Shown here: piece by piece, positions 1 to 64,000 of the stretch
Layout: every line of letters starts with the position of its first letter
Numbering within the stretch: the stretch's first letter is position 1
Assembly: GCA_964242255.1 (NCBI GenBank)
Contig: CAXTCO010000001.1
Span: forward strand, 8,539-72,538
Length of the DNA stretch: 64,000 bases
Direction: 5' to 3'
Origin: an uncultured Caulobacteraceae bacterium
Lineage (GTDB): Bacteria > Pseudomonadota > Alphaproteobacteria > Caulobacterales > Caulobacteraceae
The notes under the pieces: generated by a model
Told to the model about the DNA's origin: nothing
Seen by the model: only the letters and a program-made list of their open reading frames with translations
The model's database searches: none
Position numbers and translations under genes: made by a program

Positions 1-477
1 GACCAGCACGTCGTCGCCGCCGTATTCCCCCCGGCCGAAGCCGCGGTCGGATCCGTCGACGATCTTGGCGACGCGTTCGGACTTCAGGTCGGCGGGGCGC
101 AGGGCGCGCACGATCCCGCCCGTGGTCTGCGAGGGGCCGACCACCATGGCGGGCGACTCGATCATGGGCACGGCCTCCGTCACGCCCGGGATGGCGCGCA
201 GGCGGCTGAGCAGGGCCTCGCGGCCCGGGCCGTTGATGACGGGGCCGGTGACGTAGGCGTGGCCGTTCAGCCCCAGGATGCGGCCGAGGAGCTCGGTGCG
301 GAACCCGCCCATGACGCTCATCACGATGATCAGCGCCGCCACCGCGATGGCGATGGCGCTGAAGGCCAGGAGCGTGATCAGGGCCACGCCCCGCTCGGAG
401 CGCGTGGAGCGCAGGTAGCGCAGCGCCAGCGCCCGCTCCCACGCGGAGAACGGCCGGGCGGGGGCGAGGTCGGTCAT
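1..477 (-). CDS. Lipoprotein-releasing ABC transporter permease, LolC/E (FtsX) family; N-terminal part only, gene runs off window start
   Basis: Open at window edge, so absent from ORF track. Minus-strand ATG at 477 overlaps proS stop (ATGA). My translation [73 protein letters not shown].. shows the N-terminal TM helix plus periplasmic loop typical of LolC/E. proS-lolC/E adjacency is common in alphaproteobacteria. Confidence 0.7.
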
Positions 478-1805
478 TGCACCAGAACGGGCGCGAGAAT
501 GTTGATCGCTTCGTCCAGCGGACAGGTGCGCTGCTCGCCGGTGGCGCGGGTCTTGAGCTCCACCTCGCCGTTGGCCAGCCCCTTGGGGCCGATGGTCAGG
601 CGGTGGGGCAGGCCGATCAGGTCCATGGTGGCGAACTTGGCGCCGGGGCGCTCGTCGCGGTCGTCGAGCAGGGGGTCGAGGCCGGCGGCGGTGAGGCGGC
701 GGTAGGCGTCCTCGCAGGCGGCGTCGCAGGCGGCGTCGCCGGGGCGCAGGTTGACGATCCCCACGCCGAAGGGAGCCACGCTCTGCGGCCACACGATGCC
801 CGCCTCGTCGTGGCTGGCCTCGATGATGGCGCCGAGCAGGCGCGAGACGCCCACGCCGTAGCTGCCGCCGTGGATGGCGCGCTCCTTCCCGTCGGGGTCG
901 CTGACGACGGCGCGCATGGGGCCGGAGTACTTCTCACCGAAGTAGAACACCTGCCCGACCTCGATGCCGCGTGTCTGCAGACGCTGCTCCTCGGGCGTCT
1001 CGGCGAACTTGGCCGCGTCGTGCACGTCCTCGGTCGAGGCGTAGTAGCGGCCGCCCCACTCCTCCACGATGGGGGTGAGGTCGCCGGCGTAGTCCACGTC
1101 GTCGCCGGGGATCGGCAGGTCGAGCACGCGGCGGTCGCAGTAGACGACGCTCTCGCCCGTCTCGGCCAGCACGATGAACTCGTGGCTGAGGTCGCCGCCG
1201 ATGGGGCCGGTCTCGGCGCGCATGGGGATGGCGGTCAGGCCCATGCGGTGGAAGGTGCGCAGGTAGGCCACGAACATGCGCTGGTAGCTGCGGCGCGCGG
1301 CCGCCTCGTCCACGTCGAAGCTGTAGGCGTCCTTCATCAGGAACTCGCGGCCGCGCATCACGCCGAAGCGGGGGCGCTGCTCGTCGCGGAACTTCCACTG
1401 GATGTGGTAGAGGTTCTTGGGCAGGTCCTTGTAGCTCTTCACGCTGGCGCGGAAGATCTCGGTGACCATCTCCTCGTTGGTGGGGCCGTAGAGCAGCTCG
1501 CGCTCGTGGCGGTCGGTGATGCGCAGCATCTCGGGGCCGTAGGCGTCGTAGCGGCCGCTCTCGCGCCACAGGTCGGCGAGCTGCAGGGTGGGCATCAGGC
1601 ACTCGACGGCGCCGGCGCGGTCCATCTCCTCGCGCACGATGGCTTCGACCTTCTTGAGCACGCGCAGGCCCAGCGGCAGCCAAGCGTAGATGCCGGCGGC
1701 CTCCTGGCGGATCATGCCGGCGCGCAGCATCAGGCGGTGGCTGACGATCTGCGCCTCGCTGGGCGTCTCCTTCAGCACGGGCAGGAAGTAGCGCGACAGG
1801 CGCAT
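474..1805 (-). CDS. proS: Prolyl-tRNA synthetase (short alphaproteobacterial type)
   Basis: 443-aa ORF with class II aaRS signature segments ([48 protein letters not shown]). Confidence 0.95.
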
Positions 1806-1873
1806 GGGCGGGGCGTCTCGGTGGCGGGGCGGAGGGGCGGAGGGGCGGTGTTAGCGGCGGGGCCGCCGCGGCG

Positions 1874-2131
1874 CTAGCGGGTGGGCAGCGTCGGCACCGG
1901 CACGAGGTGGAAGGTCAGCGCCGCCCAGCCGAGCCCCCAGGCGACGGCGGCCACCCAGGTGGTGGTGATGAACTTGCGCTTGAGGTTCGGGACCACGGGC
2001 GAGGCCGGGTCCCCTCCCCCCGGCACGGGCACGCCCGCGTCGTGGTGGCTCTTCGCGCCGAGCGGCAGGACGGCGAACAGCACCGTCCACCACACGACGA
2101 GGTAGGTCGAGATCGCGAACACCGGGTCCAT
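1874..2131 (-). CDS. DUF1467 family small membrane protein
   Basis: 85-aa ORF with two hydrophobic helices. YLVVWWTVLFAVLPLG motif as in DUF1467. Conserved neighbour of proS/mce in alphaproteobacteria. Confidence 0.7.
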   Translation of the reverse strand: MDPVFAISTYLVVWWTVLFAVLPLGAKSHHDAGVPVPGGGDPASPVVPNLKRKFITTTWVAAVAWGLGWAALTFHLVPVPTLPTR

Positions 2132-2152
2132 GGCGGCGTAGCCTAGGCCGGG

Positions 2153-2575
2153 CTAGTGGCCGTCCTTGGGCGCTTCCATCAGCTCCACCAAGACGCCGCC
2201 TGTCGATTTGGGGTGCAGGAACAGGATCGGCGTGCCGTGCGCGCCGATGCGCGGCTCGCCGGAGCCGATCACCCGGGCGCCGCGGGAGACGAGCTCGTCG
2301 CGGGCGGCGAGGATGTCGTCCACCTCGAAGCAGACGTGGTGCTGGCCGCCCGCCGGGTTCTTGGCGAGGAAACCGGCGACGGGGCTCTTGTCGTCGATGG
2401 GCTGGATCAGCTCGATCTCGCTGTTGGGAAGCGAGACGAAGGCGACGTGCACGCCCTGCTCGGCGAGGGTGCGCGTCTCGGTGATGCGCATGGCGCCGAA
2501 CAGGTCACGGTACATGGAGGCGCTCGCCGCGAGGTCAGGCGTGGCCACCCCGACGTGGTTCAGGCGGCCGATCAC
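2153..2575 (-). CDS. mce: Methylmalonyl-CoA epimerase (VOC/glyoxalase fold)
   Basis: Last 140 codons of ORF 2153..3487. GTG at 2575 overlaps RNase J stop (GTGA). LNHVGVA, IELIQP, GGQHHVCFEVDDI and HPKSTGGVLVELME match the epimerase signature. Confidence 0.85.
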   Translation of the reverse strand: MIGRLNHVGVATPDLAASASMYRDLFGAMRITETRTLAEQGVHVAFVSLPNSEIELIQPIDDKSPVAGFLAKNPAGGQHHVCFEVDDILAARDELVSRGARVIGSGEPRIGAHGTPILFLHPKSTGGVLVELMEAPKDGH

Positions 2576-4311
2576 GCGCGCGTCCTGGTCACCAGCGTCT
2601 CCACCGCCGGGCGGCGGTCCCAAATGCGCTGCGCCGAGCGCTTGAGCGCGCGGCCGACGGCCTGCTCCACGGCGCGGTCGTCGTCGCGGGCGTCGCCCTT
2701 GAGCGCGCCCACGGCGTCCTCCGCGTCCTCCGCGAGGTCTTCCAGCGCCTCGGCGAGCGGGTACTCCTCGTCGCCCGGCAGGCCGATCGCCTTGACGGTG
2801 ATCTCGGCCGCGAGCTTGCCGCGCTTGTCGAGCGTGACCGCCACCATCAGCGCGCCGTTGGCGGCCACGTGGCGGCGTTCGCGGATCTGGGTGGAGTTGG
2901 CCGGCGTCAGCACGCCGCCGTCGACGTAGAGGACGCCGGAGGGCACCTCGTCCACCACCTCGGCGCGGCCGGGGGCGATGCGCACCATGTCGCCGTTGCG
3001 GGCGGCGATGGCCTGGCCGACCTGCATCTCGCGCGCGAGGGCGGCGTGCTCGAGGGAGTGGCGCCGCTCGCCGTGGGTGGGCAGCGCGATCTCCGGGCGC
3101 ACCCACTGGTACATCCGCCGCAGCTCGTCGCGGCAGGGGTGGCCGCTGACGTGGATGCCCGGGTGCTCCTTCTCGGTGTGCAAGCGCACGCCGCGGTCGC
3201 TCAGGCGGTTCTGCATGGAGCGGATGGCGTTCTCGTTGCCGGGGATCTGACGGCTGGAGAAGACCACGTGGTCGCCCTTGCCCATGTTCACGTGGTGGTG
3301 GCTGCCGTCGGCGATGCGGCTGAGGGCGGCGCGCGGCTCGCCCTGGCTGCCGGTGCACAGGTACAGCACCTTGTCGTCGGGGAAGTAGCCGGCCTCCGCG
3401 TCGCCCACGAAGTCCTGCACGCCTTTCAGCAGGCCCACGCTGCGGGCGGCGGCGGCCATGCGGTGCATGGAGCGGCCCAGCAGGCACACGCGGCGGTCGT
3501 TGGCCTCGGCGGCGCGGATCACGCTGTCCATCCGCGCCACGTTGGAGGCGAAGCAGCCGACGGCGATCTTGCCGCGCAGCTCGCCGATCAGCTTGGTCAT
3601 GGCGGTGCGGACGGTGGCCTCGCTGCCGGCCACGCCGTCGACGAACACGTTGGTGCTGTCGCAGGTCATGGCCAAGACGCCCTCGTCGCCGAGGCGGCTG
3701 AGGGCGGCCACGTCGGTGAGGCCGCCGGTGATCGGGTCCTCGTCGAGCTTCCAGTCGCCCGTGTGCAGCACCACGCCCAGCGGGGTGCGGATCGCCAAGG
3801 CGTTCGGCTCAGGGGTGGAGTGCGTCATGGTGACGAGGTCGACGGTGAACGGGCCGAGCCGCACCTGGCCCCCAAGGGGCACCTCGTTGATCTTCACCTT
3901 GTCCAGGAGGTCCGCCTCGCGCAGCTTCTCGCGCACCAGGAAGGCGGTGAAGGGCGTGCAGTAGACGGGCGCCTTCAGGCGCGGCCACAGCCAGGCGAGG
4001 CCGCCGATGTGGTCCTCGTGGGCGTGGGTCAGCACGATGCCGAGCAGGTTGTGGTGCTCGTCGGCGATGTAGGTCGGGTCGGGAACGATGATGTCCACGC
4101 CGGGCGTGGTCACGTCGCCGAAGGTGACGCCGAGGTCCACGGCCAGCCACTTGCGGTCGTGCTCGGGGCCGTAGCCGTAGAGGTTGAAGTTCATCCCGAT
4201 CTCGTTCGACCCGCCCAGCGGCAGGAAGACGAGTTCGTCCCCGGACTTGGGCTTGGGATCGGGGGTCGGTTGGGGCGCGGGGCCGGCCCGCGTCGCGTGT
4301 GTGTCGGTCAT
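2572..4311 (-). CDS. rnj: Ribonuclease J (metallo-beta-lactamase / beta-CASP)
   Basis: 579-aa ORF. HAHEDHIGG metallo-beta-lactamase motif and beta-CASP-length body. Synteny with coaX/birA. Confidence 0.9.
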   Translation of the reverse strand: MTDTHATRAGPAPQPTPDPKPKSGDELVFLPLGGSNEIGMNFNLYGYGPEHDRKWLAVDLGVTFGDVTTPGVDIIVPDPTYIADEHHNLLGIVLTHAHEDHIGGLAWLWPRLKAPVYCTPFTAFLVREKLREADLLDKVKINEVPLGGQVRLGPFTVDLVTMTHSTPEPNALAIRTPLGVVLHTGDWKLDEDPITGGLTDVAALSRLGDEGVLAMTCDSTNVFVDGVAGSEATVRTAMTKLIGELRGKIAVGCFASNVARMDSVIRAAEANDRRVCLLGRSMHRMAAAARSVGLLKGVQDFVGDAEAGYFPDDKVLYLCTGSQGEPRAALSRIADGSHHHVNMGKGDHVVFSSRQIPGNENAIRSMQNRLSDRGVRLHTEKEHPGIHVSGHPCRDELRRMYQWVRPEIALPTHGERRHSLEHAALAREMQVGQAIAARNGDMVRIAPGRAEVVDEVPSGVLYVDGGVLTPANSTQIRERRHVAANGALMVAVTLDKRGKLAAEITVKAIGLPGDEEYPLAEALEDLAEDAEDAVGALKGDARDDDRAVEQAVGRALKRSAQRIWDRRPAVETLVTRTRA

Positions 4312-5094
4312 TCAGCTCGTCAGATGGGCGTTGCGGCGATGGATTTCGAGGAGTCCGCGCAGGGTCAGGTCGGGGTCGAACCGGTCGATGGCGTGCGTCG
4401 CGCCTTCGAACAAGCTGGCGACGCCGCCGGTGCCGATCACCGTCATCGGCTTGGCCCACTCCGCCTTGATGCGCGCCACGAGGCCTTCGATCAGCCCGAT
4501 GTAGCCCCAGAAGACGCCGCTCTGCATGGCGCTGACGGTGTCGTGGCCGATGGCGCGGTTGCGCTCGGGGCGCTGGATGGCGACGCGGGGCAGCTTGGCG
4601 GCCGCCTCGTGCAGGGCCTGCATGGAGAGGTTGATGCCGGGCGCGATCACGCCGCCCTCGAACCCGCCGTCGGCGGCGACCACGTCGAAGGTGGTGGCGG
4701 TGCCGCTGTCGATCACCAGCAGGTCGCCGGGATAGGCGAGGTGGGCGCCCAGGGCGTTGACGAGCCGGTCGGCTCCGGCCTCGCGAGGTTTCTCGATGCG
4801 CACGGGCACGCCCAGGTCGATGTTCTCGCCCACCACCATGGGCTCGGTGTGCAGGTAGCGGCGGGCCAGGTTGCGCAGGTTGAAGATCGACTGCGGCACC
4901 ACGCTGGAGATGACGCAGGCGGTCAGCACCCCCATGGTCAGGCCGGCCATGGACAGCAGCTGAGACAGCCAGACGGCGTACTCGTCGGCGGTGCGCGTGC
5001 TCTCGGTGGCGGTGCGCCACTGGGCGATCCACGCGCTCCCGTCGTGGACGGCGAAGAGGGTGTTGGTGTTGCCCTGCTCGACGGCCAGCAGCAT
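4312..5094 (-). CDS. coaX: Type III pantothenate kinase
   Basis: Last 260 codons of ORF 4312..5574, starting [12 protein letters not shown] (ATG 5094, shares one base with birA stop). Motifs [22 protein letters not shown]. Confidence 0.9.
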
Positions 5095-5870
5095 CAGGCC
5101 GCCCCCCTGACGGGCCGGACCGCGGAGGCGCCGAGCGGGAACACGTCGCCCGCGGTGATGCGGCGCACGGAGCCGTCGTCGAGCCTCAGGCGCAGGGCGC
5201 CGTCGCCGTCCAGCGCCTCGGCCACGCCTTCGAGCGTCTCGGACGCCAGGCGCGCGGCGACGCGGCCGCCCAGCTCGGCGCGGGCGCTCCAGGCGTCGGC
5301 CACGGCGGGGAAGCCGGCGGCGTCCCACACGCCGCTCCAGCGGGCGAAGGAGTCGGCCAGCACCGCGACGGCCTCCGCCGGCGTCGGAGGTCGCGTCAGC
5401 TCCGGGCGCAGGTGGTCGGCCAGGGCGGCGGCCGGGCGCTCGGTCCCGGCGGGCGCATGGGCGAGGTTCACGCCGACGCCCACCGCCAGCCACAGGCCGC
5501 CCCCCGCGTGCGGGCCGGACTCGATCAGCACGCCGGAGACCTTGTCCCCCGCCACGAGCACATCGTTGGGCCACTTCAGCCGCACCTGCGCCTCGGGAAC
5601 GTAGCGCGAGGCGAGGTCCGCCACGACCAGGGCGGTGACGAAGGAAGCCTGCGCCGCTTCCGCCGCCGGGCGGCGCGTCGTGGTGAGCAGGGTGGCGGCG
5701 AGGTTTCCGCGCTCCGTCGACCAGGCGCGCCCGCGCCGGCCGCGGCCGGCGGTCTGCACGCCGGCGGTGATCCAGAGCGGCCCCGCCTCCCCCGCCTCCG
5801 CGCGGCGGCGCGCCTCGGCGTTGGTGGAGTCGAGGCTGTCGAACGCCAGGACGGACGGCGTCGTGCTCAG
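5094..5870 (-). CDS. birA: Biotin-[acetyl-CoA-carboxylase] ligase (catalytic core, no N-terminal HTH); start uncertain
   Basis: C-terminal part of ORF 5094..6641: [37 protein letters not shown]. No ATG/GTG near the expected 5' end. CTG at 5870 overlapping the nuoN stop is the only candidate seen. Confidence 0.75.
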
Positions 5871-7306
5871 GGGTGCAGGCCGGCGAAGGCGCGGCTGGCG
5901 AGCTGGGCGGCCGGCTGCAGCACCGCCAACGCGGGGATCACGACCGGGAAGGCGAACAGGCCCGCCGCGTAGGCCACGCCCTTGGCCTCGATCGGCCCCG
6001 GGTCCACCGGACCTGCGGGGGCGTCGAACCACATCGTCTTGATCAGGCGCAGGTAGTAGAAGGCCGCCACCACGCTGAGCACGAGGGCGAACACGGCGGG
6101 GCCCGTCTCCCCCGCGGCGATGGCCGCCTTGAACACGAACACCTTGGACCAGAAGCCGGAGAACGGAGGCAGGCCCAGCACGCTCAACGACAGCGCGGTG
6201 AGCGTCAGCGCGATGCCCGGGTGCGTCTTGATCAGGCCGGCGAAGTCCTCCAGCCGCTCGATGGGCTTGCCGTCGCGCTTCAGCGCCTCCAGGCAGGCGA
6301 AGAAGCCGGTGATGTCGATCATGTAGAGGGTCATGAACACCAGCATGCCCTCCACCCCCTGCTGCGTGCCCGCCGACAGGCCGACCAGGGCGTATCCGAT
6401 GTTGGCTATGGAGCTGTAGGCCAAGAGGCGCTTCAGGTTGCGCTGCACGACGCCCGCGACCGCCCCCACCACCACCGACATCAGGGCGATGGCCACCAGC
6501 ACCTGCGCCCACTGCTGGGTCGCGGTCGGGAACCCCTGCCCAAGGGCGCGGGCGAACAGCACCATGGCGGCGAGCTTCGGCGCGGCGGCGATGTAGGCCA
6601 CCACCGGCGTCGGCGCGCCCTCGTAGACGTCGGGCGTCCACATGTGGAACGGCGCGGCCGAGACCTTGAAGGCCAGCCCGCAGATCAGGAACACCAGCCC
6701 GAAGATCACGCCCGTGCCGTGCGCCTGCGCCACCGCCTCAGCGATCTGCGGGAACCGCACCGAGCCGGCGAAGCCGTAGATCAGCGACGCGCCGTAAAGC
6801 AGCAGGCCCGAGCTCAGCGAGCCGAGCAGGAAATACTTCAGCCCCGCCTCCGACGCTTTGCCGTCGTCACGACGAAAGGCGGTGAGCACGTAGGTGGCCA
6901 GGCTGAACAGCTCCACGCCCACGTAGAGCGAGATCAGGTCGCCCGCCGACGCCATAACGCCGAGCCCCAGCGTCGAGAGCACGATCAGCACCGGATACTC
7001 GAAGCGCGAGTTGTTCATGCGCCCGAGCCACGGGTCGCCCAGCACGATGGCGATCGCGCTCACGAGGTAGATCAGCACCTTGGCGTAGCGGGAGAGCCCG
7101 TCGGCGACGAACCCGCCTGCGAACGCCGTGCCGAACGGCGCCAGCGCCGCCGCCGCCGCCGCCGCGCACAGGGCCACGCCCGCGCCGGCGGAGACGAAGC
7201 GCGTCGCCTTGTCCCCCGCGAAGGCGCCGAAGGCCAGCAGACCCAGCGCCGACAGCGCCAGGATGATCTCGGGAAGCGCGATCTGCAGCGCGCCGGTGAG
7301 GTCCAT
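5867..7306 (-). CDS. nuoN: NADH-quinone oxidoreductase subunit N
   Basis: ATG 7306 ([14 protein letters not shown]). 479-aa polytopic ND2/NuoN-type protein. Last gene of nuo operon. Confidence 0.93.
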
Positions 7307-7308
7307 CG

Positions 7309-8811
7309 TCAGTGCGTCCCCGCGCCGGCGCCGGAGCGCCAGGCGTCGACCAGCCGGCCCACGGAGGCGGCGGTCACGTCGGTGATCAGGTGGGGGTAGA
7401 CGCCCAGCACGAGGGTGCCCACGACGAGGGGCGCGAAGATCACCCACTCGCGCCCGTCCATGTCGGTGATGGCGGCCAGCGCCGGGTTGACCATCTCGCC
7501 GAGCGTCACGCGGCGGTAGAGCGAGAGAGCGTAGACCGCCGACAGGATCACGCCCGTGCAGGCGATCAGCGCCGTCATGGTCGAGGCCCCGTAGACGCCC
7601 ACCATGGTCAGCATCTCGCCGATGAAGCCGGATGTGCCGGGCAGGCCCACGTTGCCCATGGTGAAGAGCAGGAACACGGCCGCGTAGACCGGCATTCGGT
7701 TCACCAGCCCGCCGTAGAAGGCGATCTCGCGCGTGTGCATCCGGTCGTAGACCACGCCCACGCACAGGAACAACGCGCCCGAGATCACCCCGTGGCTCAG
7801 CATCTGATAGAGCGCGCCCTGCTCGCCCTGCAGGTTGCCCGAAAAGATGCCCATGGTGACGAAGCCCATGTGCGCCACCGAGGAGTAGGCGATCAGCTTC
7901 TTGATGTCCGTCTGGCGGAAGGCGACCAGCGAGGCCCAGACGATGGCCGTGACGCTCAGCGCGAACACCAGCGGCTGGAAGGCGTGGCTGGCGTAGGGAA
8001 ACATGGGCACGGAGAAGCGCATGAAGCCGTAGCCGCCGAGCTTCAGCAGCACGCCCGCCAGGATCACGCTGCCGGCGGTCGGCGCCTCAACGTGCGCGTC
8101 GGGCAGCCAGGTGTGCACCGGCCACATGGGCATCTTCACCGCGAAAGAGGCGAAGAAGGCCAGCCACAGGAACAGCTGCAGGTTCGGATCCCAGTGGTGC
8201 GCCAGGAGCGCCGGGATGGAGCTCGTGCCCGCGATGCCCACCATCGCCAGGATGGCCGCCAGCATCAGCACCGAGCCTAAGAGCGTGTAGAGGAAGAACT
8301 TGTATGCCGCGTAGATGCGGTTCTTGCCGCCCCACACCCCGATGATGATGAACATCGGGATCAGGCCGAACTCGAAGAAGATGTAGAAGAGGATCAGGTC
8401 GAGTGCGCAGAAGGTGCCGACCATAAGCGTCTCAAGAACCAGGAAAGCGACGAAATATTCGACCACCCGGTCCTTGATCGTGCTCCAGCTCGCCAGGATG
8501 CAGATCGGCATGAGGAAGGTGGTGAGCAGCACCAGCAGCACGCTGATGCCGTCCACGCCCATGCGGTAGCTCGCGCCCGCGAACCAGGTCTGCGCCTCCT
8601 CGAACTGGAAGCCGGGCTGCGAGGCGTCGAACCGCGCCACCATGACCACGCTCACCGCGAGAGTTGCGAGCGTGGTCACGAGCGCGATCAGCTTGACGTT
8701 GAAGCCGGTGGTGGCCGCGTCCGTGCGGCGCCCGCCCAGCCCGCCGGCCAGAAGCACGGCGGCCGCGCCCACCAGCGGCAGGAAGGTGATGACGGAGAGG
8801 ATGCCGGTCAC
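7309..8811 (-). CDS. nuoM: NADH-quinone oxidoreductase subunit M
   Basis: GTG 8811 ([13 protein letters not shown]) preceded by GGGGGA. 500 aa. [21 protein letters not shown] motif of ND4/NuoM. Confidence 0.93.
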
Positions 8812-8825
8812 GCTCGTCCCCCCGC

Positions 8826-10931
8826 TCAGTGCGACCACGCCGTCAGGGCGTAGGTCAGCAGACCCGCAAGCCCCAGCAGCATGACGAAGGCGTAGTGATA
8901 GATCAGTCCGCTCTGGAACCTTCCGAGCACGCCCGCGAACCGCGCCGACAGCCAAGCGAAGCCGTTCGGCCCCAGCTTGTCGATGGTGGCCACGTCGCCG
9001 CGCTTCCACAAAAGGTCGCCGAGCCCGCGCGCGCCGCGCACGAAGGTCGCTTGGTAGAGTTCGTCGAAGAACCACTTGTTGTAGAAGAAGGTGTAGAGCG
9101 GCCCGGCGCGCTCGGCGATGCGCTTGGGCAGGCCGATCTTCCACAGGTAGTAGTAACCTGCGACCAGCGTGCCGAGCACGGCTGCGGCCAGCGGCAGGTT
9201 GGGAACCCAGCTCACGAGGTGTTCGCGCGCCTCCAGCACCCGGTTTCCGGGGCCGGTGAAGATGGAGCCGTTCCAGAACGCGGCCTGATGCTCGCCGATG
9301 AACAGCGGCATGAACACGAAGCCCGAAGCGACCGCCCCGATCGACAGCACGATCAGCGGCGCGAGCATGGGCCACGGGCTCTCGTGCGGCGGGTGGTGCG
9401 CGTCCACGCCGTGGTGGGCGTCGTCGCCATGCGTATCGCCGCTGACGTCCGGCTCCGTATGCGTCTCGTGCTGCGCGCTCGACGCATGGTCGCTGTGCGC
9501 GCCGGCGGGGGCGTGCGGGTCGCCGTGCGCTTCAGCGTGCTCCCAGTGCTTCGGCCCGCTGAAGGTCATGAAGGCGAGGCGCCAGGAGTAGAAGGCCGTC
9601 AGCCCCGCCACCAGGGTGCCGACGATGTAGCCGAAGTAGCCGAGCCCGTTGCCCGCCTGGCCATTGGCGAACGCGGTCTCCAGGATGGCGTCCTTTGAGT
9701 AGAAGCCCGCGAAGCCGCCCAGGCCGGGGATGCCGAGGCCCGTGATTGCGATGTTGCCGATGGTCATGGCCGCGAAGGTGACGGGCAGGAAGCGCGCCAG
9801 CCCGCCCATGCGCCGCATGTCCTGCTCGTGGTGCATGCCATGGATCACCGAGCCGGCGCCCAGGAACAGCAGCGCCTTGAAGAAGGCGTGCGTGAACAGG
9901 TGGAACATGGCCGCCTGATAGGCGCCCACGCCCGCGGCGAAGAACATGTAGCCCAGCTGCGAGCAGGTCGAGTAGGCGATCACCCGCTTGATGTCGTTCT
10001 GCGCCATGCCGACCGTGGCGGCGAACAGCGAGGTCACCGCGCCCACGACGATGATCGCGTTGCGCGCCTGCGGCGCGTGCTCGTAGAGCGGCGACAGCAG
10101 GCAGAGCATGTAGACGCCCGCCGTCACCATGGTCGCCGCGTGGATAAGCGCCGAGACAGGGGTCGGCCCCTCCATGGCGTCGGGCAGCCAGGTGTGCAGG
10201 AAGAACTGCGCCGACTTGCCCATGGCCCCGACCAGCAGCAGCACGCCTGCAAGGTCCAGCGCGCTCCAGGTCCCGCCGGCGAAACTCCAGCTTCGGCCCG
10301 CGTGCGCTGCGATCTGCGGGAACAGGGTGGCGAAGTCGATCGTGCCGAACTGCCAGAACACCGTCATGATGCCGAGGGCGAAGCCGAAGTCGCCCACCCG
10401 GTTGACCACGAAGGCCTTGATCGAGGCGGCGTTGGCCGTCGGCTTCTTGAACCAGAAGCCGATCAGGAGGTAGCTCGCCAGCCCCACGCCCTCCCAGCCG
10501 AAGAACAGCTGCATGAAGTCGGCGGCCGTCACCAGCATCAGCATGGCGAAGGTGAACAGCGACAGGTAGGCGAAGAAGCGCGGCTTGGACGGGTCCTCCG
10601 CCATGTAGCCCCAGGAATACAGGTGCACGAGCGCCGACACCGTCGTCACCACGACCAGCATCACGGCCGACAGCGTGTCGAGCCGCACCGCCCAGGCCGA
10701 CTTGAAGCCGCCCACCTCGATGAACGGCGCCCAGCGGATCACGTGGCGCCCCACCCAGGCTCCGTCCAGGGCCACCTGGGCGAAGGTGAACCAGGCCAGG
10801 GCGCAGGACAGGAACAGCAGGCCCGTGGTCACGGCCATGGAGGGGACGTCGCCGATGCGGCGGCCGAACAGGCCGGCCACGGCCGCGCCGAACAGCGGGC
10901 CGAACACCAGGAGCGCGAGGGTGAGCGTCAC
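8826..10931 (-). CDS. nuoL: NADH-quinone oxidoreductase subunit L
   Basis: 701-aa [20 protein letters not shown] and [24 protein letters not shown] (ND5/NuoL). Carries a His/Asp-rich insert of ~55 aa. Confidence 0.95.
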
Positions 10932-10940
10932 GTAAGGTCC

Positions 10941-11255
10941 TCAGCCCTTCATGGTCGCGGCGTCTTCCACCGCGATGTCGCCGCGGTTGCGGAAGAAGGT
11001 CACCAGGATCGCCAAACCCACGGCGGCCTCCGCGGCCGCCACGGTCAGCACGAACATGGCGTAGATCTGTCCCACCACGTCGTGCAGGTAGACGGAGAAC
11101 GCGACCAGGTTGATGTTCACGGCCAGGAGGATCAGCTCGATGGCCATCAGGATGATGATGACATTGCGGCGGTTCACGAAAATGCCGAACACGCCGATGG
11201 TGAACAGCATGGCCGCCACCGTCAGGTAGTGCGAAAGGCCGATGCCGCCGCTCAC
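10941..11255 (-). CDS. nuoK: NADH-quinone oxidoreductase subunit K
   Basis: GTG 11255 overlapping nuoJ stop (GTGA). 104 aa, three TM helices, ND4L-like. Confidence 0.9.
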
Positions 11256-11866
11256 AGCGTCACCCCTTCGCCGACCTTCACGTCCTTGTGCACCTGCATG
11301 CCTGTGGCGACCGTGCGCGCAACCTGCTGGCCGACGTTCTGGCGCTTCACGCCGCCGCGGTGGCGCAGGGTCAGCACGATGGCGCCGATCATGGCCACCA
11401 GCAGGATCATGCCGGCCGCCTGGAAGAAGTAAGCGTAGTCCGTGTAGAGCACGCGCCCGATCGCCTCCGTATTGGTCACGCCCGAGGGCGCCGTCGGGCC
11501 GGACTGGATGTGCGTTCCACGCGCCGCGACGGCGCCGGCCACCAGGATCATCTCGGCCAGCAGGAAGGCGGCGACCGCCATGCCCAGCGGCAGGTAGCGC
11601 GCGAAGCCGGCGCGCAAGGATCCGAAGTCGACATCCAGCATCATCACAACGAACAGGAACAACACAGCGACCGCGCCGACGTAGACGACGACCAGCAGCA
11701 TCGCCAGGAACTCGGCGCCCAGGAGCACGAACAGTCCGGCCGCCGTGAAGAAGGTCAGGATCAGGAACAGCACGCTGTGCACGGGGTTGCGCTGCGTCAC
11801 CACGAACGCGGCCGAGGCCACGGTGATCACGCTCAGCACGTAGAAGGCGATGTTCTGGACGCCCAT
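11252..11866 (-). CDS. nuoJ: NADH-quinone oxidoreductase subunit J
   Basis: 204-aa membrane ORF in the canonical operon position between nuoI and nuoK. Confidence 0.9.
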
Positions 11867-11971
11867 GGGCGGAGGCGGTCTCCCTCGCGGCCGCGCGGCC
11901 GCCGGTTAAGAGCGCCCGTCCTAGAGCGCTTGGCGAGGATAGGGAAGCCGGGCGGGGATCCCGCCCCGCGG

Positions 11972-12469
11972 TCAGCGGTAGGGAGCGTCGAGCTCCAGGT
12001 TCTTGGCGATCTCGCGCTCCCAGCGGTCGCCGTTTGCGAGCAGGCGCTCCTTGTCGTAGTAGAGCTCCTCGCGGGTCTCCGTGGAGAACTCGAAGTTGGG
12101 GCCCTCCACGATGGCGTCCACCGGGCAGGCCTCCTGGCACAGGCCGCAGTAGATGCACTTCACCATGTCGATGTCGTAGCGCGTGGTGCGGCGGCTGCCG
12201 TCGGCGCGGGGCTCGGCGTCGATGTAGATGGCCTGGGCGGGGCAGACGGCCTCGCACAGCTTGCAGGCGATGCAGCGCTCCTCGCCGTTGGGGTAGCGGC
12301 GCAGGGCGTGCTCGCCCCGGAAGCGCGGCGACAGCGGCCCCTTCTCGTTGGGGTAGAAGATCGTCGCCTTGGGCTTGAGCATGTATTTCACCGCCAGCCC
12401 GAAGGCGCCGACGAAGTCCAAGAGCGCCGCGCCCTTCACGGCCTGGGTGATGCGGGCTCCGAGAGCCAT
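11972..12469 (-). CDS. nuoI: NADH-quinone oxidoreductase subunit I (2x[4Fe-4S] ferredoxin)
   Basis: 165 aa. [12 protein letters not shown] and [12 protein letters not shown] motifs. Confidence 0.95.
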
Positions 12470-12491
12470 GGAAACTCCTTAGACCCAGATA

Positions 12492-13559
12492 CTAGGACTG
12501 GACGCCGAACACGCGCCAGGCGCTGACGAGCACGACCGCGGCGATCGAGGTGGGCAGGAAAATCTTCCAGCCCAGCCGCATCAGCTGGTCGTAGCGGTAG
12601 CGGGGCACGATCGCCTTGGCCATGGCGATCATGAAGAACCAGAACACGATCTTGGCCGCGAAGAACACGAAGCCGTGCAGGCTGCGGAAGAATCCGGGCG
12701 CGTTCTGCAGGTAGCCCTCCGGCCACGGCGCATGCCAGCCGCCGCAGAACAGGATGCTGATCATCGCGCACATCAGCACGATGTTGGCGTATTCGCCGAT
12801 CATGAACAGCAGGTAGGGCGTGGAGCTGTACTCCACTTGGTAACCGGCCACGAGCTCCGACTCCGCCTCGGGCAGGTCGAACGGCGGGCGGTTGGTCTCG
12901 GCCAGGGCGGAGATGTAGAACACCCACATCATCACGATCATCACGGGCGCGAGGATCAGGTTGCGCAAACCCCCTCCCCCCAGCACGTTCCAGTTCCAGA
13001 ACCCGCCGTCCTGCGCGTTGACGATGGTGGACAGGTTCATCGACCCGGCCAGGATCACCACGTTAATGATCACGAGCCCGATGGACACCTCGTAGCTCAC
13101 CATCTGCGCCGCCGAGCGCAGCCCGCCCAGGAACGGATACTTGGAGTTGCTCGCCCACCCGCCCATGATGATGCCGTAGACGCCGAGCGACGACACGCCC
13201 AAGAGGTAGAGGATGCCGACGTTCAGGTTGGCGATCACCCAGCCCGGCCCGGCCGGGATCACCGCCCAGCCGATGAAGGCCAGGACGAAGCTCAGCATGG
13301 GCGCCAGCAGGAAGACGAACTTGTCCGCCCCCGCCGGGATGGTGATCTCCTTCAGCACGAACTTGGCGAAGTCGGCGAAGGATTGCATCAGCCCGAACGG
13401 GCCGACGACGTTGGGCCCTTTCCTCATCTGCACGCCCGCCCAGATCTTGCGGTCGGCGAGCAGCAGGAAGGCGAGGCTGACGAGCACAGCCACCACGAAC
13501 AGGAGCACCTGTCCAAGGGTCAGCAGCGTCCAACCGACGGGCGTGGTCCAGGCGTTCAC
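12492..13559 (-). CDS. nuoH: NADH-quinone oxidoreductase subunit H
   Basis: 355-aa polytopic ND1/NuoH-type ORF in operon position. Confidence 0.93.
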
Positions 13560-13563
13560 GCGA

Positions 13564-15621
13564 TCACTCCGCCGCGATCCTGTGCGCGCCCGAGTGCAGG
13601 GCGGAGCAATCGGCCATGGTCACGCTGGCGCGCGCGATGGGGTTGGTCATGTAGTAGTCGCGCACGGCGGCGTGGAACGGCGCGGCGTCCACCTCGCCCG
13701 CCGCGTAGAGCGCGGAGGCGTCCAGCGTCCCGGCCGTGAGGTGGCCCTGCGTGTAGTCCACCTCGGCGAAGGTGGGGTGGTCGGCCATCAGGCGGGCGCG
13801 CAGCTCGTCGAGCGTATCGTAGGGCAGCGTGGCGCCCAGCTCGGCGGAGAGGGCGCGCAGGATGGCCCAGTCGTCCTTGGCCTCGCCCTTGGGGAAGATG
13901 GCGCGGGGGGCGAGCTGCACCCGGCCCTCCGTGTTGACGTAGATCCCGTCCTTCTCCGTGTAGGCGGCGCCCGGCAGGACCACGTCGGCGCGGTTGGCCC
14001 CGGCGTCGCCGTGGCTGCCCTGGTAGACGACGAAGGTCTCGCGGCCGACGCCCGACAGGTCGAGCTCGTCGGCGCCGAGCAGGAACAGCACGTCCAGCGC
14101 GCCCGGCTTGAGCATGGCGGCCGTGTCGAAGCCGCCCGCGCGGGGGATGAAGCCCATGTCGAGGCCGCCGACCCGGCTGGCGGCCGTGTGCAGCACGGCG
14201 AGCCCGTTCCAGCCGTCGCGCACGAGGCCCGGGTGCAGGCCGGCGGCGAGCGCCGCCACGGCCGCGCCGTCCGCCCGGCCAAGCGCGCCGCCGCCCAGGA
14301 TCACCATGGGCGTCTTCGCCTCGGCGAACACGCGGCCGAACTCGGTCTCGCCGAGTCGCCGCAGGCTCCCCACGCCCGCGCCCAGATGCTCGTGCGGGTA
14401 GCTCAGCTCGGCCGGCGCGCCGACCAGGCCCACGCGCGTCTTGCCCTGCAGCCAGCCCTTGCGGATGCGGGCGTTCATGACCGCCGCCTCCAGCCGAGGG
14501 TTGGTCCCGACCAGCAGGATCACGTCGGCGTCCTCGACGCCGGTGATCCCCGGATTGAACAGCCAACTCTCGCGCGGGCCACGGCCCAGCTGCGAGCCGT
14601 CCTGCCGGCAGTCCAGGTTCTTCACGCCCATCGCGGAGAACAGGTCCATGGCCGCCTTCATGGACTCGGCGTCCTGCAGGTCGCCCGCAATCACGCCCAC
14701 CCGGTCGGGCGAGGCGGCGCGCAAGCGGCCGGCGACGGCGGCGAAGGCCTGGCCCCACGTGGCCGCGCGCAGGCGGCCGTCGACGCGCACGTAGGGCCGG
14801 TCCAGGCGCTGGCGCATGAGACCGTCCGTGGCGTGGCGCGTCTTGTCGCTGATCCATTCCTCGTTGATCCGCTCGTTCACGCGCGGCTGGATGCGCATCA
14901 CCTCCGCACCCTTGGCGTCCACGCGGATCGCCGAGCCGAGCGCGTCGTGCACGTCGATCGACTCGGTCTTCTTCAGCTCCCACGGCCGGGCGTTGAAGGC
15001 GTAGGGCCGCGAGGTGAGCGCGCCCACCGGGCACACGTCCACGAGGTTGCCGCTGAGCTCGCTGGTGACCGCCTGCTCCAGGTAGGTGGTGATCTCCGCA
15101 TCCTCGCCGCGGCCGGTCATGCCGAGCTCGGGCACGCCCGCCACCTCGGTGGCGAAGCGCACGCAGCGGGTGCACTGGATGCACCGCGTCATCACCGTCT
15201 TGATGAGCGGGCCCATGAACTTCTCTTCGACGGCCCGCTTGTTCTCGGCGAAGCGGGTGTCGTCGCGGCCGTAGCCCAGCGCCTGGTCCTGCAGGTCGCA
15301 CTCGCCGCCCTGGTCGCAGATCGGGCAGTCGAGCGGGTGGTTGATGAGCAGGAACTCCATCACCCCCTTGCGCGCCTTCTGGACCATGGCGCTGTCGGTG
15401 AAGATCTCCTGCTTGTCGGCGGCCGGCAGCGCGCAGCTGGCCTGCGGCTTGGGCGGGCCGGGCTTCACCTCGACGAGGCACATGCGGCAGTTGCCGGCGA
15501 TGGACAGGCGCTCGTGGTAGCAGAAGCGCGGGATCTCGACGCCCGCGCGCTCGGCCACCTGCAGCACGGTCATGCCGGGTTCGAACTCGACGGCGACGCC
15601 GTTGACGGTGGCTGTGGGCAT
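13564..15621 (-). CDS. nuoG: NADH-quinone oxidoreductase subunit G
   Basis: ATG 15621 ([16 protein letters not shown]), 685 aa. Fe-S motifs [42 protein letters not shown]. Confidence 0.93.
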
Positions 15622-15956
15622 CAGCGGGCGCTCCCGATCTCGATGACGAGGTCGCCGGCGTCCAAGGACGCGGACACGTCCGGCCGTACACGCCCACAAA
15701 GGGTCAGCAGCTGATCGGTGCTCGCGTTCCCTGACCGCACGTGCACCACGCGCGGGCCGCGGCCTGATCGCGCGAAGGCGATGTAGTCGTTGTCTTTCGT
15801 GACGATCACGGCGTTCATCTGTGGGGCCGCACGAGCGATGTCGAGGTCGGGCGCGGCGCTGAGGCCGAGCGCGCTCGTGTGATCGGCCTCGAAGCTTCGT
15901 GTCCGCAGCCAGCGCACCAGGGCGAGAGGAAGGTTCTCATCGACTAGGAACTTCAC
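15621..15956 (-). CDS. PIN-like nuclease domain protein (DUF5615 / Mut7-C type), putative toxin
   Basis: 111 codons from GTG 15956. KFLVDENLP ... VIVTKDNDY pattern of DUF5615. Stop shares one base with nuoG ATG (TGATG). Confidence 0.75.
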   Translation of the reverse strand: MKFLVDENLPLALVRWLRTRSFEADHTSALGLSAAPDLDIARAAPQMNAVIVTKDNDYIAFARSGRGPRVVHVRSGNASTDQLLTLCGRVRPDVSASLDAGDLVIEIGSAR

Positions 15957-16177
15957 TCAGCCGCCAGGACGGGGTGATCGAGCTGCTCCGAGGCGTAGCG
16001 GAGCACGGCGGCGAAGTCGGCAGCTTCCAGGCTCGGGTATTCGGCAAGGATCTCATCGTGCGACATCCCGCTGGCCAGGAGATCGAGAACGTCGGTCACC
16101 CGGACTCGCAGACCTCGCACGCAGGGCCGGCCAACCAGCTTGCCGGCTTCCACGGTGATGCGGTCGGCGACCAGCAC
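15953..16177 (-). CDS. DUF433 domain protein, putative antitoxin
   Basis: GTG 16177, 5 nt after nuoF stop, 74 aa. GRPCVRGLRVRVTDVLDLLASGMSHDEILAEYPSLEAADFAAVLRYA is the DUF433 signature. Stop overlaps the PIN-like start (GTGA). Confidence 0.75.
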   Translation of the reverse strand: MLVADRITVEAGKLVGRPCVRGLRVRVTDVLDLLASGMSHDEILAEYPSLEAADFAAVLRYASEQLDHPVLAAE

Positions 16178-16182
16178 GTGGC

Positions 16183-17502
16183 CTACTCCGCCGCCAGCAG
16201 GGTCGCGCCCTGCACGTGCGGCTTGGCCACGCGGTAGCTGGCGATCCGCGCCTCCACCTCGGGGCGGAAGTGGCGGAACAGGCCCTGGATCGGCCAGGCG
16301 GCCGCGTCGCCCAGGGCGCAGATGGTGTGGCCCTCCACCTGGCTGGCGACGTCGAGCAAGGTGTCGATCTCGCCCATCTCGGCCTCGCCGCGGGCCATGC
16401 GCTCCAGCACGCGCCACATCCAGCCGGTGCCCTCGCGGCAGGGGGTGCACTGGCCGCAGCTCTCGTGCTTGTAGAAATAGGCGATGCGGGCGATGGCGCG
16501 GACCAGGTCGGTGGACTTGTCCATCACGATCACCGCCGCGGTGCCGAGGCCGCTCTTCAGCTCGCGCAGCGAGTCGAAGTCCATCAACGCGGTCTCGCAC
16601 TGCTCGGCCGGGATCATGGGCACCGACGAGCCGCCGGGGATCACCGCCTTCAGGTTGCCCCAGCCGCCGCGCACGCCGCCGCAGTGCTCCTCGAGCAGCT
16701 GCTTGAGGGGGATGCTCATGGCCTCCTCCACGTTGCAGGGCTTCTGCACGTGGCCGGAGATGCTCATCACCTTGACGCCGGTGTTGTTCGGGCGGCCGAA
16801 GCCTGCGAACCACCCCGCCCCGCGGCGCAGGATCGTGCCCACCACCGCGATCGACTCGACGTTGTTCACCGTGGTGGGGCAGCCGTAGAGGCCCGCGCCC
16901 GCCGGGAACGGCGGCTTCAGCCGCGGCTGCCCCTTCTTGCCCTCCAGTGATTCGAGCAGCGCCGTCTCCTCGCCGCAGATGTAAGCGCCGGCGCCGTGGC
17001 TGACGTAGAGGTCGAAGTCCCAGCCGTGGACGTTGCCCGGCCCGATCAGCTTGGCCTCGTAGGCCTGGGCGATGGCCGCCTCCAGCCGCTCGCGCTCCAG
17101 CACGTATTCGCCGCGGATGTAGATGTAGCAGACGTGCGCCTGCATGCTGAACGAGGCCAGCAGGCAGCCCTCGATCAGGAGGTGCGGGTCGTGCCGCATG
17201 ATCTCCCGGTCCTTGCAGGTGCCGGGCTCGCTCTCGTCGGCGTTGACCACGAGGTAGTGCGGGCGGCCCGGCTTCACCTCCTTGGGCATGAACGACCACT
17301 TCAGCCCGGTGCCGAACCCTGCGCCCCCGCGGCCGCGCAGGCCGGACGCCTTGACCTGGTCGATGATCCAGGGACCGCCGAGCGCGATCATGTCGGCGGT
17401 GGCGTTCCACGCGCCCCGCGCCTTCGCCCCCTCCAGCCCCCAGTCGTGGAAGCCGTAGAGGTTGGTGAAGATGCGGTCCTTGTCTTCGAGGATGCCGACC
17501 AT
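16183..17502 (-). CDS. nuoF: NADH-quinone oxidoreductase subunit F
   Basis: 439 aa. FMN/NADH-binding region and [12 protein letters not shown] 4Fe-4S motif. Confidence 0.95.
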
Positions 17503-17631
17503 CGGGCGCTTGGAGTCTCAGCTCTCGGGCGTGGGGCCGGCGGCGCGCGCACGCGCGGTCGCAAGGCCGGGTGATTTGACGCTCATATAGGGCCTAAGAC
17601 CCCGCGGATCGACTGAGAACCGCTTGCAATT

Positions 17632-18300
17632 TCAGGCGGTCGCGGGCGCCGGCTGAGGCCTGTTGGGCAGTTCGACCGGATGCGCGGCCGAGCCGTCGTA
17701 GAGCGAAGGGTCGGTCAGCGTGGCCGCCCCGCCCTGGGGCTCGGAGCTGTGGCGGCCGACGCGCGAGCCCGGCTGAGGCGAGCCGCCGGCGCGGAACTCG
17801 GCGATGATGTCGCCCATGTCCTCGCCGGTCAGGTCCTCGAAGTAGTAGTCGTTGATTTGCGCCATCGGCGCGTTGGCGCAGGCGCCCAGGCACTCCACCT
17901 CCTGCCAGGTGAACTTGCCATCGGCGGAGAGCCTGTCCTTCGCCCCGATGTCGCGCTTGCAGCGCTCCATCAGCTCGCCGGCGCCGCGCAGGGCGCAGGG
18001 CGTGGTGCCGCAGATCTGGATCAGCGCCGCCGAGCCCACCGGGTCGAGCTGGAACATGGTGTAGAAGGTCGCCACCTCCAGCACGCGCACAACGGGCATG
18101 CTCAGGAGTTCGGCTATCGCGCGGATGGCGGGCTCGCTGACCCATCCCTCCTGCTTCTGCACCACCCACAGGAGCGGGATGGAGGCCGACTGCTTGCGGT
18201 GCGGCGGGAACTTGGCGAGCCAGCGCTCCACCTCCCGCTGCGACTCGGGCGTGAAGGCGAAGCTCGCGGGCTGGACGGGAGCGAGGCGGCGGACGGACAT
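17632..18300 (-). CDS. nuoE: NADH-quinone oxidoreductase subunit E
   Basis: 222 aa. Thioredoxin-like 2Fe-2S cysteines (CGTTPC ... CLGAC). C-terminal low-complexity extension. Confidence 0.93.
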   Translation of the reverse strand: MSVRRLAPVQPASFAFTPESQREVERWLAKFPPHRKQSASIPLLWVVQKQEGWVSEPAIRAIAELLSMPVVRVLEVATFYTMFQLDPVGSAALIQICGTTPCALRGAGELMERCKRDIGAKDRLSADGKFTWQEVECLGACANAPMAQINDYYFEDLTGEDMGDIIAEFRAGGSPQPGSRVGRHSSEPQGGAATLTDPSLYDGSAAHPVELPNRPQPAPATA

Positions 18301-18332
18301 GTAGGCCGTTTAGCGCCCGCGGGCGCGTCGTC

Positions 18333-18752
18333 CTAGCCCCGCGGGGCGGCGAAACGACCGGTGCGTGTAGAGCTCGTCAGGAAGGCCCGCCACTCCGAGT
18401 CGGAAGCCAGCCGCAGGTCGGCGACCAGCCAGGAGGTCGGCGGCAGGCGACGCACGGCCATGCGGCCCAGCGCCACGAACAGCCCCATCCACAAGAGGCT
18501 CAGCCACAGGGCCGACCCCCAGGAGTAGTCGGCGTCCTGGAACGCGTCGAAGAAGGCCGTGCGCACGATCAGCACGCCCGCGAGCGGGATGGCGGCCAGG
18601 AGCCCCGTCGCCAGGGCGAAGCGGCGCACGCCCATGGCCCGGCGCCGACGCGGCGAAATCATCAGCTGGCCGGCCACGCTCACCGCCAGCAGGGCGGCGA
18701 ACAGGGCGAAGTGACCCTCGCTCAGCTCGGGGCGGACCCACAGTCCCGTCAT
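18333..18752 (-). CDS. Hypothetical membrane protein inserted between nuoD and nuoE
   Basis: 139-aa ORF with about four hydrophobic segments (FALFAALLAVSVAG, LLAAIPLAGVLIV, ALWLSLLWMGLFVAL). Same strand as nuo. No family recognised. Confidence 0.55.
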   Translation of the reverse strand: MTGLWVRPELSEGHFALFAALLAVSVAGQLMISPRRRRAMGVRRFALATGLLAAIPLAGVLIVRTAFFDAFQDADYSWGSALWLSLLWMGLFVALGRMAVRRLPPTSWLVADLRLASDSEWRAFLTSSTRTGRFAAPRG

Positions 18753-18847
18753 GCGCGCGGCGCTTCCGTTGTTATCGAGCCGTCATAGATAGGCTGAACG
18801 GCGGCTGACCGGAAGCCGCGGAGACGCGGCGCGTCGTCGCTCCCGCC

Positions 18848-20068
18848 CTAACGGTCGATCTCGCCGAACACGATGTCGAGCGAGCCCAGGATCGCGCTTA
18901 CGTCGGCCAGCATGTGGCCGCGGTTCATCCAGTCCATCGCCTCCAGGTGCGGGAAGCCCGGCGCGCGGATCTTGCAGCGGTAAGGTTTGTTGGAGCCGTC
19001 GCTGACCAGGTATACGCCGAACTCGCCCTTGGGCGCCTCCACGCAGGCGTAGACCTCGCCGGCGGGCACGTGGAACCCTTCGGTGTAGAGCTTGAAGTGG
19101 TGGATCAGCGCCTCCATCGAGCGCTTCATCTCGGCGCGGCGCGGCGGGGCGACCTTGCCGTCCTCCGTCAGCACGGGGCCGGGCCGCTTCTTCAGTTGGC
19201 CGAGGCACTGCTCCATGATGCGGACCGACTGGCGCATCTCCTCGACCCGGCAGAGGTAGCGGTCGTAGCAGTCGCCGTTCTTGCCGACGGGGATGTCGAA
19301 CTCCAGCTCGGCGTAGTTGTCGTAGGGCTGCGACTTGCGCAGGTCCCAGGCCACGTCCGAGCCGCGCAGCATCACGCCGGTGAAGCCCCGGCGCACGGCC
19401 TCCTCCTTCGACACGACGCCGATGTCGACGTTGCGCGCCTTGAAGATGCGGTTGCCGGTGACCAGCGTCTCGATGTCGTCCAGCTTGGCGGGGAACGCCC
19501 TGCACCAATCGACCAGGTCGTCGATCAGCGCCGGCGGCAGGTCCTGGTGCACGCCGCCAGGGCGGAAGAAGTTGGCGTGGAGACGCGCCCCGCAGGCGCG
19601 CTCGTAGAAGATCATCAGCTTCTCGCGCTCCTCGAACCCCCACAGCGGCGGGGTGAGCGCGCCCACGTCCATCGCCTGCGTGGTCACGTTGAGCAGGTGG
19701 CTGAGGATGCGGCCGATCTCGTTGTAGAGCGTGCGGATCAGCTGGCCGCGGATCGGCACGTCGACGCCGATCATCTTCTCGATGGCGAGCACGTAGGCGT
19801 GCTCCTGGTTCATCGGGGCGACGTAGTCGAGGCGGTCGAAGTAGGGGATGTTCTGAAGGTGCGTACGCGCCTCCATCAGCTTCTCGGTGCCGCGGTGCAG
19901 CAGGCCGATATGCGGATCCACCCGCTCCACGACTTCGCCGTCGAGCTCCAGCACCAGGCGCAGCACGCCGTGGGCGGCCGGGTGCTGGGGACCGAAGTTG
20001 ATGTTGAAGTGGCGGACCTGCGTCTCTTCGGGCTGCAGGGTCGCCAGACCGCCCGCGTCGTCGGCCAT
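18848..20068 (-). CDS. nuoD: NADH-quinone oxidoreductase subunit D
   Basis: ATG 20068 ([15 protein letters not shown]), 406 aa. [18 protein letters not shown] motif. Confidence 0.95.
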
Positions 20069-20073
20069 GGTGC

Positions 20074-20790
20074 TTACGCCTTGCCTTGCGCCGCCAGCTT
20101 CTGGTCGGGCGTGTCGCCCTTCTCGTCGCCGGGCAGGATGTAGGGATAGCCCGTGCCGGGCTGGTTGGTGCGGTCGCCCTCCCACGGGGAGAGGAAGTCG
20201 AACTGGCGGAACTCCGCCGGCAGCTTCACGGGCTCGTAGACCACGCGCTTCAGCGCCTCGTCGTAGCGCACCTCGGTGTACCCCGTCATGGGGAAGTCCT
20301 TCCGCAGCGGGTGGCCGTGGAAGCCGTAGTCGGTGAGGATGCGGCGCAGGTCCGGATGGCCCTCGAAGAAGATCCCGAACATGTCGAACGCCTCGCGCTC
20401 GTACCAGTCGGCGTTGATGAACACCGGCGTGACCGAAGGCACAGGCGTGTCCTCGTCCGTCTGCACCTTCACGCGCAGGCGCACGTTCTTGGTGTAGCTG
20501 AGCAGGTGGTAGACCACGTCGAAGCGCCGCTCGCGCTCAGGGTAGTCTGCGCCGCACAGGTCGATCAGCTGCTGCATCTGGAAACGTGGGCTGTCGCGCA
20601 GCAGCGTCAGCAGCGCCACGATCTTCTGCGCCGGCGCGACCAGGGTCAGCTCGCCGAACGCCACGTGGGCGCTCACCGCCGCCCCGGCCGCGTCGGCCAG
20701 GATCTCGCGGCCGAACGCCGCCAGCGCCGCCTCGTCGAAGCGGGTCACCGACCTGTCGGCGGCGGGCGGGAGGACGGGCGAGCCGGTCAT
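20074..20790 (-). CDS. nuoC: NADH-quinone oxidoreductase subunit C
   Basis: ATG 20790 overlapping nuoB stop (ATGA), 238 aa. 30-kDa subunit family body. Confidence 0.9.
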
Positions 20791-21401
20791 CGCTCGATCG
20801 TTCCCGTGCGGCGGATCTTCTTCTGCAGCTGCAGGAGGCCATAGAGCAGCGCCTCCGCCGTCGGCGGGCAGCCGGGCACGTAGACGTCCACCGGCACCAC
20901 GCGGTCGCAGCCGCGCACCACGCTGTAGCTGTAGTGATAGTACCCGCCGCCGTTCGCGCAACTGCCCATGGAGAGCACGTAGCGGGGCTCCGGCATCTGG
21001 TCGTAGACCTTGCGCAGCGCCGGAGCCATCTTATTGGTCAGCGTGCCGGCCACGATCATCAGGTCGCTCTGCCGGGGCGAGGCGCGGGGCGCCATGCCGA
21101 AGCGCTCGGCGTCGTAGCGCGGCATGGAGGCGTGCATCATCTCCACGGCGCAGCAGGCCAAGCCGAACGTCATCCACATGAGCGAGCCTGTGCGCGCCCA
21201 TGTGATCACGTCGTCCAGTGCGGCGGTGACGAAGCCCTTGTCCGCCATGGCCCCGTTCAACTTGTCCAGGAACGGGTCGTGGACCTTGGGGTCGTAGCCC
21301 TCCACCGTCGCGCGCATGGCCGAGCCGGCCGCGAGCGGAGCGCCGCCGGCGGAGACCAGGCCCGCAGCGGGGCGCGTCAAGGTCGGCGAGTTCAGGCCCA
21401 T
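20787..21401 (-). CDS. nuoB: NADH-quinone oxidoreductase subunit B
   Basis: 204 aa. [27 protein letters not shown] cluster-N2 motifs. Confidence 0.95.
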
Positions 21402-21405
21402 GCGA

Positions 21406-21795
21406 TCACTCCCACTCCAGGGCGCCTTTCTTCCACTCGTAGATGAAGCCCACGGTCAGCACGCCTAGAAAGATCATCATCGACCAGAAGGCGTAGACCT
21501 GCGCCGCGTGCGGCAGCTTCATCAGCGTCACGCCCCAGGGGAAAAGGAACGCCACCTCCAGATCGAAGATGATGAACAGGATGGACACCAGGTAGAAGCG
21601 CACGTCGAACTTCATCCGCGCGTCCTCGAACGCGTTGAAGCCGCACTCATAGGCGCTGATCTTCTCCGGGTCGGGGTGCTTGGGCGCCAGCACCCAGGCG
21701 GCGAGCATGAAGCCGAGGCCCAGCACGGTCGCCACGCCCAGGAAGATCACGATCGGCAGGTAGTCGAGGAGGAAGGCGTTCATCCGCTCGCTCAT
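21406..21795 (-). CDS. nuoA: NADH-quinone oxidoreductase subunit A
   Basis: 129-aa three-TM ORF. First gene of operon. YECGF motif. Confidence 0.9.
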
Positions 21796-21864
21796 ATGGG
21801 ACGACGCGCTTCTAGCCCAGCGCGGCCGTGCGCCGGAAGGGGTGCGAAGCCCGACGGCGCGCGC

Positions 21865-21893
21865 TTGACACTCCGGGGGGCGCCGCCTATCCC
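21865..21893 (+). promoter_or_regulatory. Candidate sigma70-type promoter for tRNA-Asp
   Basis: TTGACA (21865-21870), 17-nt spacer, TATCCC (21888-21893), about 40 nt upstream of the tRNA. Pattern match only. Confidence 0.4.
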
Positions 21894-21932
21894 ACGCCCC
21901 TCGCCGGACGGGGCCTCGCGCCCGCCTGCTCC

Positions 21933-22009
<77 letters not shown>

Positions 22010-22063
22010 CTTCCCGGCGTCCTCACACTCCGCCCCTCCGCTGGCGACCGCGCACGGGCCGGT

Positions 22064-23350
22064 GTGAGCGCCAGCGCCGAGTTCCTCTTCACCACCTTCG
22101 AGTTCGGCGGCCACGTGACGCCGGCGCTGGCGGTCGCCGCCCGGCTGCAGGCGCGGGGCCGCCGCGTCCTGGTGCTCTGCGACGAGGCCACGCGGCCGGA
22201 GGCGGAGGGCTTCGGCCTGCCGTTCCGCGCCTGGACCACCGCGCCGAACCGGCCGGACAAGGCGGTTGCGAACGAGCCCCTGCGCGACTGGGAGTGCGAG
22301 ACCCCGGCGGCCGTCGTCGAACTCCTCCTGGACAAGCTGATGACCGGGCCGGCCGCCGCCTACGCCGCGGACACGGCGGCGGCGCTGGACGCCAACCCCG
22401 GCGCGGAAGTCGTCAGCCAGGAGCTGCTGCTGGGCTGCATGCTCGCCGCCGAGGCGCGCGGGCGGCCGCTGACGCTGCTCACCGCCAACGTCTGGCCGCT
22501 GCCGACGCGCGACGACGTCCCGCCCTTCGGGCCTGGGCTGGAGCCGCCCCGCGACGACCAAGACGCATGGTTCCAGGGCCTTATACGAGAGGCGAGCCGC
22601 GCCTTCTATGACAGCGGCTTGCCCGACCTGAACGCGGCCCGCGCCACCCATGGCCTGCCGCCCCTCGCCCGCACACTGGATCAGATCGCAGCCGCCCGGC
22701 TGATCCTGCTCTCCGCGGCCCGCGCCTACGACTTCGCGCCCGGACCGCCGCCGGCGCCCTTCGTCTACGCCGGTCCGCAAGCGCGTGTGCCCGCCTGGGC
22801 CGCGCCGTGGGTGTCGCCCTGGCCGGCGGACGATCCCCGGCCGCTGGTGCTGGTCTCCTTCTCCACCCTCTACCAGGCGCAGGAGGCCGTGCTGCGCCGC
22901 GTGGTCGCCGCCCTGGAGCGGCTGCCGGTGCGCGCCGTCGTCACCCTCGGCCCGCAGCTCGATCCGTCGGACGTCCCGAGCGCGGCGGAGAACGTGCGCG
23001 TGCTGCCGAGCGCCAGCCATGACGCGCTGATGCCGCACCTCGCCGCCATGGTGACCCACGCGGGCCATGGCTCGGCGATCCGCCCGGTGCTGGCGGGGGT
23101 GCCGCTGCTGTGCCTGCCCATGGGCCGCGACCAGCCCGACAACGCCGCCCGCATCGCCGCCCGCGGCGCCGGCCTGCGGCTCGACCCGTCCGCCTCGCCC
23201 GAGGAGATCGCCGCGGCGCTGACACGCCTGCTCGAGGAACCCGCCTTTCGCGAGGCCGCCCGCCGCTGGGGGGCGCAGATCCATGCCGAGGGGCGGTCGG
23301 CCGGCGACGTGGCGGTCGCGGAACTCGGGCGGCTGCGGGATCCCGTGTGA
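22064..23350 (+). CDS. GT1-family (MGT/UDP-glycosyltransferase-like) glycosyltransferase
   Basis: 428-aa ORF. N-terminal FGGHVTPALAVAARLQARG. C-terminal nucleotide-sugar motif VTHAGHGSAIRPVLAGVPLLCLPMGRDQPDNAARIAARGAG. Confidence 0.8.
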   Translation: MSASAEFLFTTFEFGGHVTPALAVAARLQARGRRVLVLCDEATRPEAEGFGLPFRAWTTAPNRPDKAVANEPLRDWECETPAAVVELLLDKLMTGPAAAYAADTAAALDANPGAEVVSQELLLGCMLAAEARGRPLTLLTANVWPLPTRDDVPPFGPGLEPPRDDQDAWFQGLIREASRAFYDSGLPDLNAARATHGLPPLARTLDQIAAARLILLSAARAYDFAPGPPPAPFVYAGPQARVPAWAAPWVSPWPADDPRPLVLVSFSTLYQAQEAVLRRVVAALERLPVRAVVTLGPQLDPSDVPSAAENVRVLPSASHDALMPHLAAMVTHAGHGSAIRPVLAGVPLLCLPMGRDQPDNAARIAARGAGLRLDPSASPEEIAAALTRLLEEPAFREAARRWGAQIHAEGRSAGDVAVAELGRLRDPV

Positions 23351-23378
23351 CTTAGCGGCGGCCTCCTCGCGCCGGTGC

Positions 23379-23951
23379 TCAAGCCGTGAGGTTGGCCATG
23401 AAGCCCGGATAATGGGGCAGCCGCGTCGCGACCTCCTCCGGGGTCAGGAAAAAGGTGCCCCTGCGGGCCGCGTCCTCGACCGCCTTGTGCATCTGTTCAG
23501 GCGTGGTGTCCGAGAAGGCGGTGGAGGCGGTGGGCAGCGACATCGACTGAGCAGGAACGGAGACGTCCCTGAAGAAGGAGTCGAGCTGCACGGGCTCATC
23601 TTGGACGGCCTGCGCGATCAGCAGCGTCCGGACCTCCTGCGACCGGAAGTAGACGGCGTGGGCCGTTCCCCGGGGAACGAAGACGACGCCGCCTTCACTG
23701 ACCTGAAGGCTCTTATCCTGGTCTTCGGTGAAGAACTCGACCGAGCCGGACAGGATGTACCAGGTCTCGTTCTCCAACTCGTGGACGTGCGGCGGAGGTT
23801 CGTTCCCTATCGCGCCCCAAGCGTCCGTGATCGACAGGCGGCCGGCGGTCTCCGAACCGGCGACCAGGAAGGAGATGAGGTTGCCCATGTAGAAGCGGGA
23901 GCTCTGCAGCTCGGGCGAGCGTGCGAAGCTGCGCATCTTGGCGTCCGTCAT
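23379..23951 (-). CDS. Cupin domain protein
   Basis: ORF 23379..23984. Likely start is ATG 23951 (MTDAKMRSF), because codons upstream have poor third-position GC. PPPHVHELENETWYILSGSVEFF cupin motif. Confidence 0.7.
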   Translation of the reverse strand: MTDAKMRSFARSPELQSSRFYMGNLISFLVAGSETAGRLSITDAWGAIGNEPPPHVHELENETWYILSGSVEFFTEDQDKSLQVSEGGVVFVPRGTAHAVYFRSQEVRTLLIAQAVQDEPVQLDSFFRDVSVPAQSMSLPTASTAFSDTTPEQMHKAVEDAARRGTFFLTPEEVATRLPHYPGFMANLTA

Positions 23952-24026
23952 CCTTGAGCCCTCTGCGCGAACATACCTCCACATCCTAAACCCGGACTTG
24001 GGCTTCCATATGTCGGCCGGTGTGCG

Positions 24027-24071
24027 TGGTGGGCGGCGAGGGGATCGAACCCCCGACCCGCTCCGTGTAAA
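24027..24071 (-). other. 3' fragment of a tRNA-Val(TAC)-like gene (anticodon loop to CCA); putative prophage attachment-site remnant
   Basis: Minus strand reads TTTACAC GGAGC GGGTC GGGGG TTCGATC CCCTC GCCGCCC A CCA. That is anticodon loop, 3' stem, variable loop, T arm, acceptor 3' strand and CCA. The sequence upstream has no complementary GGGCGGC acceptor strand and no D arm, so it is not an intact tRNA. Confidence 0.65.
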
Positions 24072-24195
24072 CGAGAGGTGTCGAGCGACAATCCCTGGCG
24101 CTTTCTGGGGTTCTCGTCTCGCTCCGTCCCGCTCTGTTCACGCCGTTTGAGCCCGTTTCTGGGGGGTTTCCGGAGGGTGCGCCTCGAGAACGGAC

Positions 24196-24771
24196 GTGGA
24201 ACAAGCCGCGCCCGTGGGCCACAACCTCACAGACCGCAAGCTGCGCGAGCTGTCGGCCAGGGCGGCCTCGGACGGGCTGAAGGGCTGGAACCGCACGCGC
24301 GACGGCAAGCTCGAGCCCGTGCAGACCGTGGCCGGCTGCATCGCGCGCGGCGTGCTGGTGACCGGCCGCTGCACCAAGCACGCCGGCTGCGATCGGCGTG
24401 TGCAGGTCGACCTCGCCTTCTGGGCCGACCACGGCTTCGCGCTGATGCTCTGGAACGACTTGGTGCAGCAGTTCAGCTGCGGGCGGCTGGGCGGCTGCGG
24501 GCTCGACTTCCGCGCCTACAACCCCGAGGGCACGCCGCTGGTCGCCATGGCTGAGGCGCCCGACACGCTGGTCACCTTCTACTGCCAGGCGGGCCGCGTG
24601 CCCGGCTACTCGGCCATGGCGTCCGCGCTGCTGGCCGGCGTGCGCAAGCGGCAGCACCCGCTGGCGGAGACCGCGGGCATCCTCACCGCGGCGCGCCTGC
24701 TCCGCCTGCAGTGCAAGGTCTGCAAGGGCCACCGCCGGACCATCTGGTATGCGCGGGGCGGCTCGTCGTGA
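24196..24771 (+). CDS. Hypothetical Cys-rich protein at prophage left end
   Basis: 191-aa ORF with good third-position GC and 9 Cys including CxxC (CKVC). Opposite orientation to the late operon. No family recognised. Confidence 0.5.
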   Translation: MEQAAPVGHNLTDRKLRELSARAASDGLKGWNRTRDGKLEPVQTVAGCIARGVLVTGRCTKHAGCDRRVQVDLAFWADHGFALMLWNDLVQQFSCGRLGGCGLDFRAYNPEGTPLVAMAEAPDTLVTFYCQAGRVPGYSAMASALLAGVRKRQHPLAETAGILTAARLLRLQCKVCKGHRRTIWYARGGSS

Positions 24772-24790
24772 GCCCCGCGCGAACGAAAAA

Positions 24791-24816
24791 GGCCCCCGGC
24801 GTCTCCGCCGGGGGCC
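24791..24816 (-). terminator. Rho-independent terminator closing the leftward late operon (hairpin shared by convergent genes)
   Basis: GGCCCCCGGC (24791-24800) / GCCGGGGGCC (24807-24816), 6-nt loop. On the minus strand it is followed by TTTTT (24786-24790). Confidence 0.7.
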
Positions 24817-24873
24817 CTCGATCGCTCGATGCGTTTGGCCCCGCCGGGAAGCCGCCAGGGTAAGACGGCCGTC

Positions 24874-25677
24874 TTACCCGGTGATGATCAGCTCGCGCGC
24901 GGCCTGCATCCCCTGCCCCGCCAGCCCGTAGTGGGTGCCCACCGGCTCGAGCTGGAAGCGCGCGAAGGTGGCGCGTACCTCGGGCGTGTCGTTCAGCGAG
25001 AGGATGAAGCGGCCGCGCACGCCGGCGAGCACGTCGGCCAGCCGGGCGAACTGCTCCCGGTCGAACATGCCGAGGCCGTAGTCCGTCTCGCAGCCGAAGT
25101 AGGGCGGGTCGAGGTAGAACAGGGTCTCGGGCGTGTCGTAGCGCGGGATGAGCTCGGCCCAGGGCAGGCGCTCGATGATCACGCCGGCGAGCCGGTCGTG
25201 GATCTCGCCGAGATCGGCGCGCAGCTGGGCGACGTCGAACCGCCCGGGCCGGTGGTCGCGGGCGCTGACGCCGAAGTTGCGGCCCGTGACCTTGCCGCCG
25301 AACGCGCAGCGCTGGAGGTAGAGGAAGCGGGCGGCCCGCTCGAGGTCGGTCAGCGTGTCCGCGTCGACGGCCGTCAGCCGCTCGAACTCGTCGCGGCTGG
25401 TGATGCGCCAGCGCAGCAGGTCCATCAGCGGCTCGTAGTGCCGCTGATGGACGCGGTAGAGGGTCACCACGTCGCGCGAGAGGTCGTTGACCACCTCGCA
25501 CTTCGGCTTGCGCCGGCGGCGCAGGAACACTCCGCCCATGCCGACGAACGGCTCGGCGTAGAGCTGGTGCGGCGTGGCGTCGATCAGCGCCGTCAGGCGG
25601 CGCGCGAGGTTCTTCTTGCCGCCGAGGTAGGCGGCGGCCGGGCGCACGGGGGCGACCGGCGTCATCGTGGACTCCAT
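24874..25677 (-). CDS. DNA N6-adenine methyltransferase, D12 (Dam) class, orphan
   Basis: 267-aa ORF. FVGMGGVF SAM motif and FYLDPPYF catalytic motif. No adjacent restriction gene. Confidence 0.85.
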   Translation of the reverse strand: MESTMTPVAPVRPAAAYLGGKKNLARRLTALIDATPHQLYAEPFVGMGGVFLRRRRKPKCEVVNDLSRDVVTLYRVHQRHYEPLMDLLRWRITSRDEFERLTAVDADTLTDLERAARFLYLQRCAFGGKVTGRNFGVSARDHRPGRFDVAQLRADLGEIHDRLAGVIIERLPWAELIPRYDTPETLFYLDPPYFGCETDYGLGMFDREQFARLADVLAGVRGRFILSLNDTPEVRATFARFQLEPVGTHYGLAGQGMQAARELIITG

Positions 25678-25820
25678 GGGGGACTCGGCTTCGGGATGCT
25701 CCCGCCGGTCGGACCGGTGGCGGGAGCGGATGGCCGCTGCAGCGGCCGGACGTGCGGAGTGCGAGCTCCGCGGCTCGAGGCGCTCGAACGCCCCGGGCCC
25801 CCGTCTCTTCGACGGCGGGT

Positions 25821-26411
25821 TCAGTTCGGCGCGCGCTTACGCGGCGGCGCGAGGTCGATCTTGCCCCAGCTCACCGTCGCCAGGAGCTTGCGGGTGGTGA
25901 CGCGCTCCTCGCCGGAGACGGGGCCGGCAGCCGCGATCGGCCGGCCGGTGTGGGCGTCGTAGGCGAAGGCGGAGAACTCGGCCGCGCCGGTCCGCGTGTG
26001 GGTGGAGTAGGCGCTGATCTCGGGGACGGTGACCGTCTTCCCGTCGCCCCAAGGGATGTTCATCGACGGCATGCCGACCACCTTGTCGACCTCGTCGATC
26101 GAGAGCGCGCCGGCGCGCAGCTCCATGATGATGTCGGCCGACGCGCGGTCGGCGGCCGCGTAGGATCCGCGCGCCAGCAGCTGCGCCCGCACCGCGCTGA
26201 TGGCGTAGGCGGCGTCCGGTTGCGGCACGGCGGCGCCGTCCACGAAAACCCGCTGGCCGGCCGGGAGGGCGAGCTGCAGGGCGGCCGCGCCCCGATCGGC
26301 CGCGTGGGCGATCAGCTGCTCCTCGGCGGCGCTGCGCGGCGGCAGCGTCTCGCGGACGGAGGCGCACCCGGCCAGGACGGCCGCGGCGGCGAGGGCGATC
26401 AGGCGGCGCAT
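25821..26411 (-). CDS. Putative lipoprotein
   Basis: 196-aa ORF. Signal peptide with lipobox MRRLIALAAAAVLAGC. Confidence 0.65.
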   Translation of the reverse strand: MRRLIALAAAAVLAGCASVRETLPPRSAAEEQLIAHAADRGAAALQLALPAGQRVFVDGAAVPQPDAAYAISAVRAQLLARGSYAAADRASADIIMELRAGALSIDEVDKVVGMPSMNIPWGDGKTVTVPEISAYSTHTRTGAAEFSAFAYDAHTGRPIAAAGPVSGEERVTTRKLLATVSWGKIDLAPPRKRAPN

Positions 26412-26454
26412 GGGCGCTCCTACTGAGGGCAGCAGAGGGCGGAGTGGGGCCAGT

Positions 26455-26481
26455 GGGTCGCCGGCGCGGAGCCGGCGACCC
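26455..26481 (-). terminator. GC hairpin downstream of lipoprotein gene 26490..26873 (terminator-like, no T tract)
   Basis: GGGTCGCCGGC (26455-26465) / GCCGGCGACCC (26471-26481), 5-nt loop. Confidence 0.35.
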
Positions 26482-26489
26482 GTCCGGCG

Positions 26490-26873
26490 TCAGCCGCCGG
26501 CGGCGGAGAGCGCCTGGTCGGCGGTGGCGTAGGCCGCGTCGGCCGCCGCGGCCGCCTTCGTCAGGGCGTCCGACCCGGGCGCGCCCGAGAAGGTGAAGGC
26601 GGTGCGGGCGACCTGCAGGGCGGCGTAGGCCTCCATCAGGTCGGTCCGGAGCGTCTTCACCTTGGCGGGATCGACGATGCCGGTGTGGGCGGCGGTGGTG
26701 ATGCTCGCCGCCGTGGCGGCGAAGCCCTGCTCGACGCCCGTGCGGATCTGCGCCTGGTCCTGGACGACGGTCTGGGCGGCGGCCGCGGGTGACGGGCCGA
26801 TCCCGGTGGAGCTGCAGGCCGCGGCCGACAGCGCGCCGGCGGCGAGCGCCGCGGCGAGGATGAGCTTCCTCAT
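26490..26873 (-). CDS. Putative lipoprotein, Ala-rich helical
   Basis: 127-aa ORF. MRKLILAAALAAGALSAAAC lipobox. Confidence 0.65.
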   Translation of the reverse strand: MRKLILAAALAAGALSAAACSSTGIGPSPAAAAQTVVQDQAQIRTGVEQGFAATAASITTAAHTGIVDPAKVKTLRTDLMEAYAALQVARTAFTFSGAPGSDALTKAAAAADAAYATADQALSAAGG

Positions 26874-26906
26874 GGTGGTGGTCTCCGGTTGGTGGGGTGG
26901 CCGCAG

Positions 26907-27317
26907 TCAGGCGGCCGCTACGTCGCCCGCCGGCTTCGGCGGGTCGAAGAGGGAGGCGATCGCCGCCGCGCCACCGACGACGAAGCGGTTGGCGACCAGC
27001 GGGGCGACGGGGCCCAGCACGGGGGCGAACTCGTCGGCGATCACCGCCTCGAGCCCGACCATGGCGATGCGGCTGGCACCGGTCAGAAGCGTAGAGCCGA
27101 GGCTGACGGTGCTCGCCGTAGCGATCGCGCCCTGTCCGGCGATCGCCGCGGCCGTCCCCTCCGCCTTGTCCGGAGCTGCGGCCTGCGCCGCCTTGCCGAC
27201 GTCGAGGGCCTCGCCGACCAGGCGCTCGGCGTGGGTGATCTCCTCGAGCAGGTGCGGGGCGTCGGCGCGCGCGCGCGCCAGCAGGGCGCCCAGGACGCCC
27301 TTGGCTTCGTCGAACAT
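26907..27317 (-). CDS. Hypothetical protein carrying a copy of the fibre-linker motif
   Basis: 136-aa ORF. Contains AAAIAGQGAIATASTVSL, matching the ASAIAGQGALATASSVSL linker of the 2061-aa fibre protein. DNA 27102-27153 is 45/52 identical to 33589-33640. Confidence 0.55.
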   Translation of the reverse strand: MFDEAKGVLGALLARARADAPHLLEEITHAERLVGEALDVGKAAQAAAPDKAEGTAAAIAGQGAIATASTVSLGSTLLTGASRIAMVGLEAVIADEFAPVLGPVAPLVANRFVVGGAAAIASLFDPPKPAGDVAAA

Positions 27318-27360
27318 CAGGATCTCCGGAGCCCGCAGCCGGCGGCGAGCGCGCCTGCCG

Positions 27361-28233
27361 CTAGGCGGCGGTTCGGGCGGGAGCGGCCGCGGCGACCACG
27401 CGCTCGAGCGCGGCGCGGTACTCCCAGATCATGTGGTCCTCGACCTGCGGGAGCTTGCCGGTCGTCAGGGCCGCGACGGTGGCGATCGCGTCGACCACCA
27501 CCCGGTCCAGGAGGCCGCGGTCGCGCCGCAGGGCGACGTCCACACCCGGCAGCAGCAGGCGCGGGTCGCCGGTGTGCCGGAAACCCGCCGCCGCCGGCGG
27601 GACACCGGGCACCAGGTCCCTGTCGTGGACCACCCGGTAGTGCGGCACGCGCACCAGCGCGTCGAAGGCGCGCGTCGCGACCCGGGGCGAACCGAAGGTG
27701 TAGGCCGCCGCCACGCGGCGGCCCTCCAGCGCCGCGGCCGCGAGCTGGGCGACGGCGCCGCCCATGCTGTGCCCGGTCACGTAGAGGGGGAGGTCGTCCG
27801 GCAGGCCGGCGACCGCGGCCTCTGCGGCCGCGCGCACGCCCTCGAAGTCGGCCTGGAAACCCTCGTGGACCAGCAGGCCGGGCGGCCCTCCGTGCAGCGG
27901 GACGAGCCGCGCGTCCAGGTTGCTCTCCCACGCCTCGAAGCTGGCGGACCCGCGGAAGGCGAGGACGGCCAGGCCCGGCGCGCGGGCCAGGAACGCGTGC
28001 GTGCAGCCGGCCGAGAACGTCTGGACCAGGTCGAAGCCGCCGGGGCGCAGCAGCATCGCCAGCTCGCGCGCGCCGCCCGCCGCCTCGAAGGCGAAGTAGG
28101 CGAGCTCGGCGAAGTCGCACATGACCAGGGCGGTGCGGTCGGACCAGGGCTCTTGCAGCGTCGGCTCGATGTCGGCCGAGCCGGCGGCGAGGTCGCCTAT
28201 CCGATCAGGGGCGTGGGCCAGGCGCGCCCTCAC
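27361..28233 (-). CDS. Class 3 (fungal-type) lipase family protein
   Basis: 290-aa ORF. AFRGSASFEAWESN, nucleophile elbow VTGHSMGGAVAQLAA, YTFGSPRV, VVHDRDLVPGVP. No signal peptide seen. Start overlaps the hydrolase gene's stop. Confidence 0.8.
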   Translation of the reverse strand: MRARLAHAPDRIGDLAAGSADIEPTLQEPWSDRTALVMCDFAELAYFAFEAAGGARELAMLLRPGGFDLVQTFSAGCTHAFLARAPGLAVLAFRGSASFEAWESNLDARLVPLHGGPPGLLVHEGFQADFEGVRAAAEAAVAGLPDDLPLYVTGHSMGGAVAQLAAAALEGRRVAAAYTFGSPRVATRAFDALVRVPHYRVVHDRDLVPGVPPAAAGFRHTGDPRLLLPGVDVALRRDRGLLDRVVVDAIATVAALTTGKLPQVEDHMIWEYRAALERVVAAAAPARTAA

Positions 28234-28721
28234 CGGCCGGCTCCCGCCAGCAGGTGCGCGGGGTCGCGGAAGAAGGTGTGGTGGCCGATCTGGGTGACGC
28301 GGATCGACGCCTTCGCCCAGGCGGGCTGCGCCAGCGCCAGGTTGTCATAGAGCACGGTGTCGGCCGTGAGCAGCGCGTAGGCGGCGCCGCCCTTCCAGCC
28401 GCCGGCCTGGACGGCCGCGCCGACGCGCGAGCACTCCGCCCAGGCGGCCGGGATCGCCTTGGCGGCCGCGAGCAGGCGCACGACCCGCGCCATCTCCGCC
28501 GCCGGCGTCGCCGCCACGCGCACGTAGCGGCCGGCGACGAAGTCCCACTCGCACCAGCTGAACTGGTTGTGAGCGCTGACCGTGCCGCCGATCGTGCCGT
28601 CGGACTTGTAGCGCATGGCCGTGCGGTTCAGGACCACGCGCGCCACGGCCGCCTTGCCGTCCGCCGGCTCAAGCATGGCCTCGTGGTAGATGCAGAGGGC
28701 GAGCCAGTCGGCGTCGGTCAC
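28230..28721 (-). CDS. Cell-wall hydrolase, SleB/Hydrolase_2 family (probable endolysin)
   Basis: 163-aa ORF. LALCIYHEAMLEPADGKAAVARVVLNRT ... AHNQFSW pattern of SleB-type hydrolases. Confidence 0.75.
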   Translation of the reverse strand: MTDADWLALCIYHEAMLEPADGKAAVARVVLNRTAMRYKSDGTIGGTVSAHNQFSWCEWDFVAGRYVRVAATPAAEMARVVRLLAAAKAIPAAWAECSRVGAAVQAGGWKGGAAYALLTADTVLYDNLALAQPAWAKASIRVTQIGHHTFFRDPAHLLAGAGR

Positions 28722-29026
28722 TGGTCGTCGCCCGCGCTGTGGCCGAGGAGCTTGGCCTCGAGGCGCTCGACGCGGTGCGCCATGGCGTCGGAGCGCTTGT
28801 CCATGCGCGCGGTCCGCTCATCGAGCCGCGCCAGCGTGGCGACGAGTGAGCCGTCGGCGAGCGGCTTGGTCCGGTCGTCGAGCTGGCGGACCGAGGCGCT
28901 GGTGTCGGACGCCCAGGCGACGCCCACGCCGAAGTGTGCGACGAGGGCGACCGCCAGGCCGATTACGGCCGTCGACAGCTTGAGCGTAGGCGCACCTCCT
29001 CCGGAGGTGACGTCGGTGGTGGTCAT
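28718..29026 (-). CDS. Single-TM protein with coiled-coil tail (holin or i-spanin-like)
   Basis: 102-aa ORF. TM LSTAVIGLAVALVAHFGVGVAW, then charged helical region. 4-nt overlap with the hydrolase start. Confidence 0.55.
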   Translation of the reverse strand: MTTTDVTSGGGAPTLKLSTAVIGLAVALVAHFGVGVAWASDTSASVRQLDDRTKPLADGSLVATLARLDERTARMDKRSDAMAHRVERLEAKLLGHSAGDDQ

Positions 29027-29182
29027 GGGGGTGCTCCGCCGCGCGCGCGGGTGCGCGGCGGCCGACGATCGTGAAGCGCGGGCTGCATCGGCCGCGCGAC
29101 GATGTCCGGAGCGGCGCCAGGCCGGTTCGCGACCGCAGCGGGCGGTCGCCTGGGCGCGGACGGCGGCCCAGATCAGGAGCTC

Positions 29183-29205
29183 GGCCGCGGGACGCGCCCG
29201 CGGCC
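29183..29205 (-). terminator. 9-bp GC hairpin between tail-accessory genes and lysis cassette (terminator-like, no T tract)
   Basis: GGCCGCGGG (29183-29191) / CCCGCGGCC (29197-29205), 5-nt loop, just downstream of the stop at 29211. Confidence 0.35.
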
Positions 29206-29210
29206 GGCCG

Positions 29211-29822
29211 TTACGCGCCGGCGGGGTCCGCGGGCGTGAGCTTCGCCTCGGCGGCGGCGATCGCGGCGTCGAGCTTGGAGGTGTCGGCCCCGGCCGGGAG
29301 CTCCGAGCGGACCTCCTTCAGGTCGGCGAGCAGGGTTACGATGTCGGACAGCTTCACCGCGGTCGTCGCCTCGACGGGGTTGGGTACGGCCGTCCCCATC
29401 GGCGTCGGCCGGTCGGTCGCGCTCGCGGTCGACTGCGGATCGCCCAGCTGGCGCTTCAGCTCGGCCACGATCAGCGCCGCCCGGGAGGGGCCGCCGTTCA
29501 CCGAGGCTCCCAGCGCGTGGAAGCCGAAGCGGTTCATCACGTAGGCGCAGGCCGCGCATGCTCGGCGCGCCTCGTCCGGGCAGTCGCTCCCGTTGCAGGA
29601 CCAGTCATAGAGCCCCTCCACGGCCGCTTCGATGCGGGGCAGCTGCGAGCCCGCGCCCGGCAGCGGCCGGACCACCGCCAGCACCGGCTTTGGCATCTGG
29701 GAGCCGCAGTCGATCATCAGATCGTCCAGGAGGACCGCGGCGGCCACGTCGCCATCCGGCTCAGGCGGCGCGATGTAGGCGGGCGCGGCGGCGGCGGGCG
29801 CGGCAGGCACGAGTTCGGTCAT
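29211..29822 (-). CDS. Hypothetical phage protein
   Basis: 203-aa ORF with good codon bias. 4-nt overlap with the upstream gene. Confidence 0.6.
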   Translation of the reverse strand: MTELVPAAPAAAAPAYIAPPEPDGDVAAAVLLDDLMIDCGSQMPKPVLAVVRPLPGAGSQLPRIEAAVEGLYDWSCNGSDCPDEARRACAACAYVMNRFGFHALGASVNGGPSRAALIVAELKRQLGDPQSTASATDRPTPMGTAVPNPVEATTAVKLSDIVTLLADLKEVRSELPAGADTSKLDAAIAAAEAKLTPADPAGA

Positions 29823-30274
29823 GGCATGGAGCTCCTGAGCTTCAGGGGAGAGGGCGCGACGCCAAGCGCACTGGCGAGGCGAGCGCGCGTCCTAAGGGCG
29901 TGGAGAGCCACACGGACGTAGCGGCGACGCACGTCCTCGAGGTCGTCGAGGGGATCGGCTAGGGGCACGCCGTCGGCCGTCATGGTGGCGCAGAACGTGA
30001 CGAGGTGACTGTCATCGACGCGGGCGTGGATCGGCGCGCCGGCGTCGTCGGTCGCTACCACCTGAGCGCGGCCCGCGTCGTCGCAGATCGATGCGGTCAA
30101 GCGCAACGTCTCTCGCCCGAAGGTCGTCAGCTCGGGAACCGGTCGAGTCTTGATCTTCACCACGACGCCCTGGAGTCGGTAGACGCGATCCTCATCGTTG
30201 AGTGGGTGCGTCACCTGGCCGGTGATGTCCTCGATGTCGGGCGCGAGCCGCGCGGCTGACACGATGTCGCTCAT
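29819..30274 (-). CDS. Hypothetical phage protein immediately downstream of fibre gene (possible fibre accessory/chaperone by position)
   Basis: 151-aa ORF. 4-nt overlap with the stop of the fibre gene. Confidence 0.6.
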   Translation of the reverse strand: MSDIVSAARLAPDIEDITGQVTHPLNDEDRVYRLQGVVVKIKTRPVPELTTFGRETLRLTASICDDAGRAQVVATDDAGAPIHARVDDSHLVTFCATMTADGVPLADPLDDLEDVRRRYVRVALHALRTRARLASALGVAPSPLKLRSSMP

Positions 30275-33200
30275 GGCACCTGCGCTCCCGTGTTGCCGCC
30301 GTAGCGCGGGCCGCCGCCGATCCCGCCGCCGCCGCCGCTTGGCGGCGTATAGGTCGGAGGCGAGTAAGTCGGAGCGCCTCCGCTCCCGCCGCTCGTGCTG
30401 GTCATCGGGGCCTGCAGCCCGATGGGAATGTAGTTATAGGCGTTGTTGACCATTGCGTCGGTAGCCGGCGGGGGTTGCAGGTCACACGCGCCAGTGCTGA
30501 GATTGTAGAAGACCCATGTTTCGCCACCGACGTTGCTGAACGTCTGACTGTTCCACGAATACTTGGTGCCGTTCGTGAGCGTGACGCTGCCTTGCGCGAC
30601 GCTGATCTGGCCGACCCCGGGCGACGACAGCGGGTAAGGCGGAGAGTACACCGCCCCCGTAGCGGTGCTCATCGAATAGGGCGCTTGGCTCCCACCCGTG
30701 AGCCGGCTCTGCGTGGCGAGGGCTCCCTGTCCGCTGATGGCGCCGGCCACGTTGGCGCTTGTCACGTCCGCGCCAGCCTGGCGGGGCCAGTAGTTCGTGA
30801 TGCTCTGGCCGTTGTATTGGTTAAAGAGGTAATCCGCCTTGATCGCCGGCCCGCCGTTGATAACGCCGGACATGAGATCGCGGAAGACCGCAGGCACATT
30901 CGTCAGGCCGTTATACCAATCTGCGAAGCTCTGCGTCGCCAGAGCACCTTGCCCACTGATACCCGAGGCGGTGTGTGAGCTCGTGATGTCCGCCCCCGAC
31001 TGCGCCGGCTGCAAGGCGCTCACCGTCTGTCCGTTCGGATACTGCACCTGACCCGTCGGCAAACTCCCCGCCGTCTGCGTCGCCAAGTTGACGGTGGAAG
31101 ACGTCGCAAGCGCGCTCTGGCCTGTGATCGAGGCGGCGACGTTCGCCCCCGTCTCGTTGGCGAGCCTGGACGACGGCCCCGAGCTGTAGGGAGGCGCGGA
31201 GGTCTGTCCGGGCGACACCTTCGCCATGAACGGCTGGGCGGCGAAGGAGCTGACGTTCCCGGTGCAGCCGGCGGGCACGATGACCCGGACCACCATGAAG
31301 GCGTGGAAGACGCCGCCCGGGATCGTCACGAAGCCGCCGACCCGGCTGTAGTGGCCCTGGATGTCGCCGTTCGAGCTGTAGGGGTCGTTGCCCGTGCCGC
31401 CCGAGCCCGCCACCGCCGACCACACCAGGTTGCCGAAGGGGTCGATGCCGTAGACGATCACCTGACAGCTGCTCGCGCCGTTGGCGTAGGCGCACATGGC
31501 GGAGGCGTAGTAGGTCTCGCCGCCGTTCACCTGGACGGCGTGCTTGTTGACGTGGGTGGAGCTGGTGTCGTTGTTCAGGAGCGTGCTGAACACGTCCACG
31601 TAGCCGCCGGCGGTCAGGCTCTTCCCGCTGGGCGCGTAGACCTGCGCTACGTTGTAGTAGCTGTTCAGGTTCTGGCGGACGAAGCCGCCGCTGAAGCTGT
31701 CGTAGCCCGTCCCGAAGTTCGCGGCAGGGTAGAGGAAGTCGCTGTCCAGGATCTGGTTGCCGCCGCTGGTGGCGACGTTGGCGTTGGCGACCTGGGTGGG
31801 CGTGAGCGAGGTGTTCGCCGCCAGCGCGCTCTGGCCGCTGACCGCCGAGGCGATGTTCACGGCCGTCTGGTCCGCCGCGCGGTCCGGCGGCCCGGGGACG
31901 TAGTTGGGCGGCGAGACCTGGTCGCTGGAGACCTTCGTCAGCATCACCTGGCCGCAGTAGCCCTGGCCGCCCGCGTTGGCGGGGATGTCCACCCGCACCA
32001 GCAGCGTCACATACCAGGCGCCGCTCCCGACGGTGTAGAAGCCGCCCACGCGGCTGTAGTGGCCCTGGAGGTCGCCGTTGCCGGCGTACTGGTCGTTCGC
32101 GACGCCGCCGGTGCCCAGCACCACCTCGCCGACGATCGTTCCGTTGTAGCTCCAGAAGACGGCGTGGACTTCCATGTTCGTCGCGCCGCTCGTGAACGAG
32201 CACATCGCCGAGCCGTAGATCCGGTCGCCCGCGTTCACCTGGAGCGCGTAGCGCTGCAGGTTGTTGGCCGAGTTGCCCGGCAGCGTGTGCAGGACGTCGA
32301 ACACGCCGCCCGTCGAGGAGGCCTGCGACGTGTAGGCGTAGGCGTAGGGCTGGATCCCGTAGGCGTAGTTGCGCTGGATCGAGCCGCCCGTTCCGCCGAG
32401 GCTGTCGTAGCCCGGGCCGAAGCAGGTCAGGCCCTGCCTGAACTCGCTGTCCACCACCGCATTCCCGGCGCTGGTCTGGACATTCGAGTTGAGGACCTGG
32501 GCGACCGTCTGCGTCGCCGTGGCGAGCGCGCCTTGGCCCGCCACGGAGGCGGAGACGGCGTTCGCCGTCTTGTCCGCCGCCACGGTCGCCGGCTGCAGGA
32601 GCTGCGCCGTCTGACCGTTCGTGTAGCTGACCGAGCCGGCCGGCAGCGCGCCAGAGACCTGCGAGCTCAGGCTGACGCTGCCGGTCGTCTGGGTGCCGAG
32701 GTTGACGCTGCTGAGGGTCGCGAGCGCGCCCTGGCCCGAGATCGCTGAGGCGACGTTGGAGCCGGTCTGGTCGGCGGTCCGGTCGGTGGCACCCACCTGG
32801 TAGGGCGGCGCGGCGGTCTGGCCCGCGGCCACCTTGGCGAGGAACGGGCGCGCCGCGGCGGCCTGGCAGTCGCCCGTGCAGCCGGCCGGCACGTTCACCC
32901 GGGCGAGGATCGTGGCGAAGCGGGCGCTGATCGGCACGGTCACGAAGCCGCCGACCCTCGTAAACCACCCGTCGATGTCGCCGTTCAGGCCGTAGAAGTT
33001 CGGGTCGGCGAGGAAGCCGCCGGTGGCGATCGCCGACGAGGGCAGCGCCGCGCCGTTGACGTCCCACCACTCCACCCAGACGGAGACGCCCGTGGCCCCG
33101 TGGCCGTAGAGGGCGTGGACCGAGGCGTAGACGGTGTCGCCGGGGGTGACGACCGCACCGTAGCGGAGCAGGTAGCCGAGACCCTGGTCCTGGCCAGGGT

Positions 33201-36200
33201 TCGTCTGGAAGATGTCGAAGACCTGCGCCGCGGCGGGCGATCCCGCGCCGCCGGGCAGCTTCGCCTGGATGTAGTTGCCGTAGCCGCCGCTGTTGGCGGA
33301 GCGCAACGGGGTGACCGTGGTGGTGGAGTAGCCCGGCCCGTAGGCGAAGCCGTTCCGGATCATGCCGCTGTCGACGATCAGGTTCGAGCCGAGCGCCACG
33401 TTCGCGTTCAGCACGGCGGCGACCGTGGTTGGCGTGGTGGCCAGCGGGCCCTGGCCGGCGAGGGACGCCGCCGTGTTCAGCGAGGTGACGTCGGCGCCCG
33501 CCTGGCCCGGCTGCAGGTTCTGGACCGTGATGCCGCCGGCGTAGGTCACCGAGCCCGCCGGCAGCGAGCCGGTCACCTGCGAGGTCAGGCTGACCGAGCT
33601 CGCCGTGGCGAGCGCGCCCTGGCCGGCGATCGCCGACGCCACGTTGGTGGACGTCTGGTCCGCGTTCGGGACGCCGACGCCCGGCGTCGCAGCGGCCAGC
33701 TCCGTCGCCCCGGCCTGCGCGATCCTGAGCATGGGCGCCTGGATCGTCAGCGACGCGGGACCTGCCCCGCTGGTGAACGCGATCACGTCGAGGGTGGCGT
33801 AAGCGGCGTTCGCCGGGGCGACGGTGAAGCCGCCCGGCCGGATCATGGCCGCGATGCCCCCGGCCGAGTTCGAGAAGGCGGAGAAGTCGGTGATAAACGG
33901 TGCGATCTCTTGCGGAACGATCGACGAGCCGTTCTTGTCCCAGAAGTAGACCTCAGCGTTCACGCGCGAGACGTTGGCGCAGACCGCGTAGGCGCTGGCC
34001 TCGATCTTGTCGCCGGGCTTGCACGGCAGGGCGTAGGACCGGACTTCCTGCTCGTTGGCTGCAATCGCATGGCCGCCGTAGCCTTGACCGATCGCGAACT
34101 CCTTGCCGGCCGCGGGCGTGCCGCTGGTGGCGCGCTGCAGCGCCCCCTTGCCGTTGAGCAGCACGCGCTGCGCCGCGCCGCACGAGTAGGTCTCGTCGTA
34201 GTTCTGGCACCAGAAGGCGCTGACGAACTGGAAGTCGGTGTCGATGAGCGCGTTGCCGCCCGTCGCCGCCGCCAGGTGCACGCCGTCGACGATCTGCTCT
34301 TCCTGCTGGATCGTCAGGTCGCCCGTGACGATCGGTGAGGCGTCGGTGCCGAGCTCGAGCCTGTCTCCGGGGATGCCCCGCACTGAGACGTAGCGGACGC
34401 CGACGACGAAGCCCGCCTGCGCCGGCAGCCCGGTGAGCTGCGTCTGCACGGCGACGTCGTACTGCAGGTCGATCGGCACGGCCTGCGACCACACCGTCGA
34501 TCCCGGGAGCCGGTAGTCGATCAGCGCCCGCGAGACGTTGGGATTGGTGGGCGTCCCCGTGACCAGGATCACTGGCGCTGTGGTGCCGTCGCCGCCGGGC
34601 AGCTCGCCGCCGATCGCCAGCCAGTCGGCCTCGAGCGGGGCCGGGATGTTGAAGATGTCGATCCCGGTCAGCGCCGGGATGGCTGGCGGGCTCGCCGTCT
34701 CGCCGAGGGCGAAGGCGTGCTTCCCGTCCGTCTCGGAGCGCAGAGTCAGCGTGCAGACGAAGGTGGACGGGTCGACCGTCCGGCTCAGGATCAAGCACTT
34801 CTGGTTGTTCAGCCCGTATTCGGGCTCGTTGACCGTGATGCAGTCGCCCGGCCGGTAGCCCATCCAGCGCGGCTTGCAGGGCAGCGTGATCGGTCCGAAC
34901 TCGCGCCCGTTCTCGATGTCGTAGCGCGCCAGCGTCGCCGCCTGGTCGGCCGACTGGCAGAGCGTGTATTCGACCTCCTTGGAGCGCTGGCCGCCGTCGT
35001 GTGCGAAGTAGGCCGTGACCTGGATCGGCGCGGCGGTCGGGACGATGTTCCAGCCCTGCGCCTCCTCGCGGTAGCGCGGCCAGATGGTGTTCGGCGCGGC
35101 CCGCGCGGACTGGATCGCCGCGATCGCCACGTCGCCGATCACGTCCGCTCCGGTCAGGGTGTCGAGGCTGACCTTCGGCGCATCGACCAGGCACGAGATC
35201 TTCGCGCCGAGCGGGATGGGCTGGCCGGAGCCGGCGTTCAGGATGGCGCGCAGCACGTCGCGCTTTCCGTCGGTCGAGTAGATCACGCCGCCGCAGGTCC
35301 AGCCGTGGCTGTCGGCGACGTTGGCGCCCTCGACGAAGGCCGCGACGTCGATGGCCGCCACGGGGGCATGCAGCCCGACCGTCTTCCGGCCGTTCGCGGT
35401 CCGGCCGATGCACCAGGTCAGGCCATGGATGTAGGGGTTCTGGCTGTAGGCCCAGGTCGTCTCGTCGCCGGCGCGCTGCGGCCCGGAGCCGCCGGGGTAG
35501 GTGCTGTCGAGCCGCGGGTCGTAGGCGCTGACGCCCTCGACGACGACCAGCGGCTTGACCTCGCCCGCCGGATACTTGGCGGTGTCGTACTCCATGCTCA
35601 TGATGGTGTGCGACAGGCCAGAGAGCAGGCAGCTCGCGGTCCAGGTGGACGGGATGCCCGAGTGGTTGGCCGGGGTGTCCTTCGACCCCGTGTTCGTGAA
35701 GGTGATGTGCTGGCCGGGCTGGGGCCCGAGGCTCGACTTCCACCACAGGCGGTTCTGGTAGAACGACGTCGAGCCCGGGCCCGTCACCTGCGTGTTGACC
35801 GCGTGCGCCTGGGTCGTCGCGCTCTTCAGCGAGAACTCGGTCCCGACCGAGTAGACGGTGTCGATCGTCAGCGTCTCACCGCCGACGGTGATGGACTGGC
35901 CGCCGCCAAAGTTCTGAACGGAGGCGACGGGCAGCACCGTCGCGCCGGCTGGGACCGCCTGGGAAAGCGACGTCGTCGGCGAGCCCGCGCCCGCGCCCTC
36001 CCCGCCGTCGGCCGTGAAGCTCACCGCGACGTCGTTCGCGGTGAACCCGGAGACGGACTTCACGGGCCCGGCGCACGACAGCACCGTGGTGACCAGCTCG
36101 TACTTGTTGTTGTCGCCCGAAACGTCCTTGAGGACGATCGAGCCGGACGTTCCGGTTCGCCCGATGAGGTAGGGGACCGGCGCCGTCGGGTCGGCCTGCC

Positions 36201-36456
36201 AGTCGATCTGCGTGCCGGCGGCCGTCTGGCCCACTTTGGGCGCGGTCAGGACGGTGGCCACCTCGAGCGCACCGATCGACAGCAGCGCCGGCGTGAGCGC
36301 CATCACCGCGCCCTCGATCGCCAGCTGGCCGAGCACGCCCACGCCGACCGCCGACGCTGCGCCGGCAGCGATCGCGCCGGCGGCCGCGCCGACCGTCGCG
36401 ACGGCGGTGGAGATCGCCCCCACGACGGCGGCGGCGGCGGCGGCGACCATGGGCAT
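30271..36456 (-). CDS. Host-specificity / tail fibre megaprotein (RcGTA g15-like N-terminal two fifths plus four tandem beta-sandwich-like modules)
   Basis: 2061-aa ORF in the position after the peptidase gene. Four paralogous ~190-aa modules. Eight copies of the A(I/V)(A/S)GQ(G/S)ALA(T/A) linker motif. Gly-rich C-terminus. Confidence 0.85.
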   Translation of the reverse strand: MPMVAAAAAAVVGAISTAVATVGAAAGAIAAGAASAVGVGVLGQLAIEGAVMALTPALLSIGALEVATVLTAPKVGQTAAGTQIDWQADPTAPVPYLIGRTGTSGSIVLKDVSGDNNKYELVTTVLSCAGPVKSVSGFTANDVAVSFTADGGEGAGAGSPTTSLSQAVPAGATVLPVASVQNFGGGQSITVGGETLTIDTVYSVGTEFSLKSATTQAHAVNTQVTGPGSTSFYQNRLWWKSSLGPQPGQHITFTNTGSKDTPANHSGIPSTWTASCLLSGLSHTIMSMEYDTAKYPAGEVKPLVVVEGVSAYDPRLDSTYPGGSGPQRAGDETTWAYSQNPYIHGLTWCIGRTANGRKTVGLHAPVAAIDVAAFVEGANVADSHGWTCGGVIYSTDGKRDVLRAILNAGSGQPIPLGAKISCLVDAPKVSLDTLTGADVIGDVAIAAIQSARAAPNTIWPRYREEAQGWNIVPTAAPIQVTAYFAHDGGQRSKEVEYTLCQSADQAATLARYDIENGREFGPITLPCKPRWMGYRPGDCITVNEPEYGLNNQKCLILSRTVDPSTFVCTLTLRSETDGKHAFALGETASPPAIPALTGIDIFNIPAPLEADWLAIGGELPGGDGTTAPVILVTGTPTNPNVSRALIDYRLPGSTVWSQAVPIDLQYDVAVQTQLTGLPAQAGFVVGVRYVSVRGIPGDRLELGTDASPIVTGDLTIQQEEQIVDGVHLAAATGGNALIDTDFQFVSAFWCQNYDETYSCGAAQRVLLNGKGALQRATSGTPAAGKEFAIGQGYGGHAIAANEQEVRSYALPCKPGDKIEASAYAVCANVSRVNAEVYFWDKNGSSIVPQEIAPFITDFSAFSNSAGGIAAMIRPGGFTVAPANAAYATLDVIAFTSGAGPASLTIQAPMLRIAQAGATELAAATPGVGVPNADQTSTNVASAIAGQGALATASSVSLTSQVTGSLPAGSVTYAGGITVQNLQPGQAGADVTSLNTAASLAGQGPLATTPTTVAAVLNANVALGSNLIVDSGMIRNGFAYGPGYSTTTVTPLRSANSGGYGNYIQAKLPGGAGSPAAAQVFDIFQTNPGQDQGLGYLLRYGAVVTPGDTVYASVHALYGHGATGVSVWVEWWDVNGAALPSSAIATGGFLADPNFYGLNGDIDGWFTRVGGFVTVPISARFATILARVNVPAGCTGDCQAAAARPFLAKVAAGQTAAPPYQVGATDRTADQTGSNVASAISGQGALATLSSVNLGTQTTGSVSLSSQVSGALPAGSVSYTNGQTAQLLQPATVAADKTANAVSASVAGQGALATATQTVAQVLNSNVQTSAGNAVVDSEFRQGLTCFGPGYDSLGGTGGSIQRNYAYGIQPYAYAYTSQASSTGGVFDVLHTLPGNSANNLQRYALQVNAGDRIYGSAMCSFTSGATNMEVHAVFWSYNGTIVGEVVLGTGGVANDQYAGNGDLQGHYSRVGGFYTVGSGAWYVTLLVRVDIPANAGGQGYCGQVMLTKVSSDQVSPPNYVPGPPDRAADQTAVNIASAVSGQSALAANTSLTPTQVANANVATSGGNQILDSDFLYPAANFGTGYDSFSGGFVRQNLNSYYNVAQVYAPSGKSLTAGGYVDVFSTLLNNDTSSTHVNKHAVQVNGGETYYASAMCAYANGASSCQVIVYGIDPFGNLVWSAVAGSGGTGNDPYSSNGDIQGHYSRVGGFVTIPGGVFHAFMVVRVIVPAGCTGNVSSFAAQPFMAKVSPGQTSAPPYSSGPSSRLANETGANVAASITGQSALATSSTVNLATQTAGSLPTGQVQYPNGQTVSALQPAQSGADITSSHTASGISGQGALATQSFADWYNGLTNVPAVFRDLMSGVINGGPAIKADYLFNQYNGQSITNYWPRQAGADVTSANVAGAISGQGALATQSRLTGGSQAPYSMSTATGAVYSPPYPLSSPGVGQISVAQGSVTLTNGTKYSWNSQTFSNVGGETWVFYNLSTGACDLQPPPATDAMVNNAYNYIPIGLQAPMTSTSGGSGGAPTYSPPTYTPPSGGGGGIGGGPRYGGNTGAQVP

Positions 36457-36460
36457 GCGC

Positions 36461-36880
36461 TCAGGTCCTCCAGGCGGTCAGGAAGCGACGCGGCGCGAGC
36501 ACGCGCGCCTGGTCCGTGTGGAAGCCGAGCACCCGGCCGTTACCGAGGGCTACGCACAGGGCCGGTGCGCCGTCCTCGGCGGGCAGCGCCACCAAGTCGA
36601 GCGGCAGGGTGGCCGCCGGCGGGATGCGGTCGAGGCCCTGGCCGTCGAGGGCCTGCTCGAGATCCGCGTAGCCCAGCCGGCGGAGCGCGCGCACCGACCC
36701 CGCCGGCGAGGTGTAGCGCTGGGCGTCCTCGAGCTGCGAGGAGCGGCCGCGCTGCAGCAGGGCGGCGTGCGCCAGGCGGGCGCAGTCGCGCTCCCCCCAA
36801 CGGAAGGGCGCCGCGATCCAATCGGCCAGCAGGGCCTGCGCGCCCGCGACGCGCCGCTCGAGGTCGGTCGGCTCGCGCAT
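36461..36880 (-). CDS. Phage cell-wall peptidase, NlpC/P60-like (RcGTA g14 position)
   Basis: ATG 36880 (MREPTDLERRV), 139 aa. FRWGERDCARLAH candidate catalytic Cys. Call is by position and motif. Confidence 0.55.
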   Translation of the reverse strand: MREPTDLERRVAGAQALLADWIAAPFRWGERDCARLAHAALLQRGRSSQLEDAQRYTSPAGSVRALRRLGYADLEQALDGQGLDRIPPAATLPLDLVALPAEDGAPALCVALGNGRVLGFHTDQARVLAPRRFLTAWRT

Positions 36881-37569
36881 CAGAACGGCTGCAGGGCCAG
36901 GCCGGACACCCCGCCGATCCCGCCGAAGCCGCTGCCGCCCGAGGCGGCGGTCCCGGTCGACGGCGCCGCGGTCGCCGCTGGCCGCGGCGCGTTCGAGCCC
37001 CAGGGCAGGTGGTCCAGGACGGAGGTGACACCGTAAAGGCCCGTGTCGCCGGGCCAGATCGACTGCTGCCAGGCGTCGCAGAGGCGCACGCCCTCGTCGT
37101 CGGCGAACATGGTGTCCCAAGCCGAGGTGATCGTCAGCTCGACGCTGCGACCGCCGCCGCGCCCCGCCGGGATCTTGAGCGTCGGGACGTCCACCGAGCC
37201 GTAGAAGCGCAGGTCCGGGTCGGCGACCGGCAGGCCTGTCGTGCGGTCGATCACGCCCACCCAGAGCGAGAAGGCGGCGCCCTGCATGGCCGGGGAAGCC
37301 AGCGCCGCGGCCGCCGTGTTCGTGGGCGTCAACAGCGTCAAGGTCAGCGAGGGCGCCTCGCCGTCCACCCCGTCGGCGAAGGCGGTCAGCGTCCCCAGGA
37401 CGCCGTAGACAAGATCGCGGCCCAGGAAGGTGTTCCCGCCGAAGGTCACCATGCCCGCGCCGTCCAGGAGCCGGATCGGCCCCGTGGGCGCGTCGAGCTC
37501 CACGGCGCCGAAGGCCAGGACGGAGGACGCGGAGAACCCGGCGTCCAGGGCGGGGCTGAACGTGGTCAT
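36880..37569 (-). CDS. Tail tip/hub protein (lambda gpL / RcGTA g13 position)
   Basis: ATG 37569 overlapping the upstream stop (ATGA), 229 aa. Call mainly by gene order. Confidence 0.55.
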   Translation of the reverse strand: MTTFSPALDAGFSASSVLAFGAVELDAPTGPIRLLDGAGMVTFGGNTFLGRDLVYGVLGTLTAFADGVDGEAPSLTLTLLTPTNTAAAALASPAMQGAAFSLWVGVIDRTTGLPVADPDLRFYGSVDVPTLKIPAGRGGGRSVELTITSAWDTMFADDEGVRLCDAWQQSIWPGDTGLYGVTSVLDHLPWGSNAPRPAATAAPSTGTAASGGSGFGGIGGVSGLALQPF

Positions 37570-38147
37570 CGATCCTCGGTCAGCTGGAAGTCGAGGGTGG
37601 TGAAGCGCTTCAGCGCGTGGCGCCAACCGGTCGGGCCGTCCGCGTAGCCCTCGATGATCGGGGCGGCGAAACTCAGCGTCGCGCCGTTCGGGGGCGCCGT
37701 GCGGAGCATCGGCGCGATGGAGAGCTGCGTCGCCCCGGCGGCCGCCGGCTGGGTCGCCATGTGCAGGTAGGAGTGGCCGTCCGCGCCGTTGAAGGAGAAG
37801 TAGGCCCCCACCAGCACGGGGTGGTTCAGCGCCGTGACGTTCAGCAGCGTGCCCGCCTGGCCCCCGGCGGACACGTTCGCCGACGCCGCCGTGCCGCCCA
37901 GGGCCGGCTGCGGCCACGCCAGGCGGAGGGTGTCGCCTTCCGCTTCGGCCTGGGCCAGAGCGGCCACCCATACCGCGCCACAATCGGCGTCCAGCTGCGG
38001 CAGGCTCACCTTGACGGTGTGGCGCGATCCGAGACGGCGCATGCGGGTCACGGGGCCGCCCAGCGCCGGCGTCAGGTCCGAGCCGAAGCTCAGGATTTGC
38101 GGCTGGATGTCCGCGGTGAGCGGCAGAGCGGGCAGGCTGATGGGCAT
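37566..38147 (-). CDS. Distal tail protein (lambda gpM / RcGTA g12 position)
   Basis: 193-aa ORF directly after the tape measure gene. Confidence 0.55.
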   Translation of the reverse strand: MPISLPALPLTADIQPQILSFGSDLTPALGGPVTRMRRLGSRHTVKVSLPQLDADCGAVWVAALAQAEAEGDTLRLAWPQPALGGTAASANVSAGGQAGTLLNVTALNHPVLVGAYFSFNGADGHSYLHMATQPAAAGATQLSIAPMLRTAPPNGATLSFAAPIIEGYADGPTGWRHALKRFTTLDFQLTEDR

Positions 38148-38186
38148 CCGGCCTCCCGACGGGGTGGGTGGAGATCGCGGGTCAGG

Positions 38187-40919
38187 TCAGGGCAGCATCT
38201 GGCGCTGGCGGCGCGTGAGGTCGGCCGGCACCTGCTGGCGCGAGCCGGCGATCGCCCGGGCGACCCCCTGATCGACAGCGTGCGTAACGTGGTCGAAGGA
38301 GAAGGCGCCGCCGGCGTTCACGGCGACGTGGAGGTAGGTGTCGCCGCCGCCGGCGACCGGGCGCGCGGCGCTGAGGCCCGCCAGACCGCGGATCACGTTG
38401 TTGGGTGTGACGGCCGCGCCCTTCGGCAGGTCGACGATCTCCGGGCCGCTCTCGCCCACCCAGGTCGGGCCGCCGGTCGAGACGCCCCCGCCCGCCTTGT
38501 GCGGCGCCGTCCCGAAGATCGAGCCCAGGAACGATGTGCCGGTCAGGTCGCCGAACACCGCCAGCTCCGCCTGCTTGGCGAGATACTTGATCGCGTCGGC
38601 TTCCATCTGGGCGAAGATCGTGTGGAACACGTCGCCCATGCTCTTGCCGTTGATGATCGCCTCGGCGATCCCGCTGTTGAAGTCGTCGATGCCCTTCACG
38701 GCGGCCGACTGGAGCGACTGGCCGACCTGCTGCGACGCCTGCTGGCCCTCGCGCACCCACTTGTCGAACGGCGACGCGGTGTCGTAGTCGATCTTCTTAC
38801 GCTGGTCGTCGAAGCCCTGCTGCGAGACCTTCGTGTCGCGGTCGTAGTTCGTCCGGAGCTGCTTCAGCTGGGCGAAGGCGTCCGGGCTGGAGAGGTCCAC
38901 CTTCGCCGAGTCGGCGTCGTACTTCCCCTCAAGGTCGTGCTGCGCCTTCTGCTGCTGGAGAGCGAGGATCGCCAGCGCCGCGGTCCGCTGCTGAGCGATC
39001 GTCAGCGCGTACTGGCTCTCCGCCTGGGCGTGGGTGATAGCGGCCTCCGACACCTTGTCGTAGGCGGCCAGACTCTCCTCGATGCGCTGCGCGGCGGCGT
39101 CCAGCGCGACCTTCTCGCGCTTGTAGGCGAGGTCCGAGTCGATGGTCTGCTGGCGGATCGCGGCCGCCTGCGTCTCCTTCGCCGCCGCGGCCTTCAGGGT
39201 GGCGAGCTGCTCGGCGCTCGCCGCATCCTTCTTCGCCTTGGAGACCCGCACCTCCTCCGCGTGGATGGCGTCCAGCTTGCTCCTGAGGTCCGCCGCCACC
39301 TGCTCGGACTGCGCCCGGGCCTCCTGCTCGGCGTTCGACGTGGCGAGCGCCTGGCGCCCGTTGATCGTCCAGGCCTCCGCTCGCTTCGATGCGGCGTTGG
39401 CCGCCGCGCGCACGGCCTCGGCGTAGGACTTCTCCGCGGCGTCCGCCTTCGACTGCGCTTGGCTGTCGAAGGTGTCCGTCTGGTCCTGCGGGCCGGCCTT
39501 CTCCTTCTTCGGGCGGGGGTCCCACCGGCGCTGCAGGCGCGCGATGTGCTCCTCGCCCTTCTTGATGTCGAGATCGGCGACGGCGCGCTCGGGATCGTTG
39601 GGGGCGAGCTTGTCGCGGTACTCGCGGCGCCCCTTGATGGCGGCCTGCAGGTCCTCGATCTGGTCCGCCATCGGGTCGAGCTTGGCGTGCAGGTCGTGCT
39701 GGATCCGGCTGTCCCGGTTGTCCCCCTGCCCCCTGTTGTAGGCGCCCTGGCCGGCGATCTCCTTCTGCAGAGCCGCGATCTGGCGGTCGATGCCGGCGAT
39801 CGTGGCCGAGCTGTCCGGCGCGGCGACGTCCATGGTGCTGCCGTCGGGCAGGGTGACCCGCCGATCGCCCGACTTCGACTCGGCGACGAGCTGCGCCCGC
39901 TTCGCCTGCAGCTCGACGAGCTTGCCGGCGGAGTCGGTGTGCACCAGGGCGTTCAGGAACTGCCCCAGCTTGTCGATCGTGCCGCCGATGAAGCCGGACA
40001 GGTCCGCGAACTTCTGGCCGAGCTCGGTCAGGTGCGGCTTGGCGCGGTCGGTCGCGCCGCCGATGGCGTCGATGAAGCGGGCGACGGCCTCCGTCCGCCT
40101 TCCCTGCTCGTCTAGCAGCTGGATGTGGCGGATCTGCTCCTCGGAGAGGTTCAGGATCCCGTTGCCAAGCGTCTCGACGCCCTTCCCGGGCTCAGCAAGC
40201 GCGCTGGCCAGCGTGTGCAGCGCCTCGGGCACCTTCTCGCCGGACATGGCGGCGAAGCGCTCCACCAGGCCGACCGCCTTCTCCATGCTGCCCGAGCTGA
40301 CGCCGGCGCGCAGGAAGGCGGCCTCGGCCTGCTTGGCGAAGGCGACGGACCCCTCGCCGGCGGCGGCCGTGGCGTAGGCGATCCGGTTCAGGTCGCCGAT
40401 CGTCTCGCCCGACGCCGCGCCGAGGCCGATCATGGCGCGGCTGAGCTCGGCGTTCGCCTTGGCGGCGCTCATTCCCGCGTAGATGACGCCGCCCAGGACG
40501 GCCGCGAGCGCGAGGAAGCCGGCCAGTGCGGGCGGAAACGAGCGGCCGAGCGCCGCTAGGCCGCCGCCCAGACCGCCCTGCCCGCTCGAGAGCGCCTGGT
40601 AGGCGCGGCCGCCCTCCATCGTCAGGACGCGAAGCGGGCTGGCCCCAGCCGACATGGCGTCCCACGCCGAGCGCGCGACGTGCTGCAGCTCCATGAGCTG
40701 GCCGCGGTTCAGCTTGCCGATCGCGTCGTCAGCGTCCTGCGCGCCCTGGCGCGCATGGCCCCCGAACTTGCCGAACGCCTTCTTGCCGGCGTCATCGTAG
40801 GTCTTCTGGATGTCCTCGGAGTTGCTGCGCACCACCTTGAGCGCGTCGGCGGTGTCCTTCCGCAGCTTCGTGATGTCGCTGGACATCTGATAGACGAGCC
40901 GCTGGAGGTCGTCGGCCAT
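38187..40919 (-). CDS. Tail tape measure protein
   Basis: 910-aa ORF. Long helical/coiled-coil body, Ala/Gly-rich hydrophobic segment, canonical position. GGAGG 8 nt upstream of ATG 40919. Confidence 0.9.
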   Translation of the reverse strand: MADDLQRLVYQMSSDITKLRKDTADALKVVRSNSEDIQKTYDDAGKKAFGKFGGHARQGAQDADDAIGKLNRGQLMELQHVARSAWDAMSAGASPLRVLTMEGGRAYQALSSGQGGLGGGLAALGRSFPPALAGFLALAAVLGGVIYAGMSAAKANAELSRAMIGLGAASGETIGDLNRIAYATAAAGEGSVAFAKQAEAAFLRAGVSSGSMEKAVGLVERFAAMSGEKVPEALHTLASALAEPGKGVETLGNGILNLSEEQIRHIQLLDEQGRRTEAVARFIDAIGGATDRAKPHLTELGQKFADLSGFIGGTIDKLGQFLNALVHTDSAGKLVELQAKRAQLVAESKSGDRRVTLPDGSTMDVAAPDSSATIAGIDRQIAALQKEIAGQGAYNRGQGDNRDSRIQHDLHAKLDPMADQIEDLQAAIKGRREYRDKLAPNDPERAVADLDIKKGEEHIARLQRRWDPRPKKEKAGPQDQTDTFDSQAQSKADAAEKSYAEAVRAAANAASKRAEAWTINGRQALATSNAEQEARAQSEQVAADLRSKLDAIHAEEVRVSKAKKDAASAEQLATLKAAAAKETQAAAIRQQTIDSDLAYKREKVALDAAAQRIEESLAAYDKVSEAAITHAQAESQYALTIAQQRTAALAILALQQQKAQHDLEGKYDADSAKVDLSSPDAFAQLKQLRTNYDRDTKVSQQGFDDQRKKIDYDTASPFDKWVREGQQASQQVGQSLQSAAVKGIDDFNSGIAEAIINGKSMGDVFHTIFAQMEADAIKYLAKQAELAVFGDLTGTSFLGSIFGTAPHKAGGGVSTGGPTWVGESGPEIVDLPKGAAVTPNNVIRGLAGLSAARPVAGGGDTYLHVAVNAGGAFSFDHVTHAVDQGVARAIAGSRQQVPADLTRRQRQMLP

Positions 40920-40935
40920 CGTTCACCTCCCCCGG

Positions 40936-41190
40936 TCAGCCTTCACCCCGAAGAGCCGCCTCGAACTGCTCGACGGTGGGCGCGCCCGGCCCTCCCTCCA
41001 CTGGCGACGCGGCGTGGAAGCCGTCGTAGCCGGCTATGGCGACTCCGAGCTCCCAGAGGCTGAGTTCGTCGACCTGGCGCGGCGAGAAGCCCGCGCGCGC
41101 CGCGGCTTTGTAGAGCTCGCCGAAGCGGAGCTTGCCCCGGGGGAGCGCGGTGCGCCGCTCTCCGTCTCCCCCACGGGCTCCCCCGGTTCG
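40936..41190 (-). CDS. Tail assembly chaperone -1 frame extension (gpGT-like); no own start codon
   Basis: Open -1 frame with strong codon bias: ..GKLRFGELYKAAARAGFSPRQVDELSLWELGVAIAGYDGFHAASPVEGGPGAPTVEQFEAALRGEG. It contains no ATG/GTG/TTG. It overlaps the zero frame across CCCCCGGGG (41135-41143). Confidence 0.6.
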   Translation of the reverse strand, partial: RTGGARGGDGERRTALPRGKLRFGELYKAAARAGFSPRQVDELSLWELGVAIAGYDGFHAASPVEGGPGAPTVEQFEAALRGEG

Positions 41191-41561
41191 TCAGGCACCC
41201 CGGACACCGCGGCGAGCAGGATCGAGAAGGCGAGCTGCAGGTTCTCCCGCGGCGGTCGGCGGTCGAAGTACTCGACCGTCAGCGCCGACGCGGACAGGTG
41301 GTCCATGCCGCCGCCGAGCAGCCCCTGGAAGATCGGCTCGCGCACGTCATCGATGCGCCAGCGGCCCACCAGGCCCGCCATCATGGCGGCCAGCGGCCCG
41401 AGGTCGCGCTCGAGCGCGGTGACCGACGGCGCCATGCGCGCGAGGATTTCCTCCGGCCCCGCGTCGCACTTCGCCTGAACCGCGCGCAGGCCGCCGGTGG
41501 GCAGGAAGAAGCGGCGCTCCTCCCCCGCCCACGGGACGGTGATGGATTGCAGCGACGCCAT
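41034..41561 (-). CDS. Tail assembly chaperone (gpG-like, GTA g10-like), zero-frame product
   Basis: 175-aa ORF. Good codon bias only down to ~41140. The last ~35 codons have poor third-position GC. Confidence 0.7.
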   Translation of the reverse strand: MASLQSITVPWAGEERRFFLPTGGLRAVQAKCDAGPEEILARMAPSVTALERDLGPLAAMMAGLVGRWRIDDVREPIFQGLLGGGMDHLSASALTVEYFDRRPPRENLQLAFSILLAAVSGVPDEPGEPVGETESGAPRSPGASSASASSTKPRRARASRRARSTNSASGSSESP

Positions 41562-41563
41562 CG

Positions 41564-42019
41564 TCAGGCGTGGGCGGCGCTGGTGACCGCGTCGGCCTGG
41601 TCGAAAGCCAGCGAGCAGGTGACGTTGTCGCCCTTCTTCGAGCCCGTGATCGCGAAGCTGGTCAGGACATAGGGGCCGGTGACCAGCAGCGCGCCCGCGA
41701 TCGAGCCGACATTGACCTTGATGTTGATCGGCTGGCCCGCGAGGAGCTTGTCCATGTAGACCTTGGCGGTCAGCACATCGAGCATGCCGTCCCCGGCGAT
41801 CTTGCTGTCCGTGGACGTGACGGTCCGCGTCGTCTTCATGGGCTTGGTCTGGTCGGTGCAGTCGGGCACCTCGTTCGCCGTGGCGTTGGCCGTCGCGGTG
41901 AAGCTGCGCTGCGTGTTGATCAGGCAGGGGTGGGCGAAGTTCTCGGGCGTCTGCCCGTCCCCGAGCTGGACGAGAAGGAGGACGGAGTCGATCGCGCCTG
42001 CATACGTGTCACCGGCCAT
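41564..42019 (-). CDS. Major tail protein (TP901-1/phage_tail_2-like)
   Basis: 151-aa ORF in canonical position upstream of the chaperone genes. Confidence 0.75.
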   Translation of the reverse strand: MAGDTYAGAIDSVLLLVQLGDGQTPENFAHPCLINTQRSFTATANATANEVPDCTDQTKPMKTTRTVTSTDSKIAGDGMLDVLTAKVYMDKLLAGQPINIKVNVGSIAGALLVTGPYVLTSFAITGSKKGDNVTCSLAFDQADAVTSAAHA

Positions 42020-42056
42020 GGCGGTTCTCCTGGTGGGCTTGGAGCCCGGTTGGGCC

Positions 42057-42482
42057 TCAGCCGGCGGGCTGCAGGCGGATGCGGAAGGTCAGGACGGAGT
42101 GGGCGACGAGGCCCTTGGGGTCGGTGGCGTCGCCGTCCGTCCCGTGGTGCGCGTCCTCGAGGATGGCGCTGATCACCGACCAGCCCGCCGGCGCCCACGT
42201 CGGGCCGGCGGCGGGCGCCACGACCGCCGCGACGGCGGCGGCGAGCGTCTTGGCCGTCAGGCGCGCCATCGCGTCCGAGGCCCACACGTGCACGGTCTCG
42301 TAGTCGAGGCCGCTGGAGAGGCAGCCGTTGTTGTCGGGGACCCACTGCGACTGGCCGATCTCGACCAGCGGGTAGGGCGCGCCCTGCGCCGCGATCGGGT
42401 CGCGGATGCTCGCCGCCGCCAGCGCCTGGGCGCCCGTGAGGGCGGCCGCGAGCGCCACCTGCACGGCCTCGGTGGGATCCAT
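42057..42482 (-). CDS. Tail terminator/completion protein (DUF3168-like)
   Basis: 141-aa ORF. Position and size match the tail terminator. PLVEIGQSQ..ETVHVW pattern. Confidence 0.6.
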   Translation of the reverse strand: MDPTEAVQVALAAALTGAQALAAASIRDPIAAQGAPYPLVEIGQSQWVPDNNGCLSSGLDYETVHVWASDAMARLTAKTLAAAVAAVVAPAAGPTWAPAGWSVISAILEDAHHGTDGDATDPKGLVAHSVLTFRIRLQPAG

Positions 42483-43018
42483 CAGGCCGTCTCCGCGATC
42501 ATCTTCACCGCCTTGTTCGACGCGGCGCGGACCCGGGCGTTGATCGAGGCCTTCCGGGCCCGGATCGTCGGGAAGAAGAAGGGCTGCGCGCGCGTGCCGG
42601 GGTGCGTGCGACCGGCGACGCGGCTAGGCCTACCCTTGGAGCTGATCTTCTCGCCCGTGGTGGTGGCCCGCGTGCCCCACTCGACCCAGGGACCCCAGAA
42701 CGCCAGCGCGTCGCCGGCGTAGACCGAGAAGAGCAGGCCCTTGTCCGTCAGCGCCCGCCGCAGGTTGTCGCCGCCCTGGGCGGCCGAAGCGGTCGCCTTG
42801 CCGGAGGCCCGCCCCATGGCGCCGGCCGGCGGCTCGCCGGCGCAGTAGTCGATCGTCCCCGCCAGCTGGCCCGTCCGGCGCGGCACCCGGGCCTCGATGA
42901 CGTCTGCTAGCTCGTAAGCCGCCTGCTCGAGCGCCTCGCCCTGGGCCGCCACAACCGCGTCCGGAAGCGCAGCGATCTGACGCAGGAGGCGGTCGAGGCC
43001 GTCAACCCGCGTCGTCAT
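42482..43018 (-). CDS. HK97 gp10-family head-tail joining protein
   Basis: 178-aa ORF. N-terminal GLDRLLRQIAALPDAV..ELADVIEARVPRRTGQLAGTI typical of the gp10 family. Confidence 0.7.
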   Translation of the reverse strand: MTTRVDGLDRLLRQIAALPDAVVAAQGEALEQAAYELADVIEARVPRRTGQLAGTIDYCAGEPPAGAMGRASGKATASAAQGGDNLRRALTDKGLLFSVYAGDALAFWGPWVEWGTRATTTGEKISSKGRPSRVAGRTHPGTRAQPFFFPTIRARKASINARVRAASNKAVKMIAETA

Positions 43019-43418
43019 CGACCCGTCCGCCGCTCTCCGCCTGGGCGAGGATCCAGCGACGGCGGCCGTCGGGGTCCGCGACCCACTTGAGGGCGAAGAG
43101 CTCGCCCGTGGCGGCGTCCACCGCGCGGTCTGCGGAGGTCAGGGAGGAGGTGAGCGAGTCGTGGCGGACCCAGAGGTCGTAGGCGGCCTCGCCTTGGATC
43201 CTGCCGGCGACCGTCGCCTCTCCACCCCGCGTCGGCTCGACCTTGCCCCAGCGGGTCGCCGCCGCCGCGGCCGCGGCCGGGCTCGCGGGCGGCGTAGCGG
43301 TGCAGATGATCGGCGCCCAGGCGCCCTGCGGGTAGCCGCCGACGGGCGCCTGGGCGACCAGGCGTTCGAAGCGCAGGCGGCGGCGCAGCTCACCCGCGTG
43401 CGGGAGGTTCCAGGCCAT
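43002..43418 (-). CDS. Head closure / head-tail adaptor protein (SPP1 gp16-like)
   Basis: 138-aa ORF in canonical order. LRRRLRFERL...WGKVEPTRGGE pattern. Confidence 0.65.
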   Translation of the reverse strand: MAWNLPHAGELRRRLRFERLVAQAPVGGYPQGAWAPIICTATPPASPAAAAAAATRWGKVEPTRGGEATVAGRIQGEAAYDLWVRHDSLTSSLTSADRAVDAATGELFALKWVADPDGRRRWILAQAESGGRVDDDAG

Positions 43419-43578
43419 CGGCGAGCTCCTGGCGGGTCGGAGCGGGGATGGCGCGGGCCGCGGCGGCCGCGATCGCCTCTTCGGCGCACGCGCGCTTCAC
43501 GTTCAGCCGCATCCCCGCCTTGTAGGCGGTGTGCCAGGGGCCGGAGCGGGGCCAGTCGAAGTCCCGCTCGAACACCAC
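43390..43578 (-). CDS. Small hypothetical phage protein
   Basis: 62-aa ORF filling the gap between the connector and adaptor genes. Confidence 0.4.
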   Translation of the reverse strand: MVFERDFDWPRSGPWHTAYKAGMRLNVKRACAEEAIAAAAARAIPAPTRQELADGLEPPARG

Positions 43579-43591
43579 CCAGGCCAGGGCG

Positions 43592-44179
43592 TCAGCTCCA
43601 GCGGAGCGGGCTGAGCAGCTGCTCCACGCCGAAGGGCAGCGGGGTCGAGCTGTCGCGCGCCTCCACGCCGACCACGGCCTCGCGGTTCGCGTAGAGGTGG
43701 CTGACCAGCAGCTTGCAGGCGTGCTGCGCCCGGGCGGGCACCGTGGTCGGGTCGCCGGTGACCACCATGGTGATCACCAGGCGCTCCGCGGCGTCGCCCA
43801 GCAACGGCCAGATCACGCCCCAGCGCCGATGCAGCTCGCGCGTCTCGCCTGACGGCCGGTCCCAGTAGAGGGACGGGTCGAGGATCTGCGTCGAGCCGTC
43901 CAGCGCGGCGTAGCGCACCTGGCCGATGGCCAGCACGCCCGCCGCGTTGGTCGCCCCGGCGATCGGCAGCCGCAGGCCGTGCGCCCAGTCGTGGAGCACC
44001 CACTCGAGCTGCTGCGCCAGGAAGCGGCGCTGGACGTCCTGCTCGATCAGGTCTCCCGCCGCCAGGATGACGGCGCTGATCAGGTCGTCCTCGTCGTCGG
44101 TGTCCACCCGCAGGTGGGCCTTTGCGTCGACGAGGCTGATCAGGCCGCCCGCCGGCGGCGAGACGACCCGGACCGTCAC
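43592..44179 (-). CDS. Head-tail connector protein (gp6-like / DNA-packaging QLRG family)
   Basis: 195-aa ORF. ISLVDAKAHLRVDTDDEDDLISAVILAAGDLIE is the typical N-terminal motif. Confidence 0.7.
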   Translation of the reverse strand: MTVRVVSPPAGGLISLVDAKAHLRVDTDDEDDLISAVILAAGDLIEQDVQRRFLAQQLEWVLHDWAHGLRLPIAGATNAAGVLAIGQVRYAALDGSTQILDPSLYWDRPSGETRELHRRWGVIWPLLGDAAERLVITMVVTGDPTTVPARAQHACKLLVSHLYANREAVVGVEARDSSTPLPFGVEQLLSPLRWS

Positions 44180-44182
44180 GAC

Positions 44183-44632
44183 CTAGTTCACCACCTGGGT
44201 GACGGTCGCGGCGTTGTTGTCCGACCCCATGCCGAAGTGCTGGTCCACGCCCAGCACCGTCGCGGCCACGAAGGCGGCCGCCACGGCGGGGGTCACGGTC
44301 AGCCGCACGAACCGGAAGCCGTTGTTGATGTCGAGCTCGGCCGCCTTGACGTTGATCAGGGCCTGCGTGGAGCTGCCGGCGCCGGCCTGCGTCACCTGGG
44401 TGATGGGCGTGGTCGCCACGTCCTTCGTGCCCGTGCCGTTGGCGTCGGTCGCCTGCTGGAACTTGGCGTCGACGGTGCCGCCGGCGGCGATGGCGCCCGC
44501 CTGCACGACGGCCATGGCCTTGTGGAACGACGCCATGTCGATCCAGGGCGTGGAGACGGCCGCGTTGGCCGACTGCGGGTCGATGACGCCGGCGACGGCG
44601 ATGCGCTGCGACGGCTTGAGCGAAGGCCACAT
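44183..44632 (-). CDS. Hypothetical head-associated protein (decoration-protein position)
   Basis: 149-aa ORF immediately after the capsid gene. Confidence 0.5.
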   Translation of the reverse strand: MWPSLKPSQRIAVAGVIDPQSANAAVSTPWIDMASFHKAMAVVQAGAIAAGGTVDAKFQQATDANGTGTKDVATTPITQVTQAGAGSSTQALINVKAAELDINNGFRFVRLTVTPAVAAAFVAATVLGVDQHFGMGSDNNAATVTQVVN

Positions 44633-44736
44633 GGCCGCGCCTCCTGGTGCTGTGGTGAGGGGGAGAAAAGGTCCGGCGGACTCGCCGCCGCCGGCCGGCT
44701 ACTCGTGCTCGGCCCGGCCGAAGCCGGGGCCGACGG

Positions 44737-46056
44737 TCAGGCCCGGGTGGCGAGCGTGACGAAGTGCGACTTGGTGGTCGCGCCGTTCGCCGGCTGAACG
44801 GGGGCGCTCAGGTAGGGCTGGCCGGTCAGGCGGAACAGCCAGCGGAAGGCCGTCAGCGCCTGGTCGAACCAGAGGTGGATGGACGAGTCGAACGAGGGGC
44901 CGCCCGTCTTGTTGGCCGAGTAGTAGCCGCTCATGTTGACGCAGCTGATGTCGCCCGTGGTGCCCAGCGTCTGCGCGTGCTCGGTGAAGAGCACCGGGTA
45001 GCCGAACAGATAGCCGTCCGTCGGGTCGCCCTCGAGGGGGCGATTGTTCGGCAGGTAGGCCGGCAGGTTGGTGTTGGGGATCACCAGCGTGATCAGCTGG
45101 GGCAGGATGTCGGGGTTCACCAGCCACAGCGGACGGCCGCCCTGGCCGCGCAGCACGCGGGCGAGCATGTTCGCCAGGTTGGAGACGGTGATGGTCTTCG
45201 CCGCCTGCCCGCCGTCTTTGGCGACCGTGATCAGCGCCTTGGCCTTCATGAACCCGAGCGGCTTCCCGACGCCGTCGCCGTACATCACGGAGTCCGACGC
45301 CTTCCAGGCGATGGCCCGGCCCGCCTGCACGGTCAGCCGGTTCTGCAGCATGCCGGCGTCGGACAACACCTCGCTCGACGCCGCGCAGAAGGCGAACAGC
45401 TCGTGCAGCGTCATCATCTCGCCGGTGAGCGAGAGCTTGGAGGGGAGCATCTGGGTCCCCTCGGCGCGCCACGCCGCCTGCACGCCGGCCGCGCCCCAGG
45501 GCGTGGTCTCATCCTTCGGCTTGATGGTGGCGTTGCCCTGGATCGGCTCCGGCTGCGACATGCCGAACAGGTCGGTCTGCTCGAAGGCGATCTCCCAGAC
45601 CTGGCGGGAGTACTCGGGCGGCACCAGGAAGCCCTCGCCCGAGGTCCCGGCGTTGGCCTGGTAGGAGCCCGCCGGGGCCGTCGCGGTGAGGCGCGCGTCC
45701 ACGTTGCCGCCCACCATGCCGCGCACCGCCGTGGCGAACTCCGACATGCTCCGGAAGCCGCCCGTGGTCTCCGGGTTCGGCTCCGACGTGCGGCCGGCCG
45801 CGCCGGCGGCACGGGTGGGGGCGCCGAACAGGGCGCCGCGGCGCGACTGCGCCTCCTGGGCCTCGATCTGGCCGTCGAGGGTGGTGACCTCGGCCTCCAG
45901 GCCGTCGATCTCCGCGCCGAGGGTCGTCAGCTCGGTCTCTTCGGTCTCGGTGCGGGTGGTCTGGGCGGCCAGCGCGTTGTGGCGGGCCAGGGCGGTGCGG
46001 CCACGCGTGGCCTTCGCCGCGCGCTCTGCGCGCAGCTCCTTCAGCGTCTTCGGCAT
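44737..46056 (-). CDS. Major capsid protein, HK97 family (with N-terminal coiled-coil delta/scaffold domain)
   Basis: 439-aa ORF following the protease. Coiled-coil first ~100 aa, then HK97-like body. Confidence 0.9.
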   Translation of the reverse strand: MPKTLKELRAERAAKATRGRTALARHNALAAQTTRTETEETELTTLGAEIDGLEAEVTTLDGQIEAQEAQSRRGALFGAPTRAAGAAGRTSEPNPETTGGFRSMSEFATAVRGMVGGNVDARLTATAPAGSYQANAGTSGEGFLVPPEYSRQVWEIAFEQTDLFGMSQPEPIQGNATIKPKDETTPWGAAGVQAAWRAEGTQMLPSKLSLTGEMMTLHELFAFCAASSEVLSDAGMLQNRLTVQAGRAIAWKASDSVMYGDGVGKPLGFMKAKALITVAKDGGQAAKTITVSNLANMLARVLRGQGGRPLWLVNPDILPQLITLVIPNTNLPAYLPNNRPLEGDPTDGYLFGYPVLFTEHAQTLGTTGDISCVNMSGYYSANKTGGPSFDSSIHLWFDQALTAFRWLFRLTGQPYLSAPVQPANGATTKSHFVTLATRA

Positions 46057-46164
46057 GGAGCCTCTCGTCAGGGGTGGGGCCGGGCGCAGGGTCGCCCTGC
46101 CCTGCGCCCGGCGCGCAGGGGGCGAAGCGGTCGGGCAGCAGGCCGCGCGCGGCGGCCCGGGCCG

Positions 46165-46467
46165 TCAGTCGTCGAGGTCGCCGGCGAGCTCGCGGGCGAT
46201 GTCGTCGAAGTCGATGTCCACGACGAGCGGCGGCTGGCCGACCGGCGCGGCGGCGAAGCGCACCACGCTCTGGCCGTCGGAGCCGGCGGCGATCGTGTCG
46301 ACGCGGGCGAGGTTGACCAGGACCACGGCGTCGCCCTGGGGCAGCCGCACGAAGGGGCTGAAGCGGCGAAGGCCGGCCGACGGGTAGGCGCGGGCGTCGG
46401 AGGTCTCTGCGGCGTTGTCGGCGACCTGACCGGTCGTGGGCGGGGCGGCGTCGGCGGCGTCGGGCAT
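46165..46467 (-). CDS. Hypothetical protein between protease and capsid genes
   Basis: ATG 46467 preceded by AGGAG, 100 aa. Acidic C-terminus. Confidence 0.5.
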   Translation of the reverse strand: MPDAADAAPPTTGQVADNAAETSDARAYPSAGLRRFSPFVRLPQGDAVVLVNLARVDTIAAGSDGQSVVRFAAAPVGQPPLVVDIDFDDIARELAGDLDD

Positions 46468-46484
46468 CGGGGCTCCTGTGGGGC

Positions 46485-47303
46485 TTAGGCGAAGGCCAGG
46501 GCCGACCGCTTGCGGACGGCGCCGGACTTGGTGCGCAGGCTCGACACGACGTCGGCCATCGTGCCGATGCGGTCGGCCATGCCGAGCCGGACGGCCTGGT
46601 CGGCGCCCAGCATCCGCCCTTTGCCGAAGGAGCTGCGAACCGTGTCGGGGCTGACCTTGCGACCCTGGGCGACCTCGGCGACGAAGCGCGCCATCTCGGC
46701 GTCGGCCTGGGTGCGGACGTAGTCCTGCGCCTCCTCGCTGAGCGGGGCGAAGGGCGAGAGCTCGGCCTTGTAGGGGCTGTCGGTGGAGACGATGTCCGTC
46801 ACCTTCACGCCGGCGTTCGACAGCATGCCGGAGACGTCGAAGTGCTGGCCGCGGACGCCGATCGAGCCCGCCTCGGCCGAGGGCGTCATCCAGATCTGCG
46901 AGGCCTGGCTGCCGATGTAGTAGCCCGCCGACGCGAGGCAGGTGTCGACGAGGCACACGACGGGCTTGATCGCGGCCACGTCGCGGACGACGGCGGCCGA
47001 CTCCGGCGTGCCCGCGACGGTGCCGCCGGGCGTATGGGCGTCGATCACCACCGCGCCGACGTCGCCGTTCGCACCCGCCGATCGCATGCGCTGCTGGAAG
47101 GCGGCGTGGCCGCCCTTGGGCGTCAGCGCGCCCTGCAGCGGCACCACGGCGATCGACTTGGGCGTCTCGGGCTGCGCCCGGTCGGGGCGGCTGGCGCCCA
47201 GGCGCTGGAAGTCGACGGCGAACAGCCGCTCGCCGGAGCCGTATAGGGCCATCAGCTCGGCCCCGGCGGCGGTGGCGAGCAGCGCCTGCAGGTCAGGGGG
47301 CAT
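46485..47303 (-). CDS. Prohead protease, S49 (SppA/ClpP-like) family
   Basis: 272-aa ORF. VVIDAHTPGGTVAGT and CLASAGYYIGSQAS motifs. Confidence 0.85.
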   Translation of the reverse strand: MPPDLQALLATAAGAELMALYGSGERLFAVDFQRLGASRPDRAQPETPKSIAVVPLQGALTPKGGHAAFQQRMRSAGANGDVGAVVIDAHTPGGTVAGTPESAAVVRDVAAIKPVVCLVDTCLASAGYYIGSQASQIWMTPSAEAGSIGVRGQHFDVSGMLSNAGVKVTDIVSTDSPYKAELSPFAPLSEEAQDYVRTQADAEMARFVAEVAQGRKVSPDTVRSSFGKGRMLGADQAVRLGMADRIGTMADVVSSLRTKSGAVRKRSALAFA

Positions 47304-48621
47304 TCTGGTCCTCCGTCTCGGCGTCGTCCGGATCGCGGTCGCGGGGTGTGGCGGGGAGCGCGCCGTCGGCGCCCGGCGCGCCGGCCGCGTTCATGTTCAT
47401 GGGCACCAGGCGGACGTCGCCCTCCGGCCCGATCGGCGTCATGTTCTCGAGGCGCAGGACGTCGTTGACCGACAGCCACCCCCACTGGCGGCCGAGCGCG
47501 TAGCCCTGCCACCGGCTCTTCCAGTCGCCGCGGAGCAGGCCGTTGACGTTGTGCTCGACGAAGTACTCGTCCTGGTCGGAGCCGACGAGGAGGTCGCGGT
47601 CCGCCGCCTGCTCGATCGCGGTGATGAACGGCGCGACGGTGTAGATGACGTACTCGAGCGACTGCTGCTCGATGTTGGAGAACGTCGCCTTGTCGAGGAG
47701 GCCGACCATGTGGGGCGGCATGTTCCAGATGCGCGCGCAGGCCGCGCCCATCTCCTTCTTCGTCTCCAGGAATTGCGACTCGTCGTTCTTCACCGCGTTG
47801 GCGCCGTATTTGACGCCGTTCAGCAGCATGCGGTCCTTGTGGCGGTTCGGGCCCGTGCCGCCCGAGCGCCAGGTCTCTAGGAACAGCTCCTGCTCCGCCT
47901 TGTCCTTGAACGTGCCCGGGTGCTCGAGCACGCCGCCGCCCGCGCCGCCGTTGGCGAAGAAGAGCGAGCCGAAGTTCTCGACCGCCAGCGCGCGGCCGAA
48001 GGTCTCCCGGTTCGACTCCCAGGTGTACTGGCCGCGCAACCCGTCGGTCGTGAGCGGCGCCATCCGGACGTGGAAGACCACGTCCTCGCGCACGGTGAAG
48101 GAGCCCATCTGCGGCGCGACGTGGGCGAACTGGTAGTAGACCCAGCCGTCCGGCGCCCGCCAAAGGTTCTGCAGGCGGCTCGGGTGCAGCTGCTGGAGCG
48201 AGCCGACCGGGTGGCCGGTGTCGGGGTCGGGCAGGATGATGCTGTAGGCGTTGCGCCAGTAGACCAGGTGCTGGACGAGCTCGGAGCGGTACTCCTGCGC
48301 GGTCTGGCGCACGTTCGGACGCCGGTGGAGCAGGCGGAACAGCGGGTGCTCGCGCGCGGGTTTGGCCTCGTCACCGTCCGGAGTGCGCCGGTAGACCATC
48401 AGCGGCAGCGTCGAGCAGGTGCCGCCCAGGCGCGCCATGACGGCCTGGACGACGTCCAGCTGCAGGGCGCTCTCCCACCCGATCACCAGGCCCGCGACCG
48501 AGCCCAGGGTGTCGCTGCCCCAGAAGCGACGGTCCCAGGTGTCGCGCGTGCCGTCGGTGGTGGTGGTGGGACCGGCCGACAGGCCCATCCGCGCGCCCAG
48601 GCGCGCCATCAGGCCCGCCAC
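47293..48621 (-). CDS. Portal protein, HK97 family
   Basis: 442-aa ORF between the terminase and protease genes. Typical portal size and order. Confidence 0.88.
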   Translation of the reverse strand: MAGLMARLGARMGLSAGPTTTTDGTRDTWDRRFWGSDTLGSVAGLVIGWESALQLDVVQAVMARLGGTCSTLPLMVYRRTPDGDEAKPAREHPLFRLLHRRPNVRQTAQEYRSELVQHLVYWRNAYSIILPDPDTGHPVGSLQQLHPSRLQNLWRAPDGWVYYQFAHVAPQMGSFTVREDVVFHVRMAPLTTDGLRGQYTWESNRETFGRALAVENFGSLFFANGGAGGGVLEHPGTFKDKAEQELFLETWRSGGTGPNRHKDRMLLNGVKYGANAVKNDESQFLETKKEMGAACARIWNMPPHMVGLLDKATFSNIEQQSLEYVIYTVAPFITAIEQAADRDLLVGSDQDEYFVEHNVNGLLRGDWKSRWQGYALGRQWGWLSVNDVLRLENMTPIGPEGDVRLVPMNMNAAGAPGADGALPATPRDRDPDDAETEDQNAP

Positions 48622-48622
48622 C

Positions 48623-50554
48623 TCAGATCACCATGACGCTGGCGGCCGTGAGCTTCATGGAGCCGTCTCCAGCGAGGCCCGACACCGCGGCACCCACGGC
48701 CATGGCCAGGGCGACGAGGGCGTCGATGCGTTGGGTGGCCTTCCGCTTCGAGAACCAGCGGTTGGCGAACTCGTCTTCGGCCACGGCGGCCGACATGCAG
48801 GCCGACACGAGCACCGGGCTCTTCCGGAGCCTGATGCGGCCCTCGAGGATCAGCGTCTCGAGCGCGTCGAGCGAGCCGGGCATCCAGAGGCCCTCGGGCG
48901 GCTCCCGACCGGAGCGCTTCGCGGCCTCGACCAGCTCCTCCGGCGGGCGCGCGCGGCGCTTGCCGCCCTGCGGGTGCTCCACCAGGAGGAAGTCGAGCCC
49001 GCGCTCGTCGAGCTCGTCCTCGAGCTTGGCGTGGGCGTAGCGGTCATAGGCGGCCGCCAGGATGTCGAAGTCGGAGTCGAGGGTCGCGAAGTAGGCCGCG
49101 ATCACGTCGAGCCGGATCTTGGTGCCCGGGATCGCGCGCAGCCAGCCCTGGTCGACCCAGACCTCGTAGGGAGCGCTGTCGGCGTGCGCCCGGGCCTCGA
49201 GCGTGTCCTTCGGCGTCCAGGCCTCCACCCAGGCGTCGAAGGTCGGCAGCAGCTTGGTGGAGCCGTCCTCCTGGGCGACCTCCACCTCGCCCGTCTCGAC
49301 CACGTGGCCGACGGCCGTCATGTCCGTCGTGCCCGAAAGGTCGGTGCCCGTGTAGACGCCCCTCCCCGCGTGCTCGGCAGGCTCGAAGTCGGCCAGGCAC
49401 CGCTCGAGCGTCGCGCGCGAGATCCACGCCTGGTCGGCGTCGGTCCAGACGCAGAAGTGCAGCCGCAGGATCCCGTTCAGCTTGCCGGGCATGTCCCGGG
49501 CCTGCTTGACGACGCCGGCGAGGTATTCCGGCGTCAGGATGGTGCCGAGCAGCGGGTTGGCCTTCACCCAGCAGCTTGGGTCGCTGAGCGGGTCGTCGCC
49601 GGGGTCGAGCGCGCAGACGTAGGCGAACGTCGAGTCGTCGATCGCCTCGCCCACGTAGGCGAAAGCCTCGTCCGGGGTGCGCGTGCCGGCGGCGACGCGG
49701 ACGGCGTGCTCGTGCTCCTCCCAGCAGACCGAGTTCCGATCGCTACCGGAGTTGGTGATCATCACCAGGAGCGGCTGGCGACGGAACTTGAAGCCCCGCT
49801 CCAGCATCTCCATCGTGTCGCGGCTCGGGTGCTCGTGCACTTCGTCGCAGAGGGCGAAGTGCGGGCGCGGGCCCGACCCCGACTTGCCCGAGTCGCGCGA
49901 GATCGGGCGGAAGAACGACCCGCTGGGCAGGTGGGCGATGTTATACTCGCGTCCGACGCCGCCGCTGAACTTGAGCCGCTTGGTGAGCGCCTTGGCCTTG
50001 CGCACCATCTTCACGGCGTCGGAGAACAGGATCTGCGCCTGCTCCTTCTTCGCCGCGGCGGCGTAGATCTGCGCTCCCGCCTCGCCGTCGGCGGTCATGC
50101 CGTAGAGCCCGAGACCGCCGGCGAAGGGCGACTTCCCGTTCCCCTTGCCCTCCTCGATGTAGGCGCGGCGAAAGCGGCGCGTCCCGTCGGCCCGCTTCCA
50201 GCCCATCAGCGAGCCGATCTTGAAGGCCTGGCTGGGCGCGAGGAGGAAGGGCACACCCTCGAACTGGCCCTCCGAGAGCTTGAGCACCCCCTCCCACCAG
50301 CTCCACACGTGCTGGGCGGCGGCCAGGTCCCACGTCAGCCCCCGCTCGGGGCCGTGCGCCAGGTCGTCGAGGTGGCGGCGGCAGGCGTTCCGGACGTGCG
50401 GGCCGGCGACGATCCGGCCCTCCACCACGTCGACCGCGTAGGAGGTGGCGCGGTCGCCGGCGGCAATCAGCTCCTCAGTGGGGCCGCGCGGCTCGGCCGA
50501 CGCTGGCGGGCGGCGCGCGGAAGAACGCGTCGTCGTCGTCTTCCTCGGCGCCAT
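48623..50554 (-). CDS. Terminase large subunit
   Basis: 643-aa ORF. Walker A-like GKGNGKS. Nuclease-domain-length C-terminus. Follows the small subunit and HNH genes. Confidence 0.9.
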   Translation of the reverse strand: MAPRKTTTTRSSARRPPASAEPRGPTEELIAAGDRATSYAVDVVEGRIVAGPHVRNACRRHLDDLAHGPERGLTWDLAAAQHVWSWWEGVLKLSEGQFEGVPFLLAPSQAFKIGSLMGWKRADGTRRFRRAYIEEGKGNGKSPFAGGLGLYGMTADGEAGAQIYAAAAKKEQAQILFSDAVKMVRKAKALTKRLKFSGGVGREYNIAHLPSGSFFRPISRDSGKSGSGPRPHFALCDEVHEHPSRDTMEMLERGFKFRRQPLLVMITNSGSDRNSVCWEEHEHAVRVAAGTRTPDEAFAYVGEAIDDSTFAYVCALDPGDDPLSDPSCWVKANPLLGTILTPEYLAGVVKQARDMPGKLNGILRLHFCVWTDADQAWISRATLERCLADFEPAEHAGRGVYTGTDLSGTTDMTAVGHVVETGEVEVAQEDGSTKLLPTFDAWVEAWTPKDTLEARAHADSAPYEVWVDQGWLRAIPGTKIRLDVIAAYFATLDSDFDILAAAYDRYAHAKLEDELDERGLDFLLVEHPQGGKRRARPPEELVEAAKRSGREPPEGLWMPGSLDALETLILEGRIRLRKSPVLVSACMSAAVAEDEFANRWFSKRKATQRIDALVALAMAVGAAVSGLAGDGSMKLTAASVMVI

Positions 50555-50906
50555 CCGCGATGTTCACCTTAGACTCGTCGGCGGGCGTGGCGCCGAGCTG
50601 GGCGAGGCAGCGGCGGAGCTCCTGCATCGCCTGCAGGGAGAGGGTCCGCTGCTCCGGGTCGGGGTGCATCAGCCGCCCGCGATAGCGCGACGCGAGCTCC
50701 ACCAGCAGGCGGTGGGAGGCCTTCAGCCAGGGCAGCTCGCGCTTGAACCGCCGGAAGGCCTCCCTCTCGTGCGGCTCCAGGTAGGCCGAAGGCTCGCCGA
50801 GCTCGGCCACACCCTTCGGCGCAGCGCGGCCGCGGTGGCGCTGCGGGTTCTTCGCCGCCGCGCCGGTCGCCGCAGCGGCCGCGACGGGCGTTCGTGCTCG
50901 CGCCAT
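50475..50906 (-). CDS. Terminase small subunit (P27-like)
   Basis: 143-aa ORF directly upstream of, and overlapping, TerL. Size and position typical. Confidence 0.6.
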   Translation of the reverse strand: MARARTPVAAAAATGAAAKNPQRHRGRAAPKGVAELGEPSAYLEPHEREAFRRFKRELPWLKASHRLLVELASRYRGRLMHPDPEQRTLSLQAMQELRRCLAQLGATPADESKVNIADGAEEDDDDAFFRAPPASVGRAARPH

Positions 50907-50990
50907 GCCGGCCGGTTTCCAATCGTGGATGTGCGTGTTGGCCGGGGGCGCCGGTACCCGAGGCGCCAGGCGTGAGGGATTGAGACCCCC

Positions 50991-51356
50991 CTACCCCGCC
51001 GGCCGCGGCGCGCCCGCCGGCCGCAGCGCCCGGTGGCGCGGGTCGGTCGGCCACCCGTCGTCGTCCACCTCGGCGCTGATGCAGCCGGCGGCTTCGTCCC
51101 GCTGGATGGGGCCGTCATGGCAGGGCTTGCAGCTGCTCTCGTGGTTCGCCGGGTCGAAGAACAGGTGGGTGTCGCCGCGATGCGGACGCCGGTGGTTCAC
51201 CACCGTGGCGGCGATCGTCTGACCGCGGCGCAGGTGACGCTCGCACAACGGCTGGCGCGCGAGCTGCGCCTCGCGGCACGCCTTCCAGCGCTTGCTCTTG
51301 TAGAGCTTGCGGTAGGCCGCGGCTTCCGGGCTGCGGCGGTCGATGCGGTCGCTCAC
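50991..51356 (-). CDS. HNH endonuclease (packaging-associated)
   Basis: 121-aa ORF. LCERH..VVNHRRPHRGD..NHESSCKPCH motif. HNH next to the terminase genes, as in HK97-like cos phages. Confidence 0.85.
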   Translation of the reverse strand: MSDRIDRRSPEAAAYRKLYKSKRWKACREAQLARQPLCERHLRRGQTIAATVVNHRRPHRGDTHLFFDPANHESSCKPCHDGPIQRDEAAGCISAEVDDDGWPTDPRHRALRPAGAPRPAG

Positions 51357-51580
51357 CGTCGACTGATGAAGCGACCAGCCGGTCCGCGTTGTGGTGCGGT
51401 CGCCTCGAGCTCGTCGATCCGGCCCAGCGCTTCGGTGTAGGCGGCCCAGCCAGCGTCAGCGTCATGTCGGGCGTGGTGAGCAGCGTCGGCCGTGCGGTCG
51501 GACGCCGACGCCGCCCGAACGGCCCAGTACAGCGCGACCAGGGCCACGCAGCAGACGATGGCGAAGGGGGCGTCGATCAC
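51353..51580 (-). CDS. Small membrane protein
   Basis: GTG 51580 overlapping the upstream stop (GTGA), 75 aa. TM FAIVCCVALVALYWAV. Stop overlaps the HNH start. Confidence 0.5.
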   Translation of the reverse strand: MIDAPFAIVCCVALVALYWAVRAASASDRTADAAHHARHDADAGWAAYTEALGRIDELEATAPQRGPAGRFISRR

Positions 51581-52218
51581 GCCGACGCCAGATCCAGGGT
51601 CACAGCGCGCCACGCCTGGTCCGCCTTCTCGCGCCGGTAGATGCGGATGTAGCGGCGCGAGCCGTCGACACGGATGGAGTCGCGGATCGCCTGCATGGCT
51701 TTCACCCACTCGGCGTCGGTGATGTCGAGCCGCAGCAGCCCGAACAGGGCGCCGCGATTCACCTGACCCTCGTGGTCGACCTTGAAAGCGTGGTCGACCA
51801 GCGCCCGAAGCTCGGGACCCGAGTCCTTCGCCCAGCGCACGAGGCAGGCGTCGACGCCGGCCTTGGCGACCTGCAACTCCGGCCCGAAGCTGATGCGGTC
51901 GGCAACCTGCACCTGGACGCGCATCAGCCCGTCGTAGGTCGTCAGGGTCATATTGCCCTTCTGGCCGCCGACGGTCGCCTCGTAGACGGACGCCAGCACG
52001 CCGACGAAGGCGTCGACCTCGTCGAACGACTTCGTCTTGAACGCCCGGAGCGCGTCGGCCACGGGCTGCGCCGCGGCGACGATCTCGCGCACCAGGTCGT
52101 CCTGCATGCGGTCGGTGACCCGCACCACCTCGATCGGCGTCAGCGAGCCGTTGGCGGCGCGCATGTAGCGCTTGCCGCCGATGTCCTCGCAGCCGGCAGG
52201 AGGTGCGGTGGTGGTCAC
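51577..52218 (-). CDS. DUF3164-like phage protein
   Basis: ORF 51577..52266. GTG 52218 gives a GTGA overlap with the upstream stop. The body resembles DUF3164 as I recall it, unverified. Confidence 0.5.
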   Translation of the reverse strand: MTTTAPPAGCEDIGGKRYMRAANGSLTPIEVVRVTDRMQDDLVREIVAAAQPVADALRAFKTKSFDEVDAFVGVLASVYEATVGGQKGNMTLTTYDGLMRVQVQVADRISFGPELQVAKAGVDACLVRWAKDSGPELRALVDHAFKVDHEGQVNRGALFGLLRLDITDAEWVKAMQAIRDSIRVDGSRRYIRIYRREKADQAWRAVTLDLASA

Positions 52219-52565
52219 GCCGCCACGAGCTCCGGACCGAACGCGCGGCGCGAGGCGTTGACCCACCCACCGGAGCAGGCGGCGCCGCGGCGCGCGACGC
52301 CCTTCCGGGTGCGCTTCACCTCGGCCGCCTTCACCCGGCGGTGGTCGCCGACCGTCTCCGGCTGCCGAAGTGCGAGGAAGGCCTGGTAGCCGAGGCGCTG
52401 GCGCTCGGCGCGGCGGGCGCGATCGGCGACGTGCAGAGGGCCCCGCTCCGGCAGCGCGCGATGGAACGCCTCCAGCTGCAGCTTACGCCGCTCGACGTCG
52501 GTCGCGGCCGCGAGGCTGGCCGCCACCACGAGGTGTGGCAGGAGGCGCTGGTAGAAGCGGTTCAT
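52215..52565 (-). CDS. Hypothetical phage protein
   Basis: ATG 52565 (MNRFYQRLLPH) with GGAG upstream, 116 aa. Confidence 0.5.
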   Translation of the reverse strand: MNRFYQRLLPHLVVAASLAAATDVERRKLQLEAFHRALPERGPLHVADRARRAERQRLGYQAFLALRQPETVGDHRRVKAAEVKRTRKGVARRGAACSGGWVNASRRAFGPELVAA

Positions 52566-52575
52566 GGTGGCTCCG

Positions 52576-52776
52576 TCAGCGGCGCGCAGCGCGCCAGGCG
52601 CGACCCGCGGGCTCGAAGCCCTCAAGCCGCATGGACAGGGCGCCGAGCTCCGACGCGATCGCGTCCAGCTCGACGTGGTAGGCCTCGCCTTGGCGCAGCT
52701 TGCGGGTGAGGCCGCGGAGACGGCGCTGCAGGTCCGCGGCGATCGCTGCCGGATGGGCGTCGGCCAGCTCAGCCAC
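52576..52776 (-). CDS. Small coiled-coil protein downstream of recombinase
   Basis: GTG 52776 overlapping the last codons of the recombinase gene, 66 aa. Confidence 0.4.
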   Translation of the reverse strand: MAELADAHPAAIAADLQRRLRGLTRKLRQGEAYHVELDAIASELGALSMRLEGFEPAGRAWRAARR

Positions 52777-53629
52777 GGATGAACGCCGCGGAGGTCTCGC
52801 CCGGCTTGGCGTGCGCGTAGCGCGTGGTGGTGGCCAGCGAGGCGTGGCCGAGGCCTTCCCGCACCGTCTGGATCGGCGCGCCATTGTCGAGCGCGTGGCT
52901 GGCGTGGCTGTGGCGAAGCCAATGCGGCGAGGCGGCGTCCGTCGCGCCGGCGCGCCGCGCGGCGCGCTTCACCACCCGCCACACGCATTTACGGTCCAGG
53001 CCGCGGCCGCTGCGGGCGGGGACGACGGGCGAGTCTGGCAGCGGCGCCGCGGTGAGCGCGGCGAGCTCGCGCCACAGGTCGGCGGGCACGCCGACGCGCC
53101 GCTCCTTACCGCCCTTGCCGAGCACCTTCGCCGAGCCGCCCTTCTTCTCGGTGCCGGCCATGTCGCGCCAGCGGAGACCGGCGGCCTCCGACGCGCGCAG
53201 GCCGCAGACGTAGACGAGGCGGAGGAGCGCGCGGCTGCGGGCGTCGGGCTCGGCGGCGATCATGCGCTTCACCGTCGTCTCCGACAGGATCCGCTCGGCC
53301 GAGGTCTCGGTCGCCTTCTCGAGCTGGTAGGCGGCGCCCGGGTTCATTGGCATGGCGCCGAGCCGGTGGACGAAGGTCAGGAACGACTTCACCGCGGCCA
53401 GGCGGCGCGCTCGCGTCGCGTGCGCTGCGCCGGCCATGCTCTCGGCCCACAGCTGCAGGTCGGGCAGCGTCGTCGCGGCGATCGGCTTGGTGGTGAACAC
53501 CAGGAAGGCGCGGGCGTCGGCCTCGTAGGCGAGCGCCGTGTTTGCGCTCTTCCCGTGCAGCCACATGCGCAGCAGCATGTCGTCGGGGCTCGCTGTCGGC
53601 GTAAATCCTTGCGCGGGAACGACCTGCAT
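52769..53629 (-). CDS. Tyrosine recombinase / phage integrase family (short, XerC/D-like)
   Basis: 286-aa ORF. Catalytic residues in GLRASEAAGLRWRD, HWLRHSHAS, LGHASLATTTRYAH. Confidence 0.88.
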   Translation of the reverse strand: MQVVPAQGFTPTASPDDMLLRMWLHGKSANTALAYEADARAFLVFTTKPIAATTLPDLQLWAESMAGAAHATRARRLAAVKSFLTFVHRLGAMPMNPGAAYQLEKATETSAERILSETTVKRMIAAEPDARSRALLRLVYVCGLRASEAAGLRWRDMAGTEKKGGSAKVLGKGGKERRVGVPADLWRELAALTAAPLPDSPVVPARSGRGLDRKCVWRVVKRAARRAGATDAASPHWLRHSHASHALDNGAPIQTVREGLGHASLATTTRYAHAKPGETSAAFIRG

Positions 53630-53667
53630 GCCGTTCTCCCAGCGCTGGAGAGCGTCCCATAACTGCT

Positions 53668-53753
53668 CTTATGGGTCGCCCTGGAACTCTTATGTTCCAT
53701 TTCGGCCGGTTCAGGGCCGCGTTATTGTTCCGCCTCGGCGGGACTTATGTTCC
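53668..53753 (+). repeat. Four phased direct repeats (C)TTATGTTCC-type in AT-richer spacer upstream of recombinase gene
   Basis: CTTATGGGTC 53668-53677, CTTATGTTCC 53689-53698, GTTATTGTTCC 53721-53731, CTTATGTTCC 53744-53753. Spacings 21, 33 and 22 nt. GGAAC-N6-GTTCC at 53683-53698. Confidence 0.7.
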
Positions 53754-53828
53754 GCGCGCGGTGGTGAACCGCGCGCGCCGCGTGTCGACCCTGAGCTCCG
53801 GTGGTCGTCGGTCGAACTGGCGGATGGG

Positions 53829-53978
53829 TCAGGCGCGCGCGAGCGGGCGCCGCTCGGCGGCGATCTCGCCGCGCACCTGGCGGACGAGGGCCGTGATGCG
53901 GGCGGTGCGCTCCGCATCGTCGCGGCGCGCACGATCACGCGCGGCCTGGACCAGGCGCTGCTGGGTGTCGAGCATCAT
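53829..53978 (-). CDS. Small charged helical protein (tentative)
   Basis: Last 49 codons of ORF 53829..54401, from MMLDTQQRLVQ. The upstream part of that ORF is Arg/Pro-rich shadow. Confidence 0.3.
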   Translation of the reverse strand: MMLDTQQRLVQAARDRARRDDAERTARITALVRQVRGEIAAERRPLARA

Positions 53979-54094
53979 TGGCGGGGTCCGGAGACGACAA
54001 AGCCCCGGCCTGGTGGCGCGGGGCTCGGTGGTGGAACCGCGCCAGGCGCAGTTCTCAGACGTGGCGATGTGTCTCCCAAAACCCGCGGCGTTTG

Positions 54095-54625
54095 TCACCG
54101 CGACACTTCGACCGGTGGCGGCCACCAATGGCGGTGGAGGAGGTCGAGCGACAGGCGGAGCGCCGAGACGGCGTCGTCCACCACCCGGTCGCTCGCGCCC
54201 TCGCCCAACGCCTCGCGCGGGGTCAGCTGCCGGCCGCAGACCAGGTCGAGCACCGCCAGCGCGCCCTCGTGGCAGAGCAGCACGTTCTGCGCGCGGACCA
54301 GCTCCATGCGCTTCTCCGCCACCCATTGCGCGGCGAACACGTCGTCGGCGCCCGGCGGGGCCACGAAGCCCTGGCCGCCACCCACCCCGATGTCGAGGCA
54401 CGACTTGATGGTCGCGACGCCCTCCATCGCGGCGACGCGCCAGGCGAGTCCGTAGCGCTCGCCCGCCGTGGACTGGTTGACGGAGATCTTCGACCTGGCG
54501 CGAAGCCAGTCGAGGCCGGAGACGTGGCGCTCGTAGGTCTTCTTCGGACGGTCCGCCGACACCTGGTTGCGTGCGCGGCCGAGCGCGTTCAGCGCCGCCC
54601 GCCTCTCAGCTGAACCCTTCCCCAC
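54095..54625 (-). CDS. Hypothetical phage early protein
   Basis: 176-aa ORF with balanced composition. No family securely recognised. Confidence 0.55.
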   Translation of the reverse strand: MGKGSAERRAALNALGRARNQVSADRPKKTYERHVSGLDWLRARSKISVNQSTAGERYGLAWRVAAMEGVATIKSCLDIGVGGGQGFVAPPGADDVFAAQWVAEKRMELVRAQNVLLCHEGALAVLDLVCGRQLTPREALGEGASDRVVDDAVSALRLSLDLLHRHWWPPPVEVSR

Positions 54626-55075
54626 GCCCGTGAACTCCGGCCGGCGGATGAGCCGGTTTCAGCAACATGGCTTCCATGTTGAAACCGGAACAGGGGATGA
54701 ACACAGGGTGCGACAGGCCGCCGCGCGCTCAGGCTTGGACGCTGTCGCCGACCTGTAACGGCCCGCCGCGCCATAGACCGCCGCTCGCCGGAGCGGCGGT
54801 CGGACCCATGTGCGAGCTCGGCGGCGCGGCCGGCGCCCGCCACGCGCAGCCGCTGGTGCGCTGCGGGGCGCTTCTCATCCGAGGGACCTCACCGGGCGCC
54901 CTCTCGCGAAATCGCGGGCTCCGTCTCGCGGAGCCTTGCCCACGGTTCAGCAACCTCGCCGATGGAAGTCCGGCGTAGGGGCGACGTCGCTGGTCTGGGC
55001 GCGGCGCGATGTTCTGGCTGTCAGGTCTCTAATGCTTGCGGTGCGGCAGCGCCGCTCATCATCTCTCCCCTCTGA

Positions 55076-55720
55076 TCAACCTTCGGCCGGATTCAGTCCG
55101 CTTGGCGGACTCGCGTTCATGCGGCGGCCGAGCCGGGCCAGGCTCGCGCCCAGCGGGGTGCTCTCGTCGGTGGCGGCGTGCTCCTTCCAGGCCGCGGCGC
55201 GGGCGGCGCGGGCATGCACGTCGTCGTCGGGAGGCGGGGCTTCGGCCGGAGCCAGCCTGGCCGCCGCCGGCGGGAGCTCCACGCGGTAAGCGTTCGTCGC
55301 CTGCCTGACCCTCGGCCCGCGCACGCCGGGCTCGCCCGTCGGCTCGAAGCGGCGGGCCCGCTCGACGAAGCCGTGCTCCCGCAGCTTGCCGATCGCGCGC
55401 ACAACCGCGTCGCGTGAGAGGCGCAGCCGGGCCATCAACGTCTCGATGGCCGGCTCGAGGCGGCCGGTCCGGAAGTCGATGATGCGCAGCAGCTCGCGCA
55501 GGATCCGCACGCCGTAGGCGCCCAGCGGGCCGTGGCGGCGCCCCTTCGCCTTGCCTCGGAGGTCGAACCGTTCGGCCGCGGTGAGCATGCCGCTCACCTC
55601 GCGCCTGGCGATCGGGCGGTAGAACGTCCGCTCGAAGGAGCCGACAAGGCGGCTCTCGCGCCGGACGGGGTCGAAGGTGCGGCGGGCGATCGGCTCGCGC
55701 CGGCGTTCGGCGCCGCTCAC
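55076..55720 (-). CDS. Winged-helix DNA-binding protein (possible replication initiator/regulator)
   Basis: GTG 55720 overlapping the upstream stop (GTGA), 214 aa. ILRELLRIIDFRTGRLEPAIETLMARLRLSRDAVVRAIGKLREHGFVER looks like a wHTH. Confidence 0.55.
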   Translation of the reverse strand: MSGAERRREPIARRTFDPVRRESRLVGSFERTFYRPIARREVSGMLTAAERFDLRGKAKGRRHGPLGAYGVRILRELLRIIDFRTGRLEPAIETLMARLRLSRDAVVRAIGKLREHGFVERARRFEPTGEPGVRGPRVRQATNAYRVELPPAAARLAPAEAPPPDDDVHARAARAAAWKEHAATDESTPLGASLARLGRRMNASPPSGLNPAEG

Positions 55721-56202
55721 GCGGGGAGCTCCGAGGTGATGTCGACCACCGCCCTGCGCACGTCGCGCAGCTCCTCGGCGATGTGGTCGACCGCAGCGGT
55801 GATCGCCGCCCTCATACGGGGTGTGATGCCCGCTTTGGAGGCCTTCGCGACCATGACCAGGCGCATCAGCTCGGCCGCGCTGAGGCTGGTCTCGCAGGCC
55901 TCCTCGAGCAGGTCGCGGGTCAGCTTGCTCGTTGGCAGGCCGTCGGTGATCGCGGCCGTGTAGATCGGCTGGCCGCAGAACAGCTCCAGGTCCTCGATGA
56001 CGTCGATCGGGGCGAAGCAGCCCGAATGGGGCTCGCAGAAGCGGTAGAGGTGCGTGGGCTTCCGGAGCCGGGTGACGCCCAGCTCCATGATGCGCGGGAC
56101 GCCGCCGCAGGCGTCGGCCAGCCTTCGGAACAGGAGGGCGTGGCGCTGGGCACGCTGCAGGCGCGCGACATCCCCGGCCGCGGCCGGGCGTGAGTCGTCC
56201 AT
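55717..56202 (-). CDS. Hypothetical phage early protein
   Basis: 161-aa ORF with good codon bias. Confidence 0.6.
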   Translation of the reverse strand: MDDSRPAAAGDVARLQRAQRHALLFRRLADACGGVPRIMELGVTRLRKPTHLYRFCEPHSGCFAPIDVIEDLELFCGQPIYTAAITDGLPTSKLTRDLLEEACETSLSAAELMRLVMVAKASKAGITPRMRAAITAAVDHIAEELRDVRRAVVDITSELPA

Positions 56203-56627
56203 GGGAGTCGTCCCTTGAGACTCCCGGCGACGGCGCAGCCGCTCTCGCGCACCCTGACAGCGTCAAGGCGACGTGGCGGGCCCGGTGGCCGGCGCGCAGC
56301 TCTTCAGGCACGCCCGCGCAGAGCGGGCGTGGTATGGAGACCGCGGCCGGCCAGCCTTCAGGGCGCACGCGCGTCAGCACGTGCGGGAGGGCGGCGAGCC
56401 GTGGTCGGGACCGGAGTTCAGGACGCAGCGCGCCAGGCGGCCCGGCGGTGGGCGGCTCTAGCTTGCAGGCGGTGGCCGTCCGCCGCCGTCAGGGGCGCCG
56501 GGCGAGCTGCGCGGTGTGGGTCGGGCGGTGACGGACCGCGTTCCGGCCGGGCGCCATCCGCGCGCCCTAGCCAGGGCGGCGAGAAGCGCGCGCCGGCGGC
56601 GGGTCTCGCCGGTCGGACAGGCGGCGG

Positions 56628-56927
56628 CTACCGGCGCGCAGCTTTGTTGGAGGCGGCAAGCTCGCGGCGCAGCTCGCGGCGCACGTGCGCCAGCAGCGCC
56701 TGCAGCTCCTTCTCCGCCGCTTTCAGGCCAGCGATCTTGGATCCCCGCTGCGCACATCGACGCCGGTACATCCGGAGCACCGGCACGACCGCGACGCTGA
56801 CCGGCGCGTCGCGCAGCAGCCGCCGCAACTCGGGCGGCAGCGCGTCGAACGCCGCCATGCCCTCGCAGGGATCCTCGTCGACCGACTCCACGCCATGGAG
56901 CGGCCGGAAGTTGTTCGACTCGTCCAC
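56628..56927 (-). CDS. Hypothetical phage early protein
   Basis: 99-aa ORF with balanced composition. Confidence 0.5.
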   Translation of the reverse strand: MDESNNFRPLHGVESVDEDPCEGMAAFDALPPELRRLLRDAPVSVAVVPVLRMYRRRCAQRGSKIAGLKAAEKELQALLAHVRRELRRELAASNKAARR

Positions 56928-57217
56928 ACCTCAGGATTCGGGCAAGCGCCGTCGCGCAGCCAGAGCACGAATCAGGAACAGAGAAGATCAGGGGCGGGAG
57001 CGCCCCGAAGCGGAGGGCGAGGCCGGCCTGACTGGACGCGCCGGCGGAGAGCATCCCCTACCCGCCTCCCCGCCGCGTCAATTGACGGGGGACTCGACTC
57101 CGGCTCCGGCCGGGTGTTCCCATTGTGTTCACGGGGGCACAGAACGCGCCAAGGGTGGACCGAGTGGACGAAGTAGCGGCGGGCGGGGTGCCGGAGTCTC
57201 CGCAGGGCTGGGAAGCG

Positions 57218-57427
57218 ATGGCGCTCCTGGCCGTCACGACGGCGGTGGTGCGAGCCCTGCCGTCATGGTCGCGCCGGAAGGTCCGGCGGCGCCTGGCGAC
57301 GGTGGCGGAGGACTGGGAGCGGCGGGAGCCGGAGGACGTCGCCGATCGCGCCATGCGTGCGGCGGCGGGCCGTTTCGTCCGGCCGCTGCTGGCGCAGCTC
57401 GAGTCGGAGGAGGCCGAGAGGCGGTAG
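57218..57427 (+). CDS. Small hypothetical protein (start uncertain; ORF opens at 57125)
   Basis: Third-position GC becomes strong from ATG 57218 (MALLAVTTAVV..). Convergent with the HTH gene. Confidence 0.35.
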   Translation: MALLAVTTAVVRALPSWSRRKVRRRLATVAEDWERREPEDVADRAMRAAAGRFVRPLLAQLESEEAERR

Positions 57428-57434
57428 CGGCCGC

Positions 57435-57689
57435 TCAACACGAGCAGACCGCGGCGGCCGGCGGCAACGGGCGGCCGGCCTCGGCGATGAGGTGGGCGAG
57501 GTCGGGGCGCAACTCGGCAGCGCGGACCTCGCCGCCCGACCAGGCCTGGATCTTCAGGGCGAGCTCAAGCGGGCAATCGACGGCACCGTTCTCGATGTCG
57601 CAGATCCGACCCTTGCTCTTGAGCCCCAGCTCGTGAGCGAGCTGCTCCTGAGAAAGGCCCCGGTCTCGCCGGAGATCGCAGAGCTTCAT
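57435..57689 (-). CDS. XRE-family HTH regulator (Cro/CI-type), leftward arm of genetic switch
   Basis: ATG 57689 (MKLCDLRRDRGLSQEQLAHELGLKSKGRICDIENG). The track ORF opens at TTG 57698. Confidence 0.8.
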   Translation of the reverse strand: MKLCDLRRDRGLSQEQLAHELGLKSKGRICDIENGAVDCPLELALKIQAWSGGEVRAAELRPDLAHLIAEAGRPLPPAAAVCSC

Positions 57690-57698
57690 GAGCGCCAA

Positions 57699-57786
57699 GG
57701 TTCCGGGTTTGGGAACTCCGAGTCAAGGCGCCCCGATCCGCTCCTGGGGGGCGAACGCCGTCGCGCGGGTTCTCAAAATAGGAACG
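57699..57786. promoter_or_regulatory. Divergent switch region with two operator-like palindromes
   Basis: GGTTCC-N7-GGAACT at 57699-57717. GGTTCT-N7-GGAACG at 57768-57786, abutting GTG 57786. Confidence 0.6.
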
Positions 57787-58103
57787 TGGCCGACTCAACC
57801 GAGCACGACTGGCACCTGAAGGCTTGGATCAAGCACTTCGGCAAACGGCAGGCTTCGCTTGTTAACGAGCTCGGGTGGTCAAAGAACCGCGCCAGCATCG
57901 TATTCAATGGTGGAACGCCCTACCGACGCGAGACGGTGAACGAGATCGCCACCTGGCTCGGCGTTGAGCCATTCGAACTTCTGATGCCGCCAGCCGAGGC
58001 GCTCGCCCTTCGCCGCCTACGAGAGACGGCCAGGATTATCGCTGACGGGAGTTTTCCATCATCGCCCGCCACCTCTCAACCTCCGAAAGGTCGATCGAGA
58101 TAA
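57786..58103 (+). CDS. XRE-family HTH regulator, rightward arm of genetic switch
   Basis: GTG 57786, 105 aa. QASLVNELGWSKNRASIVFNG HTH. AT-richer than surroundings. Confidence 0.7.
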   Translation: MADSTEHDWHLKAWIKHFGKRQASLVNELGWSKNRASIVFNGGTPYRRETVNEIATWLGVEPFELLMPPAEALALRRLRETARIIADGSFPSSPATSQPPKGRSR

Positions 58104-58500
58104 CGGTGCCGATGTCCTTGTCCGTGAGGCCGAGTTGATCCTTGAGGTGATCGGCGGTGGCCAGTTGGACGAGCGCGTCGCTTCGGTCCACGTTCGCCTC
58201 AAGCGTCGCCCCCTGCGATCCGATGGACTTGAACACCTCGAACGCCTCTTGGGCTCGCTCCCATCGCGCATACTGGAGGCCAAGGGCAAAGGGCTTGAAG
58301 TCGGAGTGATCTCCCTCGTAGCTCAGAAGCTTTGCTCCGAAGCACCGATCCCTTAGCGCCGACGATTGGCCGATTGGGCAGCTCTCACCGGCTCGCCAGC
58401 CCTTCCCGATCTCCGAGCGGACCGTAGGCTTATTCTCCACGGGCGCATCCAACGGCGTCTGCAGCGCCAGGAGCGCGGCCGTGGCGAGGATCATCAGCAT
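58036..58500 (-). CDS. Secreted hypothetical protein (moron-like)
   Basis: 154-aa ORF. N-terminal signal-like MLMILATAALLALQ. Visibly AT-richer. The 3' end overlaps the 3' end of the rightward HTH gene by 68 nt. Confidence 0.55.
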   Translation of the reverse strand: MLMILATAALLALQTPLDAPVENKPTVRSEIGKGWRAGESCPIGQSSALRDRCFGAKLLSYEGDHSDFKPFALGLQYARWERAQEAFEVFKSIGSQGATLEANVDRSDALVQLATADHLKDQLGLTDKDIGTVISIDLSEVERWRAMMENSRQR

Positions 58501-58554
58501 GGCGTGGCCTCCAGTCCCGGCAGTCAGCCAGCGATCGGCTGAGCACGGAAGGAG

Positions 58555-58607
58555 GGTTCCCGGGTTCGGAACTTTGCGCTTGACGCCAGGTTCCCTTTAT
58601 CGGAACC
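58555..58607. promoter_or_regulatory. Two operator-like palindromes flanking a TTGACG -35-like hexamer, upstream of the rightward early operon
   Basis: GGTTCC-N7-GGAACT 58555-58573. TTGACG 58580-58585. Perfect GGTTCC-N7-GGAACC 58589-58607. Confidence 0.6.
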
Positions 58608-58711
58608 ATGTGCCTCGCCCACCCGGGCCGGGGCCAACCGCGAGACTTCGCGGGGGCGACTCTCCTCCGGCCTAACCCCGCCTCGGGTGGGCGCCCTTCG
58701 CGGAGCGCTCC

Positions 58712-58999
58712 ATGGCCGACGGCACCACCTTTCAGGCTGACTTCGAGGCGAGCCCCGAGGTCATGACGGCCGCCGCCCAGGGGCGGCTCAAGAGCTTCCT
58801 GGAGCGGATCGAGAAGCTGGAGGAGGACCGCGCGGCGGTCGGCGAGGACCTGAAGGAGGTCTACGCCGAGGCCAAGGGCGAGGGCTTCGACACCAAGACG
58901 ATCCGCGCCGTCGTCCGCCTGCGCAAGCAGGACAAGGTGAAGCGCGACGAGGCGCAGGCGCTCCTCGACCTCTACCTCTCCGCGATCGGCGGCCTGTGA
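58712..58999 (+). CDS. gapR: GapR-like nucleoid-associated protein (DUF2312 / UPF0335)
   Basis: 95 aa. LKSFLERIEKLEEDRAAVGEDLKEVYAEAKGEGFDTKTIRAVVRLRKQDKVKRDEAQALLDLYLSAIG closely parallels Caulobacter GapR as I recall it. Confidence 0.8.
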   Translation: MADGTTFQADFEASPEVMTAAAQGRLKSFLERIEKLEEDRAAVGEDLKEVYAEAKGEGFDTKTIRAVVRLRKQDKVKRDEAQALLDLYLSAIGGL

Positions 59000-59328
59000 T
59001 GGGCGGCCCCGTCGACAAGGTCTCGCGCGGCATGCACCGCCTCGCGAAGGAGACCCGGTCCCAGATGGCCGTGGTCGTCTTCCGGCCCGCACCGGACGGC
59101 TCGCTCAACGTCGCCGTCGAGTCCACGGGCGGGCTCTCCTCCTCGGCGCTGGAGATCGCCGCCCACGCCCTCCTGACCTACATCGTCGAGGCGATCGGCG
59201 AGGACGCCGACTGCGGCGAGTGCCCGAACTGCCAGGCGGTGGCCAAGCGCACCGCGGGCGCCGCCGCTCTCCTCGAGGAGGCCGGCTTCCACAAGACGCC
59301 CACGACTTCGGCCGGGGGGGTCCATTGA
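58996..59328 (+). CDS. Hypothetical phage protein
   Basis: 110-aa ORF. GTG 58996 or ATG 58999 overlapping the gapR-like stop. CGECPNC motif. Confidence 0.55.
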   Translation: MMGGPVDKVSRGMHRLAKETRSQMAVVVFRPAPDGSLNVAVESTGGLSSSALEIAAHALLTYIVEAIGEDADCGECPNCQAVAKRTAGAAALLEEAGFHKTPTTSAGGVH

Positions 59329-59747
59329 TGCCCGGCCCCGACGATGCGGCCGACCTCTGGCCGAACAAGTTCGGCCTCACCCCCGCCGACCGCACGCGCA
59401 TGGAGGCCCACTCCGACGTGCTGCTCGAGATCGCCGCGGCGGCCATCCGCCAGGCGAACCCCGGCGAGCCGGTGGACGACGCCCAGGCGGCCTACGTCGC
59501 CGGCTCCGTCCTGGCCCGCCGCGCGGCGCTGACGCGCGCCGAGCTGGCGGAGAACGCGTCGCTCCTGCTGACCGACGCCGCCCTGACGGTCGGTGCGCTG
59601 CGGGAGGACGGCCCCGACCAGCTGATCGTCCACGCCGAGCGCTGCCGCCAGGCCCTCCGGGCCATGTGGAGGAGCGCATGCGACCGCCTTGAGCAGCAGC
59701 TCGCCGAGACCGCGCCGGCCGACGCCCGCCCAGAGGCGACGCACTGA
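59328..59747 (+). CDS. Hypothetical phage protein
   Basis: ATG 59328 shares one base with the upstream stop. 139 aa (MPGPDDAADLWPNKFGLTPADR..). Confidence 0.55.
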   Translation: MPGPDDAADLWPNKFGLTPADRTRMEAHSDVLLEIAAAAIRQANPGEPVDDAQAAYVAGSVLARRAALTRAELAENASLLLTDAALTVGALREDGPDQLIVHAERCRQALRAMWRSACDRLEQQLAETAPADARPEATH

Positions 59748-59908
59748 TGCGCGCGCTCTTCGCCCTGGTGATCCTGGCGGGTTGGCTCGCCTGCGGCCTG
59801 CTCGCCCTGGCGGCCATCCGCCACCCGCGAAGCCGCGGCGAGCGCGTGGTGGGCTGGGTGGGCGGGCTCGCGCTCATCGCGACCATCGTCCTCGGAGCGC
59901 TCGGATGA
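59747..59908 (+). CDS. Small two-TM membrane protein
   Basis: 53 codons, translated by hand: MRALFALVILAGWLACGLLALAAIRHPRSRGERVVGWVGGLALIATIVLGALG. Coupled at both ends. Below the ORF-track size cutoff. Confidence 0.45.
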   Translation: MRALFALVILAGWLACGLLALAAIRHPRSRGERVVGWVGGLALIATIVLGALG

Positions 59909-60285
59909 CGCCGGCGCCCCTCCCCGCCGTCGTGGGCTCGTCCGACGCGCGGTGGACCCGCTTCGCGCGCGCCTACGCCAACTCCCTCGAGGTGCTCGCC
60001 GGCGCGATCGGCCGCCACGACGGCTGCAACATGCTCGGCCGGGACATCCTCGCGTCCCGCTCGCCCGACGCGCTCCGCTACACGCGCCAGGCCGCCGACG
60101 TGCTGGACGACGTGCGCTTGGGCGCGGGCGAGCTCGCCGCGGCCGCACGCCGCGCCGTCGCGGACAACGTCCTGTTCGACGGCCCGCACGATCGGCCCGA
60201 GGCGCTGGACGACCACGAGCCGACGCGTCGGCTGTTGGACCTGGTCGTCGCGTGCGGGGCGCAGATGGCCGAGGCGCTCTCGTGA
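59905..60285 (+). CDS. Hypothetical phage protein
   Basis: ATG 59905 (ATGA overlap), 126 aa. Strong third-position GC. Confidence 0.55.
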   Translation: MTPAPLPAVVGSSDARWTRFARAYANSLEVLAGAIGRHDGCNMLGRDILASRSPDALRYTRQAADVLDDVRLGAGELAAAARRAVADNVLFDGPHDRPEALDDHEPTRRLLDLVVACGAQMAEALS

Positions 60286-60494
60286 GGCGCGCCGCCTGGA
60301 CGGTGGTAGAGCGCAACCGCCTCGCCCGCGTGGTCGCGCGCGGCATGTTCGGTCGGCACCCGCCGCCGCCCGGGCTGGAGCCGCAGGGGATCGACTTCGA
60401 CGTCGTGCGCGCCGTTGTCGCCGCCGGCTACCGCCCGCCTCAGCGCCGGCACCCGCGCCGCACAGACCCGCGGCGCCTGGGAGCGGTGTCGTGA
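60282..60494 (+). CDS. Hypothetical phage protein
   Basis: GTG 60282 (GTGA overlap), 70 aa. Confidence 0.45.
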   Translation: MRRAAWTVVERNRLARVVARGMFGRHPPPPGLEPQGIDFDVVRAVVAAGYRPPQRRHPRRTDPRRLGAVS

Positions 60495-60823
60495 TCGCCG
60501 TCCCCGGTGAGGCGATGGCCTGGGCCCGGGAGTGCCTCGCCGCCGGCGACGCGCCGGAGGAGCTGGCGATGGCGCTCGGCCTCAGCGAGGAGCAGCTGCT
60601 CTGCGCTGCGGGCGTCCACACGCCGATGACGCCGCGCCAGCGCGAGGCCGCGTCCCTGCGCGCCGCCGGCCTCACAGACGCCGAGGCCGCGGGGCGGATG
60701 GAGCGCTGCACGGCGGCCGCCGTCTCCAACCTGCTCAGGACGGCGCGCTCGAACGGCTACGCCATCGCCCTGCGGTCGCCCGGGCGTCAGCCCGACATCG
60801 AAGTCCTGGGAGCCGGCCGGTGA
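60491..60823 (+). CDS. LuxR/sigma-70 region 4-type HTH protein
   Basis: GTG 60491 (GTGA overlap), 110 aa. TPRQREAASLRAAGLTDAEAAGRMERCTAAAVSNLLRTARSNG. Confidence 0.55.
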   Translation: MIAVPGEAMAWARECLAAGDAPEELAMALGLSEEQLLCAAGVHTPMTPRQREAASLRAAGLTDAEAAGRMERCTAAAVSNLLRTARSNGYAIALRSPGRQPDIEVLGAGR

Positions 60824-61230
60824 ACGCGGCCGCCCGCCTCGCCCCGGTCGGGTCCGGCCGTGCCCATGCTCTGGCCAACCACCTCCGTCCCTGGCGCAAG
60901 CGCACCCGCGCCAACGACATCACCATCGAGGCCGAGCCGTTCGTCGCCGGCGGTCGGCCCCGGGTGGTGGCCCGCGTGCCGCGCACCGCCGACACTTATG
61001 CCGACCACGCCCTGGCCGACACGATCGTCGCCTCACTCGAGATCCAGGAGGCCGTCCGCGCGCTGCTGCGCGACGGCGCGGTCTCGCGCGATGGCGAGTT
61101 CACCTACCTGCCGCCCCCGCGCGCCGGCGCGGACGCGATCGCGCGGCTCCAGAAGCTCCTCGAGGCTGCCCCCCCCCCCCTGCTGGGGCGGTGCCTCGTC
61201 TGCAAGGTGAGGATCGCCGATGACGCGTGA
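60820..61230 (+). CDS. Hypothetical phage protein containing an in-frame C12 tract
   Basis: GTG 60820 (GTGA overlap), 136 aa. The C12 run encodes AAPPPL. C-terminal CLVC. Confidence 0.5.
   Translation: MNAAARLAPVGSGRAHALANHLRPWRKRTRANDITIEAEPFVAGGRPRVVARVPRTADTYADHALADTIVASLEIQEAVRALLRDGAVSRDGEFTYLPPPRAGADAIARLQKLLEAAPPPLLGRCLVCKVRIADDA
61169..61180 (+). repeat. Poly(C) tract, 12 nt
   Basis: Counted directly in the sequence. Confidence 0.95.
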
Positions 61231-61367
61231 CGACGAGCTGGTGCTCGCCTGGACCGACGCCGGCTGGAACCCCGACAAGATCGACCGCGCGCTCCTGCGC
61301 GGCCGCGGCTGGGCGCGCCGGCGGCTCGCGCGCCTGCGCCCCGCTCCAGAGCCGGCGGAGGCCGACG
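61220..61367 (+). pseudogene. Coding segment with start but no nearby stop (frame-disrupted gene or frameshift junction)
   Basis: ATG 61220. About 49 codons of strong third-position GC (MTRDDELVLAWTDAGWNPDKIDRALLRGRGWARRRLARLRPAPEPAEADD). Codon bias then collapses in this frame although it stays open to 61843. Confidence 0.4.
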
Positions 61368-61571
61368 ATGCTCTACGACTGGGAGGCGAAGCGCTCGGGC
61401 GCGAACATCACGATCTCGGGGAAGGACGAGACGGGGCAGGTCCGCGCGATCACGGGCGTCGAGAGGGTGGCGCTGACGGCGAACGGGCTGGTGGCCGTGA
61501 CGCTCGCGCGCAAGTTCCACCCGCTGGCGACGACGTCCGGTCCGCCGCAGGCGACGTCGAAGGCGGCCTGA
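61368..61571 (+). CDS. Small hypothetical phage protein
   Basis: ATG 61368, 67 aa (MLYDWEAKRSGANITISGKDETGQVRAITGVERVALTANGLVAVTLARKFHPL..). Good codon bias. +1 frame relative to the preceding segment. Confidence 0.5.
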   Translation: MLYDWEAKRSGANITISGKDETGQVRAITGVERVALTANGLVAVTLARKFHPLATTSGPPQATSKAA

Positions 61572-61581
61572 CGGCCGCTCG

Positions 61582-61623
61582 GCCTTCGCCCCCCCCCCCC
61601 CCTCACATGGAGGGGGCGAAGGC
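61582..61623 (+). repeat. Poly(C) tract of 14 nt (61589-61602) embedded in a 12-bp GC hairpin
   Basis: GCCTTCGCCCCC 61582-61593 pairs with GGGGGCGAAGGC 61612-61623. The loop contains the remaining Cs and ATG 61607. Confidence 0.9.
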
Positions 61624-61749
61624 GCCGCGGCGGCGATCCCGCCCGGCTGCAGCAGCACGAGGTCGAGCCCGGTCGCGGCGTCCCGAACGATTGGGATCGG
61701 GCCCTCTTCGAGCCCTGGGCCGACCGCAAGGCTCGTCGCCTCGCGCAGC

Positions 61750-61917
61750 GTGGGGGAGCTCGGCCGTGACCTCCCCGCGCGCGCCGTCCCGTCCGCCAAG
61801 CTGCGCTTCGCTCGTTGGTTCATCGACGCGAGGTGGTCGGTGAACGCGACCGCCGCCCTCTTCGACCTCGCGCCGGCGGACCTGGCCGCCGCCCTCTCCC
61901 TGCAGGAGGCGGCGTGA
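61750..61917 (+). CDS. Small hypothetical protein (start uncertain)
   Basis: Strong codon bias from ~61768 to the stop at 61917 (..LRFARWFIDARWSVNATAALFDLAPADLAAALSLQEAA). GTG 61750 is the only in-frame start. Confidence 0.35.
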   Translation: MGELGRDLPARAVPSAKLRFARWFIDARWSVNATAALFDLAPADLAAALSLQEAA

Positions 61918-62117
61918 CCTGCCGCCTCGCCCCACGAACCGGAGACGCCGTTGTGACCCCGCTCGCCTCGCCGCGCTGCGCCCCGCCCACGCCCCGCTCC
62001 GCCTGGCTCTCCGCCTGGCTGACCAGTCTCAGCGCACGCCCCGCGGCGCACGTGGGCGTCTTCTTCGGCGTGGGCATGGCCGCGGCGCTGCTGCTGATCG
62101 GCGGAGGGCTGCTCTGA
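61914..62117 (+). CDS. Small membrane protein
   Basis: GTG 61914 (GTGA overlap), 67 aa. C-terminal TM VGVFFGVGMAAALLLIGGGLL. Confidence 0.45.
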   Translation: MTCRLAPRTGDAVVTPLASPRCAPPTPRSAWLSAWLTSLSARPAAHVGVFFGVGMAAALLLIGGGLL

Positions 62118-62434
62118 TGTTCGATCCGCTTTCAGGTCAGGCCGCCGACCAGCTCGATATCGAGGAGTTGGCGCGCACAGCCTACGCCAAGCGCCTGCGG
62201 CTCACGACCAGCAGCGGCCTCAGCGGGACAGCTCACCTGGGTGGCGATCCCGACAAGTTCGTGCACAGCCTTCTCCGCCTCGCCGCCATCGGTCAGGCGT
62301 TCGTCGGCGCCTCGGCCGCAGAGCCTGGCCTGACGCTTCGCAGCGTCCGTGACCGTGTGGCCCGCATCGGCGACGAGCGCGTGGTGGCGCTACTGGAAGG
62401 CCGGTCCGTCGTCGCCGCGCGGGAGGCGCGCTGA
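62117..62434 (+). CDS. Hypothetical phage protein
   Basis: 105-aa ORF. Start shares one base with the upstream stop. Confidence 0.55.
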   Translation: MFDPLSGQAADQLDIEELARTAYAKRLRLTTSSGLSGTAHLGGDPDKFVHSLLRLAAIGQAFVGASAAEPGLTLRSVRDRVARIGDERVVALLEGRSVVAAREAR

Positions 62435-62997
62435 TGCGCACCGGCCGGCCCGACCTCGACGCCATGCTCCGCGTGGCGAGCATCCCCGCCGAGGAGCCCT
62501 GCTTCATCCTCCGCGGGCAGGACGACTGCGCGGTGGAGGCGGTGCGCTTCTACGCCGAGCTGGTGCTGGCGCGCGGCGGCTCGGCCGCCATGGCCGAGGC
62601 CGCCCTGCAGCAGGCCGACGCGATGTCGTGCTGGCCGACGAAGAAGCTCCCCGATGTTGATCTGCCCGAGCACCAGCGCCGGCTGCTCGAGTACCAGCAC
62701 AGCCGCCGTGGAGACGTTCGCTCGGGCGACCTCCCCGTTGCCCATGCCTATGACCAGGGGCGCATCGCGGGCGTGGCGCAGGAGCGGCGCGGAGCCGCCA
62801 GCGTGCTCCTCCTCGAGCACGAGGCGCTCGCCGCCGGGCGGCGCGCCTACATGGCGCATCGCGCGGGCGTCCAGGCCGGCAAGTCCAGAGTCGGGAAGCT
62901 CGCCACCTGGGAGGAGCTTCCCGAAGTCGCGCAAGCGAAGTGGGCGGACACCGCCCGCGCGACTTGGCCGCAGCTCGCGCAGGACGCCGCAGCATGA
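62434..62997 (+). CDS. Hypothetical phage protein
   Basis: 187-aa ORF, coupled at both ends. Confidence 0.6.
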   Translation: MRTGRPDLDAMLRVASIPAEEPCFILRGQDDCAVEAVRFYAELVLARGGSAAMAEAALQQADAMSCWPTKKLPDVDLPEHQRRLLEYQHSRRGDVRSGDLPVAHAYDQGRIAGVAQERRGAASVLLLEHEALAAGRRAYMAHRAGVQAGKSRVGKLATWEELPEVAQAKWADTARATWPQLAQDAAA

Positions 62998-63587
62998 TGC
63001 TCCGCGCCTACCCGCTCGACTGGCCGCCGTCGCAACCGCGGACCGAGCGCCTGAACATCGGCGCCCCGTACGCGTGCAAGGACACGCTGGGCACCGCCTC
63101 GGATCGGATCGACCGCGCACTGGACCTCTCCGGCTTCGGCGCCGTGGTGCTGTCCACCGACATCGTCACCCGGGGCCGCCAGTACGCGACCGAGAAGATG
63201 GCCAGCGACCATGGCGCCGCGCTCGCCTTCGAGTTCCAGGGGCGGCGCTACCACGTGGGCCAGGACGCGTGGGCCCGGCCCCTCCACAACGTCTGGAGCC
63301 TCGCGCTGATGGCCGAGGGACTGCGCCAGACGGTGCGCCACGCCGGAGACGCCCTGTTCGCCCGCATGATCGCGGGCTTCGCGGCGCTCCCCCCACCTCC
63401 GGCCGGCGGCGTCCTCGCGCCGATCGCGGCGCACCAGGTGCTCGGCGTCGCTCCGGACGCGCCTCGGGAGGTGATCGAGGCGGCCTACCGTGCGCTCGCG
63501 CGCAAGCACCACCCCGACCAGGGCGGCTCGGCCGCTGGCATGGCCGCCCTCAACGCCGCCCGCGACCAGCTGCTCCGAGAGGCCTGA
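62994..63587 (+). CDS. J-domain (DnaJ-like) fusion protein
   Basis: ATG 62994 (ATGA overlap), 197 aa. Unrecognised ~135-aa N-domain plus C-terminal HQVLGVAPDAPREVIEAAYRALARKHHPDQGG with the HPD tripeptide. Confidence 0.75.
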   Translation: MMLRAYPLDWPPSQPRTERLNIGAPYACKDTLGTASDRIDRALDLSGFGAVVLSTDIVTRGRQYATEKMASDHGAALAFEFQGRRYHVGQDAWARPLHNVWSLALMAEGLRQTVRHAGDALFARMIAGFAALPPPPAGGVLAPIAAHQVLGVAPDAPREVIEAAYRALARKHHPDQGGSAAGMAALNAARDQLLREA

Positions 63588-63883
63588 TGCCCACCGCCCG
63601 CCCGAAGCCGCAGTTCACCCCGCGCCAGGTCGACCAGCTGGCGCAGCTGCTCGCCGCCGGCGCCCTGAGCCACGAGGACGCCAAGCACCAGTTCGATGCC
63701 GGGATGAGCGGCTGCAGCCCGCTGGTGCTGGGCAAGCTGCGCGACATGGACTTGGCCGACAGCCGCGTCATGCGCCCGCGCGGCGGTTCGCAGGTCACGG
63801 CCTACTGGCTGACGCCGGCGGGCGCGCGGACCGCGCGCAGGCTCGCCGGATCACCCCCCCCCCCCCGGAGGGCGGTTCGATGA
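63587..63883 (+). CDS. Hypothetical phage protein, apparently truncated after a C13 tract
   Basis: 98 aa ending GSPPPPRRAVR. The frame reached by removing one C has strong codon bias and ends at 63932 in a GTGA overlap with the next gene. Confidence 0.5.
   Translation: MPTARPKPQFTPRQVDQLAQLLAAGALSHEDAKHQFDAGMSGCSPLVLGKLRDMDLADSRVMRPRGGSQVTAYWLTPAGARTARRLAGSPPPPRRAVR
63854..63866 (+). repeat. Poly(C) tract, 13 nt
   Basis: Counted directly in the sequence. Confidence 0.95.
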
Positions 63884-63928
63884 CGCGCCCTGGCCCCAGC
63901 TCGAGCTCTTCCCGGAGCTGAACGCTGC

Positions 63929-64000
63929 GTGACGTCCGTCCTCGCCCCGAGTCCACCAGCCGACCTCGCGCCCGCCGCGGTCCCGGCCGGCGCGTGGCGG
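63929..64000 (+). CDS. 5' end of a further phage gene running off the window
   Basis: GTG 63929, then 23 codons with strong third-position GC (VTSVLAPSPPADLAPAAVPAGAWR). Open at the window edge. Confidence 0.4.
   Translation, partial: MTSVLAPSPPADLAPAAVPAGAWR

Follow-up and report, generated by a model that had tools for sequence, protein, structure and literature searches.

Long poly-C tracts in the early operon of a Caulobacteraceae prophage as candidate switches of C-terminal protein modules

Introduction

Homopolymeric G/C tracts form contingency loci in Neisseria, Campylobacter and Haemophilus. Such loci are well known in host-adapted bacteria and have recently been reported in a few virulent phages, and in these settings they mostly toggle surface or receptor-binding functions. 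Two C-terminal forms of one protein also arise by programmed slippage or frameshifting, as for the tau and gamma products of dnaX and for the transposases of IS elements. Classical contingency tracts are located near the 5' end of a gene, giving ON/OFF expression, or in a promoter, as are the C-stretches of the Bordetella fim genes; the C-tracts of Bordetella pertussis are treated in PMC1891110. Among phages, hypermutable polyG tracts occur in Campylobacter Fletchervirus phages (Sorensen et al. 2021, as cited in 10.1101/2025.10.21.683753), and 'phage contingency loci' are described for T2/T4 in the citing work (10.1101/2025.10.21.683753). The tracts of these virulent phages measure 6–11 nt and belong mostly to receptor-binding, defence-evasion or other genes.

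The prophage described here is carried by a 64 kb stretch of DNA from an uncultured Caulobacteraceae bacterium (hereafter the window). Like bacterial contingency loci, its early operon contains long pure homopolymers that set the reading frame, differ in length between strains and have orthologues in both states. Unlike the classical loci, the tracts lie in C-terminal linkers and at gene junctions of a prophage operon, and tails or domains would be swapped with no gene being silenced. With the Fletchervirus and T2/T4 systems it shares tracts that are phage-encoded, several per genome, and frame variants of phage proteins; here, however, the runs are 9–15 nt long and cluster among the early regulatory genes of a temperate phage of GC-rich alphaproteobacteria, beside GapR- and GcrA-like genes. 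The dnaX and IS systems likewise have a homopolymer at a domain boundary and a protein made with or without a C-terminal module, but their run length and shift direction are fixed and conserved, whereas both vary among the relatives of this prophage.

Results

The three C-runs given in the preliminary description were recovered exactly, all on the plus strand: C12 at 61169–61180 (tract 1), C14 at 61589–61602 (tract 2) and C13 at 63854–63866 (tract 3). Their singularity, previously judged by eye, held in a homopolymer count over the whole window: no other run reaches 8 nt in the 64 kb, the runner-up is G7 (59314–59320), and C-runs outside the three tracts are at most 6 nt long. The number of C/G runs of at least 12 nt expected in the window is 0.37 under an independent-base model and 0.035 under a 1st-order Markov model; none occurred in windows simulated at 2nd and 3rd order (200 each), and the longest C/G run in 777 kb of unrelated loci is 10 nt. 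Logan ERR5055691 (L047), which was assembled separately from the same sample and is the one other copy found of this exact prophage, has tract lengths identical to those of the window and reveals a fourth run, C9, about 460 nt past the window end and ahead of the GcrA gene.

As had been proposed, the tracts belong to the sense strand of an operon that reads rightward in a real prophage, the minus strand of which carries terminase, portal, protease, capsid and tape-measure genes. A divergent repressor gene is present at 57435–57698. The operon codes for a GapR-like protein, and at its 3' end are a GcrA-like gene, an integrase gene and a tRNA. A scan covering one promoter type found no sigma-70-like promoter in 57000–64000, and the tracts, each of which falls within an ORF or at an ORF end in an operon of tightly coupled genes, do not occupy a promoter spacer of the Bordetella fim type. 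Neither Pfam nor PHROG assigned a function to A, B, C, D0, D1, H or I. For several genes (D0, B and, in L057, the A homologue) the gene callers gave either no call or a wrong end.

Each run is within a proline linker, and all runs of the clade have C on the sense strand. Proline codons here are CCC (41%) and CCG (53%), and other PPP stretches are written in mixed codons; since CCG is preferred, pure CCC is not the default encoding of proline. All three frames terminate within 50 nt after tract 1 and within 66 nt after tract 3. Termination this rapid is seen at fewer than 1% of operon positions, and suggests that selection has seen every frame.

Seven further contigs from independent samples (L048, L049, L050, L051, L052, L057 and L058) were compared with the window. 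The clade is a small group of related prophages of GC-rich alphaproteobacteria. The seven contigs carry C-runs at the same sites as the window with differing lengths, so that, with the window, eight contigs assembled by three pipelines from different samples show the tract sites. The lengths are 12, 13, 12, 10, 9 and 9 nt with one interrupted run at the tract 1 site, 14 and 12 nt at the tract 2 site, with 12 and 15 nt also found at the end of gene B, and 13 and 11 nt with an interrupted 12 at the tract 3 site; because coverage was very low in three relatives (1.3x, 2.4x and 2.8x), the lengths read there may be off by one. The runs stay pure though the proteins of the relatives share only 44–85% identity. 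Short interrupted runs in orthologous prophages had been named as the finding that would speak against switching; most relatives have instead pure runs of varied length. The clade has 14 C-runs of at least 9 nt in 23.4 kb. Comparable tracts, had they been common, would likewise have weakened the case, but no C-run of at least 9 nt was found in the early regions of outgroup prophages (37.9 kb, 66–71% GC) or in the remaining 61 kb of the window. Individual sites turn over within the clade, the C9 before GcrA being present only in L047 and a C10 inside GcrA only in L057. The contigs of L048 and L049 break inside C-runs, which is only suggestive of length change. In a cluster look-up at 90% identity each operon protein stood alone, and near-identical strains are therefore lacking for comparison. 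A search of genome contigs with the DnaJ-domain protein returned distant DnaJ matches only and no orthologous prophage, and viral and metagenome contig collections gave no match to the proteins, a protein A alignment or conserved DNA patterns.

All features described below are on the plus strand. Gene A (60820–61230), recognised from the GC3 frame plot and five homologues at 60–85% identity, encodes a protein of 136 aa without assigned function; a fold search with its predicted structure (pLDDT 62) gave no informative match. Tract 1 is located 17 codons ahead of the stop of gene A, which itself lies just beyond the ATG of gene B, and codes for A-P-P-P in the linker that precedes a conserved CxxC tail (LLGRCLVCKVRIADDA, 61180–61230). 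The tail is joined only at the right tract length, as it is in the window. The orthologous runs are C13 in L048, C12 in L051, C10 in L049 and C9 in both L052 and L057, and L050 has a stable, interrupted version, ccgccggcgccg. Summed over all pairs of six loci, the tail frame shows 34 synonymous and 35 nonsynonymous differences, against 13/55 and 8/58 in the other frames. The tail is in frame in three of the six tract-bearing loci and out of frame in the other three (L051, L052 and L057), all of them by -1, which is the direction expected from under-calling of length.

The conserved HTH-like domain of gene B is encoded at 61220–61367, and its ORF remains open to 61843, across gene C and tract 2; B homologues reach the C-run without a stop in L048 (C15), L049 (C12) and L057. 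Gene C (61368–61571; 67 aa, GC3 about 1.0) has a homologue in L057 at 946–1158 and ends on a TGA 17 nt upstream of tract 2, in the frame shared with D0. The view of tract 2 as simply intergenic had to be given up, as it adjoins a conserved, start-less ORF. This ORF, D0 (61605–61769), encodes a small-protein domain (…HEVEPGRGVPNDWDRALFEPWADRKARR…) and lacks a start codon on the 3' side of the tract; the stand-alone members of the family, 55–75 aa long, have an ATG of their own. Tract 2 is placed between the open B frame and D0, and its counterparts are an orthologous C12 in L057, a C12 at the B/D0 junction in L049 and a C15 at the end of B in L048. The D0 frame shows 13 synonymous and 6 nonsynonymous differences, against 2/18 and 1/17 in the other frames, and in the 27 nt adjoining the tract there are 3 synonymous and 0 nonsynonymous differences.

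From the B frame D0 is reachable solely at C13 or C16. Joining B to D0 at tract 2 needs shifts of -1, -1 and +1 in the three loci, none of which is in the joined state. Given this, and since D0 shares the frame of the gene C stop in two loci, another route of D0 expression is possible. An ATG at 61607 was rejected as its start, being out of frame in the window and in L057 and in an unconserved frame. D0 and D1 do not form one gene broken at G5 (61752), since they are separate overlapping genes in L049 and L057, and ribosome bypassing across the tract was dismissed on inspection by eye, with no GCC landing codon in the D0 frame.

Two adjoining hairpins are predicted at 61562–61623 (fold z = -3.9), with the same topology in L057. 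The loop of hairpin 1 (61562–61579) includes the gene C TGA. Hairpin 2 (61582–61623) has a 12-bp stem, GCCTTCGCCCCC/GGGGGCGAAGGC, and holds the remainder of tract 2 in the loop. The hairpins match no Rfam family, and the scan found no intrinsic terminator at this position, where a T-tail is missing and the downstream sequence is GCCGCGGCGG.

Gene H, in the C13 reading (63587–63883), encodes 98 aa with a winged-helix DNA-binding domain that extends to residue 87, just before tract 3. H has 64 homologues, and its AlphaFold model (pLDDT 91) resembles PadR/TubR/MarR-like proteins (probability about 1.0, TM 0.5–0.6). At C13 the protein ends in PPPPRRAVR and stops on ATGA; at C12 it would be fused with a downstream tail, GGRFDDAPWPQLELFPELNAA (63867–63932), of the pattern GGRFDD..W.QLELF. 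This alternative tail is conserved in L057 and L058. The tract is C11 in L057 and cccaCCCCCCCC in L058 (12 nt), so that the tail is in frame with H at the 12-nt state only (L058/P0092), and a shift of -1 would be required to join it in the window, one of +1 in L057. The tail stop overlaps the GTG start of the next gene (63929) as GTGA; in relatives this tail shows translational coupling with the GcrA-like gene. Differences in the tail frame are 5 synonymous and 4 nonsynonymous, against 4/7 and 0/10 in the other frames, a modest signal (5/4 versus 4/7) in a tail that is overlapped by a mini-ORF. This mini-ORF (63880–63921), 13 codons long and with its own Shine-Dalgarno sequence, is equally long and equally placed in the window, in L057 and in L058, and its ATG overlaps the H stop of the C13 state. 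C13 was therefore not taken as simply the OFF state of tract 3, given that H stops there on the conserved ATGA with which the mini-ORF begins.

In all three loci the tail contains QLELF (63897–63911 in the window), which fits the Q-L-x-L-F consensus for binding to the beta sliding clamp (PMC4549789). It stands 1, 1 and 6 residues before the stop, after a P/G-rich linker beyond the folded winged-helix domain, a placement close to the C-terminus in an unstructured segment as for clamp-binding motifs, and the pattern QLxLF has just 2 matches in the 128,000 six-frame residues of the window. By this likeness, which is one of motif alone, the alternative tail of H looks like a candidate clamp-binding peptide.

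Discussion

The tracts have in common with contingency loci a pure repeat of hypermutable length (from about 8 nt upward for runs of G or C; 9–15 nt in this clade), a change of frame with length, and polymorphism between in-frame and out-of-frame orthologues. We regard them as a probable variant of such loci, hypermutable and switching modules at the C-termini of proteins. At the level of sequence comparison, the tracts are real and heritable, with a position that is conserved and a length that varies across relatives; the substitution counts indicate that the modules downstream are under purifying selection, each in one specific frame; and the assembled lengths place natural relatives in both the in-frame and the out-of-frame state.

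Tracts prone to slippage would be kept in the proline-rich linkers of several small early-operon proteins, each tract splitting a conserved N-terminal part from a module readable in one of three frames. The putative modules are the CxxC tail at tract 1, the start-less D0 behind B at tract 2 and the Q-L-x-L-F tail of H at tract 3. Since a module is readable in one frame only, gain or loss of a single C would decide on its attachment; at tracts 1 and 3 the length would also set the position at which ribosomes stop relative to the start of the next gene. To judge from known contingency loci, length would change by slipped-strand mispairing at a high rate, and a lysogen population would then be a mixture of protein-isoform states, to which slippage of RNA polymerase or of the ribosome on the same runs probably adds. 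The switches suggested in the preliminary description persist in altered form. Reading frames do hinge on tract length, tracts 1 and 3 lying in coding sequence before frame-specific tails and tract 2 at the B/D0 junction; classical ON/OFF control of a gene, or volume control at a promoter, does not agree with tracts at gene 3' ends and in linkers.

Recoding at the level of expression, with DNA length a minor factor, may be the dominant process, though we think it unlikely. RNA polymerase would slip on a 12–14 nt run, and/or tRNA-Pro would shift frame on CCC-C during polyproline stalling of the ribosome, and every genotype would make a fixed mixture of isoforms; +1 shifts of tRNA-Pro on CCC-C are known (PMC7577736, PMC4519876). 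Such a process would account for purifying selection on modules that the DNA length leaves out of frame, for the shift required to join B to D0 in all three tract 2 loci, and for the conserved hairpin at tract 2, although this hairpin contains the tract itself, a placement unlike that of a downstream frameshift stimulator. Programmed sites are usually fixed, but lengths here span 9 to 15 nt, the sign of the shift differs (+1 and -1 at tract 3), roughly half the alleles of tract 1 are in frame without any shift, and the relatives do not share one frame arrangement with the same shift.

Somewhat less probable still is that the runs are non-adaptive by-products, proline codons expanded by slippage and surviving where every frame ends fast and little is lost. 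It is hard to see from this why the runs are pure at three orthologous sites, in proteins 44–85% identical and with CCG preferred, why conserved modules follow directly 3' of them, or why outgroup phages of equal GC are free of runs. The idea does agree with tracts at gene 3' ends, in linkers or between genes, with the frame-buffered positions of tracts 1 and 3, with gain and loss of sites between relatives (C9 in L047, C10 in L057) and with the interrupted, stable version in L050. Position near the 3' ends of genes, where a frameshift does least harm, also fits mere tolerance.

It is very improbable that the runs are cis elements of the early transcript that serve to load Rho, to terminate transcription or to bind a poly(C)-binding factor. 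All runs being C on the sense strand, an operon layout like that of lambda pL, toward int, and the hairpin after the gene C stop would suit this role. A rut site was taken as about 70–80 nt of C-rich, G-poor, unstructured RNA, but the flanks with the runs removed hold 37–40 C versus 41–43 G per approximately 100 nt, the tract-centred C/G ratio is 1.15–1.37 versus an operon median of 1.11, and the hairpin has neither a T-tail nor an Rfam match; the frame-specific conserved modules would be left unexplained. Nor is the assembly-error hotspot raised in the preliminary description at all credible, be it from homopolymer errors or from poly-G read tails: run lengths of 12–15 nt are error-prone in short reads, some relatives have 1–3x coverage and two contigs end in C-runs, but pure runs recur at the same sites of orthologous prophages in eight contigs, different samples and three pipelines, they are shorter than the assembly k-mers, frames carry on correctly across them, and at tract 2 the run has a G-rich hairpin arm as its pairing partner.

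A wider proposal, and a speculative one that we hold as doubtful, is that the four to five poly-C tracts are combinatorial switches of C-terminal interaction modules on early proteins, comprising the candidate clamp peptide on H, the CxxC tail and the HTH-D0 fusion, and that lysogens may hold many proteome states differing in their engagement with host replication and the cell cycle. We know of no clamp-binding motif reported as gated by a homopolymer tract.

The new element in this locus is that the tracts would act on C-terminal modules, and not on whole genes, in the early operon of a temperate phage. As a practical warning, reading frames near such tracts are not safely read from one assembly. 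If tract length does switch these modules at a high rate, one lysogen lineage would keep yielding a DNA-binding protein with and without a candidate clamp tether, and two small domains likewise fused or unfused, which would represent a new form of prophage bet-hedging over interaction with host replication.

Cytosine runs in the early operon of a prophage

The window (71.5% G+C) was found to carry three uninterrupted cytosine runs in the rightward early operon of a prophage, namely C12 at 61169-61180 (tract 1), C14 at 61589-61602 (tract 2) and C13 at 63854-63866 (tract 3), with lengths and positions exactly as in the preliminary description. They are the only homopolymers of at least 8 nt in the 64 kb, confirming the rarity that had been noticed by eye; the remaining runs reach at most 6 nt for C and 7 nt for G. 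The three runs far exceed chance expectation: C/G runs of at least 12 nt were expected 0.37 times under an independent-base model and 0.035 times under a first-order Markov model, second- and third-order models gave none (200 simulations each), and the longest C/G run in 777 kb of unrelated loci is 10 nt. The sole other run of at least 7 nt, G7 at 59314-59320, likewise falls where two genes meet, a few nucleotides upstream of a TGATG stop/start overlap (59324-59328), and could serve there as a Shine-Dalgarno sequence.

Genes for terminase, portal, protease, major capsid, adaptor and tape-measure proteins occupy the minus strand of the prophage. The plus-strand operon starts with a GapR-like gene (58712-58999) and is divergent from a repressor-like HTH gene on the minus strand (57435-57698). 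The Logan contig L047 (run ERR5055691) is 100% identical to positions 58975-64000, including all three tract lengths, and continues past the window end with a 105-aa gene, a DUF1153 gene, a GcrA-like gene, a tyrosine integrase gene and then the 3'-end of a tRNA. The tracts are therefore in an early operon directed toward int and the attachment site, as is the case for the lambda pL operon. At 90% identity every protein of the operon forms a cluster of its own, with the window's sample as sole source; L047 is thus a further assembly of that sample and not an independent one. It includes a fourth run, C9 (L047:5485-5493, about window coordinate 64459, about 460 nt past the window end), which separates the DUF1153 gene's TGA from the ATG that opens the GcrA-like gene; a GTG overlapping the DUF1153-gene stop (GTGA) is in frame with this ATG across C9.

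The presence of GapR and GcrA marks the host as an alphaproteobacterium, as do flanking nuo and proS genes similar to those of Sinorhizobium and Paracoccus, and the terminase is ~65% identical to Rhizobium phage terminases. Three alphaproteobacterial factors acting on the chromosome or the cell cycle have homologues encoded by the prophage, GapR (58712-58999), a DNA methyltransferase (24874-25836) and GcrA (L047:5496-6047), and an ORF of 2,069 codons (30271-36477, minus strand) is found among the tail genes. Two tyrosine recombinase genes are present, one inside the element beside the packaging genes (52769-53668, minus strand) and one at the tRNA end (L047:6306-7547); the region may comprise a pair of adjoining elements or a single phage with an additional recombinase. 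A tRNA-Asp gene (21933-22009) is located close to the distal end of the structural genes, and the 3'-end of a second tRNA is found at the integrase end in L047.

Tract 1 and the C-terminal end of protein A

The gene model was based on third-position GC and homologues. Neither family searches for the small operon proteins A, B, C, D0 and H nor a fold search of A gave a functional assignment. Gene A (60820-61230, plus strand) includes tract 1, which codes for PPP 17 codons ahead of the stop and is followed in frame by a tail, LLGRCLVCKVRIADDA, here called the CxxC tail. Protein A has five homologues (60-85% identity), all on short contigs assembled from metagenomes of other samples. Protein H led to a sixth relative, L057 (8.9 kb), and L058, the seventh, was identified by its H-family member P0092. 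The CxxC tail is in frame behind C12 in the window, C13 in L048, C10 in L049 and the interrupted ccgccggcgccg in L050. It is out of frame behind C12 in L051 and C9 in L052 and L057, by -1 in each case, which is the direction of typical under-calling, and three of the relatives are at 1.3-2.8x coverage. In L057, where the tract 1 run is C9 and the TGA is lost (GTCAGG in place of GTGAGG), gene A continues without a break into gene B, forming a single long ORF (L057:383-1390) that is absent from the gene caller's output.

Tract 2 and the D0 domain

Gene C (61368-61571, plus strand) ends with a TGA 17 nt upstream of tract 2, which is within a strong hairpin (z = -3.9). Directly 3' of the tract is D0, a conserved small-protein domain with high coding signal and no start codon. 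Members of the D0 family are widespread stand-alone proteins of 55-75 aa with their own ATG; in the tract-bearing clade, D0 has lost its start and is positioned 3' of the tract. The ATG at 61607 was ruled out as a D0 start, being out of the D0 frame and opening a frame that is not conserved.

Gene B starts at 61220 and is open to 61843 (207 codons), crossing gene C in another frame and tract 2. It is stopless past its conserved 49-aa domain in the window, L057, L048 and L049; its openness across gene C has a trivial explanation in the third-position GC of about 1.0 of the latter. A join of B to D0 requires C13 or C16 in the window (C14 present), 11 or 14 in L057 (C12 present) and 13 or 10 in L049, where the B homologue enters C12 with D0 behind; L048 has C15 at its contig end. 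Both tract 2 hairpins are also present in L057. In the window and L057, D0 is in frame with gene C across the TGA of C, so read-through of this stop is a candidate route to D0. A short conserved hairpin (61562-61579, GGCGGCC-TGAC-GGCCGCT) presents the TGA (61569-61571) in its loop.

Tract 3 and the tail of protein H

Gene H (63587-63883, plus strand) reaches tract 3 at codon 90. A winged-helix domain is confidently predicted for H (pLDDT 91); it extends to residue 87, immediately ahead of the tract, and its modelled fold resembles those of PadR, TubR and MarR-type DNA-binding proteins. The H family (64 members) usually stops at the end of this domain. Behind tract 3, another frame encodes a tail, GGRFDDAPWPQLELFPELNAA in the window, GGRFDDRDWIQLELFP in L057 and GGRFDDDWPQLELFA in L058, whose stop codon shares a GTGA with the GTG start of the following gene in all three loci. 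This tail is out of frame by +1 in the window (C13) and by -1 in L057 (C11); in L058 (cccaCCCCCCCC, 12 nt) it is in frame with H and therefore represents a true C-terminal end of the protein. The tail carries QLELF, a motif-level match to the beta-sliding-clamp consensus Q-L-x-L-F that makes it a putative clamp ligand; such binding motifs are usually C-terminal and unstructured (PMC4549789), and QLxLF occurs only twice in all 128,000 six-frame residues of the window.

A second frame offers a conserved Shine-Dalgarno sequence, ATGA and a serine-rich mini-ORF of 13 codons, MTRPGPSSSSSRS (63880-63921), whose length is kept in the window, L057 and L058; a 10-bp palindrome, AGCTCGAGCT (63898-63907), is inside it. 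In the C13 state, H of the window ends exactly at the ATGA of the mini-ORF. Since each state of tract 3 reads another frame, there are three tails and three ribosome hand-overs to the next gene. The initial statement that reading frames depend on tract length is borne out here, in a form other than a plain ON/OFF switch.

Conservation of the runs and of the frames behind them

Proline codons in the window are mostly CCG (53%) and CCC (41%), and four other PPP runs use mixed codons; stretches of proline are therefore not coded by pure C-runs as a rule. Pure runs persist among relatives whose proteins are only 44-85% identical, short interrupted runs at the orthologous sites, the pattern named at the outset as speaking against switching, being limited to L050 and, in part, L058. 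The clade has 14 C-runs of at least 9 nt in 23.4 kb, each of them a sense-strand run; besides its tract runs, L057 has a C10 within its GcrA-like gene. Homopolymers of at least 7 nt are absent from L053 (66% GC) and L054 (71% GC), two D0-bearing prophage early regions outside the clade. One relative's contig ends and another's begins within a C-run (L048:1479-1493, C15; L049:1-6, C6), compatible with heterogeneous tract lengths or with reads losing quality there.

Substitution patterns indicate that the sequence just behind the tracts is under frame-specific purifying selection. For the tract 1 tail, all pairs of six loci (L052, which missed the anchor pattern, was excluded) gave 34/35 synonymous/nonsynonymous changes in the module frame, against 13/55 and 8/58 in the other frames. 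Between the window and L057, the first 27 nt after tract 2 (TWRGRRRRG) gave 3/0 against 0/2 and 0/2, and the D0 core 13/6 against 2/18 and 1/17; the tract 3 tail gave 5/4 against 4/7 and 0/10 (three loci). This signal is drawn partly from loci whose tract leaves the module out of frame.

Stops in all three frames occur within 50 nt of tract 1 and 66 nt of tract 3, beside the downstream start, a property shared by only 0.6-0.9% of operon positions (median distance 532 nt), which suggests that all three frames after these tracts are used in nature. Tract 2 is unbuffered, its frames running for 167-315 nt into D0, a non-conserved frame or D1, another small operon gene.

Mechanism and relation to known systems

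The best-supported explanation is that hypermutable tracts switch C-terminal modules. In contingency loci, G/C runs of such length change at a high rate by slipped-strand mispairing. By analogy, the lengths of the present tracts would shift in the same way and at a high rate, and mixed populations would arise from these changes. Further mixing probably comes from RNA polymerase slippage and from the +1 shift that tRNA-Pro makes on CCC-C (PMC7577736, PMC4519876).

A non-adaptive origin as tolerated expansions accounts for the 3' positions of the runs, but leaves their purity and the conserved modules behind them unexplained. Slippage or frameshifting at the level of expression fits poorly as sole mechanism, because tract lengths and required shift directions vary among relatives. 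A Rho site, a terminator and a sequencing or assembly artefact are not supported; as to the last, raised earlier as an alternative, the second assembly of the same sample has identical tract lengths.

For module switching by hypermutable tracts, the closest known systems include bacterial contingency loci such as the Bordetella C-tracts (PMC1891110), the polyG tracts of Campylobacter Fletchervirus phages and the T-even "phage contingency loci" (10.1101/2025.10.21.683753). In contrast to these, the tracts described here are in the early regulatory operon of a temperate phage, the host is a GC-rich alphaproteobacterium, and four to five long tracts are at conserved sites in the prophage clade, where C-terminal modules would be their targets, among them a candidate clamp-binding peptide and a predicted domain fusion.

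Follow-up and report, generated by a model that had tools for sequence, protein, structure and literature searches.

A poly-C tract as a putative length switch for a small DNA-binding protein of an alphaproteobacterial prophage

Near the end of the window, by which we mean the whole 64-kb stretch of DNA that was analysed, a small phage gene (gene A) runs through an unbroken row of 13 cytosines and stops shortly afterwards, while a row of 12 would carry it on into a longer C-terminus that overlaps the start of the next gene. The question raised by this locus is whether such a tract is an error of sequencing, a site of recoding, the mark of a lost C-terminus, or a genetic switch. The explanation that we favour, and consider reasonably probable, is that the tract is hypermutable, has been caught in its short-isoform state, and switches a small DNA-binding protein between a short and a long form.

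Gene A and the frames beyond its tract

Gene A begins with an ATG that shares one nucleotide with the preceding stop (TGATG). With the 13 cytosines of the sequence it reads to LAGSPPPPRRAVR and stops at 63881-63883 after 98 amino acids, which agrees with the initial annotation of a CDS from 63587 ending in PPPPRRAVR at 63883. The further claim that 12 cytosines would yield PPPPGGRFDDAPWPQLELFPELNAA, with a stop overlapping the GTG at 63929, is likewise borne out by translation, as this reading runs to LAGSPPPPGGRFDDAPWPQLELFPELNAA and its TGA (63930-63932) forms a GTGA overlap with that GTG. Tracts of 11, 12, 13 and 14 C give three different C-termini, such that the frame is switched by a change of a single unit. 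Two other roles for the segment beyond the tract, as an N-terminal extension to the following gene or as an ORF in its own right, were rejected, since the segment closes with a stop, does not share the frame of that gene and, within its own frame, offers neither ATG, GTG nor TTG as a start codon.

Over the 21 tail codons, third-position GC is 0.82 in the tail frame vs 0.76 and 0.48 in the other two, and what had been described as a strong third-position signal is thus highest in the expected frame, but only moderately so. The codon-usage log-likelihood of the segment is +4.7 bits in the tail frame, -2.5 in the second frame and -24.1 in the frame that is actually read, to be compared with 21-codon reference windows in which the true frame averages +11.5 (5th percentile 0.6) and the off-frames average about -20 (95th percentile -7 to -10). 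Four-nucleotide coupling, which had been attributed to almost every gene junction of the operon, does occur at seven of the called junctions in L001, an independently assembled contig of the same sequencing run, lichen metagenome ERR5055691, but the generalisation was overstated, as five other overlaps are of 1 nt. The real gaps among the L001 junctions number only three, located at or downstream of poly-C tracts, in addition to one 2-nt spacer.

Table 1. Features of the early operon around the three poly-C tracts
Feature	Positions	Strand	Description
Gene V	60820-61230	+	Carries the C12 tract
C12 tract	61169..61180	+	In frame, then tail LLGRCLVCKVRIADDA and stop
Gene Y	61368-61571	+	Its TGA lies 18 nt before the C14 tract
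C14 tract	61589..61602	+	Directly before segment Z
Segment Z	61603-61767	+	Conserved, start-less; adjoins C14
Gene A as sequenced	63587..63883	+	98 aa; wHTH core at residues ~11-88, then PPPP, RRAVR and stop (translation, AlphaFold2, homologues)
C13 homopolymer	63854..63866	+	Encodes the PPPP linker; frame-setting element
Tail-coding segment	63867..63932	+	Read only with a 12- (or 15-) nt tract: GGRFDDAPWPQLELFPELNAA and stop; TGA 63930-63932 overlaps GTG 63929
Tail peptide with QLELF motif			GGRFDDAPWPQLELFPE
SD-like GGAGG	63867..63871	+	Formed by GGA GGG, both rare Gly codons; kept in L001, L056 and L057
13-codon third-frame ORF	63880..63921	+	MTRPGPSSSSSRS and stop; ATGA overlap of its ATG with the 13-C-frame stop; 8 nt between its end and GTG 63929
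Gene B (downstream)	63929..64000	+	Only its start lies in the window; 105 aa in L001; GcrA-like gene at the same position in L056 and L057

A winged-helix core and its conserved tail

The AlphaFold2 model of the gene A protein has a mean pLDDT of 86, with residues 11-88 above 90, and the tail behind the PPPP linker (residues 89-114, pLDDT ~58-62) is modelled as flexible. When this model was compared with the PDB using Foldseek, the top 50 matches were all winged helix-turn-helix (wHTH) DNA-binding proteins (TubR, PadR, MarR and others; probability 0.94-1.0), albeit with E-values of only 3e-3 to 5e-2, and the best structural match was TubR (4asn_A; TM 0.72 normalised to the target). The protein shares with TubR, PadR-like and MarR-like proteins an H-H-H-beta-beta wing and a C-terminal helix, but differs from them in having no significant sequence match, since PDB profile E-values are 0.17 or worse, Pfam and PHROG searches returned no match, and a search for curated wHTH family membership matched only 1 of 28 family members, to PadR (E = 0.034). 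As modelled, gene A, which is part of the early operon of an integrated alphaproteobacterial prophage, codes for a small winged-helix DNA-binding protein.

A total of 58 homologues of gene A were found. In the more distant members of the family, ~60 in number, the protein comes to its natural end immediately ahead of the tract position, and because they stop at the same point, the 13-C product is a complete short winged-helix protein. The original wording that the tract truncates a CDS was therefore too strong. Behind the tail-less homologues L002, L157, L158, L159 and L160 there are no hidden out-of-frame tails, each of these genes closing, immediately past the core, in an overlap of 1 or 4 nt. 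Of these, L160 was the one relative recovered by a gene A scan of IMG/VR, in which scans with gene V and segment Z found nothing. No phage record resembling 62000-64000 was obtained by blastn against INPHARED, and a search of genome contigs and IMG/VR for syntenic prophages, using the neighbouring DnaJ-domain protein, yielded none, returning distant matches (at most 38% identity over the full length) or matches to the J-domain only. A degenerate DNA pattern for the tail (TTCGAYGAY-N6-15-CARCTNGARCTNTTY) had 0 matches in IMG/VR, while its 99 matches in JGI metagenomes were rejected as chance or as an unrelated RFDD..QLELF family, none having the family core or a C tract.

Among ~15 billion proteins, only three loci bear the tail, namely that of the window (also present as L001), L056 and L057. 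L056 is a 654-bp contig at ~1.3x coverage, in which an interrupted tract of 12 nt (CCCACCCCCCCC) is followed in frame by a tail ending in SPTPPGGRFDDDWPQLELFA and by a GTGA overlap with a GcrA-like gene. In L057, the tract is C11 and the called ORF lies in the third frame, whereas C12 would give PPPHRGGRFDDRDWIQLELFP with a GTGA overlap on GcrA. The tail is consequently off by +1 in the window and by -1 in L057, and L056 needs no correction. Since L056 is in frame at 12 nt and L057 would be restored by C12, 12 nt is the in-frame length, which upholds the earlier proposal that 12 C is the in-frame, or ON, configuration and that the sequenced state is devoid of the tail. The downstream frame hence has a conserved counterpart in both of the closest relatives. 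The tail consensus is GGRFDD..W.QLELF, and 12 of its residues are invariant in the three-locus alignment (G94, G95, R96, F97, D98, D99, W102, Q104, L105, E106, L107 and F108), making the tail more conserved than the core (overall identity 53-69%). At the DNA level, differences in the tail fall at third positions of the tail frame (GGG/GGT, CCC/CCG, CTC/CTG), and these synonymous changes indicate purifying selection on the tail that lasted, in the lineage of the window, until recently.

The QLELF of the tail is an exact Q-phi-x-L-F clamp-binding pentapeptide (consensus QL[S/D]LF), is invariant in the three loci, and would be expected 0.0005 times in 21 residues. The QLELF of B. subtilis Pol I binds clamps in vitro, and the five-residue motif suggests that the phage tail may bind DnaN. 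Proteins with clamp-binding motifs include polymerases, repair factors and clamp-targeting mobile-element proteins, in which the pentapeptides are found at flexible termini. The gene A product resembles them in that the exact motif follows a linker and sits in a C-terminal region that is flexible and acidic. Unlike them, the carrier is a ~90-aa phage wHTH protein of an unnamed family whose clamp binding is a prediction, and the GRFDD..W block that precedes QLELF lies outside the known clamp motif.

The tracts and the signals around them

Under a first-order Markov model, 0.0175 C runs of at least 12 are expected per strand in the window, whereas three are present (C12 at 61169, C14 at 61589 and C13 at 63854), all on the + (sense) strand and inside 2.7 kb. 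There are no C or G runs of 8-11 in the window, and the next longest run in the 64 kb is a G7, as at 59314. Proline codon bias does not explain an all-CCC linker, because CCG is the commoner codon (51% vs 40% CCC) and mixed codons are used in every one of the six other PPP/PPPP runs. Of the 12 C/G runs of at least 9 counted across 161 kb of high-GC loci, 9 belong to three related phage loci, and all nine are C on the sense strand. As at phase-variable loci, the C13 homopolymer is long enough for hypermutability and lies inside a CDS. An independent Logan assembly (contig L001, ~90x word depth) gives the same lengths of 12, 14 and 13 C and is identical to the window throughout 60400-64000, although both sources of the tract lengths are assembled contigs of a single run and contigs drop minor length variants. 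Artefactual joins at poly-G from two-colour chemistry were rejected by inference, as the assembly k-mers exceed the tracts in length and the sequences on either side belong to the same conserved genes.

The sister tracts also have counterparts in the syntenic L057, which has C9, C12 and C11 at the positions of C12, C14 and C13 in the window. The C9 in the L057 homologue of gene V is out of frame and breaks a conserved tail that C10 would restore (ending in PPPVLGRCLVCKVRVGDDA), and the homologue of the C14 tract is a C12 at the same position. With three loci compared in all, including L056, tract lengths at conserved positions are therefore polymorphic between the window and L057 (13/11, 12/9 and 14/12).

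A further conserved characteristic concerns what follows the tract. The rare codons GGA, GGK and GAT are kept in all three loci, and they create the stop of the 13-C frame as well as the SD and ATG of a 13-codon ORF. Within the phage, GGA and GGG make up 4.7% and 14% of Gly codons, and GAT, upon which both the ATG and the TGA of the ORF junction depend, makes up 7.3% of Asp codons. All three loci have the 13-codon ORF, whose end is never more than 8 nt from the start of the next gene; were the 13-C-frame stop missing, genes A and B would be fused. In each of the two off-frames a stop is reached in at most 17 codons (P=0.038 for random positions). Presumably, the 13-codon ORF would act as a relay carrying ribosomes to the next gene, and the conserved GGAGG-N8-ATGA signal would sustain downstream translation in whichever frame.

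Based upon these features, a mechanism can be proposed for this phage subgroup, in which a wHTH core is followed by a proline linker encoded as an unbroken C run and then by a flexible tail of 15-21 residues. A single C gained or lost during DNA replication would bring the tail into or out of frame. Tracts of 12 nt would specify the long form, whose stop overlaps the next start, tracts of 13 nt, the sequenced state, the tail-less form ending in RRAVR, and tracts of 11 or 14 nt a third tail that is probably meaningless. The state of the tract would decide only the presence of the flexible QLELF tail.

Other accounts of the tract and its likely significance

It is conceivable that the homopolymer was miscalled, in which case the true tract would be 12 C, only the long form would exist, and the C11 and C9 of L057 would be errors as well. 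The in-frame length is indeed 12 nt in all three loci, long G/C homopolymers are error-prone on every platform, and both out-of-frame L057 tracts are exactly one C short, as systematic under-calling could produce. We nevertheless consider a miscall unlikely. Amplification stutter mostly shortens tracts, which makes a +1 consensus improbable, the C12 and C14 tracts of the same assembly sit in their expected frames, and short-read data would not usually produce a consensus error at a tract such as the C9 of L057. A real, slippage-prone tract is the better supported reading, because 13 C was obtained at ~90x in two assemblies that show no difference in the 3.6 kb holding the three tracts, a relative has tracts of other lengths at conserved positions, codon bias offers no explanation, and the rare-codon stop/restart signals are maintained. 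A plain inactivating frameshift, that is, a one-off mutation that cost this prophage the tail, in the absence of any switching and with a tract that only encodes a proline linker, seems to us very unlikely. Most of the family is tail-less and the loss may cost little, the early operon is presumably silent in a lysogen, and a prophage depth of ~95 vs 125-170 for host core genes indicates carriage by only part of the population. However, the 21 tail codons are undamaged and retain every invariant residue, the structural genes of the prophage appear intact, the same kind of break occurs at two L057 tracts, and both the all-C encoding and the stop/restart signals are conserved.

Alternatively, a stable tract of 13 C in DNA could yield both isoforms from one genotype, with a fraction of the product acquiring the tail through +1 slippage on CCC-C during an EF-P-dependent poly-Pro stall or through slippage of RNA polymerase. 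Such recoding would account for the conservation of an undamaged tail beyond a broken frame. Shifts of +1 are classically favoured at CCC-C, and a 13-nt homopolymer lets tRNA-Pro re-pair cognately in any register; likewise, homopolymers longer than the 9-bp RNA:DNA hybrid permit realignment, and the run is of sufficient length. Despite this, we find recoding distinctly unlikely. The relatives need 0 (L056), -1 (L057) and +1 (window), leaving no conserved directional signal, and a programmed ribosomal frameshift of fixed direction was rejected on the same grounds. Past the tract, the first 0-frame codon is CGG, a common codon (28% of Arg codons) rather than a slow one, the SD-like GGAGG is downstream of the tract and not upstream as a frameshift stimulator would be, and in L001 no stimulatory structure, Rfam element, promoter, terminator or hairpin was found above background. 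Slippage by RNA polymerase is documented in A or T runs, whereas the tract is a C run, and the window would need a deletion although homopolymer slippage mainly inserts. Transcriptome-wide, 100% of homopolymer slippage insertions occurred in A/T runs, and G/C runs were not prone (PMC5574713). Dual isoforms from a slippery homopolymer could recall programmed frameshifting and transcriptional slippage, as in dnaX tau/gamma, phage tail chaperones G/GT and IS transposases. However, dnaX-type systems have a conserved out-of-frame layout, a fixed direction and usually A/T-rich sites, unlike the present poly-C, which is in frame in one relative and off by +1 or -1 in the others. The +1 of the window and the -1 of L057 fit undirected length drift instead of directional recoding, and such length changes would presumably occur at high frequency within populations, as phase variation.

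The slippage-prone tract is reminiscent of phase variation mediated by simple sequence repeats (SSR), as known for poly-G/C tracts in Campylobacter, Neisseria, Haemophilus and Bordetella. The similarities are a long G/C homopolymer within a CDS where +/-1 nt alters the frame, a conserved position with varying length, several tracts per genome, and one relative whose tract is interrupted and thereby stabilised. The differences are that the tracts of this temperate alphaproteobacterial phage occur in early/regulatory genes instead of surface or receptor-binding genes and are known here from sequence alone, that a tract at the 3' end swaps a short C-terminal docking tail rather than turning a gene on or off, and that the off-frames have conserved stop/restart signals that would preserve downstream translation. 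A phage precedent for SSR-mediated phase variation comes from Campylobacter phages, at the genes for their receptor-binding proteins (Sorensen et al. 2021, Cell Rep 35:109214, cited by PMC11868660 and PMC10877375), and the former review explicitly asks for phase variation to be mapped across phage phylogenies.

More tentatively, the three tracts might be part of an early-operon "phasome" of sense-strand poly-C tracts in temperate alphaproteobacterial phages, a possibility that we would not put above doubtful. Each tract would reside in a proline linker before a C-terminal module, and slippage would combinatorially toggle effector tails, including a host-clamp docking peptide on the DNA-binding protein just upstream of the phage GcrA, while the stop/restart signals (GGAGG-N8-ATGA and the relay mini-ORF) would keep downstream translation going. 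This would amount to bet-hedging in regulatory rather than receptor-binding genes. The adaptive value of such switching is something we infer, and the proline linkers may just tolerate slippage-driven CCC expansion, with the +/-1 states being transient deleterious mutants.

Homopolymer phase variation is textbook bacterial bet-hedging, and its demonstration in phages has to date been limited to the receptor-binding proteins of Campylobacter phages. At the locus described here, the targets of this device appear to be early, regulatory genes in a temperate phage of environmental Alphaproteobacteria, with a short docking peptide being switched rather than the whole protein. If this is true, it would caution annotators against dismissing every "frameshifted" gene at poly-C in a high-GC phage as an error, since such a gene can represent a meaningful state. 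A small family with neither a Pfam nor a PHROG match would also gain a testable role, and lysogens or virions would differ in whether the phage DNA-binding protein can engage the host replisome.

Two readings of gene A

Gene A begins at an ATG (63587) overlapping the preceding stop as TGATG and carries a run of 13 Cs, in a window whose G+C is 71.5%. With 13 Cs it reads ...RRLAGSPPPPRRAVR*, a 98-aa short form of protein A that stops at 63881-63883, while removal of one C gives ...GSPPPPGGRFDDAPWPQLELFPELNAA*, a long form with a 21-codon tail and a TGA (63930-63932) overlapping GTG 63929 of the next gene, gene B. The sequence confirms the tract and both C-terminal readings described in the initial annotation, although two of its supporting statements need tempering. 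Third-position GC in the tail frame, which it called strong, is indeed the highest of the three frames (0.82 vs 0.76 and 0.48), but this frame is only moderately coding-like. Its codon-usage score (+4.7 bits, 21 codons) falls within the range of true-frame windows (mean 11.5, 5th percentile 0.6) and well above the off-frame values (95th percentile -7 to -10). A score of -24.1 is obtained for the frame read downstream of C13. Similarly, tight coupling is the rule in this operon, but a 4-nt overlap at almost every junction was an overstatement: gene calls on L001, an independent assembly of the run containing the locus, give seven 4-nt and five 1-nt overlaps. Real gaps in the gene chain are confined to sites at or downstream of three poly-C tracts. 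Since the tail frame lacks a start codon and closes with its own stop, it is only possible as a C-terminal continuation of gene A.

Using the 12-C reading as query, an exhaustive HMMER search recovered 58 relatives and a word-indexed profile search recovered 35. Nearly all have a length of 80-100 aa, terminating 8-15 residues past an invariant YWLT motif, the point at which the tract starts in the window. In five tail-less loci, the gene end overlaps the next gene by 1 or 4 nt and the other frames conceal no tail. Because tail-less relatives stop where the tract begins, the family core is complete in the 13-C product; the tract had been said to truncate the gene, which is the wrong word, even though the tail is absent at C13.

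The evidence for the tail covers three loci: the window and the relatives L056 and L057. The L056 protein (P0008) ends ...SRSPTPPGGRFDDDWPQLELFA*, with its tail in frame behind an interrupted 12-nt tract (CCCACCCCCCCC) and its stop sharing a GTGA with the GTG start of a GcrA-like gene. L057, a syntenic 9-kb early operon, has C11, and its protein as called (P0010) ends ...APPPIAEVGSMTAIGSSSSSSRE*, the counterpart of the window's third frame; C12 would give ...APPPHRGGRFDDRDWIQLELFP*, with GTGA onto GcrA. In both relatives, gene A is translationally coupled straight to the GcrA-like gene. Core identity among the three loci is only 53-69%, while G94, G95, R96, F97, D98, D99, W102, Q104, L105, E106, L107 and F108 of the tail are invariant and its nucleotide differences fall at third positions of the tail frame (GGG/GGT, CCC/CCG, CTC/CTG). 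The initial annotation regarded a downstream frame with no conserved counterpart as evidence against its proposal that 12 C is the ON state. Both relatives carry the tail, and the proposal is supported by a conserved frame that is in register at 12 nt in L056 and restored by C12 in L057.

Prophage setting and the poly-C tracts

Features of the window and of the related locus L057
Feature	Window	Strand	L057	Content
Host chromosome	1 to ~26 kb			nuo operon, RNase J, ProRS
Prophage structural genes	from ~27 kb	-		tape measure, capsid, portal, large terminase
Tail-module ORF	30271-36477	-		2068 aa
Early operon	from ~57 kb	+		GapR homologue, J-domain protein (phrog_9210), gene A
GapR homologue	58676-58999			Pfam E = 6e-30
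Gene V	60820-61230			C12 tract
C12 run	61169-61180		730-738	C9 in L057
Gene X frame	61220-61367, on to 61843		~795-1373	
Gene Y	61368-61571			
Gene Y stop-C14-segment Z	61569-61767		1156-1360	
phrog_9210 gene	62994-63587			C-terminal J-domain, HPD motif (..KHHPDQGG..)
Gene A	63587-63883	+		C13 tract
C13 run	63854-63866	+		inside gene A
Early operon past window end		+		105-aa gene, DUF1153, GcrA, integrase

Among the prophage genes are homologues of GapR, DUF1153 and GcrA (L001 5275-6047), chromosome and cell-cycle factors of Alphaproteobacteria; the presence of GapR and GcrA points to an alphaproteobacterial host. The sole public run containing the locus is a lichen metagenome, in which word depth is ~95x (93-100x) for the prophage vs ~125-170x for host core genes; the prophage is therefore an integrated element, carried by part of the population, and is not in lytic replication. 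Host region 1-20000 falls into many short contigs at ~125-170x with strain variants, whereas 40000-64000 assembles cleanly at ~93-100x; the host population is therefore a mix of several strains, some with the prophage and some without. Full-length relatives of the phrog_9210 gene, directly 5' of gene A, are mainly from Actinobacteria (31-38% identity). At E <= 1e-5 Pfam gives no hit for the 2068-aa ORF, a candidate host-specificity or tail-fibre protein.

Three runs, C12 (61169), C14 (61589) and C13 (63854), lie within 2.7 kb of the early operon, all on its sense strand. Runs of at least 12 are expected 0.0175 times per strand under a first-order Markov model of the window, which has no C or G runs of 8-11 nt and a longest background run of G7. 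CCG accounts for 51% and CCC for 40% of the proline codons in this genome, and each of six other PPP/PPPP runs from confident genes mixes its codons, as in CCC CCA CCT CCG just upstream of gene A; codon bias therefore does not account for the tracts being all C. Across 161 kb of other high-GC loci, 9/12 C/G runs of at least 9 sit in three related phage loci, every one of these nine with C on the sense strand. Further sense-strand runs in this phage group are C9 at L001 5485-5493 (~64459-64467 in window numbering, past the window end), which separates the GTGA-coupled GTG from an in-frame ATG where the phage GcrA gene starts, C10 at L057 6344-6353, in the linker of its GcrA, and C12 at 4905-4916 of a more distant relative, L157, within a 377-aa gene.

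The gene V tract is in frame, encoding PPP followed by the tail LLGRCLVCKVRIADDA* (+3.3 bits), which carries a CxxC pair; its L057 counterpart, C9, leaves the conserved tail out of frame, and C10 would restore it. At the third tract the window has C14 and L057, at the matching position, C12. This tract lies 18 nt past the TGA of gene Y (context TGA-C) and directly precedes segment Z, a conserved coding segment ((L/V)TWRGRRRRG..EPGRGVPNDWDRALFEPWA..) lacking an in-frame ATG, GTG or TTG. Segment Z is in frame with gene Y in both loci (spacers of 31 and 34 nt), and the nearest ATG (61607), followed by G5 (G4 in L057), is one base out of frame with it in both. Elsewhere its homologues are separate genes of 55-75 aa that start with an ATG of their own; its expression here could involve TGA readthrough, a frame shift or some other route. 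Gene X, missed by gene callers in both loci, encodes an HTH-like product of ~50 aa beginning MTRDDELVLAWTDAGW.. and is clearly coding up to the ATG of gene Y (+20 bits, 49 codons). It has no stop there in either locus; its frame continues through gene Y and C14, and in L057 closes precisely where the next called gene begins.

A possible frame-tolerant layout and the origin of the length differences

The tail starts GGA GG(G/T) CGG TTC GAT GAC in all three loci. The shares of GGA (4.7%), GGT (5.5%) and GGG (14%) among Gly codons and of GAT among Asp codons (7.3%) are low. Together these rare codons spell a conserved GGAGG-N8-ATGA (63867-63921 region) whose TGA terminates the 13-C frame; gene B shares that frame, and without this TGA gene A would read into it. 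The ATG, overlapping the 13-C stop 8 nt past the SD-like GGAGG, opens a 13-codon third-frame ORF (63880-63921) that the 11/14-C reading enters and that ends no more than 8 nt from the next gene start in 3/3 loci. With this layout, combined with GTGA, all three frames would bring ribosomes to the next start, and it looks like a candidate translational relay for every tract state. Both off-frames stop within 17 codons after C13 (P = 0.038 vs random in-frame positions of this phage, for which the later of the two stops comes at a median of 152 codons) and within 13 codons after C12 (P = 0.026). The stop of one C12 off-frame forms ATGA with ATG 61220, where the next gene starts. These features suggest a locus built to tolerate frame changes, in which tract state would alter the tail of protein A while downstream expression is largely kept.

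The in-frame length is 12 nt in 3/3 loci, one uninterrupted tract is a C too long (13) and the other a C too short (11), and the L056 tract, which is in frame, is interrupted. Programmed ribosomal frameshifting is rejected on these grounds, since it expects a conserved out-of-frame arrangement with a single direction. RNA-polymerase slippage is disfavoured because slippage insertions were found transcriptome-wide only in A/T runs, with G/C runs concluded not to be prone (PMC5574713), and the window would need a deletion; recoding at the RNA or ribosome level is, overall, improbable. Amplification stutter tends to shorten, not lengthen, homopolymer tracts. This argues against 13 C being a sequencing or assembly error, as do two assemblies identical across all three tracts at ~90x and the expected frames of the other two tracts in the same assembly. 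Both broken L057 tracts are one C short, which could reflect homopolymer under-calling, so L057 alone is weaker evidence than it appears; a miscall in the window is unlikely rather than negligible. Less probable still is a one-off inactivating mutation. Judged from the tract comparisons, undirected length change of a DNA homopolymer fits best for the gene A tract and likewise for that of gene V. A fixed position with variable length, several tracts per genome and a stabilised interrupted allele typify simple-sequence contingency loci. A hypermutable poly-C tract, sequenced in its short-isoform state, is the best explanation and probably the correct one, and a switch between two complete isoforms, rather than between ON and broken, is supported.

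Putative function of the tail

Pfam, PHROG and PDB sequence searches of protein A gave no significant match. Its AlphaFold2 model (28-sequence alignment; mean pLDDT 86, >90 at residues 11-88) has a predicted H-H-H-beta-beta-H topology, and the 50 best Foldseek matches in the PDB all belong to winged-helix DNA-binding proteins (TubR, PadR-like, MarR-like; E 3e-3 to 5e-2), with a TM-score of 0.72, normalised to target, for TubR 4asn_A. The tail is predicted to be flexible (pLDDT ~60), and its invariant QLELF matches the consensus for clamp binding, Q-phi-x-L-F / QL[S/D]LF, a motif expected 0.0005 times per 21 residues of the window's six-frame translation. Based upon these features, we propose that, of the two isoforms, only the long one docks on the host sliding clamp.

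Poly-G tracts have been shown to drive phase variation of receptor-binding genes in phages (Sorensen et al. 2021, as cited in PMC11868660 and PMC10877375). The gene A tract would probably represent homopolymer phase variation of a known kind, its novelty lying in its location among the early regulatory genes of a temperate alphaproteobacterial phage, where it would toggle a putative clamp-docking tail.
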